Below are positions 1 through 64,000 of a stretch of 64,000 bases of DNA, one piece after another. How positions within the stretch are numbered: the first letter of the stretch is position 1; each line of letters starts with the position of its first letter. The position numbers and the translations under genes were made by a program. This DNA comes from Ostreococcus lucimarinus. Its lineage: Eukaryota. The notes beneath the pieces were generated by a model, which was given only the letters and a program-made list of their open reading frames with translations, was not told the DNA's origin and searched no databases. Where the stretch lies: NCBI GenBank assembly GCA_000092065.1, contig CP000582.1, one strand, 5' to 3'.

Positions 1-189
1 CGAAATTGAAATTGCCAAACCTTTGCTGCAACAAAAAGTGCACACGACCGGGACGGCGACCGGGACGGCGACCGGGACGGCGACGAGAACGAAGAATCGA
101 CCGAGGCGCGCGATCGGACGTGTCGTGACGTCGTGAAGTCGTGATTGAACGACGATGAAAGAATGTGATGGTACAACGCGAAGTGGAGC

Positions 190-1305
190 TCACACTTCGG
201 ATCGGTCGTCGGCGTTCGCGGCGGCGGCTAGGAGGGCGTCGGATCGCTTGGCCAAACGCGTGGCCAGCGGCGCGTCCATGAAGAGCTGTGTGATGTGACA
301 CACGATGCATGGGATTGCTATCAGACCGCCTGAGCCAAAGACATCTTCGGGGAGGTAAGATATGATGGTCATGGCCACGGGGAGGGTCTTTTGGCTGGAC
401 ATCATCACGCACGCCACGCGTTCGGGGCCGGAGAGGCCGAGCGCGTGCGTGGCGGCGTAATTGATGGCTAGGAATACGACGTGAACCAGGACGGCGGCGA
501 AAAGCACGGCGAATATCGTGCCTACGTTTGTGTCGATGAGCTCTTTGGCGCTCTTGGAGATGGACATCCAAACGACGATGATGAGACACGAATTATTTGT
601 CAACGTGAGCTCCGCTTTGCGCGCGTTCGCAAACGCCGCCACTGCTGGAATCATCTCTCGCGCAACCTTCCCGAGCACGATCGGAAGCAGAATCGTGAAC
701 AACAACTTAACCAAAAGTTTCACCGCCTGCGTCGACATGTCGTTCGCCGCCCCATTCACCGCGCTCGCCATCTCTCTCGGCCCGCTCGCCACGACGGCGT
801 TGAAGTAAAACGGCACGGTAAACACCCCGATCAGATTCGTGCTCACCGTCAGCATCAGCGCCAGCGCGACGTTCCCTTTCGCGTTTCGCACGAGCGTCAC
901 ACCACTCGTCAGCGTCGTCGGCACGCAGCAAAACAGCGCTAATCCGTATCGAAATTCTATCGGTTTGTACGGCACGCGTACTAGGATAAACCCGAGCAGC
1001 GGCGTCAAGCCTAATATGGCCACCCATCCGTACCCGAGCGCGCCTCGTCCAGCCTTGAGCGCTTGCGTGATTTCCTCCGTCTTCAGCGTGGCGCCGGATA
1101 TGACGAAGATGATCACCACGCACACCGTTTGGATGACGCTCCAGCCGCTCACTGACACCTTGGCGAGCGCCTTGCCGGCGGCCGGGACGGAGAGCCCGAA
1201 TAAAAGCGCGAGGCAGAAGCCGCAGACGAGAAAATTGTCGAGCAAGAAGGCGCGCGCGCGCGCGTGCATCGGTTTGGGCTCAGGCTTCACGACATCAGCG
1301 AGCAT
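190..1305 (-). CDS. Bile acid:Na+ symporter / SBF-like (BASS family) membrane transporter
   Basis: 371-aa ORF with a real ATG at 1305. Multi-pass hydrophobic protein whose pattern (..SSQKTLPVA.., repeated TM helices) matches the BASS/SBF-like transporter family. Confidence 0.5.
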   Translation of the reverse strand: MLADVVKPEPKPMHARARAFLLDNFLVCGFCLALLFGLSVPAAGKALAKVSVSGWSVIQTVCVVIIFVISGATLKTEEITQALKAGRGALGYGWVAILGLTPLLGFILVRVPYKPIEFRYGLALFCCVPTTLTSGVTLVRNAKGNVALALMLTVSTNLIGVFTVPFYFNAVVASGPREMASAVNGAANDMSTQAVKLLVKLLFTILLPIVLGKVAREMIPAVAAFANARKAELTLTNNSCLIIVVWMSISKSAKELIDTNVGTIFAVLFAAVLVHVVFLAINYAATHALGLSGPERVACVMMSSQKTLPVAMTIISYLPEDVFGSGGLIAIPCIVCHITQLFMDAPLATRLAKRSDALLAAAANADDRSEV

Positions 1306-1449
1306 CGCGCGCGAGGCGCGGTGTGAGACGCGGACGAATGGCGAGCTAGTGAAGAAAAAGTGAAACGACGCGCTTTGGCGGCGATGTGTCTACGCGTTGG
1401 TGGTTTCACTACAACCAAACTAAAGCTTTGGTGTCGGTCGGGGTCGCGC

Positions 1450-2789
1450 TCACAGTCGATCATCGCCTCGGTGAGGCTTGACGTTGCTCATGTCTCGCGG
1501 CTCGTTTCGGTAGCTCGCCGTCGAGAGGCCGGTGATGGGCTCTTTGCGAGCTTGAAATCGCGAGAGTTTTTGCGTGACGCTCAAACCGTGCAATCTGTCT
1601 TCCTTGCCGAATGGCGCGCGGTGGATATCGAATCGATCGTCGTACTCGTCGTAATCCAAATCCGTGTAGTAGTACCCGTCGTCCTCCGTCATGCAAGAAA
1701 TGATGGTTAAGATGCCCATGGAGAGCGCGGCGACGAGGACGACGGTGGTGAGGATGACATAGAGCACCCCGTTCACGTCACTCATGTGATGGTGCGGAGC
1801 CCAGTCGATGTAATCATTCATCCCGGCGACGTATGTCGGATCAGTGTACGTCAGGTTGCTGAGTTTCAACGGCGCGACAGCCTCGATGAGCAAACCGCAC
1901 GTCGCGTTGAGCTCGCCGCCTTGCAACGCGATGCGCGCGTAACCATTTTCACCCCACTGCGTGCCCCAAGAGTTCTTTATCACGACGTACTCCATATCCA
2001 GCGTTTTATCGTAGCCGAAACCGACGGCGACGACGGCGTGATTGATCAAGTTTGGATGGTTGGCCCAATCCGGTTGACACTGATCGTACGTGAGGATGCC
2101 GCCAGAGTAGAATCTAAAGTGCTCGCCCATCGCGTTGACGGCGACGGACACCGGTTGCATGTAAATTGCCGATTTCAAGTCGTCCCACGTGTTTTCGAGG
2201 ACGATATAGTCGTCGATCGACGCTGCGTGTTTGCGAGCCGTGTTCGATCTGCAAGGCCCTACTTCGCTCGTCTTGATCGTGTACGGATGCACTGGATAAT
2301 CTTCCGCGGCGCTGATGCCCCCCTTCATCACCGCGTACTGATACCCCGTCACCATGTTACCCCCCGTGCAATCTTGATCGATCGGATCGCACTCTAACAA
2401 CATTTGAGGCGACAGCGTCACCGCCTCTCTTGTCCAAATATAGTGCACGCCCTCCACCGCGGCGGCCGTAGTAAAAGCCCAGCACCCACCGCACGCACCC
2501 TGCTCCCAAACCTTACTCAAGCCACCGAACTTGCGCCAATCCCAACTCGTTGGAAGATTATTGGCGTCGTATAACTCGCCATCCTTCCCGCGCTCGTTGG
2601 CCCAAATATCCGCGTTTCTCCGCAGAAACTCGTCGTGCATCTCGCGCCAGCTATCTTTCTTCGTCCTGCTACGGTCCCGTTCGCCATCGGGTGTCGGTAC
2701 TAACCGTCCCGTGCGCGCTACAAACTCCTCTCGCGTCCTATCGCTCCACAGCGTCGGCCCGAACGTCGCTCGCGAGTCCTCCTCCTCCT

Positions 2790-2825
<36 letters not shown>

Positions 2826-3276
2826 AGCGCTTCGACCGTCGACCCTTCGACCGATGCCCCAGCGCCGCCGAGTCGTCCTCCGCGTCGCGCAGCGCCCGCA
2901 CCACGCGCATATTCTCATAAAAAATAGCCTCCCGCCGTCGACTCTCCTCGCAAGGATACGCGTCGGCGTCGTCGCCGCAGTACTCGCGCGCGCGTCCGCC
3001 CTCGCGCGCGAACGCCTCGAACGCCTCCCGCATCGTCCGCGCGTCTTCCTCCCTCGCCAGCGTCGTCAACAGCGCGGTCTCCATCGCCGTCGCCGTCGTC
3101 GCCGGTCTCCCGTCGCCGTCGCGCGCGTCGTCGCGCGTCGTCGGCGCTTGTTGGGTGTTGCGCGTTCGATCGTCGTCGTCGTCGTCGCCGCGCGCGACGC
3201 CCGCGCGCGTCAGCGCGAGCGCCAGCGCGCACGCGACGAGCGCGACGCGCGTCGTCGACGCGCGCGCGCGCGCCAT
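1450..3276 (-). CDS. Papain-like (C1A) cysteine protease with signal peptide, pro-region and C-terminal transmembrane anchor
   Basis: The catalytic Cys box QGACGGCWAFTT, His box NHAVVAVGFGY and NSWGTQWGENGY are all present. MARARASTTRVALVACALALALTRAG is a likely signal peptide; I set the start at the internal ATG (aa 208 of the 815-aa ORF), because the upstream part of the ORF is GC-rich read-through. The C-terminal hydrophobic helix VLYVILTTVVLVAALSMGILTII is followed by an acidic tail. Confidence 0.8.
2781..2826. repeat. (CCT)3(CGC)~11 trinucleotide microsatellite encoding poly-Glu/poly-Ala inside the protease pro-region
   Basis: cctcctcctc followed by ~11 cgc/gcc repeats; the protein reads EEEED then AAAAAAAAAAA. 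Confidence 0.8.
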
Positions 3277-3511
3277 CGCGCGTCGCCGTGTGCGCGCGCG
3301 CCGGTCGGTCCGCGACGACGGCCGTCGAGTGTTCACGCGTATAACGCGCGCGAAAACGCTATGAAATCGAGTACGTATAAAGCGCACGAAAACACCATGA
3401 AACCGTTTTGACGACCGAGGGGGACGAGGCGCGCGCGACGGCGACGCGCGGCGCGCGACACCGCGACGCGACGCGCGCGCGACGGCGCGACGACGGCGCG
3501 ACGACGCGAGG

Positions 3512-4723
3512 ATGGTTTTTTGGGACAGTCCCGAGAGCGCGGACGAGGACGCGCGACGACCGCGCGCGCGGTGCGACGGCGAGGACATCAACCGACGCGC
3601 GACGGCGACGACGCGCGCGCGCGCGTGGTTGCGAGACGCGCTCGAGCGAGGGACGACGGCGACGGCGCGCGCGACGGCGACGAAGGAGACGTTAGTTCTG
3701 GACGACGCCGCGCGCGAAGCGCGCGAGGGAGCGACGAGCGAGGAGGAATCGAGGCACCTGCGTCGACACGTGGACGCGCTGACGAGGGAGTGCGCGGACG
3801 CCGTCGCCAGGGCGAACGCGAGCGAGATCGCGAGGGAACGATTTGAACAACTGCGGCGCGAAAATGCGGCGTTGAAAAACGCGGACGCGCTGTGCAAGAA
3901 GGCGGAGACGCGAGCGAAGGCGGCGGAGGCGAGGGCGAACGCGGCGCGGGACGCGATGGTGAGCGCGAAGCTTCGTCACGAGGCGGCGCTCAAGAAGGCG
4001 TACGAGGAAAAGGATGGCGTCGTGGAGCGCATGCGGATAGACATCGAGATGTTGCGATCGGAACTCGCGTGCGTGGAGGCCAAGGTGTCGACGCTGGAGG
4101 ATCAAAACGCGGAGATGGAGGAGGATTTGAACGAATACCGCGAAGAAACGGCGCACTTGGACGAAATCATCGCGCAGGCGGAGAGCGAGATGGTGAGAAT
4201 GCTCGAGGAGAAACGCGCGATCGAGCGTGAACTCGCGGCAAAGAGTGCGATGAACATCAAGTCGCTCATCATGAGTCCTTTCTCGCCGTCATCCAGTTCG
4301 CCGCTCGGCACGCCGCGTCTCGCCGCCGCCATGCGTTGGTTCGACACCGCCGTCGTCTCGCCAATGCGTTCGCCGTTCGCGGACATCACGAACGCCGATG
4401 ACGCCGACAACGACACCATGGGTACGAAAACACCGACCGCGCGTAAATCTCGCCTCGGACCGGGGATGAGTCCTTTACCCAAGACGCCCGGCGCCGTCGT
4501 CGAGGATTCGGCGGAGGACGTCGAGCAATACGAGAGCGACGACGAAAGCGTCGGCGTCGAGACTGTTCGAGAACGAACGTGCGAAGTCAAACGTTGGCGA
4601 TTGGTTCTTTCCAAAGTTCCCGAATCGAGACTTTACGGCAGACGTTGGAGCGACGTCGGCGTGCGCTTGCGCGTCGTCGGCGCGGTGTCGCTGTGCAACC
4701 TCGCGTCGGCGGCGTCGACGTAG
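3512..4723 (+). CDS. Coiled-coil protein of unknown function with an S/P-rich C-terminal half
   Basis: ATG at 3512. A long heptad-like region (EIARERFEQLRRENAALKNADAL...LEDQNAEMEEDLNEYREE) precedes multiple SP/TP motifs. I found no diagnostic domain. Confidence 0.4.
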   Translation: MVFWDSPESADEDARRPRARCDGEDINRRATATTRARAWLRDALERGTTATARATATKETLVLDDAAREAREGATSEEESRHLRRHVDALTRECADAVARANASEIARERFEQLRRENAALKNADALCKKAETRAKAAEARANAARDAMVSAKLRHEAALKKAYEEKDGVVERMRIDIEMLRSELACVEAKVSTLEDQNAEMEEDLNEYREETAHLDEIIAQAESEMVRMLEEKRAIERELAAKSAMNIKSLIMSPFSPSSSSPLGTPRLAAAMRWFDTAVVSPMRSPFADITNADDADNDTMGTKTPTARKSRLGPGMSPLPKTPGAVVEDSAEDVEQYESDDESVGVETVRERTCEVKRWRLVLSKVPESRLYGRRWSDVGVRLRVVGAVSLCNLASAAST

Positions 4724-4918
4724 TTTCGCCCGGCGCGCGATCTCGAAAGCTTGTCATCATCATGTATGTTTATACCGTCATGGCATCGCGCCCCGCGAGC
4801 ACCTCGCGCGAGCGCCGCGCGTGAACGTCGTGTCGAAGCGAAGCGAGAGCGCGGCGCGGCGCGTGATTCGAAAATGATTCTCCTCTCATTACCTTCGCTA
4901 GAGTTATGTCTACGACGC

Positions 4919-5740
4919 CTACAAACGACGACCACGGCGACCACCCTTTCTACGAGTAGAATCCGTCGGCGTCGGCGTGACGTCTTCGATTCGGCCAATC
5001 TTCAACCCGGAGCGCGACAACGCGCGAAGCGCGCTTTGCCCGCCCGGACCCGGCGACTTCGTCTTATTACCCCCGGTCGCGCGCATCTTAATGTGCAGCG
5101 CCGTGATACCGAGCTCTTTGCATCGCGCGGCGACGTCTTGCGCCGCGAGCATCGCCGCATACGGCGAGGATTCATCGCGATCAGCCTTCACCTTCATCCC
5201 GCCGGTGCATCGGCTCAGGGTTTCCTTGCCCGACAAATCCGTCACGTGCTGCGTCGTCGAACGCGCGCGTCGGTCAGTCTCTCGCAATCGTCGTTCGGCG
5301 CGTCGCACGGCGCGCGCGAAAACGAAAACGAATGTCATCGCGCACGGCGTCGACGTCCTTCATCGCCGCGTCGCGCGCGCGTCGTCATCGCCATCGTGCG
5401 CGCGACGATCGCACTAGGGCTTTCATCGCGCCATCGCCATCGCCATCGTCATCGCGCGTCCCTCGCGCGCGTCGCGTCGCATCGCTCGTTCGAGCACGCA
5501 CCACGAAAGTATCGTTAAACGACGCGTAGATGTGCGCGACGCCGAAGACGAGCTCGCCCTCGCGCGCGTTGGGACCGACGTACGTAGCCTGCGCGCGGCG
5601 TCGATCGCGGTCGGGTCAGTCGGGCGTTCGCGTCGTCGTCGTCGCGCGCGCGCGCTCGGTCGCGCGCGCTCGGTCGCGCGCGCTCGACGCGATAGGCGCG
5701 CGCGTCGCGGCGTCGCGGCGTCGGTCGAGTCGCGCACCAT
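4919..5740 (-). CDS. RPS14: 40S ribosomal protein S14 (uS11), interrupted by introns
   Basis: The last exon (4919..5248) encodes [62 protein letters not shown], nearly identical to eukaryotic S14. The middle exon (5502..5588) encodes [29 protein letters not shown]. The intron at 5249..5501 has a GTGCGT donor and CAG acceptor. The first exon is inferred to be ATG only (5738..5740) followed directly by GTGCGC, since no in-frame ATG exists upstream of an in-frame TGA. Confidence 0.8.
5249..5501 (-). other. Spliceosomal intron of RPS14 (253 nt, GTGCGT...CAG, phase 0)
   Basis: The S14 homology resumes exactly across this interval (..NDTFV | HVTDLSG..). Confidence 0.75.
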
Positions 5741-5813
5741 GTCGCGGTGCGGCGCGTCGTCGAAAGACGGCGCGCGCGCGCCGCGCGCCCGCGGTCTCGC
5801 GGCGGGCGCGCGG

Positions 5814-7712
5814 ATGGACGGTGTCGTCGATGTTGGCGTTTTCGGGCGTACTCTACGTGCGTTACTGAATACGCATACGGAGCGGTCGGTCGCCGCGGGG
5901 CCCGGCCGTTACACCGACGCGCGCGGCGTCGCGATGACGGCGCGGCGCGAGCGCGCGCGCGCGCGGCGACGGCGCCGCGTCGCCCTCATCGCGTGCGCGT
6001 GCGCGCTCGCGGTGATCTGCGCGCGCGCGGTGACGCCGCGACGCGCGCGCGAGCGGCGCGCGGACGCGCGAACGCCGCGAGAACTCACGCTCGCGTCGCA
6101 CGGTGCGTTTCTGGCGCTGGACGTCGAGTCGAAGGCGGCGCGCGTGATACATCGCGGCCGGGGGGTGTATTACGGCACGTTCGAGGACGGATCGTCGTCG
6201 TCGGACGCGGTGTGGGTGGCGTCGAGGCCGGATAACGCGAAGACGCGGACGCGGACGGCGACGCGCGGGGACGCGTTGCTCAGAATAGACGCGAAGCGGG
6301 GGGAGATTTTAGAGGAAAGGGCGATCGATGCGGCGTTCACGCACGACGTCGTGCGACGAGGTGACTCGGTGTTCGTCGCCGACACTGGGAACGGGCGGAT
6401 TTTGGAGTTGGAGTATCCGTCGATGAGGACGCTTCGGGCGGTGGAGTTGTCGGTGAAGGCGCACGTGAATACGCTCGCGCCGGCGGACGCGAGCGAGTAC
6501 GGCGAGCACGCGGTGTGGGCGGTGCTTCATAATTTAGGTCCGAGCGAGGTGGCGTTGATCGACTTGGAAACTGGGCGCGAGTTGCGACCGAGGTTGACCA
6601 GAGTGGGCACGAAGTCGCACGGGTTGGTCATATACGAAGATCGATTCATCATGCTGAACAGTGGAGAGGGGCAATTGATTTCCGTGGACCCGTCGGGTGT
6701 CGAAGATTACGAGATTTTATGGACCGATGATTCGCGGACGTTCATGAAAGGGTTGTGCGTGATCGATGACGTGGCGTTTTTCGGCGTTTCGGCGTTCGGA
6801 AGAAGAGAAGACCGAGGCGATCCAAACAAGTCGAGCGACGTGGTGGCTTTCGATCTCGTTCGTAAGCGCGAGCTCTGGCGACAGACCGTGATGACGCACG
6901 GATTGCTCAACGTCATCGCCGCGCCGCAAATAGAGTCGAGCACTTGGTCGCACGCACATTGGAATGCAAACTCGCCGTCGTTGTACGCCGAATGGATTCC
7001 TCTGGCGGCGAAGCAAACGAACAATTGTGAAGCGACCGATCGGAATTCCTTGCTGTTGACGTACGACGACGTCGATGTACATCTGCTTCGTGATTACATT
7101 CAAGGCCTCCCTCGCGACGTGTTCAAAGAGTCTGGCAAAAACGGAAACGCTTTGTTGGGTGGGAGAGACGGCAACATGCAAAAGTTCAAGCCAAACGTCG
7201 ATGGCATGCTCTTGTTTTTCTCAGATCGAGGTGGCGAACACGTTTTTGAGTTTCCATTTTGGAAACGTCTCGAGCCGTACGTGCAACCTGTGCTGATTGA
7301 TTTGTTCACCGATCAACTCGGCGTCTCGGATCCGTTACGACACGTGATACGGCTACAGCTGGCGGTGATGAATCCTGGTTCTGAAATTTTGCCACACGTG
7401 GATACGGGCGACTGGGCGAGAAGACACCATCGATTTCACGTTCCAATCATAGTCCCGCAAAACGCTGGAGCGGTGGAATTCGTCATGATGCCAGAATCCG
7501 GTCAGGAAATCGCCGTTCCGCTCATCGAAGGTCGTCCATTTGAGATAAACAACGCGGTGACGCATCGAGTACGGAACAGCGCCTCGTCTTGGCGCATCCA
7601 CTTACTCGTCGACTTTAGCGAGCAACCGACGGCGAAGAGGCACGTGCTCAAGCCTGGGGACGTTTGTGACTACGCCAAAATGGGCAGCGGTCGGTGTGTG
7701 GCTGTCACTTAG
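5814..7712 (+). CDS. Aspartyl/asparaginyl beta-hydroxylase-domain (cupin, 2OG-Fe oxygenase-like) protein with an N-terminal signal-anchor and a central beta-propeller-like region
   Basis: The C-terminal 150 aa (HVDTGDWARRHHRFHVPIIVPQNAGAVEFVMMP..IHLLVDF) matches the Asp/Asn beta-hydroxylase cupin. A type-II anchor (RRRRVALIACACALAVICARA) lies upstream. The start could be at 5739, 5814 or 5934; 5739 would overlap the RPS14 ATG on the other strand. Confidence 0.55.
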   Translation: MDGVVDVGVFGRTLRALLNTHTERSVAAGPGRYTDARGVAMTARRERARARRRRRVALIACACALAVICARAVTPRRARERRADARTPRELTLASHGAFLALDVESKAARVIHRGRGVYYGTFEDGSSSSDAVWVASRPDNAKTRTRTATRGDALLRIDAKRGEILEERAIDAAFTHDVVRRGDSVFVADTGNGRILELEYPSMRTLRAVELSVKAHVNTLAPADASEYGEHAVWAVLHNLGPSEVALIDLETGRELRPRLTRVGTKSHGLVIYEDRFIMLNSGEGQLISVDPSGVEDYEILWTDDSRTFMKGLCVIDDVAFFGVSAFGRREDRGDPNKSSDVVAFDLVRKRELWRQTVMTHGLLNVIAAPQIESSTWSHAHWNANSPSLYAEWIPLAAKQTNNCEATDRNSLLLTYDDVDVHLLRDYIQGLPRDVFKESGKNGNALLGGRDGNMQKFKPNVDGMLLFFSDRGGEHVFEFPFWKRLEPYVQPVLIDLFTDQLGVSDPLRHVIRLQLAVMNPGSEILPHVDTGDWARRHHRFHVPIIVPQNAGAVEFVMMPESGQEIAVPLIEGRPFEINNAVTHRVRNSASSWRIHLLVDFSEQPTAKRHVLKPGDVCDYAKMGSGRCVAVT

Positions 7713-7783
7713 CGTGTGAGTAGGTCATCTTAGTCAACTTTGTATTGGTTTGATTACACATTCTTTCTTTCACATTTGCTTTC

Positions 7784-10700
7784 TCACATGATTTTGATCG
7801 CTCGCTCAAATCCAGCCGGCTTCCCCTGACGGCTAGCCGGCCTTCGCGGACCTCTAACTTCGCGCTCGATCCCCAGCGTCGATTCGCAAAAGCCCTCTTT
7901 GGCGATGCGAACCAATTTACTCGATATAACCAACTCGTCGTCGTCCAAGATTTCATACCGCGGCGGGTGGCCGATGTAGAACTTCCATTTTGCGAAGTCC
8001 TCATCCGTCGCTTCGAGCCTCGTCTTGATCCGAGCCTTCACTTCCCCGAGCGTCTCACCTTCACACGTGCGAAGTAACATCGGTTCATCGTAGGCATAGA
8101 ACTGGTTAGGATTGGACAAGTCTTTGGAAATGTTGTACACACGCAAGAGTCTGTCTTCCTCTGACTCGTCATCGGGAACTTCCTCCGCACGAAGCGTCCA
8201 ATATTGGTCGTTGATATCTGCGATATCCTTTTCCTCCTCGAAAACTTTGTAGATTTGCGAGTAGAAAAGTTCAAGCAGACGTAATTTGCGACCGCCGACT
8301 CGAGTACCGAGCCTAGATCTGACCTCTTCGAGGACATCCTTCACCGCTGCGCTCTTCGACAGACGCAGTTGGAATTCTTCAACGAGCTTTGTGTTCAGTC
8401 CATGGAAGAAAACTTTTAGCGTCTTCAATTCCTGGAGTTCGGGCAGCGGCATGTCTAAGACTTCGTAATAGAGCACGTCGCTTTGCTGGTTTTCCAGCAT
8501 TTTTATCAAAGTATCCGCGCCTCTAAATTGGAAGCTTGCACTCTTTGGACCGTTCGTGTACACGTGATGCGCGGTGAAGCGCAATCGAAGAGGATCGTCC
8601 AAACCGATCGCCGAAGCCAAAACATCAGCGACTTGATCGTAACTCATCATTTTCGTCAACTCCAGAGTCACTTTGTCCACCTTAGGGGCCTCCAGCTCTC
8701 TGAAGTGAACGATTTGATGATTGTGTCTGAAGTCCGCATATTGAACCACGTTGGGGAACTTTAGTGAATCTTCCATGTCTTCAGTGATTTCTGGTTGAAT
8801 AAGCAAGATATCACCGTTACCGAGCTGCAACGTCTTGCTACCGTCATCGGGGTCGCTCAACGGATATGTTTTCACTTGTTTGTCCGATAATTGATCAATT
8901 TGAATCTTACTTTCGCGAACGAACGCAATTTCCTCAAACATGAGCGTTGACGCGGTACTGGCAAACCCTGCCATGGATTTGATCTTCGGCATGTAGGTAC
9001 TGAGCGTCTCCTCGGGACTCGCGTAAAGCGTGCCACAGTAACTCAACCGCGCCTCATGCGGATTGTAAAGCTTGACGTGCAACCAAATGTCTCTTTCTGG
9101 GTCACTGTTCGCGAACGCATCATCGTCAAGCTCTTCCAGGTAGAGTCTGAATTCGCCTGATGAAGCATGCTGTGAGTTAGGCACCGTGTATTTCAGCCGT
9201 GTTTTTTCAACCGTCCAGGTCGGTGGGGTATTTGCGTGGTCTGGAAGCGCGGTGGCTGGCCGAGATGTTTTGTTGCGTCGTGGCGAGTAAGTCCAGTACC
9301 GCTGCCTCTCAGCTGGTATTCCGAGCTTCTCGGAAACGAGCTCCCTAAACTTTGTAAATGTCGACTTTTTATGCAGTCGGAACCTTTGCGCGCTCTCAAA
9401 ATTGCCCAGATCAAAAAACTTCTCCGAAGCGATCTGCCGCTCTAAATCTTGCCTGGTCAAAACCTTGATGATGGTGTACAGATGCGCCTCCTTCTTTTCC
9501 TGCGCCTCTTTCTCCTTTGCCTTCTGCTCCTCAGCGAAGCGGGCCTGGAGGTATTCCGTGAGATGAGACTTATTGGCGACGCACATGATTTGATCCATGT
9601 CATCCTCTCGAATGTACACGAGCATGTAGGCGCTACTCACTTTTTGGAACCGCAAGTTCGGCGCCACGCGGACGTTTGTCGAGTCATCGTCTGCATCCAT
9701 ATCGCTATCGACCGCGGCTGCGCCGCCGCTTCCGTACTGTTCCACCACCGACTTTTCTGCGGTTTCTTTCGTCACGTGTTCGTCATCAAACTTGAACCAC
9801 TGCGCATCTTCCGCCTGCAAATTGGGCTTGACAAACGCGTAATAATGTCCACCATTTATCCCCCCGCTGTGTACTAAGACGCTATGAAGCTTATACTTGT
9901 TGCGAACACTCTTGTCGGACTCGGGAACGAGGTACTTACGATCACCCACGTCGAGATCGAGCTCTTCGGGGAACTCATATCTATCATGGATCTTCACCAT
10001 GGTGTCTCGTTGGTAATCGTACTCAAAACGCTTCAGCTGAATCTGCAACACGGGAGGAAAGTCGTGGAACAGCGTGCCTTTGCGAGCGTCTTGCAATCCG
10101 TGTCCCTCGGCGCGATACTTGTTCTCGCCATCAAGTTTTTCAATCTCAGTGTAACGATCAAAGGACGCATAAATATCTTTGCATCCCTTGACGTCTAACT
10201 GAAGATCGAGAAACTCCTCCTTGCGTTCGCTCTTGTAATCAACGTTGATGCACTCGATGAAGTTCGTCGTGTGCCCTTCGAAGAGCTTCTGAATCGTGCC
10301 CTCGACGCACGTTTGTTTCATGGCCTCTTCAAGCTTATCCTGAAGTACACGGTTGAGTTCCTGTACGTCGTGTTGCATGAAGGAATCGTAAGAGTCCCAT
10401 CCAAACGATCGCGTCAAATCCTCCGTGCTCACGTCGCCTTCTTTGGCGTACTGAAGACAGTAGAACACCGATTGTAACGCTAATGGCATCGATGTGTGCG
10501 CCTCTTCCGTTTCGTTCGTAGGCATGTGATAGACCGCGCGACGAAAGGAGGGAATGTGATAGAGCGTCTGCAAGAGCGAGTTCATGTAACACGTCGCCCC
10601 TTGATTCTTCAGACCGATCAGCCCTGTCTCTTTGCGCGAGTCGTATTCGCTATAAAACGCACTCTGCATCGGTCGGTCGACTTCGTGCTCCTCAATCGGC

Positions 10701-11413
10701 GTCACATGCACTCGGAAATTCACACAGCCTTCGGCGTCAACGTAGCCCTTTTCAAAAACGTCTTCGCGCGTGATGAACGACGCGAACCCCCAATCCGCTT
10801 CGCGTCTGTCGAACGTGTGCGACGTTTCCTTCGATTCTACCACCGACGCATCCGTCGGATGAAGCAGCTGCAATTCGAACTTCGCGTGCCTTCTCCACTC
10901 TCTACTCATGTCGTCCTCGATTCGGCGCGGCTTTGTCGCCCCCGTGTCCAAGAACAAGCTCACCTGCGCCGGCGTCTCCGATTTCGAGTTCAAATTACTC
11001 CCGAACGGATACATCGCCAACCGAAAGAGTGTATCTCCGCACTCAAACGTTTGACTCACCACCTTCGCGTCTCGTTTCTTCCATCGCGAGAACTCGGCGC
11101 GCCACGAGAACGTCGTCGGCTCCGCCGTCGAGAACGCCAACTCGCTATCTTCCGAACCGCTCGACATCGATCGATCGTCGTCTTCCGCGTCCGACGCGTT
11201 GCCGTCGTCGGCATCTAACGACCGCATCTCCACTGCTCGCGCGGGCGTCGTTCGTCCGGACGCGTCGTCGTCAGTCGTCGAGGCGGGTGCGGATTCCAGA
11301 TCGATTGCCGTCGCGATTCTCCGTCGGTTTCGTCGCGCGCGAAGCGCGCGCGCCCGATCGAGCGCCCGCGAGCGATGCGCACCGTCTTGCGAGGCGATAT
11401 CATCGCCTGACAT
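7784..11413 (-). CDS. USP7: Ubiquitin carboxyl-terminal hydrolase 7 family (MATH-USP-UBL; plant UBP12/13-like)
   Basis: An intronless 1209-aa ORF with a real ATG. It has an N-terminal MATH domain, the Cys box GLKNQGATCYMNSLLQTL, the His box GGHYYAFVKP and long C-terminal USP7-type UBL repeats. The catalytic part is about 50% GC, against about 65% for its neighbours. Confidence 0.9.
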   Translation of the reverse strand: MSGDDIASQDGAHRSRALDRARALRARRNRRRIATAIDLESAPASTTDDDASGRTTPARAVEMRSLDADDGNASDAEDDDRSMSSGSEDSELAFSTAEPTTFSWRAEFSRWKKRDAKVVSQTFECGDTLFRLAMYPFGSNLNSKSETPAQVSLFLDTGATKPRRIEDDMSREWRRHAKFELQLLHPTDASVVESKETSHTFDRREADWGFASFITREDVFEKGYVDAEGCVNFRVHVTPIEEHEVDRPMQSAFYSEYDSRKETGLIGLKNQGATCYMNSLLQTLYHIPSFRRAVYHMPTNETEEAHTSMPLALQSVFYCLQYAKEGDVSTEDLTRSFGWDSYDSFMQHDVQELNRVLQDKLEEAMKQTCVEGTIQKLFEGHTTNFIECINVDYKSERKEEFLDLQLDVKGCKDIYASFDRYTEIEKLDGENKYRAEGHGLQDARKGTLFHDFPPVLQIQLKRFEYDYQRDTMVKIHDRYEFPEELDLDVGDRKYLVPESDKSVRNKYKLHSVLVHSGGINGGHYYAFVKPNLQAEDAQWFKFDDEHVTKETAEKSVVEQYGSGGAAAVDSDMDADDDSTNVRVAPNLRFQKVSSAYMLVYIREDDMDQIMCVANKSHLTEYLQARFAEEQKAKEKEAQEKKEAHLYTIIKVLTRQDLERQIASEKFFDLGNFESAQRFRLHKKSTFTKFRELVSEKLGIPAERQRYWTYSPRRNKTSRPATALPDHANTPPTWTVEKTRLKYTVPNSQHASSGEFRLYLEELDDDAFANSDPERDIWLHVKLYNPHEARLSYCGTLYASPEETLSTYMPKIKSMAGFASTASTLMFEEIAFVRESKIQIDQLSDKQVKTYPLSDPDDGSKTLQLGNGDILLIQPEITEDMEDSLKFPNVVQYADFRHNHQIVHFRELEAPKVDKVTLELTKMMSYDQVADVLASAIGLDDPLRLRFTAHHVYTNGPKSASFQFRGADTLIKMLENQQSDVLYYEVLDMPLPELQELKTLKVFFHGLNTKLVEEFQLRLSKSAAVKDVLEEVRSRLGTRVGGRKLRLLELFYSQIYKVFEEEKDIADINDQYWTLRAEEVPDDESEEDRLLRVYNISKDLSNPNQFYAYDEPMLLRTCEGETLGEVKARIKTRLEATDEDFAKWKFYIGHPPRYEILDDDELVISSKLVRIAKEGFCESTLGIEREVRGPRRPASRQGKPAGFERAIKIM

Positions 11414-11621
11414 CAGCGCCGGTGAGGCGCGTCACCGTGTGGGGAGGTGGAGAGAGTGCGAGCGGAGATTAGACAGTTGCACTCGGGACGACGGTTGAAC
11501 CGACGGCGAGCGGCGAGCGGCGGATGTTTCATCATTCATTCATGCCTTTGCGACGACGCGTTTCGACGAGCGGTGAGCTAGATGCTAAAGTTGAGGAATC
11601 GTTCGGTGCGCGCGGAGGGCG

Positions 11622-12581
11622 TCATCGCGCGCGCGCGGCGGCGCCGACGCGAGATTTGACGTGCTGCTGCTGCTGCGCTCGAGCCGTCGGGCGGGTGTCC
11701 TCGGGAACGAACGGGTCGCCGATGGCGCCGTGCACGGATCTTCGGAACGCGGGAAACACGACTGGGTCGCGAATTTTGCTCGCGATGAATTTTTCGAGCT
11801 CTGACTTTTCGGGTGAGGACTTTTCGGCGTCGCGAGCGGCTTTGGCGTACGAATCAGCCTTGCGTTTTTCTCGCTTCTGCTGCGAAAGCAGCGGCCCGAG
11901 ATTTCTACCGCCGCCGCCGCCGCCGCCGCCGGTCGAGGAAGTTCCCGACGATTTTCCCGTTCCCGTCCGTTCGCTCAAGTTGGCCGACGCCTTCCCGGCG
12001 TACGTCGCCGAGCTCGTCGCCGATTTCTCGGGCGATTTCTCCGCCGACGATATCGGACGCGGCACTTTCTGTGACTCCTGCGTCGCACCCTCGGTTTTCT
12101 TCCCCTGCTCCTTCCCGAAGCTCTGCGTCTCGTTCTCACTCGCTCGCTTCGCCCCGTTCCCAGCCTTTCGCTCTCGTTTTCGCTCCTACTTCGACAATCT
12201 ACGATGCGCCGAGAAGAAGGCCGTCTTGGGCGAGTGACGAGAGAGCACCTGCCCAAAATTCGTCCCATCGTCCACGCTCAGCCGCTTCCGCTCGCCTCGA
12301 TCGCCGTCATCGTACACCAAACACACGTGGATCTTCTCCTTCAGCGCGTTGTCCCCCGTCTTGGCCAGTTCTTTGGAGAACGCCGCGTTCGATTTATGCG
12401 CCGCCGCCGCGCGCGCCACGTCTCGCAGAAATTGGTTCAACCGCTGTCCGTTGTGCACTCCCACGCGTCCGACGCGCGCGAGCCCACCGGAACCGGCGCG
12501 CGATTTATCCCCACCGCCCTCGCCGCCGTAGAACGATCGCTCGTCCACGCGCAGGTCGAACGGCGTCTTGTACTTTTCCAT
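11622..12581 (-). CDS. Hypothetical K/E/S-rich protein; two same-frame ORFs separated by a single TAG
   Basis: ATG at 12581 (MEKYKTPFDLRVDE..KIHVCLVYDDGDRGERKRLSVDDGTNFGQ..). A TAG lies at 12186-12188, and the same frame then continues open to 11622 with lysine/glutamate/serine-rich, coding-like composition. See findings. Confidence 0.35.
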
Positions 12582-12634
12582 GTCTCGGCGCGCGGCGTTA
12601 GTTGGCGCGCGCGCGGTCCGCAGACCGCGGCGCG

Positions 12635-13447
12635 ATGTCGCGCGCGCCGTCGATCGCCGCGCGGCGGTGCGCGAGCGTCGCGTCGACCGTCCCGACGCGC
12701 GCGCGACGGACGAATCGCGCGCGCGGCGCGGCGGCGTCGAGGAATGCGGACGCCGAGACGAACGCCGAGACGGACGACCGTCGCGACTCTCGACGCGCGT
12801 TTCTCGCGCGGGCGTGCGCGGGGACGGCGTGCGCGCGCGCGTCGTCGTCTCAAGCGTCGGAAGCGCGCGCGCCGAGCGGATACGACGCGCCGACGGTGGC
12901 GCCGAGCGGGTCGACGACGCGCGCGAACGCGTTCGAGTCGTCGCGCGCCGGCGGCGAATCCATCTCGCCGTACGCGTATCGCCTCCGATGGCCGAGCGGA
13001 TGGTGCGCGCTGCGCGACCTCGCGAGCGCGCGAACCGTGGGCGTCGACGCGTCGTTTAAGGATCCGCTGGACGAGGCGAGCACGCTCGCGGTGTTCGTGA
13101 CGCGCGGCGTTCGCGAACGCGACGTCGCGTCGCGATACGGAACGCTCGATGAAGACGCGAGACGACGCGCGGACGCCGCGCCGAATCAAAAAACCATAGG
13201 CAAGAGGACCGTGCGCGTGTCCGTGCCGCGCGGCGACGGCGCCGGTCGCGTCGTCGTCGAGGCGCACGAGATCGAAACCGAAGTCGGCGGCGGCACCGCC
13301 GGCAGGTTCGGCGCCGCCGTCGAGCTCATCCGCGTCTGGGTAGCGGACGGCTCCGAGTGGTGCGTTCGCGCCACGGCGAGTAAATCCGCGTGGCCGCGCG
13401 TTCGCGGCGAGCTTCGTCGCGCCGTCGATAGCTTTGAGTTCGCGTGA
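12635..13447 (+). CDS. PsbP-domain protein (thylakoid lumen) with a twin-arginine (Tat) signal
   Basis: RRAFLA Tat motif after an S/T/R-rich transit region. PsbP-family landmarks are present: YAYRLRWPSGW, GVDASFKDP..TLAVFV and the C-terminal ..AWPRVRGELRRAVDSFEF. Confidence 0.55.
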   Translation: MSRAPSIAARRCASVASTVPTRARRTNRARGAAASRNADAETNAETDDRRDSRRAFLARACAGTACARASSSQASEARAPSGYDAPTVAPSGSTTRANAFESSRAGGESISPYAYRLRWPSGWCALRDLASARTVGVDASFKDPLDEASTLAVFVTRGVRERDVASRYGTLDEDARRRADAAPNQKTIGKRTVRVSVPRGDGAGRVVVEAHEIETEVGGGTAGRFGAAVELIRVWVADGSEWCVRATASKSAWPRVRGELRRAVDSFEFA

Positions 13448-13677
13448 CCGTCGCGCGGCGTTAGACGTTCGTAGTCGAGAGTCGCGTGACTTTTTGGGGT
13501 GGGTTGAATGACTTGGGCACGCGATTCAACGACGGGTAGGGTCGTTTGCGTTTCTTAGTTTTTATAGTAAAAGTGGTGACTTGGGCGTCGGTAGATCCAA
13601 ATCCGCGCGCGCGCGGAGACGCCGCGGAGACGCCGCGGGGACGCTCGAATTCCGCAATCATCACACCCCGACGCGCG

Positions 13678-14238
13678 ATGCCGACGTCGGCGACGCCCTA
13701 CCCCGACCCTCCCGCGTTCTTCACGCTTTACGGCGCGCCCGACGTCGTCCCTCCGGCGCCGCCGACGCCTCCCACGAACGCGGCGTACGCATCTTTCGGC
13801 GCCAATCATCACACCGCGCCCTGGCACGACCCCGACCACGGGTACGCCGCGTCCGGTGGGTTCGTCTACCCGATCTGCGTCGACGAGCGCGGGAAAACGG
13901 ACGCGCGAGAGGAGATGTGCGCGCTGACGCGACACGCGACGGCGAGGTTCGTGGAGGCGATGGAGAGGTGCGTGGACGCGCCGACGCGCGCGGAGGAGGC
14001 GACGGGGGCGCTGCACGCGCTGTTCAACAACGCGCATAAATTGATCAACGAAACGATACGACCGAGTCAAGCGATGACGGATTTTGAGTATCAGATAGAA
14101 CGGATGATTGAGGAGAAACGAACGAGCGTGGAGGCGCTGGAACGGGCGCTGGAACGGGCGAAAGCGGTCAAGGCGAACGCGGCCGAGGCGAGCGAGGATT
14201 TGGGAGTCGAGGCGCTGAAGAGAGCGCTGGAGGGGTAG
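13678..14238 (+). CDS. MED7: Mediator complex subunit 7
   Basis: The conserved MED7 motif LHALFNNAHKLINETIRPSQA (cf. LLFxxxHHLINEYRPHQAR) and a Pro-rich N-terminus (YPDPPAFFTLYGAPD) are present. Confidence 0.7.
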   Translation: MPTSATPYPDPPAFFTLYGAPDVVPPAPPTPPTNAAYASFGANHHTAPWHDPDHGYAASGGFVYPICVDERGKTDAREEMCALTRHATARFVEAMERCVDAPTRAEEATGALHALFNNAHKLINETIRPSQAMTDFEYQIERMIEEKRTSVEALERALERAKAVKANAAEASEDLGVEALKRALEG

Positions 14239-14303
14239 ATGCATAGATAGATAGAATTACAACGCAATGCGCGAGTGATGATGATACATCGTGTCGGTGA
14301 CGA

Positions 14304-15611
14304 TCACGTCCACGGGTAGAAATTGGCGAAGAGCGCGGCGCCGACGAGGGCGTAGGAGACGTGGTACGTCGCGATGAAGCGTCTCCACGCTTTGCTGTGG
14401 CGACCGAGGTGGGCCAGACCCCAATACATCGCCGGCGAGGTGCTCAAAAATCGCGTGGCGACTTGCACGTGCATGTACGTCGCCGCTATGACGGTCATCA
14501 CCCCGAGTTTGACGAAGTACGCGCCGACGAAGAAGCGCTGCTCCTCCTTGACGAAGACGCGCGCGTCTCGCGACCAAGCAAAGCGCTTCGTGAGGTAAAA
14601 CCCGAGCGCGATGGCGGGCGCGCCGAGCAAGACGTTCCCGAGGTTTCGCGCGCGATAGGACGACATGAAGCCTAGATTCCAGTAATGCCTCTGAATGAAA
14701 GAATACATCCCGCTCGGAACGTATCCGTACAGGTTGCGCCACGACTTTGGGCGACAATACGGTCGCTCCGCGCCGTCGAATACGGCGCCGTTGCAATATC
14801 GCATGTCCCCGAACTGAGCGAACGCGTAGTGCGGCGCGACGGTCAGCGCGATCGCGATCATCGCTCGCTTCAAGTGTCGCGCCGCGCGACGATGGCGCGT
14901 CTCGTCGTTCGCGTCGCGCAGTAAACGAAACATCTCTCGCCCGGCGTGTCCGAGCAACAAGACGACGCACAGCACCCCGTTCGAGCGGAACATCGTCGCG
15001 ACGCCGAACAACACGCCGCTGTGCAGCACCTTATTTTCTTGCAACAGCGACCCCGCGGCGAACTGCGCGTACGCGAATCCCGCCTCGGCGTACGCGCTTC
15101 CGTAAAACACATTCGCCGGATTCATCGCGTACAGCGTCGCCGCGGCTTCCGCCAGCGCCTCATCCCTCAGCAACTGCGTCGACAGCGCGTACATCGCCTC
15201 CACGCTCCGCGCGAACGCGTACGCGTTAATCGCCACCGCCGCCGCGCCCGCCGCGCACTCCTCCCGCGCGTCGTCCCGCGTCGTCCTCGCCCCCGCCAGC
15301 CTCGCCGCGCGTCCCACCGCGGCCGTCGTCGCCCGCGTCGCCATCGCGAGCCCCGGATAAAACGCGTGCTGATGCTCGAACTCGTACCCTCGCACCGCGA
15401 TCCCGACGTGATGTTCGCCGTCCCACGACGTCGCCGCGCGCACGCCCTCGCACGCGACGTCCGCGAGTCCGCCTCGCCGCGTCGCGTCGCGTCGCGTCGT
15501 CGACGCGCGCGCGAGCCCTCGCGAGGCGTCGTACGCCGGCATCGCGAGCCGCGTCGCGAGCACGACGCACAGCGCGACCGCGCGCGTCCGCGCGCCGCGT
15601 CGAAACATCAT
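14304..15611 (-). CDS. PIGV: GPI mannosyltransferase 2 (PIG-V/Gpi18)
   Basis: Collinear with human PIG-V: WDGEHH, AFYPGLA, ANVFYGSAY, FRSNGVLCVVLL, YSFIQRHYWNLGFMSSY, YMHVQVATRFLSTSPAMYW, and ending ..FYPWT like PIG-V's ..FLPWT. Confidence 0.8.
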   Translation of the reverse strand: MMFRRGARTRAVALCVVLATRLAMPAYDASRGLARASTTRRDATRRGGLADVACEGVRAATSWDGEHHVGIAVRGYEFEHQHAFYPGLAMATRATTAAVGRAARLAGARTTRDDAREECAAGAAAVAINAYAFARSVEAMYALSTQLLRDEALAEAAATLYAMNPANVFYGSAYAEAGFAYAQFAAGSLLQENKVLHSGVLFGVATMFRSNGVLCVVLLLGHAGREMFRLLRDANDETRHRRAARHLKRAMIAIALTVAPHYAFAQFGDMRYCNGAVFDGAERPYCRPKSWRNLYGYVPSGMYSFIQRHYWNLGFMSSYRARNLGNVLLGAPAIALGFYLTKRFAWSRDARVFVKEEQRFFVGAYFVKLGVMTVIAATYMHVQVATRFLSTSPAMYWGLAHLGRHSKAWRRFIATYHVSYALVGAALFANFYPWT

Positions 15612-15776
15612 CGCCCGCGTCGTCGTCGTCGTCGCGCCGCCGTCGCGCCGTCGCGAGGCGTCGCGCAGGAACGTCCCGAACGCCGCGCGCGTCGCGCGCC
15701 CGTCGGTCGCGCCGTCGCCGTCGCGCGGCATCGCGGCGCGCCCGCGCGTCACTCTGCGGCGACGCATCGACCGACG
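15612..15776. promoter_or_regulatory. Bidirectional promoter region between the divergent PIG-V and GYF-like genes
   Basis: About 165 bp of GC-rich spacer separates two divergent ATGs. Confidence 0.35.
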
Positions 15777-17480
15777 ATGTCTCGACGCGCCGACGCGCGC
15801 GCCGACGCCGCGCTCGGCGCGTACGCGTACGTCGACCTCGCGGGCGCGACGCAGGGGCCGTTCGCCGCGCGCGCGCTCGCGCGGTGGCACGAGGACGGGT
15901 TTCTCGAGCGCGCGCTCGCGCTGCGGCGCGACGGCGACGGACGCGAGACGACGGTCGGCGACGTCGTCGACGCGCTGCGCGCGCGCGATCGCGCGCGCGA
16001 CGAAGAGGACGACGACGCCGACGACGCGCGCGCGCGCGAGGGCGAGGGCGCGAGCGACGGCGTCGCCGATGACGATCGCGACGACGGCGGCGCGCGCGGC
16101 GACGACGCGAGGGCGAGCGCGTTGGACGATCGACTGTCGCGGTTGCTCGCGATCGGCGGCGGCGAGCTCCCGCGCGCGCGCGCGGTGACGCCGGACGTCG
16201 CGGAGGAGGGCGGGTGCGAGGACGCGGCGGCGCGGGATGCGATGGGATCGGAGACGGCGGGCGACGACGCGCGCGCGAGGGCGTACAGACGGCCGAGAGG
16301 GTGGCGGGACATCCTGCGCGCGACGCGGGAGAGGGTGCGGCGAGGACGGGCGGCGATGGGGGAACCGCTGGGCGAGGAGGACGAGACGGGGACGTGGAGC
16401 GCGGCGGTGAACGCGCGGTTGCGGGATCCGCGGCCGGACGGGCGCGCGCGGGGGACGGAACCGGACGAGGAGGGCGCGCTGCCGGAGGAACCCGCGCCGA
16501 TCGATCTTCGCGAGCCGTTTTGGGTGATTGAAGATCGCGCGCGAATGGACGGTGAGCTCGACGCCGAGCGTTTGAACGCCGCGGTGGCGGAGCAGTTGCG
16601 AAATACGTCAAAGCCGCCGGCGAGCGGCGACGCGAGGAGCGACGATTCAGACGTGAGTTGGAGCGGGAAGCCGGGAGGCTTGGAACGACAGGCTGCGCGC
16701 GCGGCGGAGCGCGCGGCGCTCGAAGCGGCGCAGCGCAACGCGCGCGAGGCTGCGGCGAGGACGGAGCGGGCGGAAGACGCCGCGGCGGTCGAAGAAGACG
16801 AAGCCGCGCGCGCGCGAGCGGCGACGGAGGAAGCGCGACGAAGACGACACGAAATGGAGCAATACTTTGCCGCAAATCCTTACGCCGGCGAGTGGTGGTT
16901 GACGGAACAAGAAAACGACGGAAAGTTTACGCTCGGACCGTTTGCGTACCACGAGCTGCTGGAAAGGCTTCCTCACGTCGCGGTGGCGCATCGCAGGGAC
17001 GACGACGCGTGGCGCGTGGTGGGTCCGTACGCGGCGCGCGAACGCGTCGAGGGTTACGGACGCAACATGGACGGCGCGGTGCTTTCGTTCGACCGTGATG
17101 AGGCTGATGCGGACGCGGCGGCGTCGCGCGATATGGAGACGGAAGCGTGGTTCGACGTCGTCACGTCTGTCATTGACGTAGAGGGCGAAGTACAAAATGC
17201 GCTCTCGCGAAACGTCGGCGACGAAAAGGATGTAAACGCGTGGTTCGATAGAGAAATGTCGAAAGTGAAACTTCCACCGGGAATCGCACCGATGAAATCG
17301 GTGAAGTCGACGCAACGAAAGCGTCGTCGCGGCTTTGAAACGCGCGTCGTCGCCAACGAAACTCAAAACCTTGCGTCGGCTCGCGTACTCGGCGATCTGT
17401 ACCAAGCGGTGACGAGGAATCGAAAACGACTTTTCGCGGCGATCATCGAGCCCGTGTTGGACGAGTGGGAACGCGAATAG
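15777..17480 (+). CDS. GYF-like domain protein (two GPF/W..GxF modules) with an acidic, E/R-rich middle region
   Basis: YVDLAGATQGPFAARALARWHEDGFL and WWLTEQENDGKFTLGPFAYHELLERL resemble GYF cores. The first 277 aa of the listed ORF are antisense read-through of PIG-V and are discarded. Confidence 0.4.
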   Translation: MSRRADARADAALGAYAYVDLAGATQGPFAARALARWHEDGFLERALALRRDGDGRETTVGDVVDALRARDRARDEEDDDADDARAREGEGASDGVADDDRDDGGARGDDARASALDDRLSRLLAIGGGELPRARAVTPDVAEEGGCEDAAARDAMGSETAGDDARARAYRRPRGWRDILRATRERVRRGRAAMGEPLGEEDETGTWSAAVNARLRDPRPDGRARGTEPDEEGALPEEPAPIDLREPFWVIEDRARMDGELDAERLNAAVAEQLRNTSKPPASGDARSDDSDVSWSGKPGGLERQAARAAERAALEAAQRNAREAAARTERAEDAAAVEEDEAARARAATEEARRRRHEMEQYFAANPYAGEWWLTEQENDGKFTLGPFAYHELLERLPHVAVAHRRDDDAWRVVGPYAARERVEGYGRNMDGAVLSFDRDEADADAAASRDMETEAWFDVVTSVIDVEGEVQNALSRNVGDEKDVNAWFDREMSKVKLPPGIAPMKSVKSTQRKRRRGFETRVVANETQNLASARVLGDLYQAVTRNRKRLFAAIIEPVLDEWERE

Positions 17481-17533
17481 CTCATCTAGTATACTGTAGA
17501 TTTCAACTCAATGCTCTAAATGTCTGCTATAAG

Positions 17534-20098
17534 TTACTCGGGGTCGGATGGCGTCGTCGCCTTCGCCTTCACCGTGAAACGCGGCGTTTCGCGTCCAGGT
17601 GGACGGGGACGAGGTAACAGCGCTTTTCGACTCCATTTGATGCTTCCACGCGCGTCCTTCTTGACGCACTTCACCTCGACTTGATCGCCCACCGAATAAA
17701 CGTCGGATACATTTTCGGTGTGCTCGTGCGCAATTTCGCTCACGTGCAACAGCCCATCGTCGCCGGAAGCGGTAGTGAGCACGCAACCGAAAGGTAGCAC
17801 TTCTTTCACCGTGGTGGCGTACGTCTTGCCGACTTCTACGATGGAATTCTTCAAGTTTTCGATGTGCGCGATGGCGGCGTCGTACGACGCTTTATTTTGT
17901 CCAAACACAGCCAAGTCACCATCGTCGTTAACGACGGAAACCTTTGCCCCGGTTTCTTTTTCTAAAGCCTTAATATTCGAACCTTGAGGGCCGATAAGTT
18001 TCCCGATCAACGCCGGCGGCAGCGTCGCTCTGCCATAGCGAGGCGCGGAGTCCTTCATCACAGATTTTGGCTCGCTCACGGCGCGCTCCATTACGTCGAT
18101 GACTTTCTGCCTCGCCGCTGACGCGCGATCGAGCGCTTCGATGAGAATATCCAACGGAATGCCCGCAGGCTTACAATCGAGTTGAATGCCAGTGACGCCC
18201 GAACGTGTGCCCGCAATTTTAAAATCCATATCCCCTAAAACATCTTCGAGACCCATGATGTCGTCCATGAGCGCGTACCGCTTGACCTCGCCCGTTTCCT
18301 CGTCTTCGTCCATGACGAGACCGATCGAAATTGCGCCGACGTGCTCGGTGAGCGGCACGCCTGCATCCATGAGCGCCATGGATCCCGAGCACACGGCAGC
18401 CATAGAAGACGAACCGTTGCTCTCGAGAGTCTCGGTGTTCACGCGCACCGCAAATGGGAAAGCGTCCTCATCCGGAAAGACTCCCAAAAGCGACTTCTCC
18501 GCGAGTGCGCCGTGTCCAACCTCGCGCCGTGAAAGCCCCCTCGCACCGGTTTCGTTCACAGAAAACGAAGGGAACGAGTAGTGCAACATCAGACGCTTGG
18601 ACGTTGGACCCGTTAAATTGTCCAACCGCTGCGAGTCTTCGAGCGAGCCCAAGGTGACGGTGGCCAGCGCCTGCGTGTTCCCGCGCTCAAATAGTGCGCT
18701 GCCGTGCACGATGGGCATCGTTCCAGTGACACCGTCGAGATTGCGAAGTTCGTACACACCGCGTCCGTCGACGCGCACGCCCTCGTCGAGAACTCGTTCG
18801 CGAAGCACGCGACCGCACACGGCGAAGTACGCCGAACCCAACATGGCTTCGCTCACCTCACCACTCTCCATCCACTCCGGATGGCTATCCATGAGTTCGC
18901 GCACGACTTCGCTTTGTAGCTCCGCCATTTTACGCCCACGCTCGTGTTTATCCTGAATGTGCTCTTCGTAGAGCGCGACTAATCGCGCCTTGGCGACGTC
19001 GTAGCACGCGCGTTTCATCTCCGCCGTCACGGGAGCCGCCGCGAGCTCTTGCTTGGGCTTACCTATCTCGTTTGCGAGCGCGATTTGAGGAGGTATCAAC
19101 TCACGCACGGCTTCGTGCGCTTTTCGCAGCGCATCGGCGACTAAAGTTTCCTCCAAGCCCCCAGATTTATTACTCTGCGCCTCGATCATCAACGCTCGCG
19201 CTTCGTTCCCGGCGTAAAACAGAGTGAAATCTGAACTCTCCACCACCTCATCCGACGGCGAAACTATGATTGCTTTATTCACCACCGCCACTCGGACCGC
19301 GCCGATGGGTCCATTCCATGGAATGCTCGACGCCGTCAACGCCGCGCTCGCTCCGTTCACCGCCAACACCGCCGGATCCTCCACGCCGTCGCTCGCCATG
19401 ACGACGCACTGCAACATCACCTCCTTGGCGAAATTCTTCTCAAAAAGCGGCCGAGTCGCCCTATCGATCACCCGCATCGCCAGTATCTCCCTCTCTTTCG
19501 GCGCGCCCTCGCGTCGCGTGAACGTCGACGGAATCTTCCCCTTCGCGTACGACCGCTCGCGATAATCCACCATCAACGGCGCGAACCCTTTAATCAACGA
19601 CCCGTGATCGAGCTCTCGACTCGCCGTCGCCGCGCACAGCGCCACCGTTTCCCCACTGTACGCCAGCACCGCCCCATCCGTCAGCCGCGCGAGTCGTCCG
19701 CTTTCAAACGTGACTCGTCTCGGCGTCGCCGCGTTCGCGTCGCCGTCCTCGCGGCTCGTCGTCGCGCGCGCCGTCGCGCCCGGAAACTTTCCCTCCGTCG
19801 ACGACGACGCGCTCGCCGCGAACGCGCGCGTTCGTCCGCGCGTCTCCGTCTTCGCCGCGGCCGCGCCGTGCGTTCTTCCGCGCGTCGTCGTCGTCGATCG
19901 CGTCGCGCCGTCCGCCGCCACCGCGACGAGCGTCTTCGTCGCGTCCGCGCGCGCGCGAAGCGTCGCGTCGCGGCCGAACGCGCGCGCGAGCGCTCGCAGG
20001 GCGTTCGCGCGCGGCATCGGACGGCGCGTCGAGGTGTGCGGACGCGTCGCGCGCGTCGTCGTCACTCGTCGACGCGTTCGCATCGCATCGCGACGCAT
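17534..20098 (-). CDS. PNP: Polyribonucleotide nucleotidyltransferase (PNPase), organelle-targeted
   Basis: Two RNase PH domains, KH and a C-terminal S1 domain (VVEVGKTYATTVKEVLPFGCVLT..GLLHVSEI) are present. An R/T/A-rich N-terminal presequence suggests organelle targeting. Start candidates lie at 20098, 20083 and 20017. Confidence 0.9.
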   Translation of the reverse strand: MRRDAMRTRRRVTTTRATRPHTSTRRPMPRANALRALARAFGRDATLRARADATKTLVAVAADGATRSTTTTRGRTHGAAAAKTETRGRTRAFAASASSSTEGKFPGATARATTSREDGDANAATPRRVTFESGRLARLTDGAVLAYSGETVALCAATASRELDHGSLIKGFAPLMVDYRERSYAKGKIPSTFTRREGAPKEREILAMRVIDRATRPLFEKNFAKEVMLQCVVMASDGVEDPAVLAVNGASAALTASSIPWNGPIGAVRVAVVNKAIIVSPSDEVVESSDFTLFYAGNEARALMIEAQSNKSGGLEETLVADALRKAHEAVRELIPPQIALANEIGKPKQELAAAPVTAEMKRACYDVAKARLVALYEEHIQDKHERGRKMAELQSEVVRELMDSHPEWMESGEVSEAMLGSAYFAVCGRVLRERVLDEGVRVDGRGVYELRNLDGVTGTMPIVHGSALFERGNTQALATVTLGSLEDSQRLDNLTGPTSKRLMLHYSFPSFSVNETGARGLSRREVGHGALAEKSLLGVFPDEDAFPFAVRVNTETLESNGSSSMAAVCSGSMALMDAGVPLTEHVGAISIGLVMDEDEETGEVKRYALMDDIMGLEDVLGDMDFKIAGTRSGVTGIQLDCKPAGIPLDILIEALDRASAARQKVIDVMERAVSEPKSVMKDSAPRYGRATLPPALIGKLIGPQGSNIKALEKETGAKVSVVNDDGDLAVFGQNKASYDAAIAHIENLKNSIVEVGKTYATTVKEVLPFGCVLTTASGDDGLLHVSEIAHEHTENVSDVYSVGDQVEVKCVKKDARGSIKWSRKALLPRPRPPGRETPRFTVKAKATTPSDPE

Positions 20099-20101
20099 CG
20101 G

Positions 20102-21142
20102 ATGGCGCGACGCGCGCGCCTGCGCACGCGGCTCACCGATCTCGTTCCCGGACTCGAGCATCCCGTGACGCAGGGCGGCATGCACCACGTCGCGTACGCC
20201 GCGCTCGTCGCCGCGGTGTCGAACGCCGGCGCGCTCGGCACGCTCACGGCGCTGACGCAGCCGACGCCCGAGGATCTGCGACGAGAGATCGCGCGAACGC
20301 GCGCGATGATCACGCGGAGGAGCGAAAAGAGTAAGAGCGGATACGCGCCGTTCGCGGTGAACTTCACGCTGCTGCCGGCGCTGCGACCGCCGGATTACGA
20401 ATCGTACGCGAGGGTGATTTGCGAGAGCGACGTCGAGGTGGTGGAGACGGCGGGAGCGAATCCGGGGAAATTCATCGAGATGTTCAAGAAAAAGGGGATA
20501 ATAGTGATACATAAGTGCACGACGCTGCGACACGCGCTGGCGGCGGAGCGGTTGGGGGTGGACGCGGTGAGCGTGGACGGGTTCGAGTGCGCGGGACATC
20601 CGGGGACGAACGACGTGGGGGCGATGGTTTTGTTGGCCAAGGCGCGAGACGTGCTGACGGTACCGTTTCTAGCGTGCGGGGGGATAGGAACTGGGAGGCA
20701 ACTCGCGGCGGCGCTGGCTTTGGGCGCGGATGGGGTGTGCATGGGGACGAGATTTATGGCGACGCGCGAGGCGCCGATTAAGGATGGCATCAAACGCGCG
20801 TTAATCGCCGCCGACGAGAACCAAACCACGCTCGTCATGACGACGGTGAAGAATCACGAGCGGGTGTATAAGAATAAAGTCGCCGAAGAAGTGCGCGCGA
20901 TCGAGGCGGTGAAGCCCGGAGACTTTGGCGCGATTCACCATTTAGTGCGCGGGGAAAACTATCGCGTATCGTTTCAGGAAACCGGCGACGCCGAATCGAG
21001 CGTCTGGAGCGCCGGATGCGTCATGGGTCTCATCGACGACGCCCCATCGTGCGACGAACTCCTCACGCGCATCATCGACGAGGCTGTGGACGTGATGACG
21101 ACGCGACTACATCGCATGATTGTCGTAGACGCCGCGCTCTGA
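20102..21142 (+). CDS. Nitronate monooxygenase / 2-nitropropane dioxygenase family (FabK-like) FMN oxidoreductase
   Basis: PVTQGGMHHVAYAALVAAVSNAGALGTL, the His loop VDGFECAGHPG and the glycine-rich FMN loop LACGGIGTGRQLAAALALGADGVCMGTRF are present. The N-terminal 166 aa of the listed ORF are antisense to PNPase and are discarded. Confidence 0.8.
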   Translation: MARRARLRTRLTDLVPGLEHPVTQGGMHHVAYAALVAAVSNAGALGTLTALTQPTPEDLRREIARTRAMITRRSEKSKSGYAPFAVNFTLLPALRPPDYESYARVICESDVEVVETAGANPGKFIEMFKKKGIIVIHKCTTLRHALAAERLGVDAVSVDGFECAGHPGTNDVGAMVLLAKARDVLTVPFLACGGIGTGRQLAAALALGADGVCMGTRFMATREAPIKDGIKRALIAADENQTTLVMTTVKNHERVYKNKVAEEVRAIEAVKPGDFGAIHHLVRGENYRVSFQETGDAESSVWSAGCVMGLIDDAPSCDELLTRIIDEAVDVMTTRLHRMIVVDAAL

Positions 21143-21242
21143 GCCGCGTTTCGCCGTAGAAGCTCCTTCTTCTCTCCTTCTCTTGTAGTTGACTTCATTT
21201 TCCCGCGCTCGGTCCTCGTCGTTCGCGCGCGCGCGCGCGAGC

Positions 21243-22379
21243 ATGTCGACCAAACCTTTCGACTACTCCAAATGGGACGCCATCGAGCTCAGCGACGACG
21301 AAGACAGCCATCCCGGGGCGCAATTCATCGAAGCTCAAACGCTGCGAAGGATCAAACGCGAGGCGCACGAGCACAAGGAGCGCGAGCGCATCGCGCGCGT
21401 GGACGCGCTGAAGACGAAAAAGAAGGCGCTGAAGCGCGAGATTAAAAGCGAGGAAGAGACGCTGGTGAGGACGGTGGAAACGCTGACGCCCGAAGCGGAC
21501 GGGAACGGGGACGGGGACGCGGCGAGACGCGCCGCGGAGACGGCGCGAGCGACGATCGAAGCGAAACGGACGGAACTCGCCGACGTTGAGCGTCAAATAG
21601 AGGCGTTGGAGCATCAAAAGAAGTTCAACGCGGAGGAGATGTGTTACGTGGCGAGTGAGAAGACATTGGTCGGCGCGGCGTGCAAGCCGGAGGAAGTGGC
21701 TCGAGCGCAAACGATGTCGTACGAAGAGTACGTGAAGACATACGGGGAGGATTTGGATGAAATTGCGAGCGGTAACGCGTCGATGTCGTACGGTGAGCTC
21801 GGAGAATGGTTCGCGAACGGCAAGTTGCACCTATTTTGTGAACACTCCACGGGATACTTGCTCTTGAAATCGCTTTACTTGGAGATGGAGAAGAAGACGC
21901 GCGAGGCGAGGACGTGCGCTCGGGTCGCTTTCGCTTGCAAATCCATCGGCGAATTCGCCGAGGCTGGTAAAAAGAGCGAGCGAGACGCGGCGGAACCATT
22001 TTTTAGACGACTAGACACCAACCCGGACGTCGCTCGCGAGTACGAAAAGTCCTTCGACGAGTACTTTGAAAAGCTCCGCGAGCGCGCCGAGGTCAAGCTT
22101 CGCGAGGAAGCCGCGTCGGCGTCCGCCGCCGAGCCCACGTCGCTCGAAGAAGTCCCTTTAGAAGACCGTCTCGGTCCCGGCGGTCTCGACCCGGTCGCCG
22201 TGTACGACGCCCTCCCTCGCGAGATGCGCGAAGCCTTCGATTCCGGCTCCGTCGACGCGTTGAAAAAATTTGTCAACTCCCTCCCCATGGACGAGGCTCG
22301 CGCGCACATGCGCGCGATGGTGGACAGCGGTCTTTGGGTTCCGACCCCGGGCGAGGATCCAGGCGAGGCTCTGCGCTGA
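21243..22379 (+). CDS. CDC37: Hsp90 co-chaperone Cdc37
   Basis: The N-terminus FDYSKWDAIELSDDEDSHPG..LRRIKREAHEHKERER matches the Cdc37 N-domain (VDYSVWDHIEVSDDED), followed by middle and C-terminal helical domains. Confidence 0.85.
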   Translation: MSTKPFDYSKWDAIELSDDEDSHPGAQFIEAQTLRRIKREAHEHKERERIARVDALKTKKKALKREIKSEEETLVRTVETLTPEADGNGDGDAARRAAETARATIEAKRTELADVERQIEALEHQKKFNAEEMCYVASEKTLVGAACKPEEVARAQTMSYEEYVKTYGEDLDEIASGNASMSYGELGEWFANGKLHLFCEHSTGYLLLKSLYLEMEKKTREARTCARVAFACKSIGEFAEAGKKSERDAAEPFFRRLDTNPDVAREYEKSFDEYFEKLRERAEVKLREEAASASAAEPTSLEEVPLEDRLGPGGLDPVAVYDALPREMREAFDSGSVDALKKFVNSLPMDEARAHMRAMVDSGLWVPTPGEDPGEALR

Positions 22380-22494
22380 GCTCGGTCGTGTCGTCGCGAT
22401 TCCCTCGACGCGCGCGCGACCGCCTGATTTTTCAACTGTAACATCTGACCCTTCGTTTCCTCTTTCCCCTCACGCGCTCCCGCACACGCCGACG

Positions 22495-25400
22495 ATGCCC
22501 GCCGCCGACGCGGACGCGCCCGCGCGCGACGACGACGCGGGATTCGTCGTGCGCACCATCTCGAGGCGTCCGTGCGTGACCTGCGTCGCGACGCTCTTGT
22601 TCGCCGCGATAATTTCCGCCGTCGGTTTGGTGACGGGGACGCTCGAGGTGCAGACCGAAGGCTGGGAAACGCGCGGCACGCCGATCGCGAATCGCCAGGT
22701 GCCGTACAGCCTGTACAGCGAGAGCACGTTCGACGACGGCACGACGAACAACGCGTACCTGAGCGAACCGAACGCGCGACGAAAGTTGTTGTCTGGGACG
22801 CCCGACTGCGGAACGGGGGGGCAGTACGACTCGGAGAGCAACAGTAACATGGAGGACGACAACAATTTTCACTTGATATTCGAATCGACGGGGGGGGATT
22901 TGTTCACGCCGGAAGCGTTCGCGGATATGTGCAAGGCGACGGAGTCTTTCATGGATCACGCCAACGGGGGCGGCGACGGCGACGACTTTGGAAGCCTGTG
23001 CGAGCGACAGAGCGTATGCTCGAGCGCCAGCGATCCGCCGGGGACGACGTCGTCGGATTGGTCGTCGGGTGGGACGTATAAAGGAACGTGGCAGAACTGG
23101 CAGATCGAAACTTCGGGCTCGCCTTCGACGTACAGGCGATGCTCGCGGGCCTTTTCGTACCCCACGTATCTGTACATGAACACCGCCGGGGCCTCGAGCT
23201 GCGACGACTACTTAACAAACTCTGCGTTGCAAACGGCTCTGACGAATTTGAAGACATACTTACTCGCCTGCGCCCCCGTGAAGGCTGCTGATTCTGAGGC
23301 GGCTTGTTCGGGAACTTCGCCTGTGCCTTGGAAGTCGGCGGCGCTCGGTGAAGCTTTCGGCTTAAATGGCGTCACCGATTTATCGCTCACCCGCTCCATC
23401 ATCCCAACGACTGGCAACAGCGATATGATCGCAACATGGGGTTTGAACACGTGGGAAGGCGGTTGGACGTACTCGAGTTCGTATTTCAACGTGTACTATG
23501 ACACCGCTAGTTCGGACGTAAAAGACGCGTATGTCGACGAACAGCTGTTCAAAGACTTGGCGCTCGCCGTCAGCGCCATCTCCATCATTATCATCTTGAT
23601 GTGGGTGCACATGGGTTCGGTGCTATTGACCGTGGGTGGAATCGTACAAGTGCTACTGGCGTTCCCGTCGGCCATTTTCTTCACCAAGACGCTCTGTCAA
23701 CTCGACTTCTTTCCGTTTCTCAACTTCATCGGTCTTTTTGTGATCGCCGGCATCGGCGCCGACGATTGCTTCGTGATGTACGACAAGTTCCAACAGTCCA
23801 AGTGTCGGTGCGTCCCCGGGGCGAACGCTACGGAAGTCATGAAACGCGCGTATTGGGATTCCGCGTGGGCCATGTTTTTGACGTCGATGACTACGGCTGC
23901 AGCGTTCTACTCGAACGCAATCATACCCATCGCTCCCATTCGCGTCTTCGCAATTTTCATGGGCACGATGGTCATATTTGACTATCTGTATGATATCACG
24001 ATATTTGCCGCTTTGCTGGCATGGCAGCACGACGTCATCGTTGGGTACGAAAACACTGGCAAGAACACGTTTGGGTCGTGGTTTCTGGATTTTTATGGCT
24101 CAATCGCACGCTTTCGAGCCAACTGCAAGAAAGGACCACCAAAAACCCGCGACGCTGACGATGTCATCGATTCCAACCGCGAACGAAGATCGGTGGCTGA
24201 AGCTATGCTCGCAGACAAAGTGTTCCCCATCATTCACACACTCCGGTGGTTCCTCGTGGTGGCTCTCATCGGTGCTTTTGCGGGCGGCATGGTCGGCACT
24301 TTGAAGCTGTCGACTCCGCGTGACTCGGAAGTCCAATTGCTCCCTGACGACCACATGTTCACGAAATTTTCGTTCCTCAGGCGTTCAGGCTTCAAGAGCT
24401 CAACGGAGTCTCAGGTGTGGACGAAAGTTCTGTGGGGGGTTACTCCGTCGGACAATGGCGATCACTTCAACCCCGCGAGCCGAGCTTCGATTGAATGGGA
24501 CACGTCGTTCGATCTTTCACCCACTGCGAATCAAAACTGGTTGAAGACTTTTTGCAGTGACACAAAGTCGAACATGGCGAACGATAACGCAGCGTATTGT
24601 TGGTTCGAATACTTTGAAACTTGGCTCGGCTCGGCGGGTGGCCCGACCGAGTGTGGCGGCTACAAATTCATTCCAGTCCCTCAGGCCAACTTTTACAGTT
24701 GCGTCAAGTATTACGCCGATCAGAATCCAAGTGTACAGATGATGTCTCGCCCACTCTCGAACGCGTTCTACACTAGTAATGGCCAAACAAGGATGAAAAT
24801 CATGTCGGTGCAGTTCGCCACAAACGTATTGTGGACCGCGCCTACGGAAGACCTTGAAAAAGTCTGGCAAACTTGGGAGAACTATTTCGCGGCCAAGATG
24901 GCGACAGCACCAGCTGGACTTAAGAACGGGTTTCAAACGTCTGACGCATGGGCTTGGATGGATACCGTCGCTCAGATGCGAGACGGTGCGTACATCGCGG
25001 CCGGGACGACGCTCGCAATCGCTGCGGTGACGACGATGATCTCCACGCAAAACGTCATCATCACCTTGTACTCACTGTTGTGCATCTTGACGATTCTCGT
25101 CGTCACGGTCGCCGGGGTCGTTTCCATGGGCTGGAATCTCGGGTTCCTCGAAGGGATCTGTCTCGTCATCTTAATCGGGCTTTCGGTTGATTACGTCGTT
25201 CACATCGGGCACGCGTACGCGCACGCTGCTCGCCACGAAGGCGTCAGTCGTCGGGAATGCGCTCGCTCGGCGCTCAGTGTCATGGGTTTCCCCGTCCTCG
25301 GTGCGGCGTTCACAACTCTGTGCGCTGCGCTTGCGTTACTTCAAGCCGTGATCGTCTTTTTCACAAAGTTCGGCACCATCGTCGTGCTCTCCGCCGTCTT

Positions 25401-25530
25401 CTCGTCCATCGTCTCCGTCGTGTTGTTCATCGGCCTGCTCGCGGCGGCGGGTCCGGTCAACGGTATGGGCGACGTCACGCGCCTCTGTGGACGAAAAGCG
25501 TTGTCCAAGAGCAAGAGCATTGCGTACTAA
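22495..25530 (+). CDS. Sterol-sensing-domain RND-superfamily transporter (Patched/Dispatched/NPC1-like)
   Basis: Two TM bundles each follow a large loop. The SSD hallmark GIGADDCFVMYDKF is present, with the repeat GLSVDYVVHIGHAY in the second bundle. Confidence 0.75.
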   Translation: MPAADADAPARDDDAGFVVRTISRRPCVTCVATLLFAAIISAVGLVTGTLEVQTEGWETRGTPIANRQVPYSLYSESTFDDGTTNNAYLSEPNARRKLLSGTPDCGTGGQYDSESNSNMEDDNNFHLIFESTGGDLFTPEAFADMCKATESFMDHANGGGDGDDFGSLCERQSVCSSASDPPGTTSSDWSSGGTYKGTWQNWQIETSGSPSTYRRCSRAFSYPTYLYMNTAGASSCDDYLTNSALQTALTNLKTYLLACAPVKAADSEAACSGTSPVPWKSAALGEAFGLNGVTDLSLTRSIIPTTGNSDMIATWGLNTWEGGWTYSSSYFNVYYDTASSDVKDAYVDEQLFKDLALAVSAISIIIILMWVHMGSVLLTVGGIVQVLLAFPSAIFFTKTLCQLDFFPFLNFIGLFVIAGIGADDCFVMYDKFQQSKCRCVPGANATEVMKRAYWDSAWAMFLTSMTTAAAFYSNAIIPIAPIRVFAIFMGTMVIFDYLYDITIFAALLAWQHDVIVGYENTGKNTFGSWFLDFYGSIARFRANCKKGPPKTRDADDVIDSNRERRSVAEAMLADKVFPIIHTLRWFLVVALIGAFAGGMVGTLKLSTPRDSEVQLLPDDHMFTKFSFLRRSGFKSSTESQVWTKVLWGVTPSDNGDHFNPASRASIEWDTSFDLSPTANQNWLKTFCSDTKSNMANDNAAYCWFEYFETWLGSAGGPTECGGYKFIPVPQANFYSCVKYYADQNPSVQMMSRPLSNAFYTSNGQTRMKIMSVQFATNVLWTAPTEDLEKVWQTWENYFAAKMATAPAGLKNGFQTSDAWAWMDTVAQMRDGAYIAAGTTLAIAAVTTMISTQNVIITLYSLLCILTILVVTVAGVVSMGWNLGFLEGICLVILIGLSVDYVVHIGHAYAHAARHEGVSRRECARSALSVMGFPVLGAAFTTLCAALALLQAVIVFFTKFGTIVVLSAVFSSIVSVVLFIGLLAAAGPVNGMGDVTRLCGRKALSKSKSIAY

Positions 25531-25593
25531 TCGGTGCAACTTGTACGGCTTTTTACAAATTTTTCACTTTACTGTAATTTATTACAACACTCT

Positions 25594-26610
25594 TCACACG
25601 CCGGCCTGCGCGACGCGTTGAAGAAACATCTCAAACGAATCCACGTACGCCCGCTTCCCCTCTCCCACGCGCGCCTCCTGGTAAAGCGCGCACGACGTCT
25701 CCTGGTAAAGCGCGCACGACGTCTCGACCGCATCGCCTGAATATCCTCGCAATGTCGCGCGGGCGAATACTAAACTCGGCCGCGACGCGCCTTCGTGGTC
25801 GAACACATCCGTCGCGCGCACGGCGTCGTCGCCGAATGCCGCCACCATCGCCGCCAACAACCGCGCGCGGCCAAGACTGGGGTAGACGACAAAAAATTCT
25901 CCATCCTCTCTCAGCGCCTCCTTTGCGAACCCGATAAAGTCGTGAATCGTCGCCGCGCCTCCATCCTCCAGTATGCCAAACCGAGCGCCTTTTTTCTCTT
26001 TATTCTTCGGCGGCGTCCCGCGCGTCGCCTCGAAAAACGGTGGGTTCGTCAGCACCACATCGAACGCCCGCCGCATTTTACGATCGTCCAGCAGCGCCCG
26101 CGCGTCTTCCACGACATCCCCCGGCACGACGTCGAACGCATCGCTCGCTCGCGCGTTCGTCTCGACGCTTCGTCGAAGCCTCTCGCAGCTGTCCCGCTGC
26201 GCCTCGACGAACGTCGCGCGCGCGGGCCGCGCTCCCGACAGCGCGTACGCGAGCCCGACCGCCCCGCTCGAGCCCGCCCCGAGGTCGCACGCGCGATCGG
26301 CGAAACTCTCGACGTCGCCGCGGCTTCGTCTCGCGAACCACGCGAGGGCGAGGGCGTCGACGCCCGTGCGGTAGCCGACTTTGCTTTGCACCACGCGAAG
26401 CTTCGAGGCGCCGAGCACGTCGAGAGTTTCGCCGTCGGCGACGCGCGGCGCGCGCGGAGCGGTCGAAAGCGCGCGGACGATCGTCGTCGCGGGACGAGCG
26501 GCGCGAGGGGACGCGAGCGCGGCGCGCATGGGTGGGGAGTCGCGCGCGCGAGGCGGCGACTGCCGTCGCGCGCGTCTTCGGTAGCCGCGTCGTCGTCGTC
26601 GTTGGGTCAC
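25594..26610 (-). CDS. N6-adenine methyltransferase (small-domain MTase with NPPF motif; TrmN6/YfiC-like)
   Basis: The SAM motif DLGAGSSGAVGLAYAL and the catalytic VVLTNPPFFE are present. The start is uncertain; an internal candidate lies at 26529. It contains a 24-nt in-frame tandem duplication (see findings). Confidence 0.55.
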   Translation of the reverse strand: MTQRRRRRGYRRRARRQSPPRARDSPPMRAALASPRAARPATTIVRALSTAPRAPRVADGETLDVLGASKLRVVQSKVGYRTGVDALALAWFARRSRGDVESFADRACDLGAGSSGAVGLAYALSGARPARATFVEAQRDSCERLRRSVETNARASDAFDVVPGDVVEDARALLDDRKMRRAFDVVLTNPPFFEATRGTPPKNKEKKGARFGILEDGGAATIHDFIGFAKEALREDGEFFVVYPSLGRARLLAAMVAAFGDDAVRATDVFDHEGASRPSLVFARATLRGYSGDAVETSCALYQETSCALYQEARVGEGKRAYVDSFEMFLQRVAQAGV

Positions 26611-26737
26611 AAACGTCTACGTGGGCGCGCGTCGCCAGTTCTTCTAATTAATCGTTGATCACGTACACACAATACACTCTCACGCCTCCCGCCTATCGTT
26701 GTCGAATAAAGAATTGTATTCTTCTCGCCGAGCGCGT

Positions 26738-27459
26738 TTACGCCGTCAAGAGACCCTTGTCCCGTCGCAACTCTTGCTTGTACTTGGACATGCGCGCCTT
26801 GCGTCGAGCGCCGGTGTTCTTGTGCAAGATCCCCCGCGCCACGGCCTTATCCACGGACTTTGTCGCTTCCGAGATCAACGTTTCCAAACCGCTAATATCC
26901 GCCTCCGTGCACGCGTCCGCCGCCATGAGTTCGCTCGCGTTGACGAAAACCTTCTTCATTCGCGTCGTGATTTCAGACTTTCGCGCCTTGTTATACAAGC
27001 GTTCCTTTTGCGACAATCGCGTGCGCGCAACCTTGTTTTGCGCCGCGCGCACGATGAAAGCCCCTCGAGCCGGCGACGCCGTCGTCGAGCCTGCGCGCGC
27101 GCGACCCCGCGTTTAGGGTTCCAGGTCAGTCACCGCCCCGTCCGCGCGCTTCTTATCTCCCCCTTCCTCCCGCGCGCGCGACGCGCGTTCGCCCGTCGCG
27201 CGCCGTCGAGCGATCGTCGAGAAACGCATCGTCCTCTTCCCGCGATCGCGCGACGCGTCGCGCCGCGCGCGCGCGCCCGCGACCCCTCATCGCCGCGCGC
27301 GCGCCTCCCACCGCGTCGCGCGCCGTCGCGCGCGCGTCGTCGCGCGTCGCGCGTCGCGCGTCGCGCGTCGCCCGGAGCGCGTCCGATTCGACGATTCGTA
27401 CCTCGAGCGAGCGCGGTCTTGGACGCGACGGCGTTGGAGAACGTGAGCGCGGCGTGCAT
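26738..27459 (-). CDS. Organelle-targeted bacterial-type ribosomal protein bS20, nuclear-encoded, two exons
   Basis: Exon 2 (26738..27090) is collinear with bacterial S20 (RAAQNKVARTRLSQKERLYNKARKSEITTRMKKV..GILHKNTGARRKAR). It has no in-frame ATG: a TAA lies upstream and the listed ORF starts at GTG. Exon 1 (27402..27459) encodes MHAALTFSNAVASKTALAR-G, ends at a GTACGA donor, and joins in phase 1 to a CGCGCAG acceptor at 27091. Confidence 0.75.
27091..27401 (-). other. Spliceosomal intron of the bS20 gene (311 nt, phase 1)
   Basis: Donor GTACGA and acceptor ..CGCGCAG|GC restore the frame between the presequence exon and the S20 body. Confidence 0.6.
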
Positions 27460-27651
27460 GGCGCGTCGATGTGTGCGGCGTCGCGCGCGCGGCGACGTCG
27501 CCGCGCCGGCGCGCGCGAAAAGAGCCTTAAATATGAGATTTGATGGCGCGACGGCGGTGTCGTTCGTACGTTCGTGTGTTTATCACTGTTTACACATACA
27601 CAGATTGCGCGGTCGGTCGCGCCCGTCGGTCGCGCGCGCGCGCGCGTCCGC
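27460..27651. promoter_or_regulatory. Bidirectional promoter region (bS20 / NUDIX) containing a (CGCGTCG)n heptamer array
   Basis: Divergent ATGs lie at 27459 (-) and 27652 (+); gtcgcgcgtcgcgcgtcgcgcgtcgc tandem heptamers at ~27340-27375 lie just 5' within the bS20 intron. Confidence 0.35.
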
Positions 27652-28368
27652 ATGGCGCCGCGCGCGCTCGCCGCGCGCGCGCGTCCGGCGCCGATTCGCG
27701 CGCGCGCTCGAAGAGAACGTCGTCGCGCTCTCGCGTCGTCGTCGAGCGCGAGCGACGAGCTGTGCGCGCGCGTGGACGAGCTGAATGCATTCGTCGGCTG
27801 CGAGACGCGCGCGGTGACGGTGCGCGAGCGCGCGCTCGGCCGCGGCGCGTTCGGCGTCGTCCTGCGCGCGTCTCGCGACGGCGGCGTCGGCGCGCTCGAC
27901 GCGCTGGTGACGCGGCGGAGCGAGACGAAGGACGTGTGGCCGGGCGGGACGGACGCGGCGACGAGCGGCGTGGTGCGCGCGACGCGAGGGCGCGACGGCG
28001 AGGCGGCGGCGGCGGAGACGTACGAGGAAACGATGCGACGGGAGCTGGAGGAAGAGCTCGGGAGCGATGCGGCGAGAGGCGCGAGCGTGCGGGAGTTGTT
28101 CACGTTTCCGTACGAGGACGCGTACATGCGAGTGTTCGGCGCGTGCTTTGAAATCGTGCTCAGGGACGACGCCGAAATCGAATTCGCGGACGGCGAAGTG
28201 GCGGCGGCGAGATTCGTGAGTCTGGATGAGTTGGCGAGGAGCCTGAGAGAGGGGCGGGAGAATTTCACGCCGATCGGGAAGTACGTGCTGGAGTCGTACT
28301 TGGCCTTCGTCGAGACGGGCGCGCGGCCGCCCTCGGCGTGGGCCGAGCGGCGCGTCGAACCTTCGTGA
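27652..28368 (+). CDS. NUDIX hydrolase
   Basis: The Nudix box GRDGEAAAAETYEETMRRELEEELG fits GX5EX7REUXEEXGU. Confidence 0.7.
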   Translation: MAPRALAARARPAPIRARARRERRRALASSSSASDELCARVDELNAFVGCETRAVTVRERALGRGAFGVVLRASRDGGVGALDALVTRRSETKDVWPGGTDAATSGVVRATRGRDGEAAAAETYEETMRRELEEELGSDAARGASVRELFTFPYEDAYMRVFGACFEIVLRDDAEIEFADGEVAAARFVSLDELARSLREGRENFTPIGKYVLESYLAFVETGARPPSAWAERRVEPS

Positions 28369-28437
28369 GAGACGAGTGCTTTGCATTTAAAAATAATCGC
28401 GCTAGTGTAGAGTGTAGTATAATTCGTTTGGATGTAG

Positions 28438-29472
28438 TCAGTTCTCTAAGCCGTCCGTGCGGGTGGCCGGTCCCACGGCTTTTTCCATGCGCTCGTACCA
28501 GGGGCGGATCGAAGTGTTCGCCATGACGTCCGCGAACGTCTCAAACGTCTTCACGGCGCGCAAGACACCGAACACGCACAAATCTGCGTTATTCGGCGCA
28601 TCGCCGCCGCAGAATTTACGAGAGCCGACCGCTTCGTCGACGAACTTGTCGCACTCGGCGTATAAATCGGCGCGCTCGTCCTCGATTCCGTGTCGCTTCT
28701 TCAGCACGCGATGGGCGATGACGTACATGGACGCCGCCCCCACCCATCTCGCGCTCTCGCGCTCAAAGTACCCAAAATTCCCTCTCTTTGTGATGTAATC
28801 GAAAGATTTCACCGCTTCCGCCCACGTGCGGTAGATGTTCGGCGTCAAAACGTGCACGAAGCGTTCGTCGACCCACTTCGTCCACGTCGCCTCGCGTTCG
28901 AGGTACGCCTTCGTCTTCTTCGCCCCGAACCACGCCCCCGCGTTCGCGCTCGACCCGCTCGCGTCGAACCGCTTCGTGAGCTCGGCGATGATCGCGCTCG
29001 AATCGTTCAACTTTTCGTCCCCCACGGTGACGATCGGGACCTTTTTCCATCCATCCTCGACCCATCCCAGTTCGCCCTTCGTCATCGGGTTCACCTCCAC
29101 GACGTCGTACGGCGTCCCGTGATAATCCAAAAACGCCTTCACCTTGTTACAGAACGGGCACACGTCGTACTGATACAGCGTCACGCGCGCGCCTCCGAGC
29201 GCCGCGTCCGCCGGGCTCGTCCTCGGCGCCTCCGCGCTCGCCTCGCGTCCCGCCGTCGTCGCCGCGAGCGCCGCCGCCGCCGCCGCCGCCGCCGTCGCCG
29301 TCGCCGCCGTCCCCGCGCGCGTCCTCGTCGACGCGCGCGCCGTCGTCGCCGCCGTCGACGCGCGATGCGTCATCGCGCGCGTCGTCGTCGCGCGCATCGG
29401 CGTCGCGCGCGTCACCGCGTCGCGCATCAGCGACATCGCCCGTCGACGCGCCGACGCCGTCGTCGTCATCAT
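28438..29472 (-). CDS. PTGES2: Prostaglandin E synthase 2-like GST/glutaredoxin-fold protein
   Basis: VTLYQYDVCPFCNKVKAFLDYHGTPYDVVEVNP..KKVPIVTVGDEKLNDSSAIIAEL matches the PGES2 N-terminal Grx-like CPFC domain, followed by a GST-C-like region; there is an N-terminal presequence. Confidence 0.75.
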   Translation of the reverse strand: MMTTTASARRRAMSLMRDAVTRATPMRATTTRAMTHRASTAATTARASTRTRAGTAATATAAAAAAAALAATTAGREASAEAPRTSPADAALGGARVTLYQYDVCPFCNKVKAFLDYHGTPYDVVEVNPMTKGELGWVEDGWKKVPIVTVGDEKLNDSSAIIAELTKRFDASGSSANAGAWFGAKKTKAYLEREATWTKWVDERFVHVLTPNIYRTWAEAVKSFDYITKRGNFGYFERESARWVGAASMYVIAHRVLKKRHGIEDERADLYAECDKFVDEAVGSRKFCGGDAPNNADLCVFGVLRAVKTFETFADVMANTSIRPWYERMEKAVGPATRTDGLEN

Positions 29473-29687
29473 TCCGAATCGATCGTCCGCGCGTTCGCGC
29501 GCGCGTCGGCGATGCCTCGGCGCGAGACCGCGGCGTCGACGATGCCCTCGCGCGCCGTCGTCGAGCCCGCGCGCGCGTCGTCGTCGCGTCGCGAAGTCTC
29601 GTCGACGCGCCGTCGATGCGCGCGCGACGTCACGTCGCGACGCGCGACGACGACGGCGCGCGACGTCGCGCGCGCCGCGCGAGCGGG

Positions 29688-30770
29688 ATGTCGAGCGACG
29701 ACGCGCCGACGTTCGACGCGCTCGAGACGCGCCGCGCGTGCCGCGCGCTGCTGCCGACGCTCGATTTAGAGCGCGCGACCGAACGCTCGGTGCGCGAGGC
29801 CGTGCGCGACGCCCTGCGCGCGGCGCGCGGCGACGACGGGCGAGACGTCGATCGAATCGTCGTGCAAAACGAGATCGACGCGTTCCTGGGGCGCGCGGAC
29901 GCGGCGGTGGCGGCGAACGAGGACGGCGAGCGCGGGGCGACGACGACGGCGACGACGAAGCGCGAACGCGTCGACGACGAGGGGTCGCCGACGACCGGAG
30001 GGAATAAGAGGGCGAGCGCGACGGCGGAAGAGAGCGCGCTGGATGAAACGCGAGTGTTGGCGGCGCTGGAGGCGATCGGAGAGGACGGGACGGAGGCGAA
30101 GGCGTTGGCGAGCTTTTTGAAGCGCGACAAGACGGCGGTGAACAAGGCGCTGTACGCGATGGCGGCGCGCGGATCGGCGAGGAGAGAAGACGGCGAGGGC
30201 GGGGCGCCGAGGTGGTTCGTGGCGAACGCGAGGGTCGGTGCGAGCGAGGCGGCGACGACGCAGAGCGCGCGGCCGGCGAGCTCGACGGCGGACGCGGCGA
30301 CGACGGACGCGGCGACGAGCGCGGGCGGCGACGACGCGGTGGAGAACGAAGTCGTGGCGCTGTCGAAGACGAAGCGCGTGACGGTGCGAAAGTGGAAGGA
30401 AACGACGCTCGTTGACATTCGCGAGTACTATCAAGCCGGTGGCGAGGGACCGTACAAGCCGGGGAAGAAAGGGATTTCGTTGTCTTCGGCGCAGTGGCGG
30501 GTGCTCGACGCGAACATCGATAAAGTGGCGAGCGCCATCGAGGCGTGCGAGGCGTCGAGCCAAGAGCAGCTGGTGTGCGAGATGTCGAACACGCGACGGT
30601 GCACGGTGAGCAAGTACAAAGGGAAAGTTTTGGTCAACATTCGCGAGTACTACGAAAAAGATGGCGAGATGCGACCGGGAATGAAAGGAGCGTCTCTCGC
30701 GGTCGAAGCAGCGCGACGTCTCGTCGCGCACGCGTCGCAAATTTCTGCGCGCGTGGCTAGCCTCGAGTAG
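29688..30770 (+). CDS. PC4/Sub1-family transcriptional coactivator with two PC4 ssDNA-binding domains and an N-terminal DEK-C-like module (KELP-like)
   Basis: Two copies of the PC4 core are present: RWKETTLVDIREYYQAGGEGPYKPGKKGISLSSAQW and KYKGKVLVNIREYYEKDGEMRPGMKGASLAVEAARRL. Confidence 0.7.
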   Translation: MSSDDAPTFDALETRRACRALLPTLDLERATERSVREAVRDALRAARGDDGRDVDRIVVQNEIDAFLGRADAAVAANEDGERGATTTATTKRERVDDEGSPTTGGNKRASATAEESALDETRVLAALEAIGEDGTEAKALASFLKRDKTAVNKALYAMAARGSARREDGEGGAPRWFVANARVGASEAATTQSARPASSTADAATTDAATSAGGDDAVENEVVALSKTKRVTVRKWKETTLVDIREYYQAGGEGPYKPGKKGISLSSAQWRVLDANIDKVASAIEACEASSQEQLVCEMSNTRRCTVSKYKGKVLVNIREYYEKDGEMRPGMKGASLAVEAARRLVAHASQISARVASLE

Positions 30771-30844
30771 ATTTGGAAGAAGATGTGGAACACCGACGAA
30801 ATGTAAAACGATGAACGAAATGCTTACCAAGGCGCTCGCGATGC

Positions 30845-32608
30845 TCACTCCTCGAACGGTTGTTCGAGTAACTCTTTTCGAATCCACACCGCGTAATCGT
30901 CGCCGTGCGTTGCGAGCTCGAACTCTGCGATTTGAGCGAGTATTTCACCCGGAACGTCGTATCTCGGCCCTAGCTTGACGATGATTTTGTCATCGATGAC
31001 CGCGACGTATAAATCGCTCTCGGCGATTTTGATGTCAACTCTGCTCTCGCAGCACACGTTGGCGAGCTTACGGCAGCTCAACAAAGCTCGAATTTCTGAT
31101 GTTAGCGATTAGGACCAACCCAAGTTTTCGTCGCAGCACCAAATGTGCGGGCCAAACACGCAGGGAATGCCGGGATGCAGAAGCGTGTACGCGTAACCCA
31201 AACCGAGACGATCGAGTGGAAACGGCCAGTGATTCTGCGGGTATCCGGTATCGTGGTTGTCGAGAAATGTCACAGCACTTTGCGGTACCCAGCCGGCAAG
31301 CCCAGGCATGCCGCCTTGCTGGTCTCGTAGCCGCCAAAACTCTACTCGCTTGACTGCTTCTTGTAGAATTCCCTTGGTCACGAAGTCGAACAACGCCGCG
31401 CATTCGTCTGCGGCGTTCAACCAATCCACGAGCACGCGTCTCGGCTTGTCTTGATTGTACTCGAGAAAGCTTCCCGACCACGTCATCCCGACCCAGTTCT
31501 CGCCGACGCAGAATTGCTCAAATCCAACCGTTTTCTCCACATACTCTCTCACGAAATTCGGAGCGTAGCCTTGGACGAAATCGAACCTCCATCCGCTGAA
31601 ACCGATGTCATCTTTCAACCAGTTCAACCACTCGATGATCGCTTCGCGAATCTCGGCGTTTGTGTGGTCGAGATCAGGGGCGATTTCGATCGAGTCGCCA
31701 CTATCGTTGGCTCCTTGACCTTCGCGAAAAAATGGATCGTCGCCGACGATGGCGTAAGCTCCCCAATTTATTCGTCTCCCGCTCGGCGTTACTTCGTCCG
31801 CAAACGAGATGAAGCGGCCATCCGAAGCGTACTCAGCGCAACGATGGTTGATGACGATGTCGCACACGGCTACTATTCCGGCTTTTTTCAGAGCCTGTAC
31901 CAACGATTTAAGCTCCGCTTCATCGCCGTACTCGCTACCGTCCAAGTTGTAAATTTCCGATGGCATGTAACCGTGCTCGTCTACCGATAACGACGGTGGA
32001 GGCAACCAAACGTGCGTAAACCCGAAATCCGCTATCATCGGCACTCGATCCTCAATTCTGCGATAGTAAGACTTGTCGCTGTGTAACGAACGCTTCGTCG
32101 ACAACCAATCGAATGCTTGTAAAAGCACGACGTCACTGTAACCAGTTTTACACGTCGAGCATTTGGCCTCCTTCACCGTGCACGCGCTCACCGCGACTTC
32201 TACCTCATCCATCTCGCGCTCGATAAACCGCTCGAGTAAGTCGGAGCTCTTTCCCGGCTCAAACAGCTCAGTCGACCCGCGGTCCCGGAAGACGGCGCGC
32301 GCGTGCTCGATCGCCGGCATCCGCACCGCCGCCGATAACGCGTCGAAGGCGACGTCGGACGCCGACGCCGCAACCTCGTCCTCCTCCTCCTGGACCTCTA
32401 CGTCTCCCTCGCGCGCGCGCTCGACGCGCGCGTCTTTCACCACCCGTCTCATCGCGTCGTCATCACCGCCGCGCGCTCGCGCGCGTCGCATCCGCCGCGA
32501 ATCATCGCCGCCGCGCGTTCGCACCGGCCGAGAAAGTCGATTCGTGTCGCGTCCGGCGCGCGCCGCGCGCGGCGTCGCGAACGCCCGCGCGCGCGAAACC
32601 GCGCGCAT
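30845..32608 (-). CDS. AMY: Alpha-amylase (GH13, plant AMY-type) with transit-like presequence; the C-terminal beta-sandwich domain is separated from the catalytic domain by an in-frame TAA
   Basis: The catalytic domain has LLQAFDW, DIVINHR, GWRFDFVQGY, FLDNHDTG and HPGIPCVF. Downstream of the TAA at 31109-31111, the same frame encodes DLYVAVIDDKIIVKLGPRYDVPGEI..THGDDYAVW, which is the plant alpha-amylase C-terminal domain. See findings. Confidence 0.8.
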
Positions 32609-32752
32609 GGATGCGCTTCCGAGCCGTCGCGCGCGCTCTCCCGTCGCGGGCGCGCGGCGTCGCGTTCGTCGTCGGCCCTCGCCTCGCGCGTCGATGTGCG
32701 TCCGGGCTCGGCCGCGCCCGCACACCGCGACGACGCGCGCCGACGACCGACC

Positions 32753-34390
32753 ATGCCGGTATCGCGCGTGACGGTGTTCCACGAGGGCTCGTGCGCGCGC
32801 GCGAGGAAGGCGCTCGCGGCGCTGCGCGACGAGGGCGTGCAAGAGTCTGAATTTCACAAAATTAATCTCGACGCGTTGACGCCCGACGCGCGGTCGACGC
32901 GATTGGAAGGCTTGAAAGCGCTCGCGGGACACCGTTACACCCCCGCCGTGTTCTTTAACGCCGAGTACGTCGGATCGGAGGTTGAGATCACGCACTTGGC
33001 GCGGACGGGAAAGCTGGCGCGCGAGCTGTTGAGGGACGGCGACTGCGACGTCGACGCGTTGCCGCGGGCGCTACGAGACGTGGAGGACGACGAAAGGGAC
33101 GATCCGGGTGGAAAGTCGATCTATGGAAGGTCTAAATCGATAAAGCTGGAGACGCGCGAGGGAGAGGAGAGCGAGGGGAAGAAGGCGAATAAGAAGACGA
33201 GGACGCGAGCGACGACGTACGCTCGAATGACGGAGACGATGAAGCATGCGATGCGGTATCGACGCGCGGAGGCGACGATGATGGCGTCGTCGTCGGGTGG
33301 GTGTTCGTGTTTTGGTGGTGCGGAGCGAGCGAACGAGCCGCCGACGATGTCAAAGGATGAAATCGTCGACGCGCTCGCGCTGGCTGACATGACGGCGCGC
33401 ACGGGCGAGGGCGAGTTCGAGTTCGATGTGGATGATTTTCACACGCTCGAGGCGTACGTGAAGGAGGGAGCGTTGATTCCTAGGGGTAGTCCTGTGCGAT
33501 ACGCGCTGCCTATGGACTTGGATCGCAGGGTCTTGAATTCCTACAGGACCGCGTGGAAAGATCGCGTGAGCTCCAAGCCCGTGGACGCGGCCGCATACTT
33601 GAGAAAAATGTTCTCCATCATCGAGTCGTATCACGTCTCGGCGGAGACTGGGATGGTGGATTACGAAGGCATCGCTCTGGACGATCAGTACGGCGCGTTT
33701 GAGGAGGCGACATGCGAATTGCGAGCGATTCGATTGAATCAAGGCGAGTTGGCAAACGAAGACGCTCGCAAGGCGTTCCTTTTGAACGTGTACAACGTCG
33801 GGGTGAAACACGCGTTCGTAAACGTGGGCGTTCCAAGAAACGCGCGCGAGCGGCTAGCGTTTTACGGAAGCGTCGGGTACAATATTGGGGGTAAATTTTA
33901 TTCCTTGGACGATATCGAGCACGGACTGCTTCGCGCCAACGCGCCGCATCCGACTAAGAAGTTTGCGACAAAATATTTCAAGGATGACGGCGCGGCGAAA
34001 TACGCGCTCTCCAAGCGTGACGCCAGGATTCACTTCGCGTTGAACTGCGGAGCGAACGCGTGTCCGCCCATCAGAGCGTATTCAGCGAATAAAATCGACG
34101 CGCAACTCGATGTAGCAGCCGAAGCCTTTCTCAACGGCACCGTCGCCGTGGACGCTCGCAAGAATGAAGTGCGCCTGTCGAAAATCATGCAGTGGTACGC
34201 GCGAGATTTCGGCGCGGGCGCGACAGAGGTGTTGAGATTCATTGCGCCGAGACTGAAAGATGAATCCAAGGTGGCGCTGGAGACCGCGCTGACGAGCGGT
34301 AAAATACCGCGAATCTCGTACGCGGAGTACGACTGGTCGACGGATGCCTCGGCGCCTCGGCCATTTTCGCTCGCGCGGTACGCGTCGTAG
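32753..34390 (+). CDS. Glutaredoxin-like N-terminal domain plus DUF547 protein
   Basis: The Grx-like start reads VTVFHEGSCARARKALAALRDEGV. DUF547 hallmarks are present: FLLNVYNVGVKHAF and HFALNCGANACPPIRAY. Confidence 0.8.
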   Translation: MPVSRVTVFHEGSCARARKALAALRDEGVQESEFHKINLDALTPDARSTRLEGLKALAGHRYTPAVFFNAEYVGSEVEITHLARTGKLARELLRDGDCDVDALPRALRDVEDDERDDPGGKSIYGRSKSIKLETREGEESEGKKANKKTRTRATTYARMTETMKHAMRYRRAEATMMASSSGGCSCFGGAERANEPPTMSKDEIVDALALADMTARTGEGEFEFDVDDFHTLEAYVKEGALIPRGSPVRYALPMDLDRRVLNSYRTAWKDRVSSKPVDAAAYLRKMFSIIESYHVSAETGMVDYEGIALDDQYGAFEEATCELRAIRLNQGELANEDARKAFLLNVYNVGVKHAFVNVGVPRNARERLAFYGSVGYNIGGKFYSLDDIEHGLLRANAPHPTKKFATKYFKDDGAAKYALSKRDARIHFALNCGANACPPIRAYSANKIDAQLDVAAEAFLNGTVAVDARKNEVRLSKIMQWYARDFGAGATEVLRFIAPRLKDESKVALETALTSGKIPRISYAEYDWSTDASAPRPFSLARYAS

Positions 34391-34394
34391 CACA

Positions 34395-34450
34395 CGTTTA
34401 CATTTCGTTTACATTCGTTTACATTCGTTTCTGCGTTTCTGCGTTTCGTT
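34395..34450. repeat. Minisatellite in the 3' region (cgtttacatt x3, cgtttctg x2)
   Basis: Direct tandem repeats lie immediately after the DUF547 stop codon. Confidence 0.7.
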
Positions 34451-34720
34451 TACCGACTCATTCACGTCGTTTCTTTTCGTCGCCCGTTCGTTTCGCTTCA
34501 GTAGTCGGAAGAGTCCGAGTCGTACGCGATCCGCGGCGCGAACGTCCTCGCCGACTCGTAGCGACACATCACGCGCATCTCCTGATGTTGCATCAACCGT
34601 TTCGACCAACCGTCGCGCGTCACCGTCATCGGAGGGTCGCGTCGCGGATTCGCGGCGCGGTTTACAATTCTACGACTCGTGCGCGACGGCGGGGCGTCGG
34701 CGAACGCGGCGATCGGTCGA

Positions 34721-35857
34721 TCAATCGTCGTCCATGCCCGTGAAATCGATGCCTCGTCCGCGAACGGCGCCTCGAAATCGCTCGGCGGATCGAAACAAAG
34801 CTTCGTCGGACGGCGACGGCGCGTGCGTCATCGATTTCGCGCGCTGCGCGACGAACCAGACCTCTCGGCTTTGCGACGTGAACTCGCGACACGCGTCGGT
34901 GTAGCGCGTGTCCGACATGCTCACGAAACCGCCCTCGCAACACTCTGGAAAGGATTCGTAAAAGTGCTTGTAGCCGCCCTGCAAGACGTACGTGTGCGGA
35001 AACGAGAGCGCCGGATACGTAGCCATGTGATCTCTTCGATCCAAGTTCCGCACGTGTCGCCACATGCGCGGTGCGCGTTCGCTACTGAACTCGCAGTAAA
35101 ACACGTACACTACGTTTGCGCTCGTCGTCGCGCGAGACGCGAGAAATTTCTGCACGTCCGTCGGCGAATACAGATTCAACGCCGAGCGCACGCGGCCGCC
35201 CGCGTACTCGAACGGAAATCGACAATCGATGGCGACGACTTCCGGCCCACCGGCGCCACCGGACTCGTGATTCGCTAATAACGCGCGAAGCGCGGCGCCG
35301 TCGATCATGGGCAACCCAAGCGCGGCGTCCAACGCGCTCGGAATCATCGCGCACGGTCCCGCGAGCGCCGGCGTCGCCGGCTCCTCGCAATCGACCCGCT
35401 CGCTCGCATCGTATCGCGTGTCCCCTCGCGAAGGCGTGTATCCGTACGACATCCCGTACGATAGCGCCTGCTTTCGCGGCGGCGCCGGCGGCGACGTCGA
35501 CGCCTTCATCGGCGGCGGCGACGCCAACGGTCGCCCGCCGCGGCACGGAGTCGCCGCCCGCGCGTCCTCCGCGCGCGCCCAATCCGCCCCATTCGCGTTC
35601 GACGCGTCTCTCAGCGCCCGCGCGAACGTCGGCATCGCCGCAAAAACCATCCCTTCCCCCGTTTCGCCCGCGCGCGCTTTCCTCTTTGTCGGCAGCGGCG
35701 TCGCCGTCGACGCCCCGCTCGCGCCGCCGTCCCGCGCCTCCCCATCCGTCTTCCCGCGCGCCGGCGTTTCAAACGCCCCCGCGGGCGCGCGCACCGTCGG
35801 CGGCGACGCCAACGACGCCTCCGCCGTCACTCGCCGTCGCTTCGCCTCGGCGTCCAT
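34721..35857 (-). CDS. CDC25: CDC25-type dual-specificity phosphatase (rhodanese fold)
   Basis: The catalytic CX5R loop YCEFSSERAP is preceded by VVAIDCRFPFEYAGGRVRSALNL and followed by YPALSFPHTYVLQGGYKHFYESF. The ATG lies at aa 9 of the listed ORF, which itself starts at TTG. Confidence 0.8.
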   Translation of the reverse strand: MDAEAKRRRVTAEASLASPPTVRAPAGAFETPARGKTDGEARDGGASGASTATPLPTKRKARAGETGEGMVFAAMPTFARALRDASNANGADWARAEDARAATPCRGGRPLASPPPMKASTSPPAPPRKQALSYGMSYGYTPSRGDTRYDASERVDCEEPATPALAGPCAMIPSALDAALGLPMIDGAALRALLANHESGGAGGPEVVAIDCRFPFEYAGGRVRSALNLYSPTDVQKFLASRATTSANVVYVFYCEFSSERAPRMWRHVRNLDRRDHMATYPALSFPHTYVLQGGYKHFYESFPECCEGGFVSMSDTRYTDACREFTSQSREVWFVAQRAKSMTHAPSPSDEALFRSAERFRGAVRGRGIDFTGMDDD

Positions 35858-36468
35858 CCTTCGTCGGCGGCGTCGTTTCAAATTTTCAAATTTCGCCGCG
35901 TCGATTCAAGTCGACGCGCGCGACGTCGAGTCGACGCGCGGTCGACCCGGACGGCGGTGCGCGTTCGAGACCGTCGGGTTCGGCGCGGTCTCGGAACCTC
36001 GCCGCGATCGTCGCGATCGTCGCGTCGTCGGCGGCGTCGTCGCGTCGCGCGACGCGCGATGTGCCGCGCCGCGAGATGTGAAACATCAACCTCACTGTGT
36101 CTATTATACCCGCGTGTCCGAACACATCCCGATATATCGGCAGCGCGCGCTCTCTCATGCGCATTCGAGACGCCGCGAGACCATTGTTTGATGCGCGCGG
36201 CGATCGATAAATCACGACCGCGATCGCGCCGTGACGTCGCGCGCGCGTCGTCGACGTCGGCACACGCGCGCGCGCGTCGCCGAGACGCCGACGCGCTCGA
36301 CGAACGACGCGCGAACGGTCGGCGCCCCGCGCCGCGGCGCGAGACGACGCGCGCGAGCGACGCGAGCGACGCGACGCGATCGATCGACCATCGTGCGGCG
36401 ATCGAACGGAACGAACGGACGCGCGACGCGCGAGGGGCGAACGCGCGGGCGCGCGGGCGCGGACGAAG
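35858..36468. promoter_or_regulatory. Bidirectional GC-rich promoter region (CDC25 / MIPS)
   Basis: 611 bp separate divergent ATGs; the region contains GCGAGCGACGCGAGCGACGCGA-type direct repeats. Confidence 0.3.
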
Positions 36469-38058
36469 ATGTTGATCGATAAGTTCACGGTGGAGAGCGC
36501 GACGGTGCGGACGATCGAGGACGGGGCGACGGGGATCGAGTACGTGGAGAGCGAGCACGCGTACGCGAGCACGAGGGTGGAGCGAAGGACGTCGACGAGC
36601 GTTGAGGGGAAGGAATGCTTCGCGCTCGTGCCGGAGACGAAGAATTTTACGATTCGGACGCGGACGAGCGTGCCGAAGGTTGGGATCATGCTCGTTGGGT
36701 GGGGCGGGAATAACGGATCGACGCTCACGGCGGGTATGCTGGCGAATAAGCACGACGTGACGTGGAATACGAAGGATGGGGTGCGGAAGCCTAATTATTA
36801 CGGCTCACTCACGCAGAGTGGGACGTGCCGAGTTGGACATCTCGAAGGCGAGGAGGTTTACGTGCCGTTTAAGTCGTTGATGCCGCTAGCGAATCCGAAC
36901 GACGTCATCGTCGACGGATGGGACATCAACGACGCGAATTTGGCGGACGCGATGGAGCGAGCCAAAGTTTTAGACTTCGATTTACAAAGGCAGCTCCGAC
37001 CCCGTATGGAGGGGATGAGGCCGCGAGCGAGTGTCTTTGATCCGAAATTCGTCGCGAGGAATCAGTTGTCTCGCGCAAACAATGTCATCGGCGGGTCAAA
37101 GACGGAGCAGATGGCGCAGATTCGCGCTGACATTCGCGATTTCAAGGAAAAGAATGGAATCGATAGTGTAGTCGTGTTGTGGACGGCGAACACGGAGCGT
37201 TACTCGGAAACGCGCGAGGGCGTGCACGACACAGAAGAAAACTTGCGAAACGCCATCAAAACGGGCGAGGAAGAGATTTCGCCAAGTACCTTGTTCGCCT
37301 TGGCGTGCATAGACGAGCACACACCGTTCATTAACGGAAGTCCACAGAACACGTTCGTGCCAGGCGTCGTGCAAGCGGCGGTTCGCCTGAACTCGATCAT
37401 CGGTGGAGATGATTTCAAGACTGGTCAAACGAAGATGAAGTCGGTGTTGGTCGACTACCTCATCGGCGCTGGCTTAAAGCCGACATCCATCGTGAGCTAC
37501 AATCACTTAGGTAACAACGATGGTTTGAACCTGAGTGCGCCGCAGACTTTCCGATCCAAGGAAATCTCTAAGGCGAACGTGGTTTCAGACATGGTGGCGA
37601 GTAATCCGCTGCTTTACGACGAGGGCGAGGAGCCCGATCACACCGTCGTGATCAAGTACGTCCCGAATGTCGGCGATAGCAAGCGAGCGATGGATGAGTA
37701 CACCAGCGCAATTTTCATGAACGGCGAAAACACGATCGTCATGCACAACACGTGCGAGGACTCCTTGCTCGCGGCGCCGCTCATCCTTGACTTGTGTCTT
37801 GTGGCCGAACTCTTGACGCGCGTCGAAGTCAAGTGCGAAGGCGAACAGTTTCACAGCATTCACCCCATCGCGGTGTTGCTCTCGTATTGGAGCAAGGCCC
37901 CGCTCGTGCCAAACGGTATGCCCATCGTGAACGCTCTCGCGAAGCAACGCGCCATGCTGGAAAATTTCTTCCGCGCCGCCGTCGGTCTCGCGCCCGAGAA
38001 CAACATGTTGCTCGAGTATTTCGCGGTGACGGGTCAACAGTCCCCCGCATCCGCGTAG
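36469..38058 (+). CDS. INO1: Myo-inositol-1-phosphate synthase
   Basis: A full-length 529-aa [27 protein letters not shown] and the NAD-binding and catalytic regions are collinear with eukaryotic MIPS. Confidence 0.92.
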
Positions 38059-38837
38059 TACCAGGTTCCCAATAGCCTGCAGTGGTAGATTCTTTTATCA
38101 TTATTCACGGCCGCTCGCGTCGGTGATCAATACTTTTCGACGCGTTCGGCGCGTCGACTCCGCACTCGTCGCCCGGTCGCGGCGTCTCGATGTCCCCCGA
38201 GGGCGACGGCCACGCCCGCGCGCTCGCGCGCGCGCGCGAATACTCACGAAGCGTCGAGTCGAGCGACGCATCGCGCGCGCGCGCGAGCGCGCCCGTGCGC
38301 GCGTCCTGGGCCGGCGGCGCGCCGACAACCGTTCCGACACCCGAAGTCGCGCGCGCGACGAGCGACGCGCGCGCGTCGCCGGTGAAACCGCGTCCCAACT
38401 TGAAGTTCTTCGGTAACACCGTGCGCGCCATCGCGAGCGCCAACGCGAGGATCGACGATAAGCGCCGAGCCGAGGGCGAGAGAGAGAGAGAGACGCCGCG
38501 GCGAGACGCCGCGGGCGAGACGAGGCGAAGAAAAAGCGATGGACGGGACAGGAGACGTTCGAAAAAGCGACGCGAAGGTGGGAACGGCGTCGACGCCGAA
38601 CGTTGGGATCACGTTCCACAAAGGGAAGAGAAAAGAGAAAAGGTGCGGGTACCGGTGGTGAAACCGAAGCCGGCGGCGGTAGAACGCGAAGAAGGCGAGT
38701 GGTCGAGCGGGAGCGACGCGTAGCATGTACAGTACAGTGTTTTTGTATTCAAAAGTTGTGGAAAATTAGGCAAAAAAATGGGTAGAAAAGTTGTCGTTCA
38801 ATGTCATCAATGTGATAGTACAGATGTCAGGGGGCGG

Positions 38838-40008
38838 TCACATGCCGAGACTCTCCCGCATGGACGCCCACGCTTGGAAACCGTGCGCGTCGATGGGGAC
38901 GCGCTTTCCCGTCGTAGGTTCGACGATTGTGTCCATGACGTGTTTGAACATGCAGTCTCGAACGTACGTACCCGAAGCCGAGGCCAGGGTCCAAAATCCC
39001 GCGTCGATTTCGGATTGAAGTTGCCCTGGAGACCATCCCGAGTAGCCGACAAAGAGGCTCAAATCCTCTGGCCGAAGCGTACCCGGCCCAGAGAGTTTGG
39101 CGTTCAATTTCGCCAACTGATCTAGGTTGATGACGCGATATATCCCCGGTATCACCTCTTCAGTCATGCCTGGCTGCTCTTTCGTCGTCAAGGCGATGAC
39201 GGAACGATCGAGCGAGTGGTCCAACCCCACCGGTCCGCCGACGCCGACGACTTCTTCAGACAACAGCGACCAGTACAAATTATCGTGTTTAACCTCTGGG
39301 CAATGCTTGGCGAGCGTCCACGATTGCGTGCGATTCAAAATTATCCCAGTAGATCCGTACGGTGTGTGATCTGCATCGACGTGAGCGAGCGTAAAAGTCA
39401 GTCGACGAGATTCGCGTCGGCGCCTCCGTCTCGGCTTCCGCCCCCCCCTCTTTCTTCTCGAGCGCGCGTCGTCCGAACCACTCACCGAGCATGAAAATCA
39501 CCACGTGCGACCAAAACGAGCTCGCGTCTTCTTCTACCGCCACTAAAAGCGCGCCTTTCTCCAGGTTTTCCAATCCATGCGCCCACGTCGGCGGTGATCC
39601 GTCTCGCGAAGCCGCGTCTATGCTCGCCCCGAGCGCGGCGTTTTCAGAGTATTGCGCCACCATGCGCGCGCGAAACTCGCGCCAGTCCACCGCATGCGCG
39701 CGATCATCGCCTTCGTTTTGCGTTTGTTCGTTTCGTTCGTTCACGTCGTCGTTTTCGCGTCCTGCGCGCGCCCAAACGGAGGTTTCACGCCGTCGTCCCG
39801 GAAGGTGTCGGCGTAACCGTCCCGAATTCAACTCGAGCGCGACGGAGCGCGCGCGCGTGCGCGCGTTCTCGCATCGCGACGGCGGCGCGTGCGCGCGGTA
39901 GGCTATGTGCGCGCCGTGCGCGAGCGAGCTGAGCATGGCGCGCGACGTCGAGGGCGTGCGACGCGCGATTGTGCGCGTCGAGGGCGTGCTGGCGTGGCAC
40001 TTGCTCAT
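38838..40008 (-). CDS. YqgE/AlgH-family (DUF179/UPF0301) protein, organelle-targeted, two exons
   Basis: Exon 1 (39486..40008) ends ..SFWSHVVIFML. Exon 2 (38838..39370) begins DHTPYGSTGIILNRTQ and carries GGPVGLDH and GYSGWSPGQLQSEIDAGFW, collinear with E. coli YqgE ([23 protein letters not shown]..). The two listed ORFs are in different frames, and a 115-nt phase-1 intron joins them. Confidence 0.75.
39371..39485 (-). other. Spliceosomal intron (115 nt) with GTGAGT donor, CTGAC branch-like motif and CAG acceptor
   Basis: The frame and the homology to YqgE are restored exactly across this interval. Confidence 0.7.
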
Positions 40009-40099
40009 AAAGTGTACTTTATGAGCAACTTTTTCGTACGGCGACAATAATCTATGAATAAATGCGTGTGCTAAGGCGCCGACGGCGCGAAGACGCGAA

Positions 40100-41179
40100 T
40101 TAATGCCGCTCAATCTCGCCGAGGATGATTTGCGTGGACGGGGAGATCTTCCGAAGCTTGTTGAAGACCCAGTACTTGAAACCGATGTCGAGCGTCACGG
40201 GGACGACGGCGACAAAGATGCGAACCGCCATCTCAAACTTGTGGAAATCGAGACCGTAGTGGGTGATGATGCACGCTAAGAAGGCTTGCCAGCCGTCGGA
40301 GGAATGGTAGCCGACGACCATGTCGGCGCCGAGCATGAGAATGAAGGCTTGAGTGGCGGCGTCGAGGCCGATGAATTCGTCGCTGATGTCCCCGAGTAGG
40401 CGAGAAATGTTGGACTTTTGAAGCGTGACGATGGTAACCGTCATGGTGATGAAGATGAGTGATCCTATGACGTTTCCGGTGGCTAAGAAAGACTTTTTCT
40501 TTTCGATGTCTTCCAATCGTCGCGCTTCTTCGAGCAACAATCCCCGTTCGACGTCGGCGTGCAAACGCGGCGCCCCGCTGATGATTCTGTCGTAGTACAA
40601 ACGTTCCTCAAACTTTTGTATCCCTTGCGCCACGTTTTGCCTCTGCTGCAAATTCAACGACGCATTAAACGCTCCCCAATGCGCCCCCAACCAAGGGGTG
40701 ACGATCGCGCTCTTCACGCTCTGCGCGCACACGAACGGCGTGACGAAGAGCACTAAAAACGCCCGCCACATGCTATTCATCAAACGCCACCACCGCAGTC
40801 GTTCTTCCTCCACCGCGTCCTCGTCGTTATCGTCGAATATATTCTTAAGCGCCAACTCGAGCGCAGATTTTTTCTGCGCAGACTTTCCGTTCGCCGTCCC
40901 GTTCGCTTTCAGGCGCGGCTTTCGCGGCGCGCCGTCGCCGTCCGCTTTGCTTCGAGAAGCTCGCGCGCTCGCGCCGACGCCGTCGTCGGACGCGCGCGTG
41001 ACCGTGAACGTCGCGCGGTCGCACCGCGCGCGTCGCGTGAGCGCGGCGCAGTTAGCGCGTGGACCGACATCTTTCGTCGCGAGCGGTGGTGTCGTCACCG
41101 AAACGCGCGACGACGACGACGGCGCCACGGTGCGCGCCACGCGCGCGGCGCGCGGTGGAAGCGCGGGCGCGAATGACAT
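40100..41179 (-). CDS. CemA/PxcA-like envelope membrane protein (nuclear-encoded Ycf10 homolog, DLDG1/FLAP1-like)
   Basis: The C-terminus VVPVTLDIGFKYWVFNKLRKISPSTQIILGEIERH matches the CemA C-terminus (..[30 protein letters not shown]..). It is a multi-TM protein with an S/T/R-rich presequence. Confidence 0.55.
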   Translation of the reverse strand: MSFAPALPPRAARVARTVAPSSSSRVSVTTPPLATKDVGPRANCAALTRRARCDRATFTVTRASDDGVGASARASRSKADGDGAPRKPRLKANGTANGKSAQKKSALELALKNIFDDNDEDAVEEERLRWWRLMNSMWRAFLVLFVTPFVCAQSVKSAIVTPWLGAHWGAFNASLNLQQRQNVAQGIQKFEERLYYDRIISGAPRLHADVERGLLLEEARRLEDIEKKKSFLATGNVIGSLIFITMTVTIVTLQKSNISRLLGDISDEFIGLDAATQAFILMLGADMVVGYHSSDGWQAFLACIITHYGLDFHKFEMAVRIFVAVVPVTLDIGFKYWVFNKLRKISPSTQIILGEIERH

Positions 41180-41395
41180 CGCGCGCGCTCGCCCGCGTGC
41201 GCGCGAACGCGCGCGCGAGCGCGGTCGGAACGCGCGTGGCAGTGCGGCGCGTGGGGGCCCGGCGCCGAGGACCACGGCGCGGGCCGCGGCGGAAACGCTT
41301 TGGAATGTGTTCTCGATTTACAACGATAGCGGTGCGACTGATAGCGGTGCGTGGTGACTGTACAAATATTCTAGTAGACATCGTCGGGACGTTGC

Positions 41396-42634
41396 TCACG
41401 CGTCCGTCTTATCGGCGAGGCGAGACGCAAACGTCTCGAAATCTTCCGGTGGGTCGCGGCTGAAATCCAACGCCTCGCCCGATTGCGGATGAGTGAATCC
41501 AAGCGTGCGAGCGTGCAACATCGGTCGATCGATGGTGGACATCAACGCCTTGGCTTCTTTGACGTCGAAGACGCCGTAACGCGAGAGAGCGCTCACCGCG
41601 GCGCCGCCGCCGCCGCCGTACGTATCGTCACCGAGTATTGGATGCCCGATGTGCTTCGCGTGCACGCGTATTTGGTGTGTTCGACCGGTTTCTAAGCGCC
41701 ATTCCACTAATGACGCGTTTCCGTTCGCTAAAGTGGCGATCACTTCGTAGTTGCTCGCCGCGAAACGGCCGCCGCCCTGCGTCACCGCCATGCGAAGTCT
41801 ATCGCGAGGATCTCGCCCGATCGGTGCCTCTATTCGACCTTTACTCGGACTCGGTACCCCACTTAAAATAGCCACGTACTTCCGACGCACCACTCTCGCC
41901 GCGAATTGCTCGCATAACGAATTATGCGCCGACGCGTCCTTCGCCACGACCATCACGCCGCTCGTGCCCTTGTCCAATCTGTGCACGATTCCCGGTCGAA
42001 TCATCCCATCTCTCGCCCCCTCATCCTCATCGACGGCGTCTTCATCGTCTTCATCGTCATCGCTCAGCGCCTGATTCCCGGTCGGAACGACGAGTTCGGG
42101 TAAATCGCAGTGCCCCAACACTGCGTTTACGAGCGTTCCGCTCTCGTGCCCCGCGCTCGGATGCGTCACCATTCCCGCCGCTTTATTCACCACCAGCACG
42201 CTCTCGTCCTCGTGTACGATATCTAATTTCACCCAAGGCTCTGGTTTCGCCTCACTCGCGCGTTCACGCTCGAGTTCGCCCTCGATGACGTCTCCCGGCT
42301 TGAGCGCGCGCGACGGTTTCGACGCCGTCTTCCCATTCAGCGTCACCATTCGCGCCTTGATCGCCGCCGCGACCCGCCCTCGCGACGCGCTCGCGTCTGG
42401 CACGTTCGCCGCGACGTACGCGTCCAAACGAGACGGCTCGACGACCGCTCGATCGCGCGCCACCGTCAGCGCAAACTTGACGCCGCCGCCGCGCGCACCG
42501 TCGTCGTCGCTCGTCGCCGCGCCGCGCGTCCGCGACGGCGCGCGCGCGCCGCGACGCGACGCGCGAGACTTGACTCCGTCCCGGTGCGCGCGCGCGCCCG
42601 CGCGCGCGAGCGCGCGCGCGACGACGCGCTGCAT
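41396..42634 (-). CDS. RluA-family pseudouridine synthase (RluD-like) with S4 domain
   Basis: The catalytic HRLDKGTSGVMVVAKD is present, with an S4-like region and an N-terminal presequence. Confidence 0.85.
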   Translation of the reverse strand: MQRVVARALARAGARAHRDGVKSRASRRGARAPSRTRGAATSDDDGARGGGVKFALTVARDRAVVEPSRLDAYVAANVPDASASRGRVAAAIKARMVTLNGKTASKPSRALKPGDVIEGELERERASEAKPEPWVKLDIVHEDESVLVVNKAAGMVTHPSAGHESGTLVNAVLGHCDLPELVVPTGNQALSDDDEDDEDAVDEDEGARDGMIRPGIVHRLDKGTSGVMVVAKDASAHNSLCEQFAARVVRRKYVAILSGVPSPSKGRIEAPIGRDPRDRLRMAVTQGGGRFAASNYEVIATLANGNASLVEWRLETGRTHQIRVHAKHIGHPILGDDTYGGGGGAAVSALSRYGVFDVKEAKALMSTIDRPMLHARTLGFTHPQSGEALDFSRDPPEDFETFASRLADKTDA

Positions 42635-42719
42635 CGACGACGACGACGACGACGACGACGGGTGCCGAAGTGCCGACCGCACTCACCGCCGCGCGCGACG
42701 CCTCCGAGCGCGACCGAGG

Positions 42720-43739
42720 ATGTCCGCCGAGGACGCGATCGAAAAGACCCCGGTGACGATCGTCACCGGTTTCCTCGGCGCCGGGAAGACGACGCTCGTC
42801 AATCACATCTTGCGCGGACAGCACGGGTTGCAGATCGCCGTCATCGAGAATGAATTCGGCGCCGTGTCCATCGATGACGCGCTGGTCTCCGAAAATATCA
42901 AGGAGAAAGAGGATATCATAAGCATGGATAACGGATGCGTGTGCTGCACGGTGCGCGGGGACTTGGTGCGCGCGCTGTTGACGCTGAAGGATCGGGAAAA
43001 GAAGTTTGACGCCGTAATCATCGAGACGACCGGGCTCGCCGATCCGGCGCCGGTGGCGTTCACGTTCTTCATTAATCCGGAGATCGCGGAACATTATCGC
43101 ATCGATAGCATTCTGTGCCTGGCGGACGCGAAGCACGTGGCGATGCACATGGAGGAGGAGAAGCCGGATGGGGCGGTGAACGAGGCGGTGCAGCAGGTGG
43201 CGTTCGCGGATCGAATCTTGTTGAATAAGATTGATTTAGTGAACGAGGAAGAGATCGCGACGCTGGAGAAGACGATACGATCGGTGAACGCGAGCGCGGA
43301 CGTGATCAAGACGCAGAATTCGGTGGTCGATTTGGGCGTCGTGTTGGGCGTGAACTCGTTTAGCCTGGAAAAGACGCTCGAGACCGATCCGAGCTTTTTG
43401 GACGAGAACAAGGAGAACAAACACAACCTCACGGGGGTGTCGTCGGTCGGGATCGCGGTCGAAGGCGAGCTCGACTTCGCGGCGATGAACGAGTTTATGA
43501 TGAACTTGTTGCAAGCTAACGCGACGAACATGTACCGATCGAAGGGCGTGTTGTGCTTCGAGGGTCAAGGCGACGCCAAGTTTGTGTTTCAAGGCGTTCA
43601 CGAACAGATCAACTTCGGTCCGTCCGCGTCGACGTGGGCCGAGGGCGAACCACGCGTGAACCGCATGGTGTTCATCGGGCGCAACCTGGACCGCAAGGCT
43701 CTCGAAGCTGGTTTCCGAGGATGTTTGGCGACCAAGTAG
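42720..43739 (+). CDS. CobW/COG0523-family GTPase (zinc metallochaperone-like)
   Basis: P-loop VTIVTGFLGAGKTTLVNHIL, the CxCC metal motif GCVCCTVRGD and a C-terminal CobW_C domain are present. It is divergent from the RluD gene, with an 85-bp spacer. Confidence 0.85.
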   Translation: MSAEDAIEKTPVTIVTGFLGAGKTTLVNHILRGQHGLQIAVIENEFGAVSIDDALVSENIKEKEDIISMDNGCVCCTVRGDLVRALLTLKDREKKFDAVIIETTGLADPAPVAFTFFINPEIAEHYRIDSILCLADAKHVAMHMEEEKPDGAVNEAVQQVAFADRILLNKIDLVNEEEIATLEKTIRSVNASADVIKTQNSVVDLGVVLGVNSFSLEKTLETDPSFLDENKENKHNLTGVSSVGIAVEGELDFAAMNEFMMNLLQANATNMYRSKGVLCFEGQGDAKFVFQGVHEQINFGPSASTWAEGEPRVNRMVFIGRNLDRKALEAGFRGCLATK

Positions 43740-44096
43740 AGCGACGACACACATTTCGCATATTTTTCAAAGTCTCCGAACGCGGGTCGAAGGGCGCGAT
43801 GAATCAGGAGGTGAATCTAACTTTCATAAATGCACGACATCATAAGGATCGAACGAACGAACGAACGACGAAAGGAAATTTTAATACATTACAACCGTTG
43901 CTTAGCGCGCGCTCGATCTCGGCTCGTCTCGGCGCCGCGCCGCGGGAAAGCACGTCACTTCGCACCTCGTGAGACGCCGTCGTCGATCGACGCGCGCATC
44001 TTGAAACGCATACTCCGGCGTATTTAGTCGCGCTCGAAACGCCCCGTTCGCTCGTTCGTCCGGTCTTATTCTACCTTCTCGTCGCGCGCTCAAACC

Positions 44097-45824
44097 ATGC
44101 CCCGGCGCCGAGTTGGCTTTCTCGCCGTGGCGTTGGCTTTCTCGGCGAGCATCGCATCCCGCGCGCATGCGCGCGCGCTCGAGGCGTTGGCTTCGTCAAC
44201 TTGCGTGTCCTGCGCTTGGTCATCGGCGCTCGAGAGCATGGACGTCGCTGCGCCGAGAGATGTGCTGGACGCGGTGAAACGCGCCGAACGAGAATTGGCG
44301 GCGTGCGGCCTCGGCGGCTTTCTTGACCGCCTCTTTGAGCTCGGAGGTGCGAACGTGTCGATGGATGTAGCCCATGCGTACACTGCGAGTCAGGAGTTCT
44401 GCTCTGGGACATCCGAAATCCAAAAGGAGATGCGCACGAGGGCGTTGGTGGCGGCGAAACGGGCTAGAATTCTCATCGACTTTATAGCCCTGCATGCGCG
44501 GGCCTGTTCCGCACCCATCTTCAAGCTTTCGAGAGAGGACGACGCGAGTGCGGTTGAGTTATTGCGTGAGATGATGAGTGAGTCATATCGCGTTATTTCT
44601 TCCGGGCTGTGCTACGAGGACACAACGAGGTTAACGTCGTCGATCCAGGGCGTGATCGACACGAGACGCCTCGCGCAAAGCGCCAGACGGTCGCTTCTAG
44701 AAGATCTCGATCGCTCGGGGTTGAGGTACATGGAGGACGCGTTCTACAACGAAACAGTCGCGCGAGATATGATATCGGCTTTTGCGGCGTACGATATCTG
44801 CCGGAGCACTGGGAGATGGAAGTCGACGGTGTCGGACAGCATGTTTGACGCGATGCGAGCGCATTACACGAGCCTAGATTTCATATTGACAGGCTTGAGC
44901 GGTGTGGAGTCGAACAACACCAGTGGCGCTCGCACTTTTGCGTTTCTGGTCAACGCAGCGTACGATGTGTTGAGAAGTGCCGAGGCTTGTCGAGAAGCGA
45001 AAAACATACTACCTGGGCGGTACTTCGTTTCGAATGTATTCGATGCCATCATGGCGGAGCTCTCGCTCGAATGCGGCTTGCTCTCGACTGGATTACACTT
45101 TCTCGATGTGTACAGTCGCGGACACGGAAGTTTACTTCTATCTTTGGAGATTAATGAGATATCTCGTCACATCGCGCTCTGCGAAGCCGGAAACACGACG
45201 GCAAAGACTTCGATGTTTGGCCTGAACGAGCGCGCGCTGGTGGAGCTGATCGGCGGGTTGGAAATCATCGACGCGTCCATGGTGGGATGCCGTCGAGGCC
45301 GCGACGATAGCACGGCGGCCAGCAGGCTCGCGCAATCGTTGCTACACGCGCTTAGGACATTTCGCGAACGACGTTGTTTCTTCACCGCCACCACTGGAGA
45401 AGCGTCCGTCGCGGCGGCGGTGTCCATTCCAGAGTATTCCGCGTTTTATTCGGCAACGCCGACGAACGAGGTCATCAAGGTACACGCCAAGCCCACGCTC
45501 GCGTCGGCGATTCTTTCCGCCACGATGACGACTGTTTTTGTCTTCTTGGTGGCATTTCTGCTGGCGATCGCCTACTGGACGTTCCCACGCGCGAAACTCA
45601 GACGGAATTCCAGCAGACGATACGAGCATTTTACATTCGCCGCCGTCGACGAGAACAAGGCGGCCCGCCAATCCACGAGCGACCGCCACCCCCCGGGATC
45701 TCTCGAGCGCTTACAACGAACGACGACGACTCCAACGCGAACGCGCAGAAGATCGTTCTGCGCCAGCGAAACGTCCACCGTCGCACGGACGAAATCGCTC
45801 GATCCGTATCTTCACTTTTCGTGA
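44097..45824 (+). CDS. Hypothetical type-I membrane glycoprotein with signal peptide, Cys-rich ectodomain and C-terminal TM
   Basis: A real ATG; MPRRRVGFLAVALAFSASIASRA is a signal peptide. Many Cys and N-x-S/T sites follow, then the TM helix TMTTVFVFLVAFLLAIAYW and a basic tail. There is no recognizable domain, and GC is lower (~52%) than in its neighbours. Confidence 0.45.
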   Translation: MPRRRVGFLAVALAFSASIASRAHARALEALASSTCVSCAWSSALESMDVAAPRDVLDAVKRAERELAACGLGGFLDRLFELGGANVSMDVAHAYTASQEFCSGTSEIQKEMRTRALVAAKRARILIDFIALHARACSAPIFKLSREDDASAVELLREMMSESYRVISSGLCYEDTTRLTSSIQGVIDTRRLAQSARRSLLEDLDRSGLRYMEDAFYNETVARDMISAFAAYDICRSTGRWKSTVSDSMFDAMRAHYTSLDFILTGLSGVESNNTSGARTFAFLVNAAYDVLRSAEACREAKNILPGRYFVSNVFDAIMAELSLECGLLSTGLHFLDVYSRGHGSLLLSLEINEISRHIALCEAGNTTAKTSMFGLNERALVELIGGLEIIDASMVGCRRGRDDSTAASRLAQSLLHALRTFRERRCFFTATTGEASVAAAVSIPEYSAFYSATPTNEVIKVHAKPTLASAILSATMTTVFVFLVAFLLAIAYWTFPRAKLRRNSSRRYEHFTFAAVDENKAARQSTSDRHPPGSLERLQRTTTTPTRTRRRSFCASETSTVARTKSLDPYLHFS

Positions 45825-46189
45825 CGGCCCGACGCCGCCAACCTCGACTCGTCTTTACCGCACGCCTCAAGATTCAATCGACGCATCTCTATCGCACGCC
45901 TCAAGATTCAATCGATCGTTCACCACTTTTCAACGCCTCCAATCGCTCTTTATTCCTCTTCGCCAGTCTTCGCAGCGCCGTCTCGCGTTCGCGTTCGCTC
46001 AGCGCGGTCCAGTTGCTGATTCTACTCATCGTCCCATCCACGCCGACGACGATCGGTCCTAAACCATCGAGCGCGACGCGCGCGCCCGTTTGCACGTCCA
46101 GCTTCGTCGCATCGGCGTCGTTCGCGCTCGGAGCCGCGAGCGCCGGTGGCGCGTCGTCGGCGCCAGCCATCGTCAGAGCGCGTCGCGCA

Positions 46190-48940
46190 ATGGACGGTCG
46201 ACCGTCCTCGTTCGACGCTCTCGCGGCGCGACGGCGCGACGCGATCGACGCGGCGTCGTCGTCGAGCGCGCGCGCGGGCGCGGCGGCGCCGAGCGCGGGC
46301 GAGGACGACGCGGCGACCGCGCGAACGTCGACGCTCGGTGATGTCTTGCGGTTGCCGCGCGCGAGCGACGACGCGGACGCGCGCGTCGTCGAGCGCGCGT
46401 TCGGGGGAGCGTCGAGACGACAGAGGGAGGAGATGAGCGCGCGCGCGCGCGCGCGAGCGCCGATGCGGTTCAGGGTGGGGACGACGATGGGACGCGCGGA
46501 CGCGACGTTTGAGTGCGCGCGCGCGGACGCCTGGGAATGCGCGACGGTCGCGCGCGATGGCGACGGACGGATGGATGATGGCTATGATGGATGGATTAAA
46601 GGCGATGGGATCGGTCCGAGGGTCGGGCGCGCGCTGTGGGCGCGGCGAGCGGACGCGAACGCGTTCGCCGCGGCGTTGTGCTTGCAAGTGGCGTTTCCAG
46701 AGACCATGACGAAAGTCAATGGATTCGGCGCGGCGTTGGGCTTGGTGAGAATGACGTTGAAGAACACCGAGCAGGCGCCAAGTCTGGGACCGTTGGACGC
46801 GCCCGTGGTCGCGAGAGCGACGCGGGTGGCGTTGGCGACGAGAGCGTTGACGACGAGCGCGAGGATGTTGTGTCCAACGCTACACGCTCACGCCACCGCC
46901 GCGTCGGCGTTAATGAGCGTCAAGGTGTTGTTTAAGCAGCCTCCTTTGCGTGCGGGCATCGCACGGGCGATCAAAGGGACGAAAGGTGAGATGAGCGAGG
47001 CGGAGCGAATAGCGCTGTGGCACACGCGATATCGCTGGGCGGCGCTTCGATTGGTGAAACACATCCCGAGTGACCCCGTGCGCGCGATCGACACGGCTCC
47101 GCTCATGGGATTGATGGCTTTCGTGCAAGGCGTGTCAATGCGTGTTGGAAGCATGAACCTCTCGGAGGGTGGCCCAAACGGCTCGTTCTCGATGAGCTTC
47201 CCGGCGTCTTGGAATCAAGCCAAACGAGCGAAAAGGAAGAGTGCGTTTGGCTCGAAGCGCGCGATTGCGGCTGAAGCGAAAATCCATCCCATTGATATCC
47301 TCAATATCGCGCAGATATCCATGCGTGGTGCGCGAGGACAACGTCGCATCGCGGCGCCGGAACGAGAGGCAGATGCTTTGGAGCACTCGCCGCCAGCCGC
47401 GGAGGAAGGCGCCGGTAGCTCTTCCGATGTCTATACCGGCGGTGACGTCTCAGAGGATCGAAACGTCGACATCGTGGACGACGATGCGAACATTTGGCAG
47501 GACAGGCAACTCGCCACCGCGTCTTGGGCTACTCAAGGTTTTTCCATCGCTCTTTTAATTCGCGCGACGTACCTGTTTGTCACGTGGCTCCCCGTGCTCA
47601 CGTTTGCCGTACCTTTGTTACTTCTGAGCCAGGGTGCACCTGGACCGTTGAGCGCGAGCATGCGAAAGCGCGCGTGGGCCACCATGCACAGCGCGATTGC
47701 ACTGTGCGGTGCGGCGTTCATCAAGTGGGCGCAGTGGGCGAGCACGCGTGAGGACGTCTTCCCGAAGGACCTGTGTCATCAGCTCGAACAACTTCATGAC
47801 GATGCCCCACAGCACTCGTACGGGCAAACGTTACGTATTTTGGCGAACGAGTTTGGTTTTGATCCGAGATTGGTTTTTGCGCAGTTTCCACGGAAGCCCA
47901 TGGCGTCGGGTTCGGTTGCTCAAGTGTACAAGGCGCGTTTGCGCAAGGAAGTCGCCGCGGTGTGCTCGGCGCTCGCTCAACCTCGCAAGCTCGATTTGAA
48001 CGAGGATGGCACCATGGACGTCGCGGTGAAAGTGCGGCATCCCAACGTGGCGAAACGAATTTTTCTGGATTTTCAAATCTTGCGCGCGATAGCGGGGATT
48101 GCAGACGCGTTACCCGCGCTGAAGGGTATGCAGCTGAAGAATACGCTCGGACAGTTCAGTCACACCATGACGGCGCAGACAGACTTACGCAACGAGGCCG
48201 ATCACTTGTTGAAATTTACGCACAACATGAAGAGTGAGGTGCAGATACGAGCACCCCGCCCTGTGCCAGGTTTCGTCACGGAGGCAGTGCTGGTGGAGAC
48301 CTTTGTCAAGGGCGACGGGTTGGGCAGCGCCATCAAACATAAAACTTCTCGAAACTCTGAGCTTTGCTCACTTGGCGTTCACGCATACTTGCTCATGCTT
48401 CTACGCGACAACTTCATCCACCAAGATTTACATCCAGGAAATATTCTGTACAGCGTCGAGAACGGCCAGTCGAGTGTCGACTCAGAAACAGCGGGGATCG
48501 TGAAACTTGAGTTGATTGATTTCGGCATCGCAGACGAACTCCCGAAAGCCGTGAGGAATAAGTTTCTCGGATTTTTGTGCTTCTTACTGCGAGGCGAGGG
48601 AGAAAAGGCGGCCGACGTCGCACTGACGTGGGATGCCAAACAAACGTGCACCGATCGCGTGGCGCTTCGGCGTGACATGGCGCGACTCGTTTCGAGCCAA
48701 GGAGACGTGTACACGCAGCGCGTCGATTTGGATGGACTGTTGAAGGAGATCATGCAGCTTTTCCGCAAGCACGGCGTGAGCATCGACGGCATATATGCCT
48801 CGCTCGTCGTATCTCTCTGCGTTTTGGTGGGATTCGCGACGAGCCTCGACCCAGAAATCAATTTGTTCGAAGTCGCCGCGCCATCCGTCATGGCGTTCGC
48901 GCTCACCGGAGACGTCGTCGGGCGTTTGTTCAAAGGCTGA
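46190..48940 (+). CDS. ABC1/ADCK (UbiB-family) atypical protein kinase with long N-terminal extension
   Basis: ASGSVAQVYKARL, VAVKVRHPNV, DLRNEADHL, HQDLHPGNILY and LIDFGIADELP are present. The start is uncertain; the first 272 aa of the listed ORF are GC-rich read-through. Confidence 0.8.
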   Translation: MDGRPSSFDALAARRRDAIDAASSSSARAGAAAPSAGEDDAATARTSTLGDVLRLPRASDDADARVVERAFGGASRRQREEMSARARARAPMRFRVGTTMGRADATFECARADAWECATVARDGDGRMDDGYDGWIKGDGIGPRVGRALWARRADANAFAAALCLQVAFPETMTKVNGFGAALGLVRMTLKNTEQAPSLGPLDAPVVARATRVALATRALTTSARMLCPTLHAHATAASALMSVKVLFKQPPLRAGIARAIKGTKGEMSEAERIALWHTRYRWAALRLVKHIPSDPVRAIDTAPLMGLMAFVQGVSMRVGSMNLSEGGPNGSFSMSFPASWNQAKRAKRKSAFGSKRAIAAEAKIHPIDILNIAQISMRGARGQRRIAAPEREADALEHSPPAAEEGAGSSSDVYTGGDVSEDRNVDIVDDDANIWQDRQLATASWATQGFSIALLIRATYLFVTWLPVLTFAVPLLLLSQGAPGPLSASMRKRAWATMHSAIALCGAAFIKWAQWASTREDVFPKDLCHQLEQLHDDAPQHSYGQTLRILANEFGFDPRLVFAQFPRKPMASGSVAQVYKARLRKEVAAVCSALAQPRKLDLNEDGTMDVAVKVRHPNVAKRIFLDFQILRAIAGIADALPALKGMQLKNTLGQFSHTMTAQTDLRNEADHLLKFTHNMKSEVQIRAPRPVPGFVTEAVLVETFVKGDGLGSAIKHKTSRNSELCSLGVHAYLLMLLRDNFIHQDLHPGNILYSVENGQSSVDSETAGIVKLELIDFGIADELPKAVRNKFLGFLCFLLRGEGEKAADVALTWDAKQTCTDRVALRRDMARLVSSQGDVYTQRVDLDGLLKEIMQLFRKHGVSIDGIYASLVVSLCVLVGFATSLDPEINLFEVAAPSVMAFALTGDVVGRLFKG

Positions 48941-49027
48941 CGATTAGATTAGTTTTAGAATAGCGCAGATTTTAATGTAGAACTTAGTAGTAGTTTGGTT
49001 TATTCGAGGACAACGTGCTGCTACGAA

Positions 49028-50557
49028 TTAAACTTCGAGCATCATTCTACGCGGGTCTTCAACAGACTCCTTAATCGACTTCAAAAATGTCACGGCTTCG
49101 CGACCGTCGACGAGGCGATGATCGTACGTCAACGCCACGTTCATCATCGGGCGCGCGACGATGGCGCGGTCGGCACCGACGCACACCGGACGCCAGACGA
49201 TTGAATGCATGCCCAAAATGGCGCTTTGCGGCGGGTTGATGATGGGAGTGCCCGTCAACGATCCAAACACGCCGCCGTTTGAAATCGTAAAAGTACCGCC
49301 CGCCATTTCGTCGATGGACAGCGTTCCATCGCGAGCCTTCTTACCGTACGACGCGATGGAGCTTTCCACGTCGGCGAAATTCATGCCTTCGCAGCTTCTC
49401 AACACCGGTACCACCAAACCCTTGGGCGCGCTCACCGCGACGGATATGTCAACGTAGTTTCTATACACGATTTCGTCGCCGTCGATGATGGCGTTCACCG
49501 AGGGCTCTTCCTGAAGCGCCTTCGCCGCCGCCTTGACAAAGGTACTCATGAAACCTAGCTTGACGCCGTGTTTTTCTAAGAATGCATCCTTGTACTCCGC
49601 GCGCATTTGCATCACGTTCGTCATGTCGATTTCGTTGAACGTGGTGAGCATCGCGTACGTGTTTTGCGAGCTCTTCAACCGCTCCGCGACGCGCAAGCGC
49701 AAGCGCGACATGGGCACGCGCGTCTCGGCGCGAGCGCCCGACGTGACTTTCGGCGCCGCCGGCGCGGGCGATGGCGCAGCGGTCGCTTTCGGCGCTTCCT
49801 TGGCCGGCGTCGCCGCGGCCATCGCCGCGGCCGCTGGCGCGGCCGAAGCTTGTTTCTCCGGCCCCGCCCCCGGAGCGAGCGTCGCCACCTTTTGACCGAC
49901 GGAGACGGTGTCGCCCTCCTTCGCGAGCACGTCCGTCACCGTCCCGCTCGTCGACGCGCGAACGTCTATGGTGACTTTATCCGTTTCAATTTGCGCGATC
50001 ACTTCGTCCATCGCCACCTTTTGACCCGGTTTCACGAGCAAAGCCGCGACGCTCCCCTCCGTGATGGAGTCGCCCATCGAAGGCACCTCAACGCTCACCG
50101 GCGCGCCGCTCGCCGCCTCCGCCTTGGGCGCCGCCGCGCCGCCCTTCCCCCCCTTTTTCCCGCCGACGCCCGGCGCGAACGCCATCACCGCTTGCCCCAC
50201 GTTCACCGTATCCCCCACCTTCGCGTCCACGCGCGTCACCGTCCCCCCGCTCGGCGCCCGCACGTCGATCGTCACCTTGTCCGTCTCGATTTGCGCCACC
50301 GTCTCATCCGTCGCCACCTCGTCCCCGACCGCCTTCGTCACGCTCGCCACCGCGCCCTCCGAGATCGAATCCCCCATCGACGGCACCGCGATCGTCTCCT
50401 CTCGCGTCGCCGTCCCGCCCTTGTGCCTTCGAATCATCGTCATCGCGTCGAATCCTCCGTCGCCGATCATCGCGCGCGCGCGCGCCCTCGTCGTCGCGTT
50501 CGCCGTCTCCGTCTCGTTCGCGCCGTCGCGCGTCGTTCCCGTCGTCGCGCGTCCCAT
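49028..50557 (-). CDS. Dihydrolipoyllysine-residue succinyltransferase (2-oxoglutarate dehydrogenase E2) with two lipoyl domains
   Basis: Two [11 protein letters not shown] lipoyl-lysine motifs are followed by a catalytic domain ending [32 protein letters not shown], which is SucB-like. The ATG is real and there is an N-terminal presequence. Confidence 0.85.
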
Positions 50558-51053
50558 CGTTCGCGTCGCGTAGTGCGAGCGCTGGATACACTGGCGTCAT
50601 TCGCGCGTCGTCGATTCGTCAGTCCTCGTCGCGTCGTCGTCCGCTCGTTCGCCGAATCGCGTCGCGCGCGATCGCATCGCATTTAATCCAATCCGAATTC
50701 GAATCGAATCGCGCGCTCGAATCGCGTCGCGCGCGACGTCGCGCGTCGTCGCGCGTCGATCGTTCGCGCCCTCGCGTCGCGTCGCGCGCGCACCGTTCGA
50801 CGCGCGATCGCGTCGCGCGCGATCGCGCCGAGTCGTCGTCGCATCGCGTCGCGCTTTGGCAACGGTCGAGTCGCGGACCGACGGACGGCCGGGGACGGTC
50901 CGTGTGTCGCCTTCGCGGCGCCGCGTTCGGCGACGGCGCGTCGGCAAAACGCGCGGGACTCGACGACGACACAGGGCGTCGACTCGAGTCGCACCGCAAA
51001 GGCGCGCAGTGGTGCGACTCGTAACGCGACGGCGCCGCGAAGGCGCGAGAGAG

Positions 51054-53447
51054 ATGCGCGACGCCCGCGCGGAGGCACCGCGTCGTGGGAAAGATTTGAA
51101 ATTCGAATCGGCGTCGCGTCGAACGAGGGCGAGGGCGTCGCGCGAAGCGTTCTCGCCCGGGTCGAGCGCGTGCGCGTCCGAGCGTGGAAGTTTCGCGACG
51201 ACGACGACGGTCGAGAGCGCGTCGCGACGCGATGCGCGGGAATACACGCCGCCGCCGTTGACGGCGGAGGAGATCGCAGAGATGAACGAAGCCGTATCTG
51301 AGCTCGTCGTCGAGAGCTCCATCCCGTTCGCGTGGACGAGCTCGCCGGCGTTCTTCCGGTTCATGCACGCGCTTAGGCCTGAACTCTTCAGCGCCGCGGA
51401 GCGCGCGCGCATCGAAAGCGGCGCGGAGCTCGTCGACCAGCCCGAGAACCTTCGATGTCGCCGTTGGCACTCGACAGCCGGCGTCGACGGGTTGTACGAG
51501 AAACGTATGAAACGCGCCCTCCGTGCGCTTGAAGACTGGGAGGAGTTGGCGTTATCGGCGGATGGTTGGCAATCTGAAGATGGCGTGAAAGTACTAAACT
51601 TGTCCATAACGGTGAGAGAAACTGGTCGCGAGTACTACTGGAAGAGCGTCGAAATAGAAACGGAGTCAGAAAGCGCAGTGTTCATGCAACAGACCGCCGC
51701 GCAAGTGATGAAAGACCTCCCACTGAAGAAGTTCAAATGCATCATTGGGGACAACACCTCGCATGTCGTCAGCTTCTTGGAAGCTATCGCGGCTACTCCA
51801 GAGACATCTCACATTACTCCGATTGGTTGCTATGCACATCGTTTCAACTTGCTGGCTGGAGACGTCCACGAGACGTTCAAATTCTTATTTCTGGATCTAG
51901 AGCGGGCCATCAACAAGCTCCGTGTTCAGTCTCGAATGCGCGCGCTTTTCGACGCGGCGCGTAAAGAGAAGAATAGTAAGAAACAACTTGAGACGTACTG
52001 CCCAACGCGATGGGCGTCCGCGCATGCATGTCTACACAGCTACGTACTGAATATCGACGTGTTCAGATTTTTGGACGAAGACGACGGTGTGATCGCAAAA
52101 AATTTCCGTAAAATGTGTGAAAAAGACTCGGAATCAATCTTTAAAGTATTCTTTGACCGGGATTCGCAGATGGCAGTCCGTAGGTTAGAGCCCTTGTTCC
52201 GAGGTTTGGCGGCGGCAAACAAGTTTATGGAAGCTACTGGCGCTCATCTTGCGGAAGTCTTCCCGCTGTGCTGGGCACTAGAAAAAGACTTGAGACAGTG
52301 GCTCGCGAACGTGAAAACGAGTGCTCAACAGTCATGGATTGAACGTGCGACGCGCCAGTCATGGATTGAACGTGCGACGCGCCAGCCGACACGCGATGGA
52401 CTCACGACGCCTGAGCAATTATCAGACGTACTTCACCGAGTTTACAAAGTGCGATTCGAAGGACTGGAGGCACAGCCAGGTAACCCAAGCACGAAGCGCA
52501 CGCCGTTGCGAGACGAACCCCTCGTACATCTTGCATCATATTTGAGTTACATGATGCATGCGAGAATGCGTATCAAACATCAGTTCGTCGTGCCGGAAGT
52601 ATATGAAGCGAAAAAAGGTATCGGAAAGATTCATTTCCACTTGGAGGAAAAGAAAGCAGACGTGGAAGCAGCCAAAACGGCATTAGAAAAACTGAACGCG
52701 GTCACCTGTCCGAAAGCGGCACGACCCTACCGCGACGACTATCGCGTTCGCTTCATCGAGAATGACGCGTACATCCAAGCTTGCGCCGACAAAACGTTTG
52801 TGGACGTTACACTGGAGCAGCTTGAGTACATCAGGGCACACAACTGGTGGCGCAACTTCTTGGAGCCAGAATGCGTGCAAACCTGGCCTGCATGGAAAGA
52901 TCTAATTCCTTTCGCACGTCGTATAAACGCGATTGTTCCACATAGTGCGTCTGTTGAACGCATGAACTCGTCTCAGAAACTTGTGCACAACAAGAGGCTC
53001 AGCTTGAGCCACGCGAATGTCCAGAAGTTGTCTTTCATTTACTTCAATGCTAGGCATGAGCGCCGGTTATTCGCGAGTCCCTTTCATCGTTTGGTATCAG
53101 AGACATACGACGCAGCAGAAAGTCAAGTAGCCGCGAGTCCTGTGGTAGTTGTGGACAGCGACAGTGATGATGGAGTTGGTGAAGATGAAATCCTCTCGTC
53201 AGATGACGACGACTTAGACGAGTACTTAAAAGAGGTAGACGAGCTCGTCATGTCGCCACACGCAAACGTTTCGAATGGAACGGAAATGACAAGTTTAGGC
53301 AACCTCGATGAAACCGTGCCGGTACAGGATGATGTCTCGCATCCCACTCGGAACAAGGCAAAGGAAACTTTTGCACAGAAGACAGCTCGCAAGGCATTAG
53401 AGCGTCAAGAGAAGAAGAGACGTAGTAAGAGTAGAAGATTGCAATAG
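51054..53447 (+). mobile_element. hAT-family transposase-like gene (hAT dimerization domain at C-terminus)
   Basis: The C-terminal ..WWRNFLEPECVQTWPAWKDLIPFARRINAIVPHSASVERMNSSQKLVHNKRLSL.. is the hAT dimerization signature. The central region is transposase-like. The coding region is ~48% GC, but the 5' ~200 bp are GC-rich. It contains an internal 27-nt in-frame tandem duplication. Confidence 0.65.
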
Positions 53448-53510
53448 ATAGACTAGCGCGCGACGTGAGTCGGTTTTCGCGCGGTTCTCGTCGATTCGCC
53501 ACCGTCGTGC

Positions 53511-53580
53511 CAGCTCGTACCAGCTCGTATCAGTTCGTATCATCTCGTATCAGCTGCGATGACGACGACGACGACGACGA
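53511..53580. repeat. Five tandem 10-mers (cagctcgtaY-like) followed by (GAC)7, 64 bp downstream of the hAT ORF
   Basis: cagctcgtac cagctcgtat cagttcgtat catctcgtat cagctgcgat, then gacgacgacgacgacgacgac. They might be subterminal repeats of the element. Confidence 0.5.
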
Positions 53581-53639
53581 ATGCGTACGGGTCGCGCGCG
53601 CGCGAAAGCTGCTCGATCGATCGCTCGATTATTACGATA

Positions 53640-54701
53640 TCACTCGTCGGGATGCGGGACGATGAAAGCGGCGGCGTCGGTGCGAACGTCGGCGTCGCGC
53701 GAACCGCGGCGACGGGACTCGGCGGCGGCGCGCGAGGGCGACGGCGAGGGCGAAGACGCGGGCGAAGCGACGAGCTCGCCGACGATGACGTCTCGCGGAG
53801 AATCGCCGAGGGCGTCGGGGTGAGGGTCGGTGGAGGCGGTGGTGACGGCGCGGGAGGGTCGCTTGCGACGGGCGTCGCGGCGCGCGCGTCTGAGAGCCGT
53901 CGCGAGGGACTCGCCGAGCGGCGCGCGCGAGTTTTCGGCGTCGGCGACGACGACGGGTAATCTCGGTAAACCTCGCGCCTCGATCGCGCTCACGATGACG
54001 GCGACTTCGCCGAGATCTAAACCGCTGAAAATTACCGCGCGCTGACTGCCGTACTCACCGCCGCGAGCGAGAGCCGCGTCGCGCGGCGATTCCCAGTCCG
54101 GTTCTCGCGTTCGAGCCACCTCTTCTAAAGTCATCCACGCGTGCTCGCTCCGCGCGGGGATCACGGGTACGTCGTAACCACCGAGTTCGTCCACCAGCAC
54201 GCGCACTCGAGGCCACTCTTCGGCGCGGAAACCGACGAGGATGACCGCCGGCGGTCCGCTCGGCGTCGACGCGGCCGCGTCGGCGACCGTCTTCGCCGTC
54301 GCGCGCGCGGTGATGCCCAATATCTCAGCCTCTCTCTCCTCGCTTAAATCACCGTGCGACGTTTCAGGTTCGTACTCCCACTCGTCGTCTTTTTTTGCGA
54401 CCGACGCCGCGTTCGTCGTCGCCGCGTCCCGCTCGGGCGCCGCGGCGTCTTCGACCCCTTGCGCGTCTCGCGCCTCACCCGCGCGCCGTTCGTCCTCCAT
54501 CGCCGCGTCCATCATCTTTTGCAACCACGGGTCATCGCCGCCGTCACCGTCGCGCGTCTCGCTCGCACCGCGCCGCGTCCTTTCGCGTCGTCGTCGTCCA
54601 CTCGCGACGCTGACGCGGCGGCGGCGAAAAGCAACCGCCGAAGACGCCGACGTCGACGTCGTCGCGCGACAGCGCGCCGCCGCGCCCGTCGCGGGCGCCA
54701 T
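53640..54701 (-). CDS. Hypothetical organelle-targeted protein
   Basis: A real ATG; MAPATGAAARCRATTSTSASS.. looks like a transit peptide. A conserved-looking core (VILVGFRAEEWPRVRVLVDELGGYDVPVIP..AVIFSGLDLGEVAVIVSAIEARGLP) has no family assignment. Confidence 0.35.
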   Translation of the reverse strand: MAPATGAAARCRATTSTSASSAVAFRRRRVSVASGRRRRERTRRGASETRDGDGGDDPWLQKMMDAAMEDERRAGEARDAQGVEDAAAPERDAATTNAASVAKKDDEWEYEPETSHGDLSEEREAEILGITARATAKTVADAAASTPSGPPAVILVGFRAEEWPRVRVLVDELGGYDVPVIPARSEHAWMTLEEVARTREPDWESPRDAALARGGEYGSQRAVIFSGLDLGEVAVIVSAIEARGLPRLPVVVADAENSRAPLGESLATALRRARRDARRKRPSRAVTTASTDPHPDALGDSPRDVIVGELVASPASSPSPSPSRAAAESRRRGSRDADVRTDAAAFIVPHPDE

Positions 54702-54958
54702 CGGTTTTGTTTCGTTTCGTTCGCTTTCGTTTCGTTTGACTCGGTGATGCGACGCGCGAGGAGTGAAGTGAAGCGAAGGGCGGTTGAATTCTGGTTTGTT
54801 TTGGTTCGTCGCGCCGCGCCGCGACGCTTGGGCGCCGTTGGTAATGTATTCGTTCGTAAAATACGCACCGTAGGCGTCGTCTAGGTGTGGATTCGTCGGT
54901 GATGTCGAGCGCGTGCCGCCGTCATCGCGCTAAAGCGTTTATTCAATCGCCGGTTCGC

Positions 54959-56038
54959 TCACGCGCGCCCGCCGTCGCGCATCGTGCCCACGCACACGCG
55001 AAGGGCAAACTCTAACATGCGGATCGGGATGAGAAAGACGCTGATCGGAAACGGAAGCTTGAAGCCGTACATGATTTGCGACCAAAATCCCGTCATCGCG
55101 AGGACGAAGATGGCGAAATTGAAAACCGTTCCTTTTTCATCGATGACGTTTGGTCCGAGGTACTTGTGGCGGACGAGATACGTCAACAGCCCACGAGCAA
55201 AGAGTTGTGCGCCACGCGTTGCAGAGTGATACGCGGTGATGGCCTGCTGAACTAACCACGCCGCGATGACACCTATGACTTTACAGGCATATCTCACGCC
55301 AGGTCCAACCCATTTCTGATACTCCTTGGGCGTGCTCATCATCAACACGGGGGTGAGATTTTCATCGACGATGTTGTGCACGATGTCACCAACAGCGACA
55401 CCAAGAGAGACACACGCCGCGAAATGCACGCGTAATGTAGCCACGACGGCCACGAACCCCATGTAGATCGCACCCAGAGCATCTCCAACCTGTTCAGGAT
55501 CCATACTCTTGGCGACGACGCCAATCTTTCGAACCACCAACGCCTTCTTCGTAATCTCTTGCGTATCCGGAATGCCGTTGTGGTCTTCATCTAGCTCATC
55601 GTCCTTCAAGCTCGCGCGCTGCGCAGCTTCGATATTGCGCCATATTATCACCAAAGCGTCTCGAGTGTTCGCGTAGCCGGTGATTCTGTACGCCTCCACC
55701 GCCGCCGTGATCGTGGCAAAGTATCCGCCAAAGAAGCACAGGATGAATCCAACGATCGCCGGTCCAAACTCTTGCGGGTGGTACGGTTGCAGCGCGAGCC
55801 AGGTTTTCCGACAAAACTCAAACGTGGCCACGGCGTAGGGTTCAGATTGCGCCGCCAAACGGCTCGCGGCGACGAGGGCGGGGCCGGCTTTATCTAATAC
55901 CGTTGGGAGCGTCGTCAAGCCCGCGGTGACGACGGACGGCGACGGCGCCGACTGGGCGACGACGTGTTTCACCGGCGGCGCCGAAGGCGGTGATTTCGTC
56001 GCCTTGTTGGATTTCAATTTACGCGAAAACACGGACAT
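54959..56038 (-). CDS. Hypothetical multi-pass membrane protein
   Basis: A real ATG. An S/P-rich presequence is followed by 6-8 hydrophobic helices (IVGFILCFFGGYFATITAAV.., FNFAIFVLAMTGFWSQIMYGF). No assignable domain. Confidence 0.35.
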   Translation of the reverse strand: MSVFSRKLKSNKATKSPPSAPPVKHVVAQSAPSPSVVTAGLTTLPTVLDKAGPALVAASRLAAQSEPYAVATFEFCRKTWLALQPYHPQEFGPAIVGFILCFFGGYFATITAAVEAYRITGYANTRDALVIIWRNIEAAQRASLKDDELDEDHNGIPDTQEITKKALVVRKIGVVAKSMDPEQVGDALGAIYMGFVAVVATLRVHFAACVSLGVAVGDIVHNIVDENLTPVLMMSTPKEYQKWVGPGVRYACKVIGVIAAWLVQQAITAYHSATRGAQLFARGLLTYLVRHKYLGPNVIDEKGTVFNFAIFVLAMTGFWSQIMYGFKLPFPISVFLIPIRMLEFALRVCVGTMRDGGRA

Positions 56039-56206
56039 CGGTCGCGCGCTCGAGGGCGCAGGCGAGAAGTGCGGAGTGCCTTTCGAGGCGCGCGACGGAT
56101 GTTGCGACTAGAATTACAATACTACAACATGCGCACATGCTTTCGCTACGCGACACGTGCACGGCGGGCTAAAGGACAGTGACTCGAGTCAGGCGCTTCT
56201 TTCGCT

Positions 56207-57142
56207 TCATAGTTTCTCTCCGATCAACTTTTTAAGCAAAACGCGTCTTGCTCCGAGTACCCCGCCGAGTCCGTACCACCACGGATCTTCGCCACAGGCG
56301 ACGTATCCCCGGCGCTCATACATCTCGCGTGCGCGCTGATTATCGACATCAACATGAAGCCAAAGATGGGTGTATCCCCAAAGCCGCGACGCACGTTCGC
56401 ACTTCACCAACATCGAGCTCGCGACGCCTCGTCCGCGCGCGTCGGCTTTGACGGCGACGTTACTGACGTACGGAACACGTGGTTTTGTCGTCGGAAATGG
56501 CTCCGGAAATAAAGCTTCTGGTGAACACACGCGAAGGCTTGCGCTTCCTACCCAACGAGACTCATCATCGGCGACGGCTTCGTCCAGGCGCGAGATCAGC
56601 GTCAAGCACTGCGCCTTTTGTCTCGCGCGAAGCGCTCGCGCGTCGTTTTTCGCGTATTCATCGCCGAGTTTCTTCATTTCACGAATTTCACGACTCGCCT
56701 TCTTCCGTTCTTCAATCTGGTGCGTCGTCATGTGCTTCAACTCCTTCGCGATCGAGCGCGCGTACGCGTCGTCCAACATTTTCTTCACCGCCTCCGCCGC
56801 GTCGTCCAGCGCGTCGCCGCGACGCTCGGACTTTTCCTCGACTCGCGTTTCGTACGCGAACGCGTCCCCGCAGACTTTCGCCGCCGCCGCCGCGTGCGCC
56901 GCCGTCGTCGCCACGCGCACGTGCACGCGCGCGCCGCGCGCCGCGCTACCGCCCGCGTCGTCGGCGGCGCGCGTGGACGTCGGCGAAGCGTCGTCGACGT
57001 CCGGCGCGGACCGCGTCAGCACGCGCGCGCGCGTCACCGAGGACGACGCGCGGGGAGTCGAGCGGCGCGACGGCAACGACGACGACGCGCGCGCGGTGGG
57101 ACAGGACGCACGCGCGCGCAGAGCGATTACAGCGGGCGTCAT
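56207..57142 (-). CDS. GNAT-family N-acetyltransferase with transit-like presequence
   Basis: Acetyl-CoA motif VAVKADARGRGVASSML and ..THLWLHVDVDNQRAREMYERRGYV are present. Confidence 0.7.
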   Translation of the reverse strand: MTPAVIALRARASCPTARASSSLPSRRSTPRASSSVTRARVLTRSAPDVDDASPTSTRAADDAGGSAARGARVHVRVATTAAHAAAAAKVCGDAFAYETRVEEKSERRGDALDDAAEAVKKMLDDAYARSIAKELKHMTTHQIEERKKASREIREMKKLGDEYAKNDARALRARQKAQCLTLISRLDEAVADDESRWVGSASLRVCSPEALFPEPFPTTKPRVPYVSNVAVKADARGRGVASSMLVKCERASRLWGYTHLWLHVDVDNQRAREMYERRGYVACGEDPWWYGLGGVLGARRVLLKKLIGEKL

Positions 57143-57357
57143 AGCTTCTCGCAGGCCGCGGACGAGTGGCGCTGGAATGATCGCATCAACCCCGCTTGAG
57201 GCAAACAAACAAGGACTGAAGGAGACAAGACTTCGCTCAGCTCAGGAGGACGTTGTAAATAAGCTCTGTGCTTGCTCTTTTTCTAATGAACGGTGAATTC
57301 GACGATGATTTCAAAGACGGTTTAACTTGAATATTTCAAGGGTGTCGTACGTGATAC

Positions 57358-59324
57358 TTAAAATCGCTCACCGAATCGAACATATGTGGAGGCCGTGCCG
57401 CTGTTGTTATCAATGCACCACTCCGCTCGCACCGGCCCCAGTTTGATACCAACACCGTGAGTTGATCCTTTACCAGCTCTTCGATAAAACTCCGTTGGGT
57501 TACCTGATAACGCTGAACTTGACGATAAGTCGGAGCATTGCTCCCAAAATAAGAAGCCGTGTGTTTTCAATACAGGAACAGGGAGGCGTATCTCAACTGC
57601 AGTCTCGAGAAGAGAGCGTGCGGCGCCAAGTTCACCCACGGTGTATCCTCTACAAGAGTGCGGGCCACCCAAAGCAAAAGCATCGTAAGCTGCGCAATTC
57701 CCAAGAATGTGACCTGCTCGAGTGTGCAAGACAACAACAGGAGGAGGAAGAGAATTTTTCTTGTTTTCTGGCAGCAACTGAACAAATCGTGTTAATTCGA
57801 CTTTGGAACGGTTGAATATCGGTCGTTTTGGCCAAAACGGAATCGACTGATCGATCTGAAATATATCTCGGGCGCCGACTTGCGTACCGTTTACAAACGT
57901 CGTCGTGTCTCTGGTGACATTACCCTGAAGGAACATGACTCGATCTGTACCTGTGTCAGATAACGTAGTTCGAGGACCATCAAGCGACAGAGAACCATTT
58001 GGGAGTTGTTTTGCGCCAGACGCACATACCGCTCCCGAATCATCACGCGTTGTCACTTCTTCTAATACCATACCAAGTGAGCACTTCGACTGCTTTGTAA
58101 AGTTCTGGCAAACCGTCGCCTTGATACCTGCTCTATCGACCCAAATGCCGGGAACATCTTGAATCAGAGGCCCTCCGGTGAAGACCGGGGACAGTTTCCG
58201 CGAATTGAAAGCCGCAGCTTTGAAAGATGTCTTATCGCTATCAGCGTCGCCTTTGCAGTACGGGTGGTTGTACTCCAGTTTGAACCCCAGATCTTCCTGT
58301 GGTTCAAGGAAGTTGGCTGTTGAAATCGACCCAAAAAGTTGACGTCCCCAGCTATCCAGATTCCTGTGTTCAAAGAACACAGAACCACCTGGACGCGCCG
58401 AAACAAGATCTGGACGACCATTTTCACCTGGTGCGATACTCCATTCAAGTTCAGTCTCCGCTGTCTTCGTTGGTCTTTCGCGAAGTAGTATATCAACTTC
58501 AATTTTGGATGGATCGCGCTCATCAGGTCTCGGTACAACTTGGACGTTGTCAAACAACTGCAGTAGGAAAATATCACGCAATGCCGTCTTCGCGTCTTCG
58601 ACGTTATAGAGTTTTCCAACTTTAAAATTATGTTCCCTCTGAATCACACGCGGATGAGTCACTCCCTTGTTGCCAGGCATTGGCTGGAGATTCTCGTCTA
58701 CAAAGACCGCTTGGACTCGTGTGATTTCTCCCTCGACGACGTGTGCTATGACCTCACCATTTTCCATTCCATCGAAGTGTGATATCGTACCGAATGTGAG
58801 GCCCTTGCTGGTGTAGTAACCCTCTACGATATTTTTTGCTGTCGCCAACACGCGGACTGTACAGTTTTGACTTTTCCGAGCAGCTTTCAAAACCTCTTGT
58901 TCGACATCTTTTGGAAGTGCAGTCGACCCAGCAACTCTAAACGATTGTACCTGCGGCCAGATCTTTTCTCGAAAAACAAACTCAACTGCGTAACCATCCT
59001 GTTTGGGCGTGACATTGGCGTCAACGTTTGCGAAGAGACCTGTGTTAAGAAGCTGTTCAAGATCATCAGAGAGATCTTTCTTCGAAAGTTCCGCGCCCTT
59101 CCGCGCATTGAGACCCTGAAATAATTCGGACTGTATTGAAAGGAGTTAGTAATAAGTTAAATATTCATGCCGCCTTCCTTACCTTCGTCGGAATACCTGG
59201 ACCGGTCGGAAGATTCGTCGCGAGGACTGATTCACAAATGAAATTATCCCTGTTCTTGGGCTTGTTTGCGGCACGGGCAGTATTTGTGGAGGATTCGTCG
59301 TCGCTGTCGTCGTCGTCATCATCT

Positions 59325-59362
<38 letters not shown>

Positions 59363-59812
59363 GTATTCAACATCGTCGTCGTCAACACTGAGCTCGCCTT
59401 CTCCACCGGAAGCTCGAGCGTCAGCGATAGGAATCGCGGTCAGAAGGTAAATGTTGCTACCACTGTGGCCACTCGAATCGTCAGAGTCCCAACCGTCACC
59501 ACTACCGTCGTTGCCATTCCCGATGCCGGAGCCATGATTTCCACTACCTCCACTTCCAACCTCTGGTTCCTCAGTCACAGAGCTGCAAGCTGTTCCTTGT
59601 TTATGTTTGCTCCTGAGGGTTACACGAAACAAAGAGCGCGACGGTGTGTTGCGCGTGGGCGAAAAAGACCAGTTGGTGCCGGAAGCTCGACGGCTAAATT
59701 TTCCACCCGATGATGCTACGCTCGACGACGCTTTATGTTTATTGTATCGGTGACTGGGCGCGGCGGACTTGATGAAAGCGGCGCGGGAAGAGACCTCCGC
59801 AAGGACGGACAT
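57358..59812 (-). CDS. TOC75: Toc75/OEP80-family (Omp85) chloroplast outer-envelope beta-barrel protein, two exons
   Basis: Exon 2 (57358..59130) encodes POTRA-like repeats and a barrel ending ..GVGIKLGPVRAEWCIDNNSGTASTYVRFGERF, with the GYTVGELG motif. Exon 1 (59183..59812) encodes a transit-like, Gly/Ser-rich stretch and a poly-Asp run. A 52-nt phase-0 intron joins ..PTK | SELFQGLNARKGAEL.. Confidence 0.75.
59131..59182 (-). other. Short spliceosomal intron (52 nt) with GTAAGG donor, TACTAAC branch motif and TACAG acceptor
   Basis: The frame is continuous only if this segment is removed; its stop codon otherwise splits the Toc75 ORF. Confidence 0.7.
59296..59390. repeat. (GTC/GAC)n trinucleotide array encoding poly-Asp in Toc75 exon 1
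   Basis: About 18 consecutive gtc units lie on the + strand, giving DDDDDDDDDDDEDDDDDD in the protein. Confidence 0.8.
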
Positions 59813-60250
59813 GTTCTATCGAAGGCCGCTGTTCTCTATCAAGCGCCAGGGTGTACTTGAATTTTTCGAGAGACTCAAAATGAACCTACTATAAGTGGCG
59901 GCAGCGGACTCAGCCGGTTGAGCACGGCGCGCGAATGACGCCGTGCGCCCTCAAGGGCGAAAGGCTTGAAGCGGAAAGGGTGTCATAATCGACATCGCGC
60001 TTTTCGTATTTAATACGCTTTGAAGACCATACTGGTACCCAAAATAAAAAACTATCATGTAGGTCTCCCCCGAAGGAATAATTTATATCAGACAGATAGA
60101 CTTTAGGCGAATGAAGACAAATTATATGCATTCTTAATCAGTTCATGTTTCGAGTTTACACATAAACTGAGGCGCGCAGCGGCACGGAGCCGTCGACAAC
60201 CGTGCGGCCGCCACTCGCGCGAGGATATCCCATGCACCACAGCTTTCTGA
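59813..60250. promoter_or_regulatory. AT-rich bidirectional promoter region (Toc75 / LTV1)
   Basis: It is ~45% GC with TATAAG and TATAAA-like elements, in contrast to the GC-rich divergent spacers elsewhere in the window. Confidence 0.4.
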
Positions 60251-61624
60251 ATGGGAGGTCGCAAGAAGACGTCGTTTGTGGATAAAAAGAGCGCGGTGAC
60301 GTACGCGTTGCTCCCTAACCACGACCGACAAGCGCACAGCCTCGGCCTTCCTAACACATGGGTCCGGACGGACAATAACCAGGGTGCGGACCCCTTCGAT
60401 GACGGCGATCACGTTGGGCGGGAACTCGAACGTGAGCTCCGAGAAAGCCATTCACAACACGTGTCCGCGGGCGATCTTTCAAATGAAAAGGACACAAACA
60501 ATAAATTGACGGCATCAGAGAAGTTGGAACTAGGACTTCCAGACGACGGCTATGATTACACTAAACACTTAAGAGAGTGCGACCCAGATAAAGTACGTAC
60601 CGTAGAAAGTGATTATGCAAATCCACGCAGTGAGATATTTACGAAAAGCATTGACCACGCAAGAACCGAGTATGCGGGCGGGGCAATGAACCAAGGCGAG
60701 TGTGATTTTCACACCTTGCACGAACAAGATAACATTGCCGACGTGTTACAACTTCTTGACGACATAAGCCAAGGCGGATCAATGGAAACCTGCGCTTACG
60801 AGGAGTTACAAGACGATATAATTTTCTTGGCTAGTCAGCGTAAAAGTGAAGAGCGGTGCTCATCGCCTTTCTTGCCCCGAAAAGTAGAGCCGTTGAGTCC
60901 GCAAACCCATCGTGCAGCCACGAAAGTATTAGTAAGAAGTTCAAGTGATGCGGTAGGGAACGAACGTTCAGACGATAGCCATTTTCTGCGTATGATCCAT
61001 AACTACGATGACGACGATCTTGGCGCTACGCCGATGAAAGATGAGAGCAATATTAGATCTGAGAACACAAAATGGCAGACTCTTGAGCAGTTGAACTTCA
61101 ACGATGGAAATTTACAAAAGCATAACGTGGATGCACGCACAGTGAAAAGTTATGCGCTCAATCATAGTGAGGAACAAACTCCACGAAATGCCTACTTAGA
61201 AGAAAGCATTCTGGACAAAAGAACTCAAGCGACCCACATGTATGACTGCGAAAGCATTTTGAGTTTGCACAGTAACTCAAACCATCATCCAAAACTTCTT
61301 GAAGGGAGACTTCTGAGTGAAGAACGTAAATTGAAAACGCCAGATCAACAGAGTGCAAGCATTCCGGGCATTCATACTTGTTTTCCTCTCGGTATGAAAG
61401 CATCATCAGAAGCTGAATTCGATTGGCGCAGCTGCACAGCTCGTAAAGGAGAAAGTGCTCAACAGAAAAAGGAGCGCAAAAATGCCGTCAAAATGGGCCG
61501 TCGACAAGCTCGAAGTACGAAAAAGGGGTTGAAAGAAAGTTTTCAATATTTCAAGCAAGCAGGAGCTGGGGGCGGTAGCTCTGGGGATGTAAGAGCAAAG
61601 ATATCTGTGACAAAAATGCAGTAG
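60251..61624 (+). CDS. LTV1: LTV1 pre-40S ribosome biogenesis factor
   Basis: The N-terminus MGGRKKTSFVDKKSAVTYALL matches LTV1 (MGKKKxFIDKKxAxTF). The basic C-terminus (KKERKNAVKMGRRQARSTKKGLKESFQ) is also LTV1-like. Confidence 0.7.
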   Translation: MGGRKKTSFVDKKSAVTYALLPNHDRQAHSLGLPNTWVRTDNNQGADPFDDGDHVGRELERELRESHSQHVSAGDLSNEKDTNNKLTASEKLELGLPDDGYDYTKHLRECDPDKVRTVESDYANPRSEIFTKSIDHARTEYAGGAMNQGECDFHTLHEQDNIADVLQLLDDISQGGSMETCAYEELQDDIIFLASQRKSEERCSSPFLPRKVEPLSPQTHRAATKVLVRSSSDAVGNERSDDSHFLRMIHNYDDDDLGATPMKDESNIRSENTKWQTLEQLNFNDGNLQKHNVDARTVKSYALNHSEEQTPRNAYLEESILDKRTQATHMYDCESILSLHSNSNHHPKLLEGRLLSEERKLKTPDQQSASIPGIHTCFPLGMKASSEAEFDWRSCTARKGESAQQKKERKNAVKMGRRQARSTKKGLKESFQYFKQAGAGGGSSGDVRAKISVTKMQ

Positions 61625-61675
61625 CATATCCATGTGGTTGCTCAGTTCTGAAGCATTTCTAGCGTAGGCGCTGTA

Positions 61676-64000
61676 TTATTTAGGTGTCATTTTCGACAAC
61701 AAATTGATCGCATCTGATAGCGCAGATTCATCAATTTTTTCTTCTATTCGCAGATCCAAGTACTTGTGTTCGATACCGAAGCATAAAGACAGCTCGTTGG
61801 AAATCCCTTCAAGCTCACTGATGACACAAATAGGAATATCAGACATGAAGTCAGGATTGACACGGAATAATGGATCACGCGATGAGTAGAGGAGCTGAGT
61901 GCAGCATAGAATACTCAATGTCTCGTTCGGGCATTCATTGACACTATTTGGATTGCTCTCTATAAATACTCTGCGCAAACTTGCGTTGACAGATGCGGAT
62001 TCGTTCTTGACTTCAGGATAAGAGGATGCAAGCAATGCCGCATAACTGAGAATTTTTCCTACATCCGAATTATTCTGTTGCGAGACGAGGACTTCATACT
62101 CTTTTGTGAATAAAGTAACCAAGCCAAGTATTTTTGGGTTCGACTGTATTGCATCACTGGCTTGCTCGCGCCAAGATGGGTCTGCGCATACATGTTGCTT
62201 TGTTTCACACAGTCTCACGAATTCTCGAGCGATATACACTCCTAAACCACGCGTGACTAGTATCACTTCATCGCCGTTGTTAATGTCTAAATAAGCGCGT
62301 ATGCGTTGCACATACATTGCGGCAAGCTCTGAGACGCTTGCTGCGGTGGAGGATTGCCAGTCCGTAGTAACGACGAAAGCTGCTGATTTTATCGACGAAG
62401 CTAGGCTGGAATAAAAACTAGTTCCACAGTCTACGTCATTGAGAAAGACGACTATGGGAGTTGTTGTATTACCATTCAATCGCGTAATAAAGCTTCGACT
62501 CACAGGTGAATTTCTATGCTTCCATTGCGGGAGTCGGTATCTCAAAGTAGCTGCAATGCGCTGAGATTGCTCAGATAGGTTACCTGGAGAAGCTGCATCT
62601 TTCCAGGCATTGGCCAGAGTCGGATTTATGAAACAATGCGACAGAATATTAGGGTCTGCGGCACCTTTTCCTCCCGGTTCGATGGGCTCAAACATTTTCG
62701 CATTATTATAAGAATAAGGATTTGTCATGTTCGTGCAAGAGGGCAATTTTAGAAAGTCGCATATTTTGTCGATATGCGACGTAGGATCAGAAACTAGGTC
62801 TTCGTAACAAATTTCCAATTGTCGAGTACTTTCTACATTGCGCAGAAAATCAATGATGTTGGAATTTCCTCGTGCCCATAATTTATCCATATGGCTCCAG
62901 ATCTGCTCGATGGTGGATGCAGATAGAAGCTCCAAACGTTTGCGGCCATTTAATTGTAGCAACTTCTCATTTTCAAGGATATCATGCCTTGATTTGAAAG
63001 TTTCTTTTGACATGGAGTGGATCGTTGCGTACGGATGCCTGTGTATGAATATATAGTACACATCTTCAAATATTGATTCGGCTCGTTCCAAAGTGTCCAA
63101 AGACCACGAATAAGGTGGCGACTTGTCCACTAGAATCCGATCGCCACACCAATTTTGAAGGACTTCATAGACATTCTTTGTTGACATGGAATGCATGTCG
63201 TGCATTATTTTATCAGCTTCATCGGCGAAACAGCCGCGAAGTTCTACAATAGCTTTACGCAAACCTTCAAACGCCCACGAGTGTCCACGAGATATTGACT
63301 CAAACCTTTGGTACATCGTCTCAAAATTTAGCAAGTAAAGTTCTTGAGGTGCAAAAATTGATGGATGAGAGTTTAGTATCATCTGCAAAAGAGTTGAACC
63401 AGACCTCGGCGACGACAACACGAATAGTATCTTTCCCTTCACCTTTGGCTCGTGGAGCCGTAATCGGGGCATCCATGAATTCGAATCTGTTAGTGGCGTA
63501 TACTTTTTAACTTGCGACTCTATCCACAAACAAATGCGCTCACCGGCACTTAATCCTACTGAGAATGTTTCGCGTGTGACCACTTTGATTGCGGCGTCAA
63601 CACTCGCTGCGATCCCTTTGATAGTATTCTCTCTGAATTCGCCAGACCCACAGTGGCTGAATCCAATATCTCGCAGTACATTGTGCAAAGGCTCTGACAT
63701 TGACAGTGGATGTCGGCGTCGACATGGCTCGTTTCTGCTAAGTGAGCTGTGTAACTCGTTCCAAATACATTTTTGTAGTTGGAAGGTCAACCGATTTGCG
63801 TCAACATGAGTATTCTGGTTAGCGGCGTTGCATCTGGTAAGTAGAACGTTTTGTCTGTGGCGAGGTTCTTGAAAAGCCCGGCAATCGCGGCGCACATTTG
63901 TGAGCACGTGTGCCATACTACCGCCATAACCAAAAGAGCTCGTGCCGATTATACCTCCGCTAGTGGGCCCTTTTAGCATAGGAAAGTGTGATCGCTTGTC
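61676..64000 (-). CDS. 3' end of a type I polyketide-synthase-like gene: KS C-terminus, a CurM/OLS-type sulfotransferase (ST) and a thioesterase-like alpha/beta hydrolase; truncated at the window edge
   Basis: The reading frame is open to nt 64000. GIIGTSSFGYGGSMAHVL resembles the KS C-terminal motif (SSFGFGGTNAHV). KILFVLSSPRSGSTLLQMILNSHPSIFAPQELYLLNFETM matches the PAPS-binding start of CurM-type activating sulfotransferases. The C-terminal ~250 aa (PIVVFLNDVDCGT..EVILVTRGLGVYIAREF..) is collinear with offloading thioesterases. Confidence 0.65.
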   Translation of the reverse strand, partial: DKRSHFPMLKGPTSGGIIGTSSFGYGGSMAHVLTNVRRDCRAFQEPRHRQNVLLTRCNAANQNTHVDANRLTFQLQKCIWNELHSSLSRNEPCRRRHPLSMSEPLHNVLRDIGFSHCGSGEFRENTIKGIAASVDAAIKVVTRETFSVGLSAGERICLWIESQVKKYTPLTDSNSWMPRLRLHEPKVKGKILFVLSSPRSGSTLLQMILNSHPSIFAPQELYLLNFETMYQRFESISRGHSWAFEGLRKAIVELRGCFADEADKIMHDMHSMSTKNVYEVLQNWCGDRILVDKSPPYSWSLDTLERAESIFEDVYYIFIHRHPYATIHSMSKETFKSRHDILENEKLLQLNGRKRLELLSASTIEQIWSHMDKLWARGNSNIIDFLRNVESTRQLEICYEDLVSDPTSHIDKICDFLKLPSCTNMTNPYSYNNAKMFEPIEPGGKGAADPNILSHCFINPTLANAWKDAASPGNLSEQSQRIAATLRYRLPQWKHRNSPVSRSFITRLNGNTTTPIVVFLNDVDCGTSFYSSLASSIKSAAFVVTTDWQSSTAASVSELAAMYVQRIRAYLDINNGDEVILVTRGLGVYIAREFVRLCETKQHVCADPSWREQASDAIQSNPKILGLVTLFTKEYEVLVSQQNNSDVGKILSYAALLASSYPEVKNESASVNASLRRVFIESNPNSVNECPNETLSILCCTQLLYSSRDPLFRVNPDFMSDIPICVISELEGISNELSLCFGIEHKYLDLRIEEKIDESALSDAINLLSKMTPK

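What the first reader, a model, noticed from the sequence alone, without database searches (positions are those of the whole stretch)
12186..12248. Single in-frame TAG between two long same-frame ORFs; a 63-nt in-frame GTGCTC..TAG segment is a candidate mini-intron
The 131-aa ORF from a real ATG at 12581 ends at TAG (12186-12188). The very same frame then stays open for another 187 codons to 11622, with clearly coding-like composition (K/E/S-rich: EKSPEKSATSS..KREKRKADSYAKAARDAEKSS..). Random GC-rich frames here instead give R/A/P-rich sequence. The segment GTGCTCTCTCGTCACTCGCCCAAGACGGCCTTCTTCTCGGCGCATCGTAGATTGTCGAAGTAG (63 nt, minus strand, GT..AG ends, multiple of 3) would, if spliced, fuse ..DDGTNFGQ to ERKRERKAGNG.. 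in frame. Together with the amylase case, this gives two independent examples in 64 kb of in-frame stops that can only be removed by very short, in-frame GT..AG segments. The pattern could indicate a class of tiny introns, a tolerance of stop codons, or systematic assembly artefacts.
Basis: seen in the sequence. Interest (0 to 1): 0.5.

Follow-up and report, generated by a model that had tools for sequence, protein, structure and literature searches.

The report
Premature stop allele, not a mini-intron
The in-frame TAG is a single C-to-T change that turns a glutamine codon into a stop in one otherwise intact 319-codon gene of the green picoalga Ostreococcus lucimarinus; the proposed 63-base "mini-intron" is conserved protein-coding sequence, so the case is ordinary.

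Summary
On the minus strand, ATG 12581 opens a 131-codon ORF that ends at TAG 12186-12188, and the same frame stays open to TGA 11622-11624. The intron reading fails. The window is Ostreococcus lucimarinus CCE9901; the 131-aa ORF is exactly XP_001416362.1. All 14 other O. lucimarinus-type metagenome contigs read at that codon, and four contigs of a sister lineage, carry an uninterrupted 319-322-codon ORF with CAG (Gln). A transcriptome-derived ORF also keeps the 21 residues.

The 63-nt segment evolves as coding sequence (dN/dS about 0.2). It holds residues invariant across Ostreococcus orthologues and aligns to a charophyte DUF7138 protein. In an AlphaFold model it forms a confident helix and strand. 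Distant orthologues lack its GT and AG, and their segment length differs only in multiples of three.

The TAG is not a sequencing error. It recurs on at least four haplotypes from independent samples, as a minority allele. The linked "amylase case" is the same thing (TAA 31109-31111; CAA in a 99%-identical relative).

Best reading: a derived, naturally segregating nonsense allele (Q132*) that keeps the folded N-terminal domain and removes the conserved C-terminus. Low interest.

The parts
11622..12581 (-). One intronless gene of 319 codons (ATG 12581 to TGA 11622-11624), interrupted at codon 132 by TAG in this strain. It is the Ostreococcus orthologue of a green-lineage family related to DUF7138 proteins.
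   Evidence: Uninterrupted 319-322-aa ORFs in 99.4-99.8%- and 91%-identical contigs, with the same neighbours (PsbP-like gene upstream, USP7 downstream). Syntenic distant orthologues. Profile hits to streptophyte DUF7138 proteins.
12186..12188 (-). Premature stop codon TAG (codon 132). It is the derived allele of CAG (Gln): one C-to-T change on the coding strand at window position 12188.
   Evidence: CAG in L001-L008 and in all 14 other O. lucimarinus-type haplotypes read at the site. CGC or CTC in distant orthologues. TAG re-found in L009-L013, three of which sit on different haplotypes.
12189..12248 (-). This is coding sequence for a helix and the last beta-strand of the N-terminal domain.
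   Evidence: dN/dS 0.21 (6.5 synonymous against 5.5 non-synonymous differences). Invariant H116, P118, A121, R128, K131. Aligned to Coleochaete 'ILNQHNPSRERDAHFLISLKKSKKERK'. pLDDT about 93, helix 109-115 and strand 121-127. GT and AG not conserved; orthologue lengths 63, 75 and 81 nt.
12189..12581 (-). Codons 1-131: the folded N-terminal alpha/beta domain, with weak structural matches to ubiquitin-like folds. This is all that the TAG allele can encode, and it is annotated as XP_001416362.1.
   Evidence: Exact match to XP_001416362.1 / ABO94655.1 / A4RT80. AF2 pLDDT 83-95 over most of residues 1-135. Only weak Foldseek matches, to FERM-F1, RA and UBL domains.
11625..12185 (-). Codons 133-319, lost in the TAG allele: a basic ERKRERK helix, a disordered S/G/K/E-rich linker, and a conserved C-terminal motif. 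There is no in-frame Met, so AUG re-initiation is impossible.
   Evidence: Translation. dN/dS 0.37. Predicted disorder at 145-225. Conservation.
11712..11777 (-). Codons 269-290, K.RDPVVFPAFRRSVHGAIGDP: the most conserved block of the protein, downstream of the premature stop.
   Evidence: Nearly every column is invariant across the Ostreococcus orthologues aligned. The same motif is also visible in two more distant homologues, P0193 and P0195, whose taxa are not identified.
11907..11930 (-). (GGC)7GGT glycine run inside the gene. Its length varies among relatives and it causes frameshifted assemblies.
   Evidence: 8, 9 or 10 Gly in P0043, P0046, P0004 and P0006; frameshifted P0007 and P0008.
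31109..31111 (-). It is the same kind of event (CAA to TAA).
   Evidence: CAA in the 99%-identical L020 / P0072, which is 587 aa with PF00128 and PF07821. Other Ostreococcus species have coding sequence at that place. The TAA allele was re-found in SRR1179203 and SRR1179204.

Best explanation
The window comes from Ostreococcus lucimarinus CCE9901. Positions 11622-12581(-) hold one intronless 319-codon gene. Its product has three parts: a folded N-terminal domain (remotely related to DUF7138, with weak structural matches to ubiquitin-like folds), a basic helix followed by a disordered linker, and a strongly conserved C-terminal motif.

In this strain, and in a minority of wild haplotypes, one C-to-T transition has changed codon 132 from CAG (Gln) to TAG.

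**Shown:**
- The TAG is real, derived, and segregating in natural populations.
- The 63-nt segment is coding sequence, not an intron.

**Inferred:**
- Translation stops at codon 132. The product is a 131-residue protein that keeps the whole N-terminal domain and lacks the C-terminal 187 residues. The allele is therefore a partial or complete loss-of-function variant of a dispensable or conditionally useful gene.
- The downstream frame is still intact because the allele is young on the timescale of pseudogene decay, not because it is translated.

The amylase TAA at 31109-31111 is a second, independent Gln-to-stop substitution of the same kind.
For: **Identity.** The 131-aa ORF is exactly XP_001416362.1 of O. 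lucimarinus CCE9901.

**One gene.** Uninterrupted 319-322-aa ORFs lie in the same gene order in L001-L008. The intact protein P0043 is indexed in 415 blocks of the collection, including Tara marine metagenomes.

**Single-base cause.** CAG against TAG is the only difference at that codon. Other differences are 3 per 960 nt.

**Derived state.** CAG in the 91%-identical lineage; CGC or CTC in distant syntenic orthologues.

**Not an artefact.** TAG is present in L009, L012 and L013, which differ from the window at 0.2-0.6% of sites, and in L010 and L011, which are identical to it. Contigs L014 and L015 end exactly at 12189, the base before the SNP, as expected where an assembly graph branches because both alleles are in one sample.

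**The segment is coding.** dN/dS is 0.21. It holds invariant residues. hhalign to a Coleochaete DUF7138 protein (probability 97.8%, E = 1e-12) runs straight through the segment and the stop position. pLDDT is about 93 with defined secondary structure. An MMETSP transcript ORF (P0046) retains it.

**Splice sites.** GT and AG are absent in L016, L017 and L019. An in-frame GT..AG is expected by chance for 85% of CAG codons.

**Precedent.** Nonsense SNPs segregate in wild O. tauri at about 14 per strain, at low frequencies (PMC5498103).
Against: There is no transcript, ribosome-profiling or protein data for the TAG allele itself, so the fate of its mRNA and protein is inferred.

The TAG allele occurs on at least four haplotypes and carries private linked variants: C or T at 12375, where all 14 CAG haplotypes have G. 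It is therefore not brand new, which fits a mildly deleterious, neutral or even favoured variant better than a strongly deleterious knockout.

In TAG haplotypes the downstream frame shows no further disabling change (L009). That is also what a functional read-through would predict.

Two nonsense alleles in 64 kb is more than the O. tauri figure would predict. I estimate about 0.07 expected, scaling 14 per strain by a genome of roughly 13 Mb, a size I recall rather than took. The window and the cases were picked after the fact.
Confidence: 0.9

Rival explanations
1. Mini-intron: the 63-nt GT..AG segment 12186-12248(-) is spliced out, removing the TAG and fusing ..NFGQ to ERKRERK.. This would be one example of a class of tiny in-frame introns.
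For: GT and AG ends are present and the length is a multiple of three. Small introns of 40-65 bp really exist in Mamiellales (PMC3491373). The segment is slightly less GC-rich than the gene (57% against 63%), and its codon-usage score is near zero.
Against: - Conspecific and sister-lineage alleles have CAG and translate straight through.
- A transcript-derived ORF keeps the 21 residues.
- dN/dS is 0.21 and five residues are invariant inside the segment.
- The alignment to charophyte DUF7138 proteins runs through it.
- It forms a helix and a strand of a confidently modelled domain.
- GT and AG are absent in distant orthologues, and length differences are all 3n.
- The known Mamiellales small introns are AT-rich and confined to the low-GC BOC1 region. 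This gene sits in 68%-GC DNA.
- The GT..AG coincidence is expected for 85% of CAG codons.
Confidence: 0.02
2. Tolerated stop by translational read-through: near-cognate decoding of UAG, for example by tRNA-Gln, yields enough full-length and possibly wild-type protein that the TAG allele is nearly neutral. This would explain its persistence on several haplotypes and the intact downstream frame.
For: TAG sits on at least four haplotypes with private linked variants. The downstream frame is undamaged in L009. From general knowledge, not tested here: near-cognate read-through of UAG commonly inserts Gln, which would restore the ancestral residue. Both stops in the window replace Gln codons.
Against: - The stop is not conserved in any orthologue and is a minority allele.
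- Its 3' context is TAG-GAG-CGA, which from my knowledge does not match the CARYYA read-through motif.
- The surrounding RNA is not unusually structured (z = -0.95).
- An intact downstream frame is expected anyway for a young allele.
- Gln codons make up about 39% of one-transition routes to a stop here, so two out of two is unremarkable.
Confidence: 0.06
3. Sequencing or assembly artefact in the reference genome: the true base at 12188 is C.
For: A single-base difference from the common allele.
Against: The same TAG appears in six independent contigs from Logan and ENA assemblies. Two are 100% identical to the window over 5.6-6.4 kb, and three lie on clearly different haplotypes. The amylase TAA is likewise re-found in SRR1179203 and SRR1179204.
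Confidence: 0.01
4. Chance open frame: the gene really ends at 12186 and the downstream 187 codons are non-coding GC-rich DNA.
For: Long stop-free runs are common in this window (3.5% of runs reach 187 codons or more). The public annotation stops at 131 aa.
Against: The downstream part is conserved in syntenic orthologues, including an almost invariant C-terminal motif. dN/dS is 0.37. The codon-usage score is positive in this frame only.
Confidence: 0.01

Closest known systems
Segregating nonsense SNPs in natural Ostreococcus populations (O. tauri population genomics, Blanc-Mathieu et al. 2017, PMC5498103)
   Same: A single-nucleotide stop-gain variant at low frequency in a haploid, recombining picoalga. 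The intact allele predominates, and the variant sits on several haplotypes.
   Different: This is a different species (O. lucimarinus). Here the nonsense allele is the one fixed in the reference genome, so public databases list only the truncated 131-aa product. Two such alleles in 64 kb is denser than the roughly 14 per strain reported for O. tauri.
Small (40-65 bp) AT-rich introns of the Mamiellales big outlier chromosome region BOC1 (Moreau et al. 2012, PMC3491373)
   Same: The size range, and the fact that tiny introns are real in this order of algae.
   Different: Those introns are AT-rich against GC-rich exons, clustered in the low-GC BOC1 region, and supported by ESTs. The 63-nt segment here lies in 68%-GC DNA, is only slightly below the gene's GC, is conserved as protein, and is retained in a transcript-derived ORF.
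Pfam DUF7138 (PF23596) proteins of streptophytes (e.g. the Coleochaete scutata and Psilotum nudum sequences P0197 and P0204)
   Same: A shared N-terminal start (MESF.TP.), the motif K.L.I.E.TNF..IL..H.P....A.F......SKKERK that spans the segment and the stop position, a long disordered middle, and a conserved extreme C-terminus.
   Different: The Ostreococcus protein does not reach the Pfam threshold by itself (no hit at E up to 1). It is shorter (about 320 against 370-530 aa). The family has no known function.
Programmed stop-codon read-through (e.g. UAG read-through in plant and animal viruses and some cellular genes)
   Same: An in-frame UAG followed by a long, conserved, same-frame coding extension.
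   Different: In programmed read-through the stop codon itself is conserved among orthologues and is flanked by a stimulatory context or structure. Here the stop is a minority allele absent from all orthologues, and no such context or structure was found.

Membership tests
Spliceosomal intron (including Mamiellales BOC1 mini-introns) | Absent from mature mRNA | tested here: not met
   The MMETSP transcriptome-derived ORF P0046 (320 aa, O. lucimarinus-type, CAG allele) contains all 21 residues. No transcript of the TAG allele itself was available.
Spliceosomal intron (including Mamiellales BOC1 mini-introns) | No protein-level constraint on the sequence | tested here: not met
   dN/dS 0.21 within the segment. 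Invariant H116, P118, A121, R128, K131. Aligned to charophyte DUF7138 protein. pLDDT about 93 with a helix and a strand.
Spliceosomal intron (including Mamiellales BOC1 mini-introns) | GT/AG boundaries conserved at orthologous positions | tested here: not met
   The 5' position reads TTG, ATT, TTG and the 3' position reads CGC, CTC, CGC in L016, L017, L019.
Spliceosomal intron (including Mamiellales BOC1 mini-introns) | Length free to vary out of frame among species | tested here: not met
   63, 75 and 81 nt in orthologues, all multiples of three, with no stop.
Spliceosomal intron (including Mamiellales BOC1 mini-introns) | AT-rich relative to exons and located in the low-GC BOC1 region (PMC3491373) | tested here: not met
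   Segment 57% GC against 63% for the gene. The surrounding 2 kb is 68% GC.
Nonsense (premature termination codon) polymorphism | Differs from a sense codon of conspecific alleles by one base | tested here: met
   TAG against CAG at 12188; 14 CAG haplotypes at 99.4-99.8% identity.
Nonsense (premature termination codon) polymorphism | Stop is the derived state (outgroups carry a sense codon) | tested here: met
   CAG in the 91%-identical lineage L005-L008; CGC or CTC in distant syntenic orthologues.
Nonsense (premature termination codon) polymorphism | Reproducible in independent samples and co-occurring with the intact allele | tested here: met
   TAG in L009-L013 from five different runs or assemblies. 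Contigs break at 12189 in L014 and L015. TAG and CAG contigs come from assemblies with the same name prefix (BPAM22-1).
Nonsense (premature termination codon) polymorphism | Produces a truncated protein and/or a destabilised mRNA | not testable with these tools
   Needs RNA-seq, Ribo-seq or proteomics of a TAG-allele strain.
Programmed stop-codon read-through | Stop codon conserved among orthologues | tested here: not met
   No orthologue or sister lineage has a stop there.
Programmed stop-codon read-through | Stimulatory 3' context or RNA structure | tested here: not met
   Context is TAG GAG CGA. The fold of 161 nt around the stop gives z = -0.95 against shuffles.
Programmed stop-codon read-through | Full-length protein made from the stop-containing mRNA | not testable with these tools
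   Needs proteomics or ribosome profiling.
Pfam DUF7138 (PF23596) | Protein scores above the Pfam gathering threshold | tested here: not met
   No DUF7138 hit at E up to 1 for the window protein.
Pfam DUF7138 (PF23596) | Significant profile-level homology to proteins that carry the domain | tested here: met
   hmmsearch with the Ostreococcus profile against 1.84 billion proteins finds P0197 at E = 1.4e-9 and others at 1e-7 to 1e-4. Eight of ten tested hits match DUF7138, seven of them above the Pfam gathering score. hhalign probability 97.8%, E = 1e-12.
Ubiquitin-like (beta-grasp) fold | Structural match to solved beta-grasp domains | tested here: inconclusive
   The Foldseek PDB search has no hit at E of 0.001 or better. 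The best hits (E = 4.5e-3 to 0.2) are FERM-F1, RA, plexin UBL, SAP18 and USP7 UBL domains, with low TM-scores because the model is mostly disordered.

The most novel reading that the evidence does not exclude
The Q132* allele is not a dead allele but a maintained functional variant in wild O. lucimarinus. Either the free-standing N-terminal domain is useful by itself, or low-level near-cognate (Gln) read-through of UAG restores the ancestral protein. Gln-to-stop alleles such as this one and the amylase TAA would then be unusually well tolerated, and unusually frequent, in this alga.
Probability: 0.08. Interest if true: 0.4.

Novelty: new member of a known kind. Interest (0 to 1): 0.12.

Why it matters
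It matters mainly as a correction. The reference protein XP_001416362.1 / A4RT80 (131 aa) is the truncated product of a minority nonsense allele. In the contigs examined here, mostly ocean metagenomes, the gene is usually 319 codons long and belongs to a green-lineage family related to DUF7138.

It also shows that in-frame GT..AG segments around a stop are no evidence for mini-introns in this GC-rich genome. The tiny-intron idea is in any case already known for the low-GC BOC1 region of Mamiellales.

A minor population-genetic point remains. Two Gln-to-stop alleles in 64 kb of a reference strain, one of them shared with wild haplotypes, suggests that loss-of-function variation in O. lucimarinus deserves a genome-wide count.

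Tried and rejected
- **Pfam on the separate and fused ORFs:** only sub-threshold noise (RhlB, Kgd4-YMR31).
- **Exact look-up of the hypothetical spliced 298-aa product:** not in the 15-billion-protein collection.
- **Foldseek against the PDB:** no hit at E of 0.001 or better, so the ubiquitin-like fold remains a lead only.
- **Sample metadata for SRR1179203, SRR1179204, SRR5915733 and SRR23274481:** no paper found. I cannot say whether these runs are cultures of CCE9901, DNA or RNA.
- **The O. lucimarinus genome paper (Palenik 2007):** not held by DOI or by the PMC id I guessed. I give no intron statistics and do not assert a chromosome assignment.
- **First coding-potential scan:** the threshold was too strict and returned nothing. 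The relaxed scan returned the two real cases plus three weak candidates. I judged by eye that one of these (TGA 50597) is a boundary between adjacent genes and the other two are GC-rich noise.
- **tRNA scan of the window for a suppressor tRNA:** no tRNA genes at all.
- **RNA fold around the stop:** nothing unusual.
- **Simple ORF-pair scan for 'single stop between two long frames':** dominated by GC-rich noise and uninformative alone.

Full report
**1. The observation**

On the minus strand, ATG at 12581 opens a 131-codon ORF that ends at TAG 12186-12188. The same frame then runs for 187 more codons to TGA 11622-11624. The downstream part contains no methionine, so it cannot be started separately at an AUG.

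How much of it exceeds chance:
- The open frame alone is weak evidence. The composition-based P for 187 stop-free codons is about 0.012, and 3.5% of stop-bounded runs in the window are at least that long.
- The in-frame GT..AG carries no information. 85% of CAG codons in bona fide genes of this window have an in-frame GTN codon 5-32 codons upstream. Almost any CAG-to-TAG change would look removable by such a segment.

**2. Source of the window**

The 131-aa ORF is identical to XP_001416362.1 / ABO94655.1 / UniRef A4RT80, a 'predicted protein' of Ostreococcus lucimarinus CCE9901, on a record of 895,087 bp. Its neighbours are a PsbP-like gene and Med7 on one side and a 1209-aa USP7-type ubiquitin hydrolase on the other.

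**3. What relatives carry at that codon**

A search with the read-through translation found full-length proteins of 318-322 aa at 85-99% identity. It also found more distant homologues of 286-349 aa at 33-37% identity. All have a sense residue at the stop position: Q in the close relatives, R or L in the distant ones.

The DNA of eight contigs shows CAG where the window has TAG.
- In the four 99.6%-identical contigs, this is one of only four differences in 960 nt.
- Ten further contigs encoding the intact protein, nine of them from different samples, all have C at 12188.
- The intact protein P0043 is indexed in 415 blocks of the collection, including a Tara marine metagenome.

Gene order (PsbP-like, this gene, USP7) is kept even in the distant homologues, so they are orthologues.

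**4. The TAG is real and natural**

The exact 131-aa product was found on further contigs.
- L010 and L011 are 100% identical to the window over 5.6-6.4 kb.
- L009, L012 and L013 differ at 0.2-0.6% of sites and still carry T at 12188.
- The TAG haplotypes also carry C or T at the synonymous site 12375, where all 14 CAG haplotypes have G.
- Two contigs (L014, L015) end exactly at 12189, the base before the variant. A de Bruijn graph assembler does this when both alleles are present in one sample.

The stop is therefore a derived, segregating, minority allele. It is neither a sequencing error nor a laboratory mutation confined to the reference strain.

**5. The 63-nt segment is coding sequence**

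- *Selection.* Against the 91%-identical lineage it shows 6.5 synonymous and 5.5 non-synonymous differences, dN/dS 0.21. The N-terminal part gives 0.26 and the downstream part 0.37.
- *Invariant residues.* It contains H116, P118, A121, R128 and K131, followed directly by invariant E133-R134-K135 on the other side of the stop.
- *Splice sites.* In distant orthologues the proposed 5' GT reads TTG, ATT, TTG and the 3' AG position reads CGC, CTC, CGC. The segment is 63, 75 or 81 nt long, always in frame.
- *Transcript.* A transcriptome-derived ORF (MMETSP, P0046) of an O. lucimarinus-type strain retains all 21 residues.
- *Deep homology.* A profile of the family searched against 1.84 billion proteins finds streptophyte proteins from Coleochaete and Psilotum at E of 1e-9 to 1e-6. 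These carry Pfam DUF7138. The profile alignment runs straight through the segment and the stop: 'KRLSVDDGTNFGQVLSRHSPKT--AFFSAHRRLSKQERKRERK' against 'QKLPINENTNFNIILNQHNPSRERDAHFLISLKKSKKERKVGAK' (hhalign probability 97.8%, E = 1e-12).
- *Structure.* In an AlphaFold2 model, most of residues 1 to about 135 is confident (pLDDT 83-95). The segment forms helix 109-115 and strand 121-127 at pLDDT about 93.

Removing it would delete part of a folded domain. The mini-intron reading is rejected.

**6. Known tiny introns in this group**

Mamiellales do have many 40-65 bp introns. They are AT-rich, lack conserved motifs, are supported by ESTs and are confined to the low-GC BOC1 region of the big outlier chromosome (PMC3491373). 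The segment here lies in 68%-GC DNA and has 57% GC against 63% for the gene. It does not fit that class. In any case, 'a class of tiny introns' would not have been a new idea for this organism.

**7. The linked amylase case**

The alpha-amylase gene is interrupted by TAA at 31109-31111(-), between its catalytic domain and its C-terminal beta domain.
- A 99%-identical relative (P0072, 587 aa, PF00128 plus PF07821) reads ...DENLGWSQSLTSEIRALL..., with CAA at that codon.
- Other Ostreococcus species have in-frame coding sequence there.
- The TAA allele was re-found in two Logan assemblies, SRR1179203 and SRR1179204, and is not in NCBI as a 499-aa product.

Both 'mini-introns' are thus C-to-T, Gln-to-stop substitutions. 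Gln codons account for about 39% of one-transition routes to a stop in genes of this window, so two out of two is unremarkable. A coding-potential scan of all six frames recovers these two cases and no other convincing one.

**8. What the protein is and what the stop does**

The protein has four parts:
- A folded N-terminal alpha/beta domain. Foldseek gives only weak matches, mostly to ubiquitin-like beta-grasp domains, so this is a lead and not a result.
- A basic helix, ERKRERK...
- A predicted disordered S/G/K/E-rich linker with a length-variable glycine run.
- An almost invariant C-terminal block, K.RDPVVFPAFRRSVHGAIGDP (also seen in more distant homologues).

Its function is unknown.

The stop falls right after the last strand of the N-terminal domain. 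I infer that the TAG allele yields a 131-residue protein with an intact N-terminal domain and no C-terminal motif, which makes it a partial or complete loss-of-function allele.

Read-through is the main alternative, but nothing supports it. No orthologue has the stop, the 3' context is TAG-GAG-CGA, the local RNA is not unusually structured (z = -0.95), and there is no tRNA gene in the window. The intact downstream frame in TAG haplotypes is expected for a young allele.

**9. Comparison with what is known, and verdict**

Nonsense SNPs segregating at low frequency are documented in wild O. tauri, at about 14 per strain (PMC5498103). This is another instance of the same kind in O. lucimarinus, and it happens to be fixed in the reference genome and annotation.

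One slightly unusual point remains. Two such alleles in 64 kb is more than that figure predicts. I estimate about 0.07 expected, using a genome of roughly 13 Mb, a size I recall rather than took from the paper. The cases were selected after the fact.

Interest is low. The practical value is an annotation correction, plus a caution against reading in-frame GT..AG segments as introns in GC-rich genomes.

Noticed in passing
window 31109-31111 (-), gene about 30846-32608 (-): The alpha-amylase gene is cut by TAA between the catalytic and C-terminal domains. A 99%-identical relative has CAA (Gln) there, so this is a second Gln-to-stop allele in the reference strain and not a 24-nt intron. The TAA allele was re-found only in SRR1179203 and SRR1179204.
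   Followed up: yes
whole window: Two nonsense alleles in 64 kb (about 35 genes) is more than the roughly 14 nonsense SNPs per strain reported for O. tauri would predict. It is unclear whether this is local, strain-specific or a selection effect.
   Followed up: partly
window 11907-11930 (-): A (GGC)7GGT glycine run inside the gene varies in length among relatives (8, 9 or 10 Gly). It is the site of frameshifted metagenome assemblies (P0007, P0008).
   Followed up: partly
L014 and L015 (contig ends at window 12189): Contigs from two independent samples stop exactly one base before the C/T variant. This is the signature of an assembly-graph bubble, meaning both alleles are present in the same sample.
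   Followed up: partly
window 12375 (-), codon 69 third position: A tri-allelic synonymous site. All 14 CAG haplotypes have G, while TAG haplotypes have C (window, L009-L011), T (L012) or G (L013). The TAG lineage therefore has private linked variation and is not brand new.
   Followed up: partly
protein P0035 (325 aa, JGI metagenome): A chimeric metagenome assembly. It is O. lucimarinus-type up to the conserved GAIGDPF motif, then continues with the C-terminal tail of a distant Ostreococcus species (as in P0012 and P0013).
   Followed up: no
window 57500-64000: GC drops to 43-50%. The region holds a Toc75-like Omp85 gene (57358-58890 -) and an ORF running to the window edge (61676-63979 -) with a ketosynthase C-terminal extension followed by a sulfotransferase domain. 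This looks like the tail of a large polyketide synthase. It may mark the start of a low-GC outlier region.
   Followed up: partly
window 11524-12237 (+), seen as L009-L011 3345-4058 (-): In TAG-allele contigs, automatic gene callers fill the 'empty' space after the premature stop with a 237-aa antisense ORF. This is a GC-rich artefact, not a gene.
   Followed up: no
window 12581 region and streptophyte homologues P0197, P0204, P0211: The N-terminal residues (MEKYKTPF / MESFKTSF in Ostreococcus, MESFATPY in Coleochaete, in P0211 and, after two extra residues, in Psilotum) are conserved from prasinophytes to land-plant relatives. That is unusual for the extreme N-terminus of an uncharacterised protein.
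   Followed up: no

Follow-up and report, generated by a model that had tools for sequence, protein, structure and literature searches.

The α-amylase gene on the minus strand of the 64,000-nucleotide stretch of DNA analysed here (hereafter the window) is interrupted by an in-frame TAA stop codon. The best overall explanation, and very probably the correct one, is that this stop is a nonsense allele private to Ostreococcus lucimarinus strain CCE9901 which likely causes loss of function and in which splicing plays no part. As such it is nothing new biologically, but a strain-private nonsense allele of the ordinary kind, located in a reference genome. In the proposed course of events, a C-to-T change would have hit the codon for Gln500 in one plant-type GH13 α-amylase gene, privately in CCE9901, with wild conspecific populations keeping an intact gene. 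Translation would then halt after codon 499 under the standard genetic code, without any splicing, and the allele would amount to a loss-of-function allele, that is, an incipient pseudogene.

The window derives from the reference strain CCE9901, since an inositol-3-phosphate synthase (MIPS) encoded at positions 36469-38055 is identical in 529 of 529 residues to XP_001416131.1 of O. lucimarinus CCE9901. It is gene-dense and has a GC content of about 60%. In the last 6-7 kb the GC content falls to 43-48%, and this low-GC right end suggests a position of the window at the margin of the outlier region on chromosome 2.

The whole ancestral α-amylase gene covers positions 30845..32608 (minus strand), flanked by a DUF547 gene and a PC4 gene, and consists of 587 codons plus TGA without introns. 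It comprises an N-terminal presequence rich in arginine and alanine, the GH13 catalytic domains A and B, and a C-terminal domain C. Over this entire region it is colinear, without gaps, with the intact gene for a 587-amino-acid protein carried by metagenome contig L001, from which it differs at 11 of 1764 positions (nucleotide identity 99.4%). The start codon (ATG at 32608) is predicted, and is the one picked by the gene caller on wild contigs.

The ORF that is open in strain CCE9901, as seen in the ORF list and in the sequence, extends over 31109..32608 (minus strand) and comprises 499 codons plus TAA. It runs to ...HPGIPCVFGPHIWCCDENLGWS and then meets TAA at 31111-31109. Past this stop the same frame reads SLTSEIRALLSCRKLANV...DDYAVWIRKELLEQPFEE (also given as SLTSEIRALLSCRKLANV...GDDYAVWIRKELLEQPFEE) up to TGA at 30847-30845. 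This orphaned in-frame remainder (30845..31108, minus strand; 87 codons plus TGA) corresponds to helix α8 and the whole C-terminal β-sandwich, i.e., domain C. In Pfam searches the α-amylase catalytic domain PF00128 matched the ORF upstream of the TAA (E = 2.8e-16), and PF07821 (Alpha-amyl_C2) matched the frame downstream of it (E = 1.6e-21), just as the preliminary description had it when it placed an in-frame TAA between the catalytic ORF and the C-terminal domain. Chance falls far short of explaining a downstream frame that is open and specifies the very domain expected there. In wild alleles the PF07821 domain is contiguous with the barrel, whereas in CCE9901 the TAA cuts it off from the catalytic ORF; the remainder appears still intact, yet its translation is predicted to be lost in this strain. 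The truncated ORF keeps the GH13 motifs DIVINHR, GWRFDF, GENW and FLDNHD, all of which align with barley AMY2. The Asp of GWRFDF, the Glu of GENW/AEIW and the Asp of NHD, which we take to be the catalytic triad as in GH13 enzymes at large, are all located upstream of the stop. Judged from its sequence, the CCE9901 gene is by descent a plant-type GH13 α-amylase gene whose predicted product is truncated.

The premature stop occupies codon 500 (31109..31111, minus strand), where the ancestral codon is CAA (Gln500). The mutated base is position 31111, a T on the minus strand and an A on the plus strand. Codon 500 was compared among 27 distinct related contigs, 23 of which carry CAA, one GAA and three TAA. 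The stop was seen only in the three contigs that are 100% identical to the window. They originate from runs SRR1179203, SRR1179204 and SRR23274481 and match the window at 100.000% identity over 13337, 8927 and 2866 bp, respectively; wild contigs are 98.8-99.6% identical to it. An identical 499-amino-acid product (P0132) was called on the Logan assemblies of the same three runs, which represent separate read sets and assemblies and would be less independent if they came from one DNA preparation. The accession numbers of SRR1179203 and SRR1179204 are adjacent, that of SRR23274481 is far higher, and high contig numbers in the latter run hint at a complex sample. The contigs with an intact gene were checked for origin in the three TAA-bearing runs, and none of them come from there.

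CAA is the codon of conspecific contigs, GAA that of a 93%-identical relative, and the syntenic orthologues possess AAC (L013), GCC (L015) or AAA (L014) at this position. Given that CAA or GAA is present in relatives and TAA in three identical contigs, the stop is a real, derived C-to-T nonsense mutation and not an assembly error. The transition which converted the Gln500 codon CAA to TAA is thus derived, reproducible and private to the CCE9901 genotype. The preliminary description had called for a comparison with orthologous amylase genes; in this comparison the relatives turned out to carry a sense codon (CAA in 23, GAA in one) while retaining the 24-nucleotide segment around it. Of the explanations proposed there, recent pseudogenisation is the one that gains support, the stop being derived and private and the wild alleles reading CAA.

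Regarding the protein, termination at this site would preserve the catalytic residues and remove barrel helix α8 together with the entire C-terminal β-sandwich, which would most likely leave the product misfolded or inactive. As α8 and domain C are lost, the truncated product of CCE9901 is probably inactive or severely impaired. Such a loss is presumably tolerated by virtue of several α-amylase paralogues in Ostreococcus. In O. tauri, α-amylase is encoded by four genes, including one on chromosome 2 (PMC3056741), which makes redundancy plausible; by analogy, O. tauri-like paralogues may buffer the loss of the amylase in CCE9901.

The lesion appears to be evolutionarily young, which would explain why the domain downstream of it still looks perfect, and no further stops or frameshifts were found in the CCE9901 amylase gene. 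Four other substitutions in the gene are private to the strain (all given for the minus strand): (i) the non-synonymous change A246V (31872) in the catalytic domain and (ii) a synonymous change at P216 (31961), both scored against 7-8 wild haplotypes; (iii) the non-synonymous change F537V (31000) and (iv) the non-synonymous change L542I (30985), the last two in the orphaned remainder. The three replacements A246V, F537V and L542I are conservative and affect variable positions. Relaxed constraint left at most a weak signal: the ratio of private non-synonymous to synonymous changes was 4:1 in the amylase gene versus 7:10 in neighbouring genes, which is not a significant difference (Fisher's test, one-sided p = 0.16), and the same holds true when the 4:1 ratio is compared with that of wild polymorphism in the amylase gene (0:3; p = 0.07). 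In the wild haplotypes all amino-acid polymorphism is confined to the N-terminal presequence, with purely synonymous variation in the mature enzyme, which indicates that the full-length protein is under purifying selection in nature.

The locus should accordingly be annotated as a disrupted, nonsense-bearing α-amylase gene in CCE9901. Caution is also advised in work on starch metabolism in CCE9901 and in counts of GH13 genes, as this isoform, intact in natural populations, is probably null there.

Of the other readings, the one that survives best accepts the mutation as real and holds that the 499-residue enzyme is active, or that the allele is an adaptive loss (in the lineage or in culture) and not the outcome of neutral decay. 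Every GH13 catalytic motif lies upstream of the stop, some GH13 enzymes tolerate C-terminal truncation, and the loss of a gene can be of adaptive value to a streamlined picoeukaryote; the allele also persists in the strain across data sets with widely separated accession numbers. However, the truncation is predicted to delete not only domain C but also helix α8 of the barrel, and in the wild haplotypes this region belongs to a mature enzyme without amino-acid polymorphism, as expected under purifying selection. We regard this reading as quite improbable. That CCE9901 still makes some functional enzyme, either by low-level readthrough of the TAA or in the form of an active amylase devoid of α8 and domain C, or else that the knockout is an adaptive loss altering starch turnover, is on the whole unlikely. 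If it were true, the reference genome and culture of O. lucimarinus, both in wide use, would be those of a natural mutant affected in one isoform of starch degradation.

An error of sequencing or assembly in the reference, with CAA as the true codon of the strain, had also been envisaged for the TAA. An isolated error in base calling would show up in just this way, as a single base that differs from all wild relatives. This explanation is contradicted by the three read sets, whose separate assemblies match the window with 100% identity, the TAA included, and by the finding that the intact-gene contigs stem from other runs than these three. Furthermore, the four additional private substitutions make the CCE9901 haplotype distinct in any case. 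An error at this position is therefore very unlikely.

Equally hard to sustain is the view that the strain still produces the enzyme in full length, with Gln at position 500, by programmed readthrough, by a suppressor tRNA or by a code in which TAA specifies glutamine. It draws on two observations: glutamine is the ancestral residue and also what TAA means in codes of the ciliate or dasycladalean type, and the ORF beyond the TAA is fully intact. Stop codon usage in the window speaks against it, because the 30 long ORFs found there terminate with TGA (14), TAA (8) or TAG (8). As all three triplets end other genes of the window, the genetic code is standard. A recoding site would, in addition, be expected to be conserved, whereas none of the relatives has a stop at codon 500 (CAA in 23, GAA in one), and readthrough, which had been listed among the possible explanations, is thus left without support. 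Of the three stop codons, TAA is as a rule the least prone to readthrough, and its context in the amylase gene, TCC-TAA-TCG-CTA, fits no readthrough motif known to us (TAG-CAA-TTA, TGA-CTA/CGG). We rate the chance of recoding at this site as very small.

Finally, the preliminary description had put forward that a 24-nucleotide spliceosomal intron (31119-31096, with GT..AG ends and a CTAAC) is excised together with the stop, giving a full-length protein that reads ...DENL-EIRALL... across the junction. The 24-nucleotide string itself, GTTGGTCCTAATCGCTAACATCAG (31096..31119, minus strand), is present as stated, with GT at 31119-31118, AG at 31097-31096, an internal CTAAC as putative branch site and a length that is a multiple of three. 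It takes up nearly all of codons 497-504 (GWS*SLTS) and extends to the first base of the codon for Glu505. How much weight these features deserve depends on the frequency with which they occur by chance in the ORFs of the window. If an in-frame GT..AG segment of at most 24 nucleotides must also contain CTRAY, a requirement that was picked after the sequence had been seen, only 0.3% of the ORF codons are excisable; without CTRAY, 21% of the codons can be removed in this way.

The fate of the segment in other genomes argues against an intron. P0001, a match obtained with the hypothetical spliced protein as query, is 98% identical and has 587 amino acids, i.e., the spliced model plus exactly eight residues; it reads ...CCDENLGWSQSLTSEIRALL... 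and thus retains the segment, with Gln at the position of the stop. In contig L001, which encodes P0001, the sole difference from the window inside the 24 nucleotides is CAA in place of TAA. Moreover, all 24 relatives that are not identical to the window keep the eight codons in frame and without a stop, hence the ancestral state of the segment is coding. Distant orthologues with 57-67% identity, located in the same DUF547-amylase-PC4 neighbourhood, contain homologous in-frame segments (YCPSNTLKGEI, MCWPKSLPGEI and ACWNANLPREI), and the Trp and Leu of the segment fall on positions that are conserved in the amylases of plants and chlorophytes, both with MAFFT and with HMMER against barley AMY2 (1amy). 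The putative splice signals are not conserved in the same way. Among the syntenic orthologues, GT is missing in L014 and AG in L013, L014 and L015, and CTAAC is absent even from the 93%-identical L012, which has CTA CCA there. With frame, Trp and Leu persisting while GT, AG and CTAAC vary, the segment behaves as coding sequence and not as an intron.

The structural model of the intact protein agrees with a coding role. In this AF2 model, strand β8 is formed by residues 481-485, helix α8 by residues 502-515 and the strands of domain C by residues 524-577, with pLDDT values of 83-97 around the segment. According to the model, the segment would contribute the end of the β8-α8 loop as well as the initial turn of helix α8, and excision of residues 497-504 would delete the conserved Trp together with this turn.

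Nor do size and signals of the segment resemble those of introns in the species. O. lucimarinus introns have a mean length of 188 bp, those of the chromosome 2 class measure 40-65 bp, and the shortest one inferred from ESTs has 26 bp (PMC2367439), which is more than the 24 nucleotides of the candidate. EST-confirmed introns outside chromosome 2 are characterized by GTGCGTG at the 5' end, ACTGAC as branch site (87%), a distance of about 20-35 nucleotides from the branch point to AG, and CGCAG at the 3' end, and chromosome 2 introns favour GTRNGT (PMC2483917). The corresponding elements of the candidate (GTTGGT at the 5' end, CTAAC, only 4 nucleotides from the branch A to AG, and ATCAG at the 3' end) are not typical of the species. 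A spliced form was looked for with a gapped pattern that allowed 0-24 nucleotides between the flanks; it was not found among the seven JGI metagenome contigs retrieved, all of which have the full 24 nucleotides and probably represent DNA. A longer intron across the stop was rejected because the wild alleles are continuous ORFs colinear with barley AMY2 over the whole region. Coding in 24 relatives, bounded by unconserved splice signals and atypical in both signals and size, the segment is almost certainly not an intron, and it would be wrong to carry a gene model across the stop by means of a 24-nucleotide "intron".

What had lent the intron its appeal was the spacing relative to barley amylase. 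Excision of the segment does produce the same number of residues between the conserved His and Ile as in barley, and to this extent the claim of an exact match is correct; the homology it implied did not stand, since the alignment programs set the gap elsewhere. Residues 161-576 of the intact allele align with barley AMY2 (1amy) with E = 2e-110 in HMMER. MAFFT and HMMER both pair the Trp and Leu of the segment with barley DW--GLKEEI, and both open the gap opposite the WCCDEN that lies upstream of it. Chlorophyte amylases show the same W-x3-L-x3-I spacing (TWGPDLNKAI). The comparison of amylase sequences indicates that a WCCDEN-like insertion of six residues is specific to the orthologue group of the Mamiellales, and the apparent barley spacing results from this lineage-specific insertion just upstream of the segment. 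Removal of eight coding residues next to an insertion of six residues and a two-residue gap in the barley alignment would thus restore the barley length by coincidence. The case illustrates a trap in which an insertion close to a lesion lets an excised coding segment mimic the spacing of distant homologues.

The extremely short introns of Paramecium (about 25 nucleotides; median 25, PMC2483917 Table 2) have only the GT..AG ends and the length of about 24 nucleotides in common with the segment. Unlike the situation in Paramecium, the confirmed introns of O. lucimarinus far exceed this length and have signals of another, strongly constrained kind, and the segment is coding in relatives. Closer counterparts of the intact wild allele are barley AMY1 and AMY2 (1amy, 1ht6) and the O. 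tauri family including Ot02g05490, with which it shares the motifs and the PF07821 β-sandwich. In contrast to the barley enzymes, those of the Mamiellales orthologue group are extended by a long N-terminal stretch and contain the WCCDEN-like insertion, which is positioned in the β8-α8 loop, and the gene of CCE9901 is, in addition, cut by a stop ahead of α8. With respect to the lesion itself, the CCE9901 amylase gene has no feature that would set it apart from strain-specific nonsense alleles and unitary pseudogenes of reference strains, with which it shares a single derived transition, an undecayed downstream ORF and intact wild relatives.

The 24-nt segment of the α-amylase gene (31096-31119, minus strand), which was proposed as an intron in the preliminary description and has since been judged to be coding, carries a further intron-like feature. 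The C-to-T change that creates the premature stop also yields CTAAT at 31108-31112 (minus strand), a second branch-point-like CTRAY motif located just upstream of CTAAC. This new motif makes the intron-like appearance of the segment still more misleading.

In one wild haplotype, L008 (Ga0163111_10001528), the amylase gene shows a 6-nt in-frame length difference from that of the window (alignment lengths of 1770 versus 1764, with one gap opening); this contig was left out of the simple per-site amylase comparison. The gene directly downstream of the amylase gene (29616-30770, plus strand) encodes a protein with predicted Z-alpha (PF02295) and PC4 (PF02229) domains, assigned from precomputed Pfam matches of a Logan gene call identical to it. 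Syntenic orthologues keep the same domain pairing (L014, a faint match).

Two further differences were seen around the inositol-3-phosphate synthase (MIPS) gene. Its stop codon (38056-38058) is TAG in the window strain versus TAA in all three wild contigs spanning it, a synonymous exchange of one stop codon for another. Downstream of the gene, the window contains the eight bases ACGAGCGA (38358-38365, plus strand), which are missing from three of three wild contigs spanning the site. By this comparison the difference is classed as a strain-private indel, intergenic according to a partial gene list.

SRR23274481 is one of the runs with TAA-bearing contigs identical to the window. Its contig (L003 and L017) is SRR23274481_53583, and because the contig number exceeds 53,000, the run appears to derive from a complex sample (e.g. 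a co-culture or an environmental sample) and not from clean genome sequencing. An environmental origin would mean that the genotype of CCE9901, or the allele, is present outside the culture collection.

At the right end of the window (57000-64000), GC content falls from about 60% to 43-53%. GC3 of the ORFs located there (57358-58890, 60251-61624 and 61676-63979) lies within 0.43-0.46, versus 0.6-0.85 elsewhere in the window. In Ostreococcus, chromosome 2 has a low-GC 'outlier' half for which short atypical introns are on record, and the drop looks like the edge of that half.

What the first reader, a model, noticed from the sequence alone, without database searches (positions are those of the whole stretch)
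51054..53580. hAT-family transposase-like gene with host-atypical GC, an internal 27-nt duplication and flanking tandem 10-mers: active element or domesticated transposase?
The ~800-aa ORF ends with a textbook hAT dimerization domain, and its ~48% GC contrasts with its ~65% GC surroundings. That fits horizontally mobile DNA that has not fully ameliorated. Immediately 3' (53511-53560) lie five tandem 10-mers (cagctcgtac/t-like), then (GAC)7; this is reminiscent of hAT subterminal repeat arrays. The 5' ~200 bp of the ORF, however, are host-like GC-rich with a low-complexity R-rich N-terminus, and I see no BED zinc finger. It could therefore equally be a domesticated, host-fused transposase (DAYSLEEPER-like). 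Upstream (50640-50830) there are three copies of an atcgcgtcgcgcgcga-type motif that could be the other subterminal array, but the motifs do not match the 3' ones. I could not identify TIRs or an 8-bp target-site duplication by eye.
Basis: partly seen in the sequence, partly recalled or inferred. Interest (0 to 1): 0.55.

Follow-up and report, generated by a model that had tools for sequence, protein, structure and literature searches.

The report
Immobilised hAT transposon relic in Ostreococcus
The gene is a stranded copy of a cut-and-paste (hAT) transposon in the marine alga Ostreococcus lucimarinus: it has lost both ends and its DNA-binding finger, so it cannot move, and it is an ordinary, already annotated kind of genomic fossil.

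Summary
The window is Ostreococcus lucimarinus CCE9901 chromosome 2. The ORF at 51054-53447 is XP_001416135.1, already annotated as "DodoPi transposase-like protein". It is a true hAT transposase: D170/D233/E635, CxxH and RW align with Hermes, and a confident model matches only Hermes.

Marine metagenomes hold full-length relatives (61-86% identity). These are about 3.3-kb elements with 13-bp TAGG... inverted ends and inverted subterminal 10-mers. One has a perfect 8-bp target duplication, and identical copies sit in different flanks. All encode an N-terminal CxxC...HxxxC finger.

The window copy keeps only the 3' 10-mer array. Homology stops at 53556, so the 3' end is gone. No 5' end is recognisable, and the finger region (about 50890-51053) is decayed and out of frame.

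The copy is present in all 22 wild O. lucimarinus contigs examined and absent from the same site in three sister Ostreococcus lineages. Its branch gives dN/dS about 0.87 with GC-biased changes, strongest at the 5' end. Polymorphism hints at weak constraint (pN/pS 0.39, p 0.04).

Verdict: a young, fixed, immobile relic. It is neither an active element nor a conserved domesticated gene. Recent exaptation is not excluded.

The parts
50890..51053 (+). Decayed remnant of the element's N-terminal coding region, the part that encodes the CxxC...HxxxC (BED-like) finger in relatives. It is out of frame with the ORF and its Cys/His codons are lost.
   Evidence: tblastn matches P0004 aa 60-90 to window 50900-50992 (E 0.012) in a different frame from 51054. 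The DNA alignment A2 shows homology from about 50890, with a 16-nt deletion and 2-, 3- and 9-nt insertions. Nothing recognisable of the 5' UTR or TIR lies further upstream.
51054..53447 (+). Intact ORF of 797 aa: a hAT transposase lacking the N-terminal finger. It is identical to XP_001416135.1 / ABO94427.1, 'DodoPi transposase-like protein'.
   Evidence: Profile hits include proteins that pass Pfam cut-offs for DUF659 + Dimer_Tnp_hAT (+ zf-BED). Hermes is hit at E 1.5e-17 by profile. The AF2 model has pLDDT 78.8, and its top nine PDB matches are all Hermes.
51054..51593 (+). Fast-evolving, GC-enriched 5' part of the ORF (codons 1-180).
   Evidence: Divergence from the closest relative L011 is 37%, 14% and 12% in successive 60-codon bins, against 2-5% further downstream. 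Changes are GC-biased (39:14, 20:1, 14:3). The first 63 codons are 69% GC against 49-57% in relatives, and their within-population pN/pS is 1.2-1.6.
51561..51563 (+). Codon of D170, the first catalytic Asp (ADGWQ motif).
   Evidence: Invariant in A4. Aligns with Hermes 'IDLWT'. Nearly invariant in the 81-sequence alignment A5.
51750..51752 (+). Codon of D233, the second catalytic Asp (GDNTSH motif).
   Evidence: Invariant in A4. Aligns with Hermes 'VTDRGANV'.
51828..51839 (+). C259-x-x-H262, the hAT CxxH motif.
   Evidence: These are the only two columns invariant in all 81 sequences of A5. They align with Hermes 'CSSH'.
52008..52013 (+). R319-W320 (TRW motif).
   Evidence: T318 and R319 are invariant in A4, and W320 is nearly invariant in A5. 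The motif aligns with Hermes 'PTRWNS'.
52329..52385 (+). In-frame 27-nt tandem duplication (QSWIERATR x2). It is a recent polymorphism.
   Evidence: TRF reports 2.1 copies at 100% identity. It is present in the window, L001 and L002, and absent from L003, L024 and every family relative. It breaks short-read assemblies: 100-N scaffold gaps fall there in L012-L019.
52956..52958 (+). Codon of E635, the catalytic Glu (SASVERMNS), inside the hAT C-terminal domain.
   Evidence: Invariant in A4. Aligns with Hermes 'SSAASERTFS'. The Pfam Dimer_Tnp_hAT sub-threshold hit covers aa 613-664.
53448..53556 (+). Retained 3' UTR and 3' subterminal region of the element, including the 10-mer array at 53511-53555.
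   Evidence: It aligns column for column with the 3' regions of L010, L020, L005 and L021 up to the end of the array. In the complete copy L020 the array's exact inverted copy lies at the 5' end (858-873 against 4003-4018).
53557..53580 (+). (GAC)n microsatellite at the point where homology to the element stops. The last ~120 bp of the element, including the 3' TIR, are missing.
   Evidence: The same breakpoint occurs in all wild haplotypes, with 5-7 GAC units.
50656..50822 (.). CG-rich 16-mer repeats (ATCGCGTCGCGCGCGA x3, plus one variant) in the spacer towards the 2-oxoglutarate dehydrogenase E2 gene.
   Evidence: They have no counterpart in the 5' regions of relatives.

Best explanation
Window positions about 50890-53556 are the remains of one copy of an approximately 3.3-kb autonomous hAT ('DodoPi') transposon.

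Insertion. The copy inserted between the 2-oxoglutarate dehydrogenase E2 gene and a 353-aa gene. This happened in the Ostreococcus lucimarinus lineage, after its split from the sister Ostreococcus lineages sampled here. The copy then became fixed.

Why it cannot move (shown). Intact relatives have TAGG...-type 13-bp inverted ends and inverted subterminal 10-mers, and they encode a transposase with an N-terminal CxxC...HxxxC finger; one carries a perfect 8-bp target duplication. They presumably move by DDE cut-and-paste, as Hermes and Ac do. The window copy has lost the last ~120 bp with the 3' end and all recognisable 5' terminal sequence. Its finger-coding segment has decayed out of frame. 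It therefore cannot be excised, and its own product lacks the module that in hAT transposases binds the transposon ends (that role is established knowledge for Hermes and Ac, not tested here).

What remains (shown). The remaining 797-codon frame keeps every catalytic and dimerisation motif.

Why it remains (inferred). The frame is intact mainly because the copy is young. Only about 1.5% change has accumulated on its branch downstream of codon 180, so no disabling mutation is yet expected.

How it is changing (pattern shown, cause inferred). Since immobilisation it has evolved close to neutrally. It is drifting from the family's ~50% GC towards the host's high GC, fastest at the end next to the E2 promoter region. 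A local hotspot of GC-biased gene conversion or mutation would explain this.
For: Identity and prior annotation.

hAT membership:
- Profile A1 finds 655 relatives. Among them are proteins that pass Pfam cut-offs for DUF659 + Dimer_Tnp_hAT + zf-BED.
- D170, D233, C259/H262, R319 and E635 are invariant in alignment A4.
- Profile A4 hits Hermes 2bw3 at E 1.5e-17 with all motifs aligned.
- The AF2 model (pLDDT 78.8, pTM 0.76) has Hermes chains as its top nine PDB matches (E 4e-10 to 5e-8, TM 0.51-0.66 normalised to the target). The next match is at E 0.016.

A mobile family exists:
- The identical 3310-bp element TAGGGGTGCAGCA...TGCTGCACCCCTA sits in five different flank pairs, L005-L009.
- L020 has a perfect 8-bp TSD, GGTTTATG, and L009 matches at 7 of 7 visible bases.
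- The subterminal repeats are inverted between the two ends.
- Nine aligned full-length relatives carry the N-terminal CxxC...HxxxC motif, and it aligns with a Pfam-positive zf-BED in P0143.

Truncation and decay of the window copy.

Fixed but lineage-specific:
- All 22 wild O. lucimarinus contigs carry it in the same place.
- Three sister lineages keep the flanking gene order and have no homologue. In L030 the spacer is about 330 bp, against 3083 bp in the window.
- There is no second copy in the window.

Relaxed constraint:
- The window branch has 13 synonymous and 41 non-synonymous changes, omega 0.87, which fits neutrality (P 0.39).
- The sister L011 branch has 12 and 15, omega 0.34 (P 0.007).
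- Long-term family omega is 0.33-0.37.
- The window copy has 12 private changes at otherwise invariant columns, against 3 and 7 in its closest relatives.

An intact frame is not surprising: P(no stop) is 0.07-0.21 even for 49-85 neutral substitutions.

Amelioration and gradient.
Against: - Within-population polymorphism in the ORF body shows fewer non-synonymous variants than neutrality predicts: 8 synonymous and 11 non-synonymous, pN/pS 0.39, one-sided P 0.039. This is after removing two haplotypes with imported-looking patches. The ratio is no higher than in the neighbouring genuine genes, 0.24-0.72.
- All 22 wild haplotypes keep the frame. Every indel in the body is a multiple of three.
- All catalytic and dimerisation residues are intact.
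- The window-branch against L011-branch contrast is only marginal (Fisher p 0.077).
- The polarisation rests on short metagenome contigs that may be chimeric, and L011 itself carries an in-frame stop in its N-terminal part.
- The 5-fold difference in synonymous divergence between the 5' and 3' parts has another possible cause: the 3' part may have been refreshed by gene conversion from a mobile copy. In that case the relic would be older than assumed.
- I could not search the rest of the CCE9901 genome for other copies or test expression.
Confidence: 0.62

Rival explanations
1. Recent exaptation. The finger-less but otherwise intact transposase is kept by selection in O. lucimarinus. One possible role is as a dominant-negative partner: it would multimerise with full-length transposase of incoming elements through the hAT C-terminal and insertion-domain interfaces and poison their transposition. 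Another host function is also possible.
For: - Fixed in all 22 wild haplotypes with the frame kept and only in-frame indels.
- Polymorphism pN/pS is 0.39 (P 0.039), similar to neighbouring genes.
- All DDE, CxxH, RW and C-terminal-domain residues are intact.
- Downstream of codon 201 only 3 private changes fall on family-invariant columns.
- Mobile relatives occur in the same kinds of marine samples.
- O. lucimarinus is reported as TE-poor (bioRxiv 10.1101/2025.04.21.649811).
Against: - Branch dN/dS is 0.87, and 1.45 for codons 181-797 (3.5 synonymous, 18.5 non-synonymous). Neither differs from neutral, whereas the sister copy shows 0.34.
- The site is empty in sister lineages, so there is no long-term conservation.
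- Known domesticated hATs typically keep the BED finger and lose catalytic residues (my knowledge of ZBED and DAYSLEEPER). This copy shows the opposite pattern.
- The N-terminus and any promoter are decaying and hypervariable.
- The copy is young enough for an intact frame to arise by chance.
- There are no expression data.
Confidence: 0.28
2. A still-active autonomous hAT element whose ends were simply not recognised by eye.
For: The ORF is intact and carries a complete DDE signature. The 3' subterminal repeats are present.
Against: - There is no TIR within 4.5 kb other than CG-rich low-complexity matches. The family TIR with up to 3 mismatches is absent from the locus.
- Homology to complete relatives ends at 53556, ~120 bp short of the 3' end, and begins only at about 50890.
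- The finger is destroyed.
- The position and breakpoints are identical in all wild contigs.
Confidence: 0.02
3. An ancient domesticated hAT gene (DAYSLEEPER/ZBED-like) conserved in Mamiellales.
For: It is single copy in the window, lacks TIRs and has an intact frame.
Against: - It is absent from the syntenic site in three sister Ostreococcus lineages, and no relative lies elsewhere on those contigs.
- It is only 2-5% diverged from a mobile-type relative over most of its length.
- Its composition is still that of the element family.
- The BED finger is lost rather than kept.
Confidence: 0.03

Closest known systems
Hermes transposase (Musca domestica hAT element; PDB 2BW3, 4D1Q, 6DWW, 8EDG, 8SJD)
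   Same: The fold is the same: an RNase-H-like catalytic domain interrupted by a large all-alpha insertion domain (Foldseek E 4e-10, about 620 aligned columns). The motifs are the same: D..W, DN/DR, CxxH, TRW and SAxxER. Relatives of the window copy have short TIRs and an 8-bp TSD, as Hermes does (8-bp TSD and TIRs for Hermes are from my knowledge).
   Different: Sequence identity is only about 13%. The window protein lacks the N-terminal BED/DNA-binding region that Hermes has. It carries a ~130-aa acidic, disordered tail plus a basic C-terminal helix after the hAT domain. The window copy has no transposon ends.
Full-length 'DodoPi'-type hAT elements in marine metagenomes (L005-L009, L010, L020, L021; proteins P0003-P0012)
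   Same: Protein identity is 61-86% and DNA identity 77-92%. The 3' UTR and 10-mer subterminal array are the same, and so is the ~50% GC composition.
   Different: The relatives carry about 110 extra N-terminal residues with the CxxC...HxxxC finger. They also have 5' and 3' TIRs, inverted subterminal repeats on both sides, variable flanks and, in L020, an 8-bp TSD. The window copy has none of these except the 3' array.
Domesticated hAT transposases (DAYSLEEPER, ZBED family)
   Same: They are hAT-derived, immobile, single-copy ORFs without TIRs.
   Different: Those genes are conserved at orthologous positions across species and are under purifying selection. They generally keep the BED finger while losing catalytic residues (my knowledge). 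Here the site is empty in sister lineages and branch dN/dS is about 0.87. The finger is lost and the DDE triad is kept.
N-terminally truncated transposase inhibitors (Tn5 Inh, P-element KP-type repressors): a functional analogy only
   Same: The product lacks the N-terminal DNA-binding part but keeps the multimerisation surfaces.
   Different: There is no evidence here for expression or inhibition. Those inhibitors are encoded by the active element itself or by internally deleted copies, not by a fixed relic. This is an analogy from my knowledge, not tested.

Membership tests
hAT superfamily transposase (protein) | DDE catalytic triad on an RNase-H-like fold interrupted by an alpha-helical insertion domain | tested here: met
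   D170, D233 and E635 are invariant in A4 and align with the Hermes motifs. The AF2 model has pLDDT 78.8, and its top nine PDB matches are all Hermes.
hAT superfamily transposase (protein) | CxxH and (T)RW motifs | tested here: met
   C259/H262 are the only columns invariant across 81 sequences. R319/W320 are nearly invariant. Both align with Hermes.
hAT superfamily transposase (protein) | hAT C-terminal dimerisation domain (Pfam PF05699) | tested here: inconclusive
   Pfam on the window protein gives E 0.021 and 15 bits, below the 21.4-bit cut-off. Relatives score 13-19 bits. However, the region aligns with Hermes residues ~441-526 in the profile search, and transitive relatives pass the cut-off.
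hAT superfamily transposase (protein) | N-terminal BED-type zinc finger | tested here: not met
   It is absent from the window ORF, and the remnant upstream is out of frame with its Cys/His codons lost. Relatives have CxxC-x15-HxxxC. This is not recognised by Pfam zf-BED but aligns with the Pfam-positive finger of P0143.
hAT transposon (element) | Short terminal inverted repeats | tested here: not met
   None at the window locus. They are present in relatives: TAGGGGTGCAGCA / TGCTGCACCCCTA.
hAT transposon (element) | 8-bp target-site duplication | not testable with these tools
   Both ends of the window copy are missing, and the sister-species spacer is too diverged to place the breakpoints. 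In relatives, L020 has a perfect GGTTTATG and L009 matches 7/7. L005-L008 and L021 have none, possibly because of chimeric short-read assembly.
hAT transposon (element) | Subterminal short repeats near the ends | tested here: met
   The window array 53511-53555 is homologous to the 3' subterminal array of relatives. In L020 the same repeat is inverted at the 5' end. The window's 5' array is missing.
hAT transposon (element) | Mobility or multiple insertion sites | tested here: not met
   The window copy is in one place only, identical in 22 wild contigs. For the family the feature is met: identical elements sit in five different flank pairs.
Domesticated hAT gene (DAYSLEEPER/ZBED-like) | Orthologous, syntenic conservation across species | tested here: not met
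   The site is empty in three sister Ostreococcus lineages that keep the flanking gene order.
Domesticated hAT gene (DAYSLEEPER/ZBED-like) | Purifying selection on the coding sequence | tested here: inconclusive
   Branch omega is 0.87, not different from 1. Polymorphism pN/pS is 0.39 with P 0.039.
Domesticated hAT gene (DAYSLEEPER/ZBED-like) | Expression from a host promoter and a host function | not testable with these tools
   No transcript data are available. No paper held mentions the accession.

The most novel reading that the evidence does not exclude
The fixed, finger-less but catalytically and structurally intact transposase is retained in TE-poor O. lucimarinus as a dominant-negative inhibitor. 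It would co-assemble with full-length transposase of invading elements of the same family and block their spread. This would be a host-fixed analogue of Tn5 Inh or P-element KP repressors, caught at a very early stage of domestication.
Probability: 0.1. Interest if true: 0.55.

Novelty: new member of a known kind. Interest (0 to 1): 0.2.

Why it matters
In itself it matters little. It is an ordinary transposon fossil, and GenBank has already called it transposase-like since the 2007 genome.

Three things give it modest value.
- It ties the uninformative name 'DodoPi' to the hAT superfamily, with defined ends, target duplication and catalytic residues.
- It shows that intact, apparently mobile relatives circulate in wild Ostreococcus-like populations, while the reportedly TE-poor O. 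lucimarinus reference holds an immobilised copy at this locus (the rest of its genome was not searched).
- It gives a dated natural experiment: neutral-like DNA drifting from ~50% GC towards host GC, with a steep gradient next to a promoter region, 3.6 kb from the edge of the dimorphic low-GC region of chromosome 2.

If the minority reading (a repressor) were true, it would be an example of transposase exaptation at its earliest stage.

Tried and rejected
1. Short cluster members (293-332 aa) on long contigs looked like disrupted wild alleles. They are artefacts: the scaffolds have 100-N gaps exactly at the 27-nt duplication.
2. AF2 with the 10-sequence family alignment gave pLDDT 37 and was discarded. 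The 81-sequence alignment worked.
3. A PDB profile search with the family alone (A1) found nothing relevant. Hermes appeared only after adding canonical relatives.
4. Pfam zf-BED does not recognise the relatives' finger.
5. A second word-indexed protein search with the profile added no new relatives.
6. There are no relatives in viral contigs.
7. 'DodoPi' and the accession numbers are not found in the held literature. The Palenik 2007 and Derelle 2006 genome papers are not held.
8. I tried to place the insertion breakpoints or TSD by aligning the window spacer to the empty sites of sister species. The intergenic DNA is too diverged.
9. TSDs are absent around L005-L008 and L021. I attribute this to flank mixing in short-read assembly of multi-copy elements, but that is an inference.
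10. The upstream CG-rich 16-mers as a 5' subterminal array: rejected, because they have no homology to the relatives' 5' ends.
11. An intact ORF as proof of selection: rejected, because simulation gives P(no stop) 0.07-0.21 under neutrality.
12. The raw population pN/pS was inflated by patches in L015 (51432-51497) and L041 (53048-53185) that match other family members. I recomputed it without them.
Full report
WHERE WE ARE. Exact look-up of five window proteins shows the window is Ostreococcus lucimarinus CCE9901, an 895,087-bp record; by its size and its low-GC segment I take this to be chromosome 2. The ORF at 51054-53447 is identical to XP_001416135.1 / ABO94427.1. That protein is already annotated as 'DodoPi transposase-like protein'. 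I found no paper in the held library that uses that name or the accessions.

CHECK OF THE OBSERVATION. The following features are all present:
- the ORF of 797 aa from ATG 51054, open upstream to TTG 50856;
- the exact in-frame 27-nt duplication at 52329-52385, the CAGCTCGTAT array (4.5 copies) at 53511-53555, and the trinucleotide run at 53557-53580;
- three exact upstream 16-mers.

No terminal inverted repeats flank the ORF. There are only CG-rich low-complexity matches.

Pfam gives only sub-threshold hits: DUF659 at 29.4 bits (cut-off 34.7) and Dimer_Tnp_hAT at 15 bits (cut-off 21.4). So 'textbook' was too strong.

On composition, the ORF body is 50-52% GC with GC3 0.55-0.59. The 23 large ORFs tabulated in the first 57 kb (some overlap one another) have GC3 0.63-0.85, and intergenic DNA is near 70%. 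O. lucimarinus is about 60% GC overall (PMC3491373). The gene is therefore the lowest-GC gene of the 'standard' part of the window. A 48% GC region begins at 57.14 kb.

IS IT A hAT TRANSPOSASE? Yes.
- A profile of the family finds 655 relatives among 1.84 billion representatives.
- Several full-length hits pass Pfam's own cut-offs for DUF659 + Dimer_Tnp_hAT, and one also passes zf-BED.
- In an alignment with these, D170-G171, D233-N234, C259...H262, T318-R319 and E635-R636 of the window protein are invariant. In an 81-sequence alignment, C259 and H262 are the only fully invariant columns.
- The profile of that alignment hits Hermes transposase (2BW3, 4D1Q, 6DWW, 8EDG) at E 1.5e-17 over the whole catalytic region. 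The motifs DGW/DLW, DN/DR, CxxH, TRW and SAxxER are in register.
- An AlphaFold model built on the 81-sequence alignment is confident (pLDDT 78.8, pTM 0.76; residues ~61-690 mostly above 90). Its top nine PDB matches are all Hermes (E 4e-10 to 5e-8, ~620 columns), followed by a drop to E 0.016.

A first model from ten sequences (pLDDT 37) was discarded.

THE FAMILY ELSEWHERE. Protein search gives a graded series of full-length relatives (86% down to 61% identity, 845-919 aa), all from marine metagenomes and mostly on 3-4-kb contigs.
- Nine aligned full-length relatives carry about 110 extra N-terminal residues with the motif KRWYVCKGC-x15-HVLHC.
- Five contigs with the identical protein P0008 contain the same 3310-bp element. 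It is bounded by TAGGGGTGCAGCA and TGCTGCACCCCTA and sits in five unrelated flank pairs.
- L020 is a complete copy flanked by a perfect 8-bp duplication, GGTTTATG. L009 matches at 7 of 7 visible bases.
- The other contigs show no duplication. I attribute this to flank mixing in short-read assemblies of a multi-copy element. That is an inference.
- In L020 the 3' 10-mer array has an exact inverted copy at the 5' end (858-873 against 4003-4018), and there is further inverted subterminal similarity.

So the family has the hAT element hallmarks, and it has moved.

WHAT THE WINDOW COPY HAS LOST.
- 3' side. The window aligns with relatives from the stop codon through the 10-mer array. It then diverges abruptly at 53556/53557 into (GAC)n and host-like CG-rich DNA. 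Relatives continue for ~120 bp to the 3' TIR.
- 5' side. Homology is recognisable only from about 50890. The segment that encodes the finger in relatives has a 16-nt deletion, small insertions and lost Cys/His codons, and it lies in another frame.
- No 5' UTR, subterminal repeat or TIR is recognisable in the ~330 bp left before the E2 start codon at 50557.
- The upstream 16-mers are unrelated to the element.

The annotated ATG falls just after the former finger.

FIXED IN THE SPECIES, ABSENT IN SISTER LINEAGES. All 22 wild contigs of O. lucimarinus type carry the copy at the same place. They share the same 3' breakpoint. Orthologous contigs of three other Ostreococcus lineages were identified by their orf359 orthologs (83%, 79% and 72% identical). 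They keep the order acetyltransferase - orf359 - orf353 - (TPT in one lineage) - E2 - ABC1. They contain no relative of the transposase (tblastn E <= 1). In L030 the orf353-E2 spacer is about 330 bp, against 3083 bp in the window.

SELECTION AND AGE.
- Pairwise dN/dS of the ORF body is 0.77 against the two closest relatives and 0.33-0.37 against distant ones.
- Changes were polarised with L011, L010 and L020. The window branch has 13 synonymous and 41 non-synonymous changes, omega 0.87, which fits neutrality (P 0.39). The sister L011 branch has 12 and 15, omega 0.34 (P 0.007). The contrast between the two branches is marginal (Fisher p 0.077).
- The window copy has 12 private replacements at columns invariant in all relatives, against 3 and 7 for its closest relatives. 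Nine of the twelve lie in residues 77-201.
- Divergence from L011 falls from 37% (codons 1-60) through 14% and 12% to 2-5% from codon 181 on. The excess is strongly AT->GC.
- Over the whole branch there are 31 AT->GC against 9 GC->AT changes. Other branches are balanced.
- Relatives are ~50% GC in the body and 49-57% in the N-terminal stretch, where the window has 69%.
- The intact frame is not evidence of selection. Simulation gives P(no stop) of 0.07-0.21 for 49-85 neutral substitutions. Only about 22 changes lie downstream of codon 180.

Against pure neutrality, the polymorphism data point the other way. Two haplotypes with patches that look imported from other family members were removed (L015 51432-51497 and L041 53048-53185). 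Polymorphism in the body is then 8 synonymous to 11 non-synonymous, pN/pS 0.39, P 0.039. This is comparable with the neighbouring genes at 0.24-0.72. The first 63 codons behave neutrally and are hypervariable (pN/pS 1.2-1.6).

THE 27-nt DUPLICATION. It is a presence/absence polymorphism. It is in the window, L001 and L002, and it is absent from L003, L024 and all relatives. It also explains the 100-N gaps and the 'short proteins' in scaffolded assemblies. It has no evident significance beyond replication slippage.

CONCLUSION. The locus is a young, fixed and immobile relic of a hAT transposon. It lacks its termini and its DNA-binding finger, and it is drifting towards host composition. It is not an active element and not a conserved domesticated gene.

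Is the remaining catalytic-plus-dimerisation protein simply not yet broken (my preferred reading, ~0.6)? Or is it beginning to be used, for example as a dominant-negative inhibitor (~0.1 for that mechanism, ~0.28 for any exaptation)? Sequence alone cannot settle this.

The finding is ordinary for a specialist. The gene was already annotated as transposase-like.

Noticed in passing
window 57142 onward (GC drop at ~57.2 kb); loci L036-L045, L001, L002: Wild O. lucimarinus contigs split into two structural haplotypes exactly at window 57142, where GC falls from ~61% to ~48%. The window and L042-L044 continue into an Omp85/Toc75-like gene (99.9% identity as far as 60701). L001, L002, L036-L041 and L045 continue into 2OG-FeII oxygenase - kinase - RPE65/GST. 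That second arrangement is also the one in sister species. This fits the edge of the low-GC 'BOC1' / candidate mating-type region described for O. tauri chromosome 2 (PMC5498103). The relic lies 3.6 kb outside it.
   Followed up: partly
window 50557-51700: The spacer and the first ~650 bp of the relic are far more polymorphic in wild contigs than the neighbouring genes. In the first 63 codons 8% of synonymous and 13% of non-synonymous sites segregate, and in 51243-52328 4.6% of synonymous sites do. The 3' half and the neighbours are at 0.4-0.8%. The same stretch shows strongly GC-biased substitution. This suggests a local hotspot of mutation or gene conversion next to the E2 promoter. The cause is not established.
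   Followed up: partly
L023 3255-3300; L004 ~3020-3060: In two diverged family members the 3' end of the element is followed, after exactly 8 bp (CCCGGGAT / CCCGGGGC), by the 5' end of a second, different element of the family. Possible causes are adjacent insertions sharing a target site, a head-to-tail junction, or an assembly artefact.
   Followed up: no
L029 4184-4921; L027: L029 has a family 5' end (TAGGCCTGCTGCA...) followed by a fragment covering only residues ~104-241 of the transposase, with the second catalytic Asp changed (GGNTGQ). It lies between large glycosyltransferase-like ORFs in low-GC DNA. It is probably an internally deleted, non-autonomous copy.
   Followed up: no
L021 5920-6954 (- strand): A 344-aa ORF with a CCHC zinc knuckle (CYNCSEKGHLYFQC), Gag-like, lies right next to a full-length copy. 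The mobile relatives therefore sit in TE-rich DNA.
   Followed up: no
L015 (window-equivalent 51432-51497); L041 (53048-53185); proteins P0005, P0020: Relic haplotypes and metagenome proteins contain short patches or halves that match other family members. These are either gene conversion between the relic and mobile copies in one genome, or chimeric assembly of co-occurring genomes.
   Followed up: partly
L011 ~355-360: The closest full-length-type relative (P0003, 86% identity) has an in-frame TAG in its N-terminal region, upstream of the finger. It may itself be a decaying copy.
   Followed up: no
window-wide: Intergenic DNA is consistently richer in GC (~70-77%) than coding DNA (52-65%) in the standard part of the window, for example at 46.1-46.5 kb, 50-51 kb and 56.8-57.2 kb. 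This is the composition towards which the relic's 5' end is moving.
   Followed up: no

What the first reader, a model, noticed from the sequence alone, without database searches (positions are those of the whole stretch)
57209..64000. Compositional discontinuity: the last ~7 kb is a low-GC block with an AT-rich promoter and a different intron type
Up to about 57.2 kb the window is about 65% GC, with GC-rich divergent spacers made of cgcgtcgcg-type repeats. From the GNAT gene's 5' end onward, the coding sequences (Toc75-like, LTV1, PKS-like) are about 45-50% GC, and the divergent spacer at 59813-60250 is AT-rich with TATA-like motifs. The one intron in this block is 52 nt with a GTAAGG donor and a yeast-like TACTAAC branch site. 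Introns in the GC-rich part are 115-311 nt with GTGAGT, GTGCGT or GTACGA donors and no TACTAAC. This combination of lower GC, short introns with distinct signals and nearby transposon content is what characterises the outlier (low-GC) chromosome regions described in Mamiellophyceae (Ostreococcus chromosomes 2 and 19, Micromonas chromosome 1 low-GC region). Those regions are proposed to be mating-type or virus-susceptibility related. The window may therefore span the border of such a domain. The hAT transposase-like gene about 4 kb upstream would fit the reported transposon enrichment of those regions.
Basis: partly seen in the sequence, partly recalled or inferred. Interest (0 to 1): 0.7.

Follow-up and report, generated by a model that had tools for sequence, protein, structure and literature searches.

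The report
Edge of Ostreococcus low-GC mating-type region

Summary
The compositional break is real and sharp. GC falls from 61.3% (1-57,208; not 65%) to 47.1% (57,209-64,000). Coding GC3 falls from 0.61-0.85 to 0.43-0.47. The maximum-likelihood change point is at 57,202.

Three window proteins are residue-for-residue identical to Ostreococcus lucimarinus CCE9901 proteins listed on an 895,087-bp record, which I infer to be chromosome 2, the 'big outlier chromosome'. The block has the published BOC1 hallmarks: housekeeping genes (Toc75, LTV1), a spliced 52-nt intron of 34.6% GC, and a giant type I polyketide synthase.

Low GC continues for at least 16 kb past the window end. All of that stretch lies inside the PKS, which is called at 16,671 aa on a 360-kb metagenome contig.

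Metagenome contigs show two alternative low-GC sequences joined to the same GC-rich flank. The flank is 99.0-99.4% identical between them. Homology stops exactly at the GNAT start codon (57,142). This matches the published picture of non-alignable MT+ and MT- haplotypes, and CCE9901 is the MT- reference.

The hAT, TATA and 'yeast-like TACTAAC' arguments are weak. The feature is already known, so interest is low. The base-pair boundary and the recoverable alternative haplotype are a modest addition.

The parts
57143..64000 (.). Low-GC block: the first 6.9 kb of the BOC1 / candidate MT- region of O. lucimarinus chromosome 2
   Evidence: GC is 47.1% against 61.3% for the rest of the window, and GC3 is 0.43-0.47. 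The block is 99.9-100% identical to metagenome contigs L001-L006 and L029-L034. Low GC continues on L001, L025, L026 and L027.
57140..57142 (-). GNAT start codon, which is the exact point where the two population haplotypes stop being homologous
   Evidence: In a base-by-base comparison with L014-L020, the sequence is identical from the ATG into the coding sequence and unrelated immediately upstream.
56207..57142 (-). GNAT acetyltransferase gene, the last gene of the GC-rich recombining flank. Its 5' end reaches 80-82% GC.
   Evidence: Pfam Acetyltransf_1, E = 5e-14. GC3 is 0.71. 100-bp GC bins are.
44963..57142 (.). GC-rich flank shared by both haplotypes
   Evidence: It is 99.0-99.4% identical to L014-L020, which carry the alternative low-GC block, and to L027/L028, which carry the window-type block. 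There are no differences in the first 1 kb next to the border.
57358..59812 (-). Toc75 gene (chloroplast outer-envelope translocon): exon 1 at 59,812-59,183 and exon 2 at 59,130-57,358
   Evidence: Pfam Omp85 and Toc75 POTRA hits. The spliced 800 aa equals P0001. The C-terminal 519 aa equals XP_001416377.1.
59131..59182 (-). BOC1-type intron: 52 nt, 34.6% GC, phase 0, GTAAGG...TACTAAC...CAG
   Evidence: Reading frame plus the identical spliced protein. Its position is conserved in two related loci, where it is about 64 nt (L021) and 53 nt (L012).
59813..60250 (.). Divergent spacer between the Toc75 and LTV1 start codons, the presumed bidirectional promoter
   Evidence: 49.1% GC with a single TTTATA at 60,082. 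No functional evidence.
60251..61624 (+). LTV1-like gene (small-subunit ribosome biogenesis factor), single exon
   Evidence: Identical to XP_001416136.1. Relatives are named 'protein LTV1' or carry PF04180. There was no Pfam hit for the window protein itself.
61676..64000 (-). 3' end of a giant type I polyketide synthase gene, which runs off the window. The C-terminal part holds a KS C-terminal extension, a sulfotransferase domain and about 330 unassigned residues.
   Evidence: Pfam Sulfotransfer_3 (E = 2e-29) and KAsynt_C_assoc. The gene continues as one open frame of 4,135-4,706 aa on L025/L026 with 4 KS, 4 KR and 4 ACP. Its product is called at 16,671 aa on the L027 contig.
50856..53447 (+). 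DUF659 / hAT-like ORF. It lies in the GC-rich flank and is not part of the low-GC region.
   Evidence: DUF659 scores 29.2 bits, below the gathering score of 34.7. GC3 is 0.60. It sits at the same place in the contigs of both haplotypes that reach it.

Best explanation
The window comes from chromosome 2, the 'big outlier chromosome', of Ostreococcus lucimarinus strain CCE9901. Position 57,142/57,143 is one border of its BOC1 low-GC region. The literature treats this region as a candidate mating-type locus several hundred kb long, in which recombination is suppressed.

Proposed mechanism, taken from the cited literature and not shown here:
- The mutation bias in Ostreococcus runs from GC to AT.
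- Recombination-linked GC-biased gene conversion holds the normal genome near 60% GC.
- Where recombination stops, GC and especially GC3 decay, short AT-rich introns persist, and the two mating-type haplotypes diverge until they no longer align.

What is shown here:
- The GC-rich flank is shared at over 99% identity by two kinds of chromosome in natural populations.
- From the GNAT start codon outward, the two kinds carry unrelated low-GC sequence.
- The window type (CCE9901, published as MT-) carries Toc75, LTV1 and a giant PKS.
- The alternative type carries an Ofd1-like 2OG oxygenase, a protein kinase, an RPE65-GST fusion, a cyclin and TIMELESS. It is most likely MT+.

What is inferred:
- That the alternative type is the MT+ allele.
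- That recombination suppression causes the low GC.
- That the 895,087-bp record is chromosome 2.
For: Identity:
- ORF 54,959-56,038 equals XP_001416375.1.
- LTV1 equals XP_001416136.1.
- The Toc75 C-terminal 519 aa equals XP_001416377.1.
- The LTV1 and Toc75 entries are listed with an 895,087-bp longest record.

Composition:
- GC drops by 14.2 points.
- GC3 drops by about 25 points within roughly 100 bp.
- The published criterion for the boundary is a sharp 9-17% drop, and about 20% lower GC3 for core MT genes (PMC8557840).

BOC1 marks:
- A 52-nt intron of 34.6% GC is proven spliced. The class is defined as 40-65 bp AT-rich (PMC3491373) or under 75 nt and under 43% GC (PMC3879977).
- The genes are housekeeping genes.
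- Giant type I PKS genes are described as 'a conserved feature of BOC1 regions' (bioRxiv 10.1101/2025.04.21.649811).

Extent:
- Low GC runs to about 80 kb in window-equivalent coordinates.
- The PKS product is called at 16,671 aa, and the contig continues 341 kb on the low-GC side.

Dimorphism:
- L014-L020 (130-532 kb contigs) match window 44,96x-57,142 at 99.0-99.4%. Beyond that they carry different low-GC DNA with no nucleotide or translated similarity to the window haplotype.
- The window-type junction is crossed by independent contigs L027 and L028.
- This mirrors O. tauri chromosome 2, where the haplotypes are over 99% identical outside the region and unalignable inside it (PMC5498103, PMC8557840).
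- CCE9901 is the published MT- reference, and both types co-occur in Tara samples (PMC7016971).

Diversity:
- Pairwise diversity among the alternative-type contigs is 0.0001 inside the low-GC block and 0.0036 in the flank.
- Window-type contigs show 4-5 mismatches per 7 kb inside the block. By subtraction, about 60 mismatches fall in the 7 kb of flank.
Against: - The NCBI chromosome record could not be fetched, so the border's chromosomal coordinate was not compared with the published BOC1/MT boundary tables.
- Only one border and about 23 kb of the window-type low-GC region were read. Beyond about 61.7 kb all of it is one PKS gene, so 'low GC' beyond the window rests largely on a single gene.
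- Only one intron lies in the low-GC part of the window.
- The assignment of the alternative haplotype to MT+ was not tested against MT+ marker genes (MMETSP0939).
- The metagenome contigs are consensus sequences, so the diversity figures and the linkage between flank and haplotype are soft.
- Toc75 orthologues sit in a normal 64.6% GC region of M. commoda on CP001329.1. Bathycoccus-like contigs carrying them are about 47% GC. Gene membership in the region is therefore not conserved across genera.
Confidence: 0.88

Rival explanations
1. The alternative junction (L014-L020) is not the opposite mating type. It is a structural variant inside one haplotype class, such as an inversion, translocation or large indel with one breakpoint at the GNAT start codon.
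For: Only 8.9 kb of the alternative block was read. No MT marker gene was examined. The O. tauri MT regions are reported to have undergone large translocations (PMC8557840). An RPE65-GST gene occurs near the border in both the alternative block (L014) and a window-like arrangement in a related species (L011).
Against: The two blocks share no detectable nucleotide or translated similarity over 8.9 kb against 14.5 kb. CCE9901 is a published MT- strain, and MT+ is reported to dominate Tara samples at 66-97% (PMC7016971). The alternative type is found in long contigs from Tara station 66, where O. lucimarinus is abundant. The L014 and L011 RPE65-GST proteins are only 52-56% identical, which is compatible with old divergence.
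Confidence: 0.15
2. The low-GC stretch is only a small AT-rich island made of three genes with their own composition, chiefly the PKS, and not the edge of a large domain.
For: Everything read beyond 61.7 kb is one PKS gene. Other genes in the left part also have about 50% total GC.
Against: The '50% GC' genes on the left still have GC3 of 0.60-0.63 against 0.43-0.47 on the right. Spacers and the intron are also low in GC. The alternative haplotype is equally low in GC (0.42-0.53) over 8.9 kb of unrelated genes. Contigs run 341 kb and 495 kb beyond the border. Chromosome 2 of this strain is documented to hold one contiguous low-GC region (PMC7016971).
Confidence: 0.04
3. The junction is an assembly chimera, or the low-GC DNA is foreign (viral or horizontally acquired) or belongs to the small outlier chromosome.
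For: Many metagenome contigs end at 57,016-57,088. A GC near 45-47% resembles that of prasinoviruses (my own knowledge).
Against: L027 and L028 cross the junction by about 7 kb in two independent samples. The contig ends at the border fit an assembly-graph fork between the two haplotypes. Toc75 and LTV1 are core eukaryotic genes with Ostreococcus orthologues (Toc75 is 89% identical to the O. tauri protein), and Toc75 carries a spliceosomal intron. The CCE9901 proteins are listed on an 895-kb record, whereas the small outlier chromosome is 149 kb and low in GC throughout (PMC3491373).
Confidence: 0.02

Closest known systems
[quoted passage not shown] 2012 (PMC3491373) and bioRxiv 10.1101/2025.04.21.649811
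   Same: A sharp GC drop of 14 points next to a normal-GC flank on the same chromosome. Housekeeping genes. A short AT-rich intron. A giant type I PKS. The window proteins are those of the sequenced strain CCE9901.
   Different: Nothing essential differs. Only one border and about 23 kb were inspected. Expression, methylation and 3D insulation could not be examined.
Candidate MT+/MT- mating-type locus of Ostreococcus; Blanc-Mathieu et al. 2017 (PMC5498103), Benites et al. 2021 (PMC8557840), Leconte et al. 2020 (PMC7016971)
   Same: The flank is over 99% identical between the two chromosome types and the sequence inside is non-alignable. Nucleotide diversity is lower inside than outside. CCE9901 is the published MT- type, and a second type is present in Tara metagenomes.
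   Different: Here the boundary is resolved to the base, at the GNAT start codon, from metagenome contigs. As far as I read, the cited papers define boundaries from GC profiles, and for O. lucimarinus MT+ they used transcriptome genes only. Mating itself, the sex-determining RWP-RK gene and trans-specific gene trees were not examined.
Small outlier chromosome (SOC; chromosome 18 in O. lucimarinus, chromosome 19 in O. tauri), linked to virus resistance
   Same: Low GC in a Mamiellales genome.
   Different: The SOC is low in GC along its whole length of about 149 kb. It is rich in species-specific genes and poor in introns (PMC3491373). This locus has a flank of at least 57 kb of normal GC, conserved housekeeping genes, and lies on an 895-kb record.
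Pseudoautosomal boundaries of sex chromosomes and mating-type loci (for example Chlamydomonas MT and brown-algal UV chromosomes)
   Same: An abrupt change from a shared, recombining flank to haplotype-specific non-recombining DNA, with a compositional signature.
   Different: This comparison rests on my own knowledge and on the analogy drawn in the cited preprint. Sex has never been observed directly in Ostreococcus.

Membership tests
Mamiellales BOC1 low-GC region | Sharp GC decrease of about 9-17 points relative to the flanking chromosome (PMC8557840) | tested here: met
   GC goes from 61.3% to 47.1%, with the change point at 57,202. In 100-bp bins GC falls from 0.80 to 0.44 within 200 bp.
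Mamiellales BOC1 low-GC region | Lies on the big outlier chromosome (chromosome 2 in Ostreococcus), as one contiguous region flanked by normal GC | tested here: inconclusive
   The window proteins are identical to CCE9901 proteins listed on an 895,087-bp record. One normal-GC flank of 57 kb was seen. The chromosome name, the coordinates and the second flank were not retrievable.
Mamiellales BOC1 low-GC region | Genes split by small (40-65 bp) AT-rich introns (PMC3491373); BOC1 intron defined as under 75 nt and under 43% GC (PMC3879977) | tested here: met
   The intron is 52 nt and 34.6% GC, and its splicing is confirmed by an identical intron-less protein. The sample is n = 1 in the window. 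The orthologous introns in relatives are about 64 nt (L021) and 53 nt (L012).
Mamiellales BOC1 low-GC region | Conserved housekeeping genes, in contrast to the species-specific genes of the SOC | tested here: met
   The window type carries Toc75 and LTV1. The alternative haplotype carries TIMELESS, a cyclin, a kinase and an Ofd1-like oxygenase.
Mamiellales BOC1 low-GC region | Giant type I PKS gene (bioRxiv 10.1101/2025.04.21.649811) | tested here: met
   There is one open frame of more than 4,700 aa with 4 KS, 4 KR and 4 ACP. The product is called at 16,671 aa.
Mamiellales BOC1 low-GC region | Extent of hundreds of kb | tested here: inconclusive
   GC was verified to about 23 kb from the border. 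Contigs extend 341 kb and 495 kb further, but their sequence was not readable.
Mamiellales BOC1 low-GC region | Higher expression, hypomethylation and TAD-like insulation | not testable with these tools
   This needs RNA-seq, methylation and Hi-C data.
Candidate Ostreococcus mating-type locus (MT+/MT-) | Two haplotypes that are over 99% identical outside the region and non-alignable inside it | tested here: met
   The flank is 99.0-99.4% identical up to 57,142. Beyond it there is no blastn or tblastx similarity. Both junctions are supported by contigs that cross them.
Candidate Ostreococcus mating-type locus (MT+/MT-) | Suppressed recombination inside and free recombination outside | tested here: inconclusive
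   Diversity is 0.0001 inside against 0.0036 outside. Flank SNPs are not structured by haplotype. The contigs are consensus assemblies, however.
Candidate Ostreococcus mating-type locus (MT+/MT-) | Gametologs show trans-specific grouping by mating type; 23 core MT gene families are present | not tested
Candidate Ostreococcus mating-type locus (MT+/MT-) | Sex-determining RWP-RK (mid-like) gene on MT- | not tested
   It was not seen in the window or in the fetched flanks.
Small outlier chromosome (SOC) | Whole small chromosome low in GC, mostly species-specific genes, few introns | tested here: not met
   There are 57 kb of normal-GC flank, the record is 895 kb, and the genes are conserved housekeeping genes.

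The most novel reading that the evidence does not exclude
The limit of the mating-type-specific DNA falls exactly on the start codon of the GNAT acetyltransferase gene. One identical coding sequence is therefore driven by two unrelated promoters and 5' UTRs, one per haplotype. The gene could be expressed in a mating-type-specific way. The 80-82% GC tract just inside the shared side could mark a recombination or gene-conversion hotspot that pins the boundary. In addition, a near-complete O. lucimarinus alternative haplotype, probably MT+, may already exist as a 532-kb public metagenome contig.
Probability: 0.3. Interest if true: 0.5.

Novelty: already known. Interest (0 to 1): 0.27.

Why it matters
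[quoted passage not shown] It is also a hot spot for giant polyketide synthase diversity.

This window adds no new kind of feature. It does show that the boundary can be placed to the base at a start codon. It also shows that both haplotype junctions can be read directly from public metagenome contigs.

This gives a simple junction-spanning read assay for mating-type ratios in the ocean. It also gives a concrete boundary gene, the GNAT, whose two promoters could be compared.

Tried and rejected
- Micromonas origin. The closest named Toc75 hit at first was M. commoda at 72%. I rejected this once exact O. lucimarinus CCE9901 matches appeared.
- Introner elements as the 'other intron type'. The repeat search found only CG-rich low-complexity families and no intron-sized repeat family.
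- De novo intron finding in the GC-rich part. The first scan gave 1,691 candidates and was useless, because GC-rich DNA is open in all frames. A stricter scan left 29 plausible but unverified candidates.
- 'The window haplotype is rare (7 contigs against 893 blocks)'. This was an artefact of exact-sequence look-up. A one-residue LTV1 variant is on 55 contigs and the same Toc75 call is on about 20.
- Toc75 cluster P0004 (85% identical; it contains an MMETSP Ostreococcus protein) as the MT+ gametolog. Its context is also 45% GC, but it could not be tied to the alternative haplotype.
- The homology search with the PKS tail returned no named algal PKS; the best hit was 42% identical.
The NCBI chromosome record was not in the contig index.
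- The supplementary tables of PMC8557840 and the Derelle 2006 paper are not held.

Full report
**Observation**

A 1-kb and 500-bp composition profile shows that the window is not uniform. The first 57.2 kb average 61.3% GC, with bins from 0.47 to 0.79. The last 6.8 kb average 47.1%, the lowest stretch of that length in the window.

Total GC alone is ambiguous, because patches at 7-11 kb and 51.5-53.5 kb are also near 50%. Third-codon-position GC separates the two parts. The ORFs I take as coding left of the border have GC3 of 0.61-0.85. Toc75, the LTV1-like gene and the PKS tail have 0.43-0.47.

A two-segment likelihood fit places the change at 57,202. In 100-bp bins GC falls from 0.80 to 0.44 between 57,000 and 57,299. 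CG-rich low-complexity repeats, abundant on the left, stop at 57,123, apart from a GAC-type run at 59,299-59,368. CpG observed/expected is 1.70 on the left and 1.19 on the right.

**Genes in the block**

- 57,358-59,812 (minus strand) encodes Toc75 (Pfam Omp85 and Toc75 POTRA domains).
- 60,251-61,624 (plus strand) encodes an LTV1-like protein. It has no Pfam hit itself, but relatives are named LTV1 or carry PF04180.
- 61,676-64,000 (minus strand) is the C-terminal end of a polyketide synthase, with a KS C-terminal extension and a sulfotransferase domain.

Toc75 is split by a 52-nt intron (59,131-59,182) with GTAAGG, TACTAAC and CAG, at 34.6% GC. Removing it joins the two ORFs in phase 0. The 800-aa product is 100% identical to a JGI protein carried on a 2,461-nt contig, which cannot contain the intron. 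The splice is therefore supported by environmental transcript-like data.

TACTAAC itself is not significant: two occurrences in the window against 1.34 expected. The orthologous intron, at the same position after ...GPGIPTK, has GACTAAC in another Ostreococcus lineage and TTCTGAC in a Bathycoccus-like contig. Lengths there are about 64 and 53 nt.

The divergent spacer 59,813-60,250 is 49.1% GC with one TTTATA, which is ordinary for this block.

**Does GC recover beyond the window?**

No.
- Metagenome contigs 99.9-100% identical to the block extend it. L001 reaches window-equivalent 71.6 kb at GC 0.40-0.54.
- L025 and L026, found with an exact 46-mer, add about 7 kb more at 0.41-0.54.
- All of this is one uninterrupted reading frame of 4,135 and 4,706 aa on the two loci, with 4 KS, 4 KR, 4 ACP, a DH and no AT hit.
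- On a 360,398-bp JGI contig the same gene is called with a 16,671-aa product, and that contig continues 341 kb on the low-GC side.

**Organism**

The first named relative of Toc75 was Micromonas commoda (72% cluster). Its gene lies in ordinary 64.6% GC DNA on CP001329.1 with other neighbours.

Cluster look-ups then settled the matter.
- The protein of ORF 54,959-56,038 is exactly XP_001416375.1.
- The LTV1-like protein is exactly XP_001416136.1.
- The last 519 residues of Toc75 are exactly XP_001416377.1.

All three are Ostreococcus lucimarinus CCE9901 proteins. The LTV1 and Toc75 entries are listed with an 895,087-bp longest record. The adjacent GenBank numbers ABO94668 and ABO94670 fit the gene order seen here.

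The O. tauri orthologues of Toc75 (89% identical) and LTV1 (about 34%) are both listed on one 1,074,072-bp record. I infer that the 895-kb record is chromosome 2. I could not fetch it to obtain coordinates.

**What the literature says about this place**

- All sequenced Mamiellales have a big outlier chromosome with one contiguous low-GC region (BOC1), flanked by normal GC. It is enriched in housekeeping genes and in small (40-65 bp) AT-rich introns. The small outlier chromosome is low in GC throughout and full of species-specific genes (PMC3491373).
- BOC1 introns are defined as under 75 nt and under 43% GC, and have no discernible branch motif (PMC3879977).
- Giant type I PKS genes are called a conserved feature of BOC1. 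TE enrichment is largely absent from O. lucimarinus BOC1 (bioRxiv 10.1101/2025.04.21.649811).
- In O. tauri the region exists as two haplotypes, MT+ (450 kb) and MT- (650 kb). They are over 99% identical outside and unalignable inside (PMC5498103, PMC8557840).
- The boundaries are defined by a sharp 9-17% GC drop. Core MT genes have about 20% lower GC3.
- CCE9901 is the MT- reference of O. lucimarinus. Both types co-occur in Tara samples, with MT+ at 66-97% (PMC7016971).

The window meets each feature I could test.

**A second haplotype at the same border**

Looking up the exact protein of ORF 54,959-56,038 returned long contigs (130-532 kb; L014-L020). They match window 44,96x-57,142 at 99.0-99.4% and then stop matching.

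A base-by-base comparison shows the sequences identical from the GNAT ATG (57,142, minus strand) into the coding region and unrelated immediately upstream. Beyond the ATG these contigs carry a different low-GC block (0.42-0.53 over 8.9 kb). It encodes an Ofd1-like 2OG oxygenase, a kinase, an RPE65-GST fusion, a cyclin and TIMELESS. It has no blastn or tblastx similarity to the window haplotype.

The window-type junction is not an assembly error. L027 and L028 cross it by about 7 kb. Many shorter contigs of the window type end at 57,016-57,088. That is 55-127 bp into the shared flank, as expected at an assembly-graph fork.

Three of the alternative-type contigs come from Tara station 66 DCM, where O. 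lucimarinus makes up 1.03% of reads and RCC809 0.15%. I matched the table columns to species by their published maxima.

**Diversity**

- Among the seven alternative-type contigs, pairwise diversity is 0.0001 in the low-GC block and 0.0036 in the flank.
- Window-type contigs differ from the window at 4-5 sites in 7 kb inside the block. By subtraction, about 60 sites differ in the 7 kb of flank.
- The window and the alternative type show no difference in the first 1 kb of flank.
- SNPs in the nearest 5.4 kb are not structured by haplotype.

This fits recombination up to the border and none beyond it. The contigs are consensus sequences, so this evidence is soft.

**Interpretation and limits**

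The best-supported reading is that 57,142/57,143 is a border of the BOC1 / candidate MT- region of O. lucimarinus chromosome 2. The alternative block is most likely the MT+ allele.

That last step is inferred. I did not compare it with MT+ marker transcripts, and a rearrangement within one haplotype class is not excluded.

The causal chain is taken from the cited papers and was not tested here. It runs as follows: an AT-biased mutation pressure is offset by recombination-linked GC-biased gene conversion outside the region, while inside it GC decays.

**Points in the finding that do not hold**

- The DUF659/hAT-like ORF (29.2 bits, below the Pfam gathering score) lies in the GC-rich flank. It sits at the same place next to both haplotypes, so it is not evidence of transposon enrichment of the low-GC region.
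- The 'yeast-like' branch site is a single instance.
- The spacer is not unusually AT-rich.
- Introns on the GC-rich side remain unverified.

**Verdict**

The feature is already described for this very strain.

The additions are modest:
- a base-pair boundary at a start codon;
- two unrelated 5' regions for one GNAT coding sequence;
- long public metagenome contigs for both haplotypes.

Noticed in passing
window 61676-64000 and beyond (L001 4589-14493; L025; L026; L027 1-7176): The giant PKS shows 4 KS, 4 KR, 4 ACP and a DH in 4,706 aa, with no acyltransferase-domain hit. Its C-terminus is KS, then sulfotransferase, then about 330 residues with no family match. This is reminiscent of the sulfotransferase-thioesterase off-loading of CurM/Ols-type synthases (my own knowledge). 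L026 carries one more about 1.3-kb module copy than scaffold L001, which has a gap of Ns at that spot.
   Followed up: partly
window about 50,900-51,700: This is a hypervariable GC-rich stretch between the 2-oxoacid dehydrogenase E2 gene and the DUF659 ORF. Pairwise differences among metagenome contigs reach 0.05-0.085, against 0.000-0.007 in most 500-bp bins of the neighbouring flank. It also holds 19 of the 29 differences that separate the window from all seven alternative-type contigs in the shared flank.
   Followed up: partly
window 1-57142 versus 57143-64000: CpG observed/expected is 1.70 in the GC-rich part and 1.19 in the low-GC block. The GC peaks of 70-79% coincide with CGCGCG/GACGAC-type low-complexity runs, which stop at 57,123.
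   Followed up: partly
window 60251-61624: LTV1 evolves very fast compared with its neighbour. Outside its own 90% cluster the nearest relative is 86% identical, and the O. tauri cluster is about 34%. Toc75, 440 bp away, is 89% identical to the O. tauri protein.
   Followed up: partly
window 59299-59368: A poly-Asp tract (GAC/GAT run) lies in the N-terminal part of Toc75. Three metagenome contigs (L003-L005) start at 59,334-59,345, inside this run.
   Followed up: no
L011 (JGI Ga0373644_0000640) and L021-L024: Toc75 also sits in 45-46% GC DNA in two other Ostreococcus lineages. L011 keeps the order RPE65-GST, PKS (much shorter), LTV1-like, Toc75, and then ends 177 bp after the Toc75 stop. L021-L024 have quite different neighbours: aconitase, a DEAD helicase and a WD40 protein on one side, PhyH and RFC1 on the other.
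   Followed up: partly
L014-L020, about 100 bp upstream of the GNAT ATG (locus positions about 8,790-8,850): The alternative haplotype has long T-runs (CTTTTTTTTCTTTTTTTTT...) immediately upstream of the shared GNAT coding sequence. The window haplotype has no such tract.
   Followed up: no
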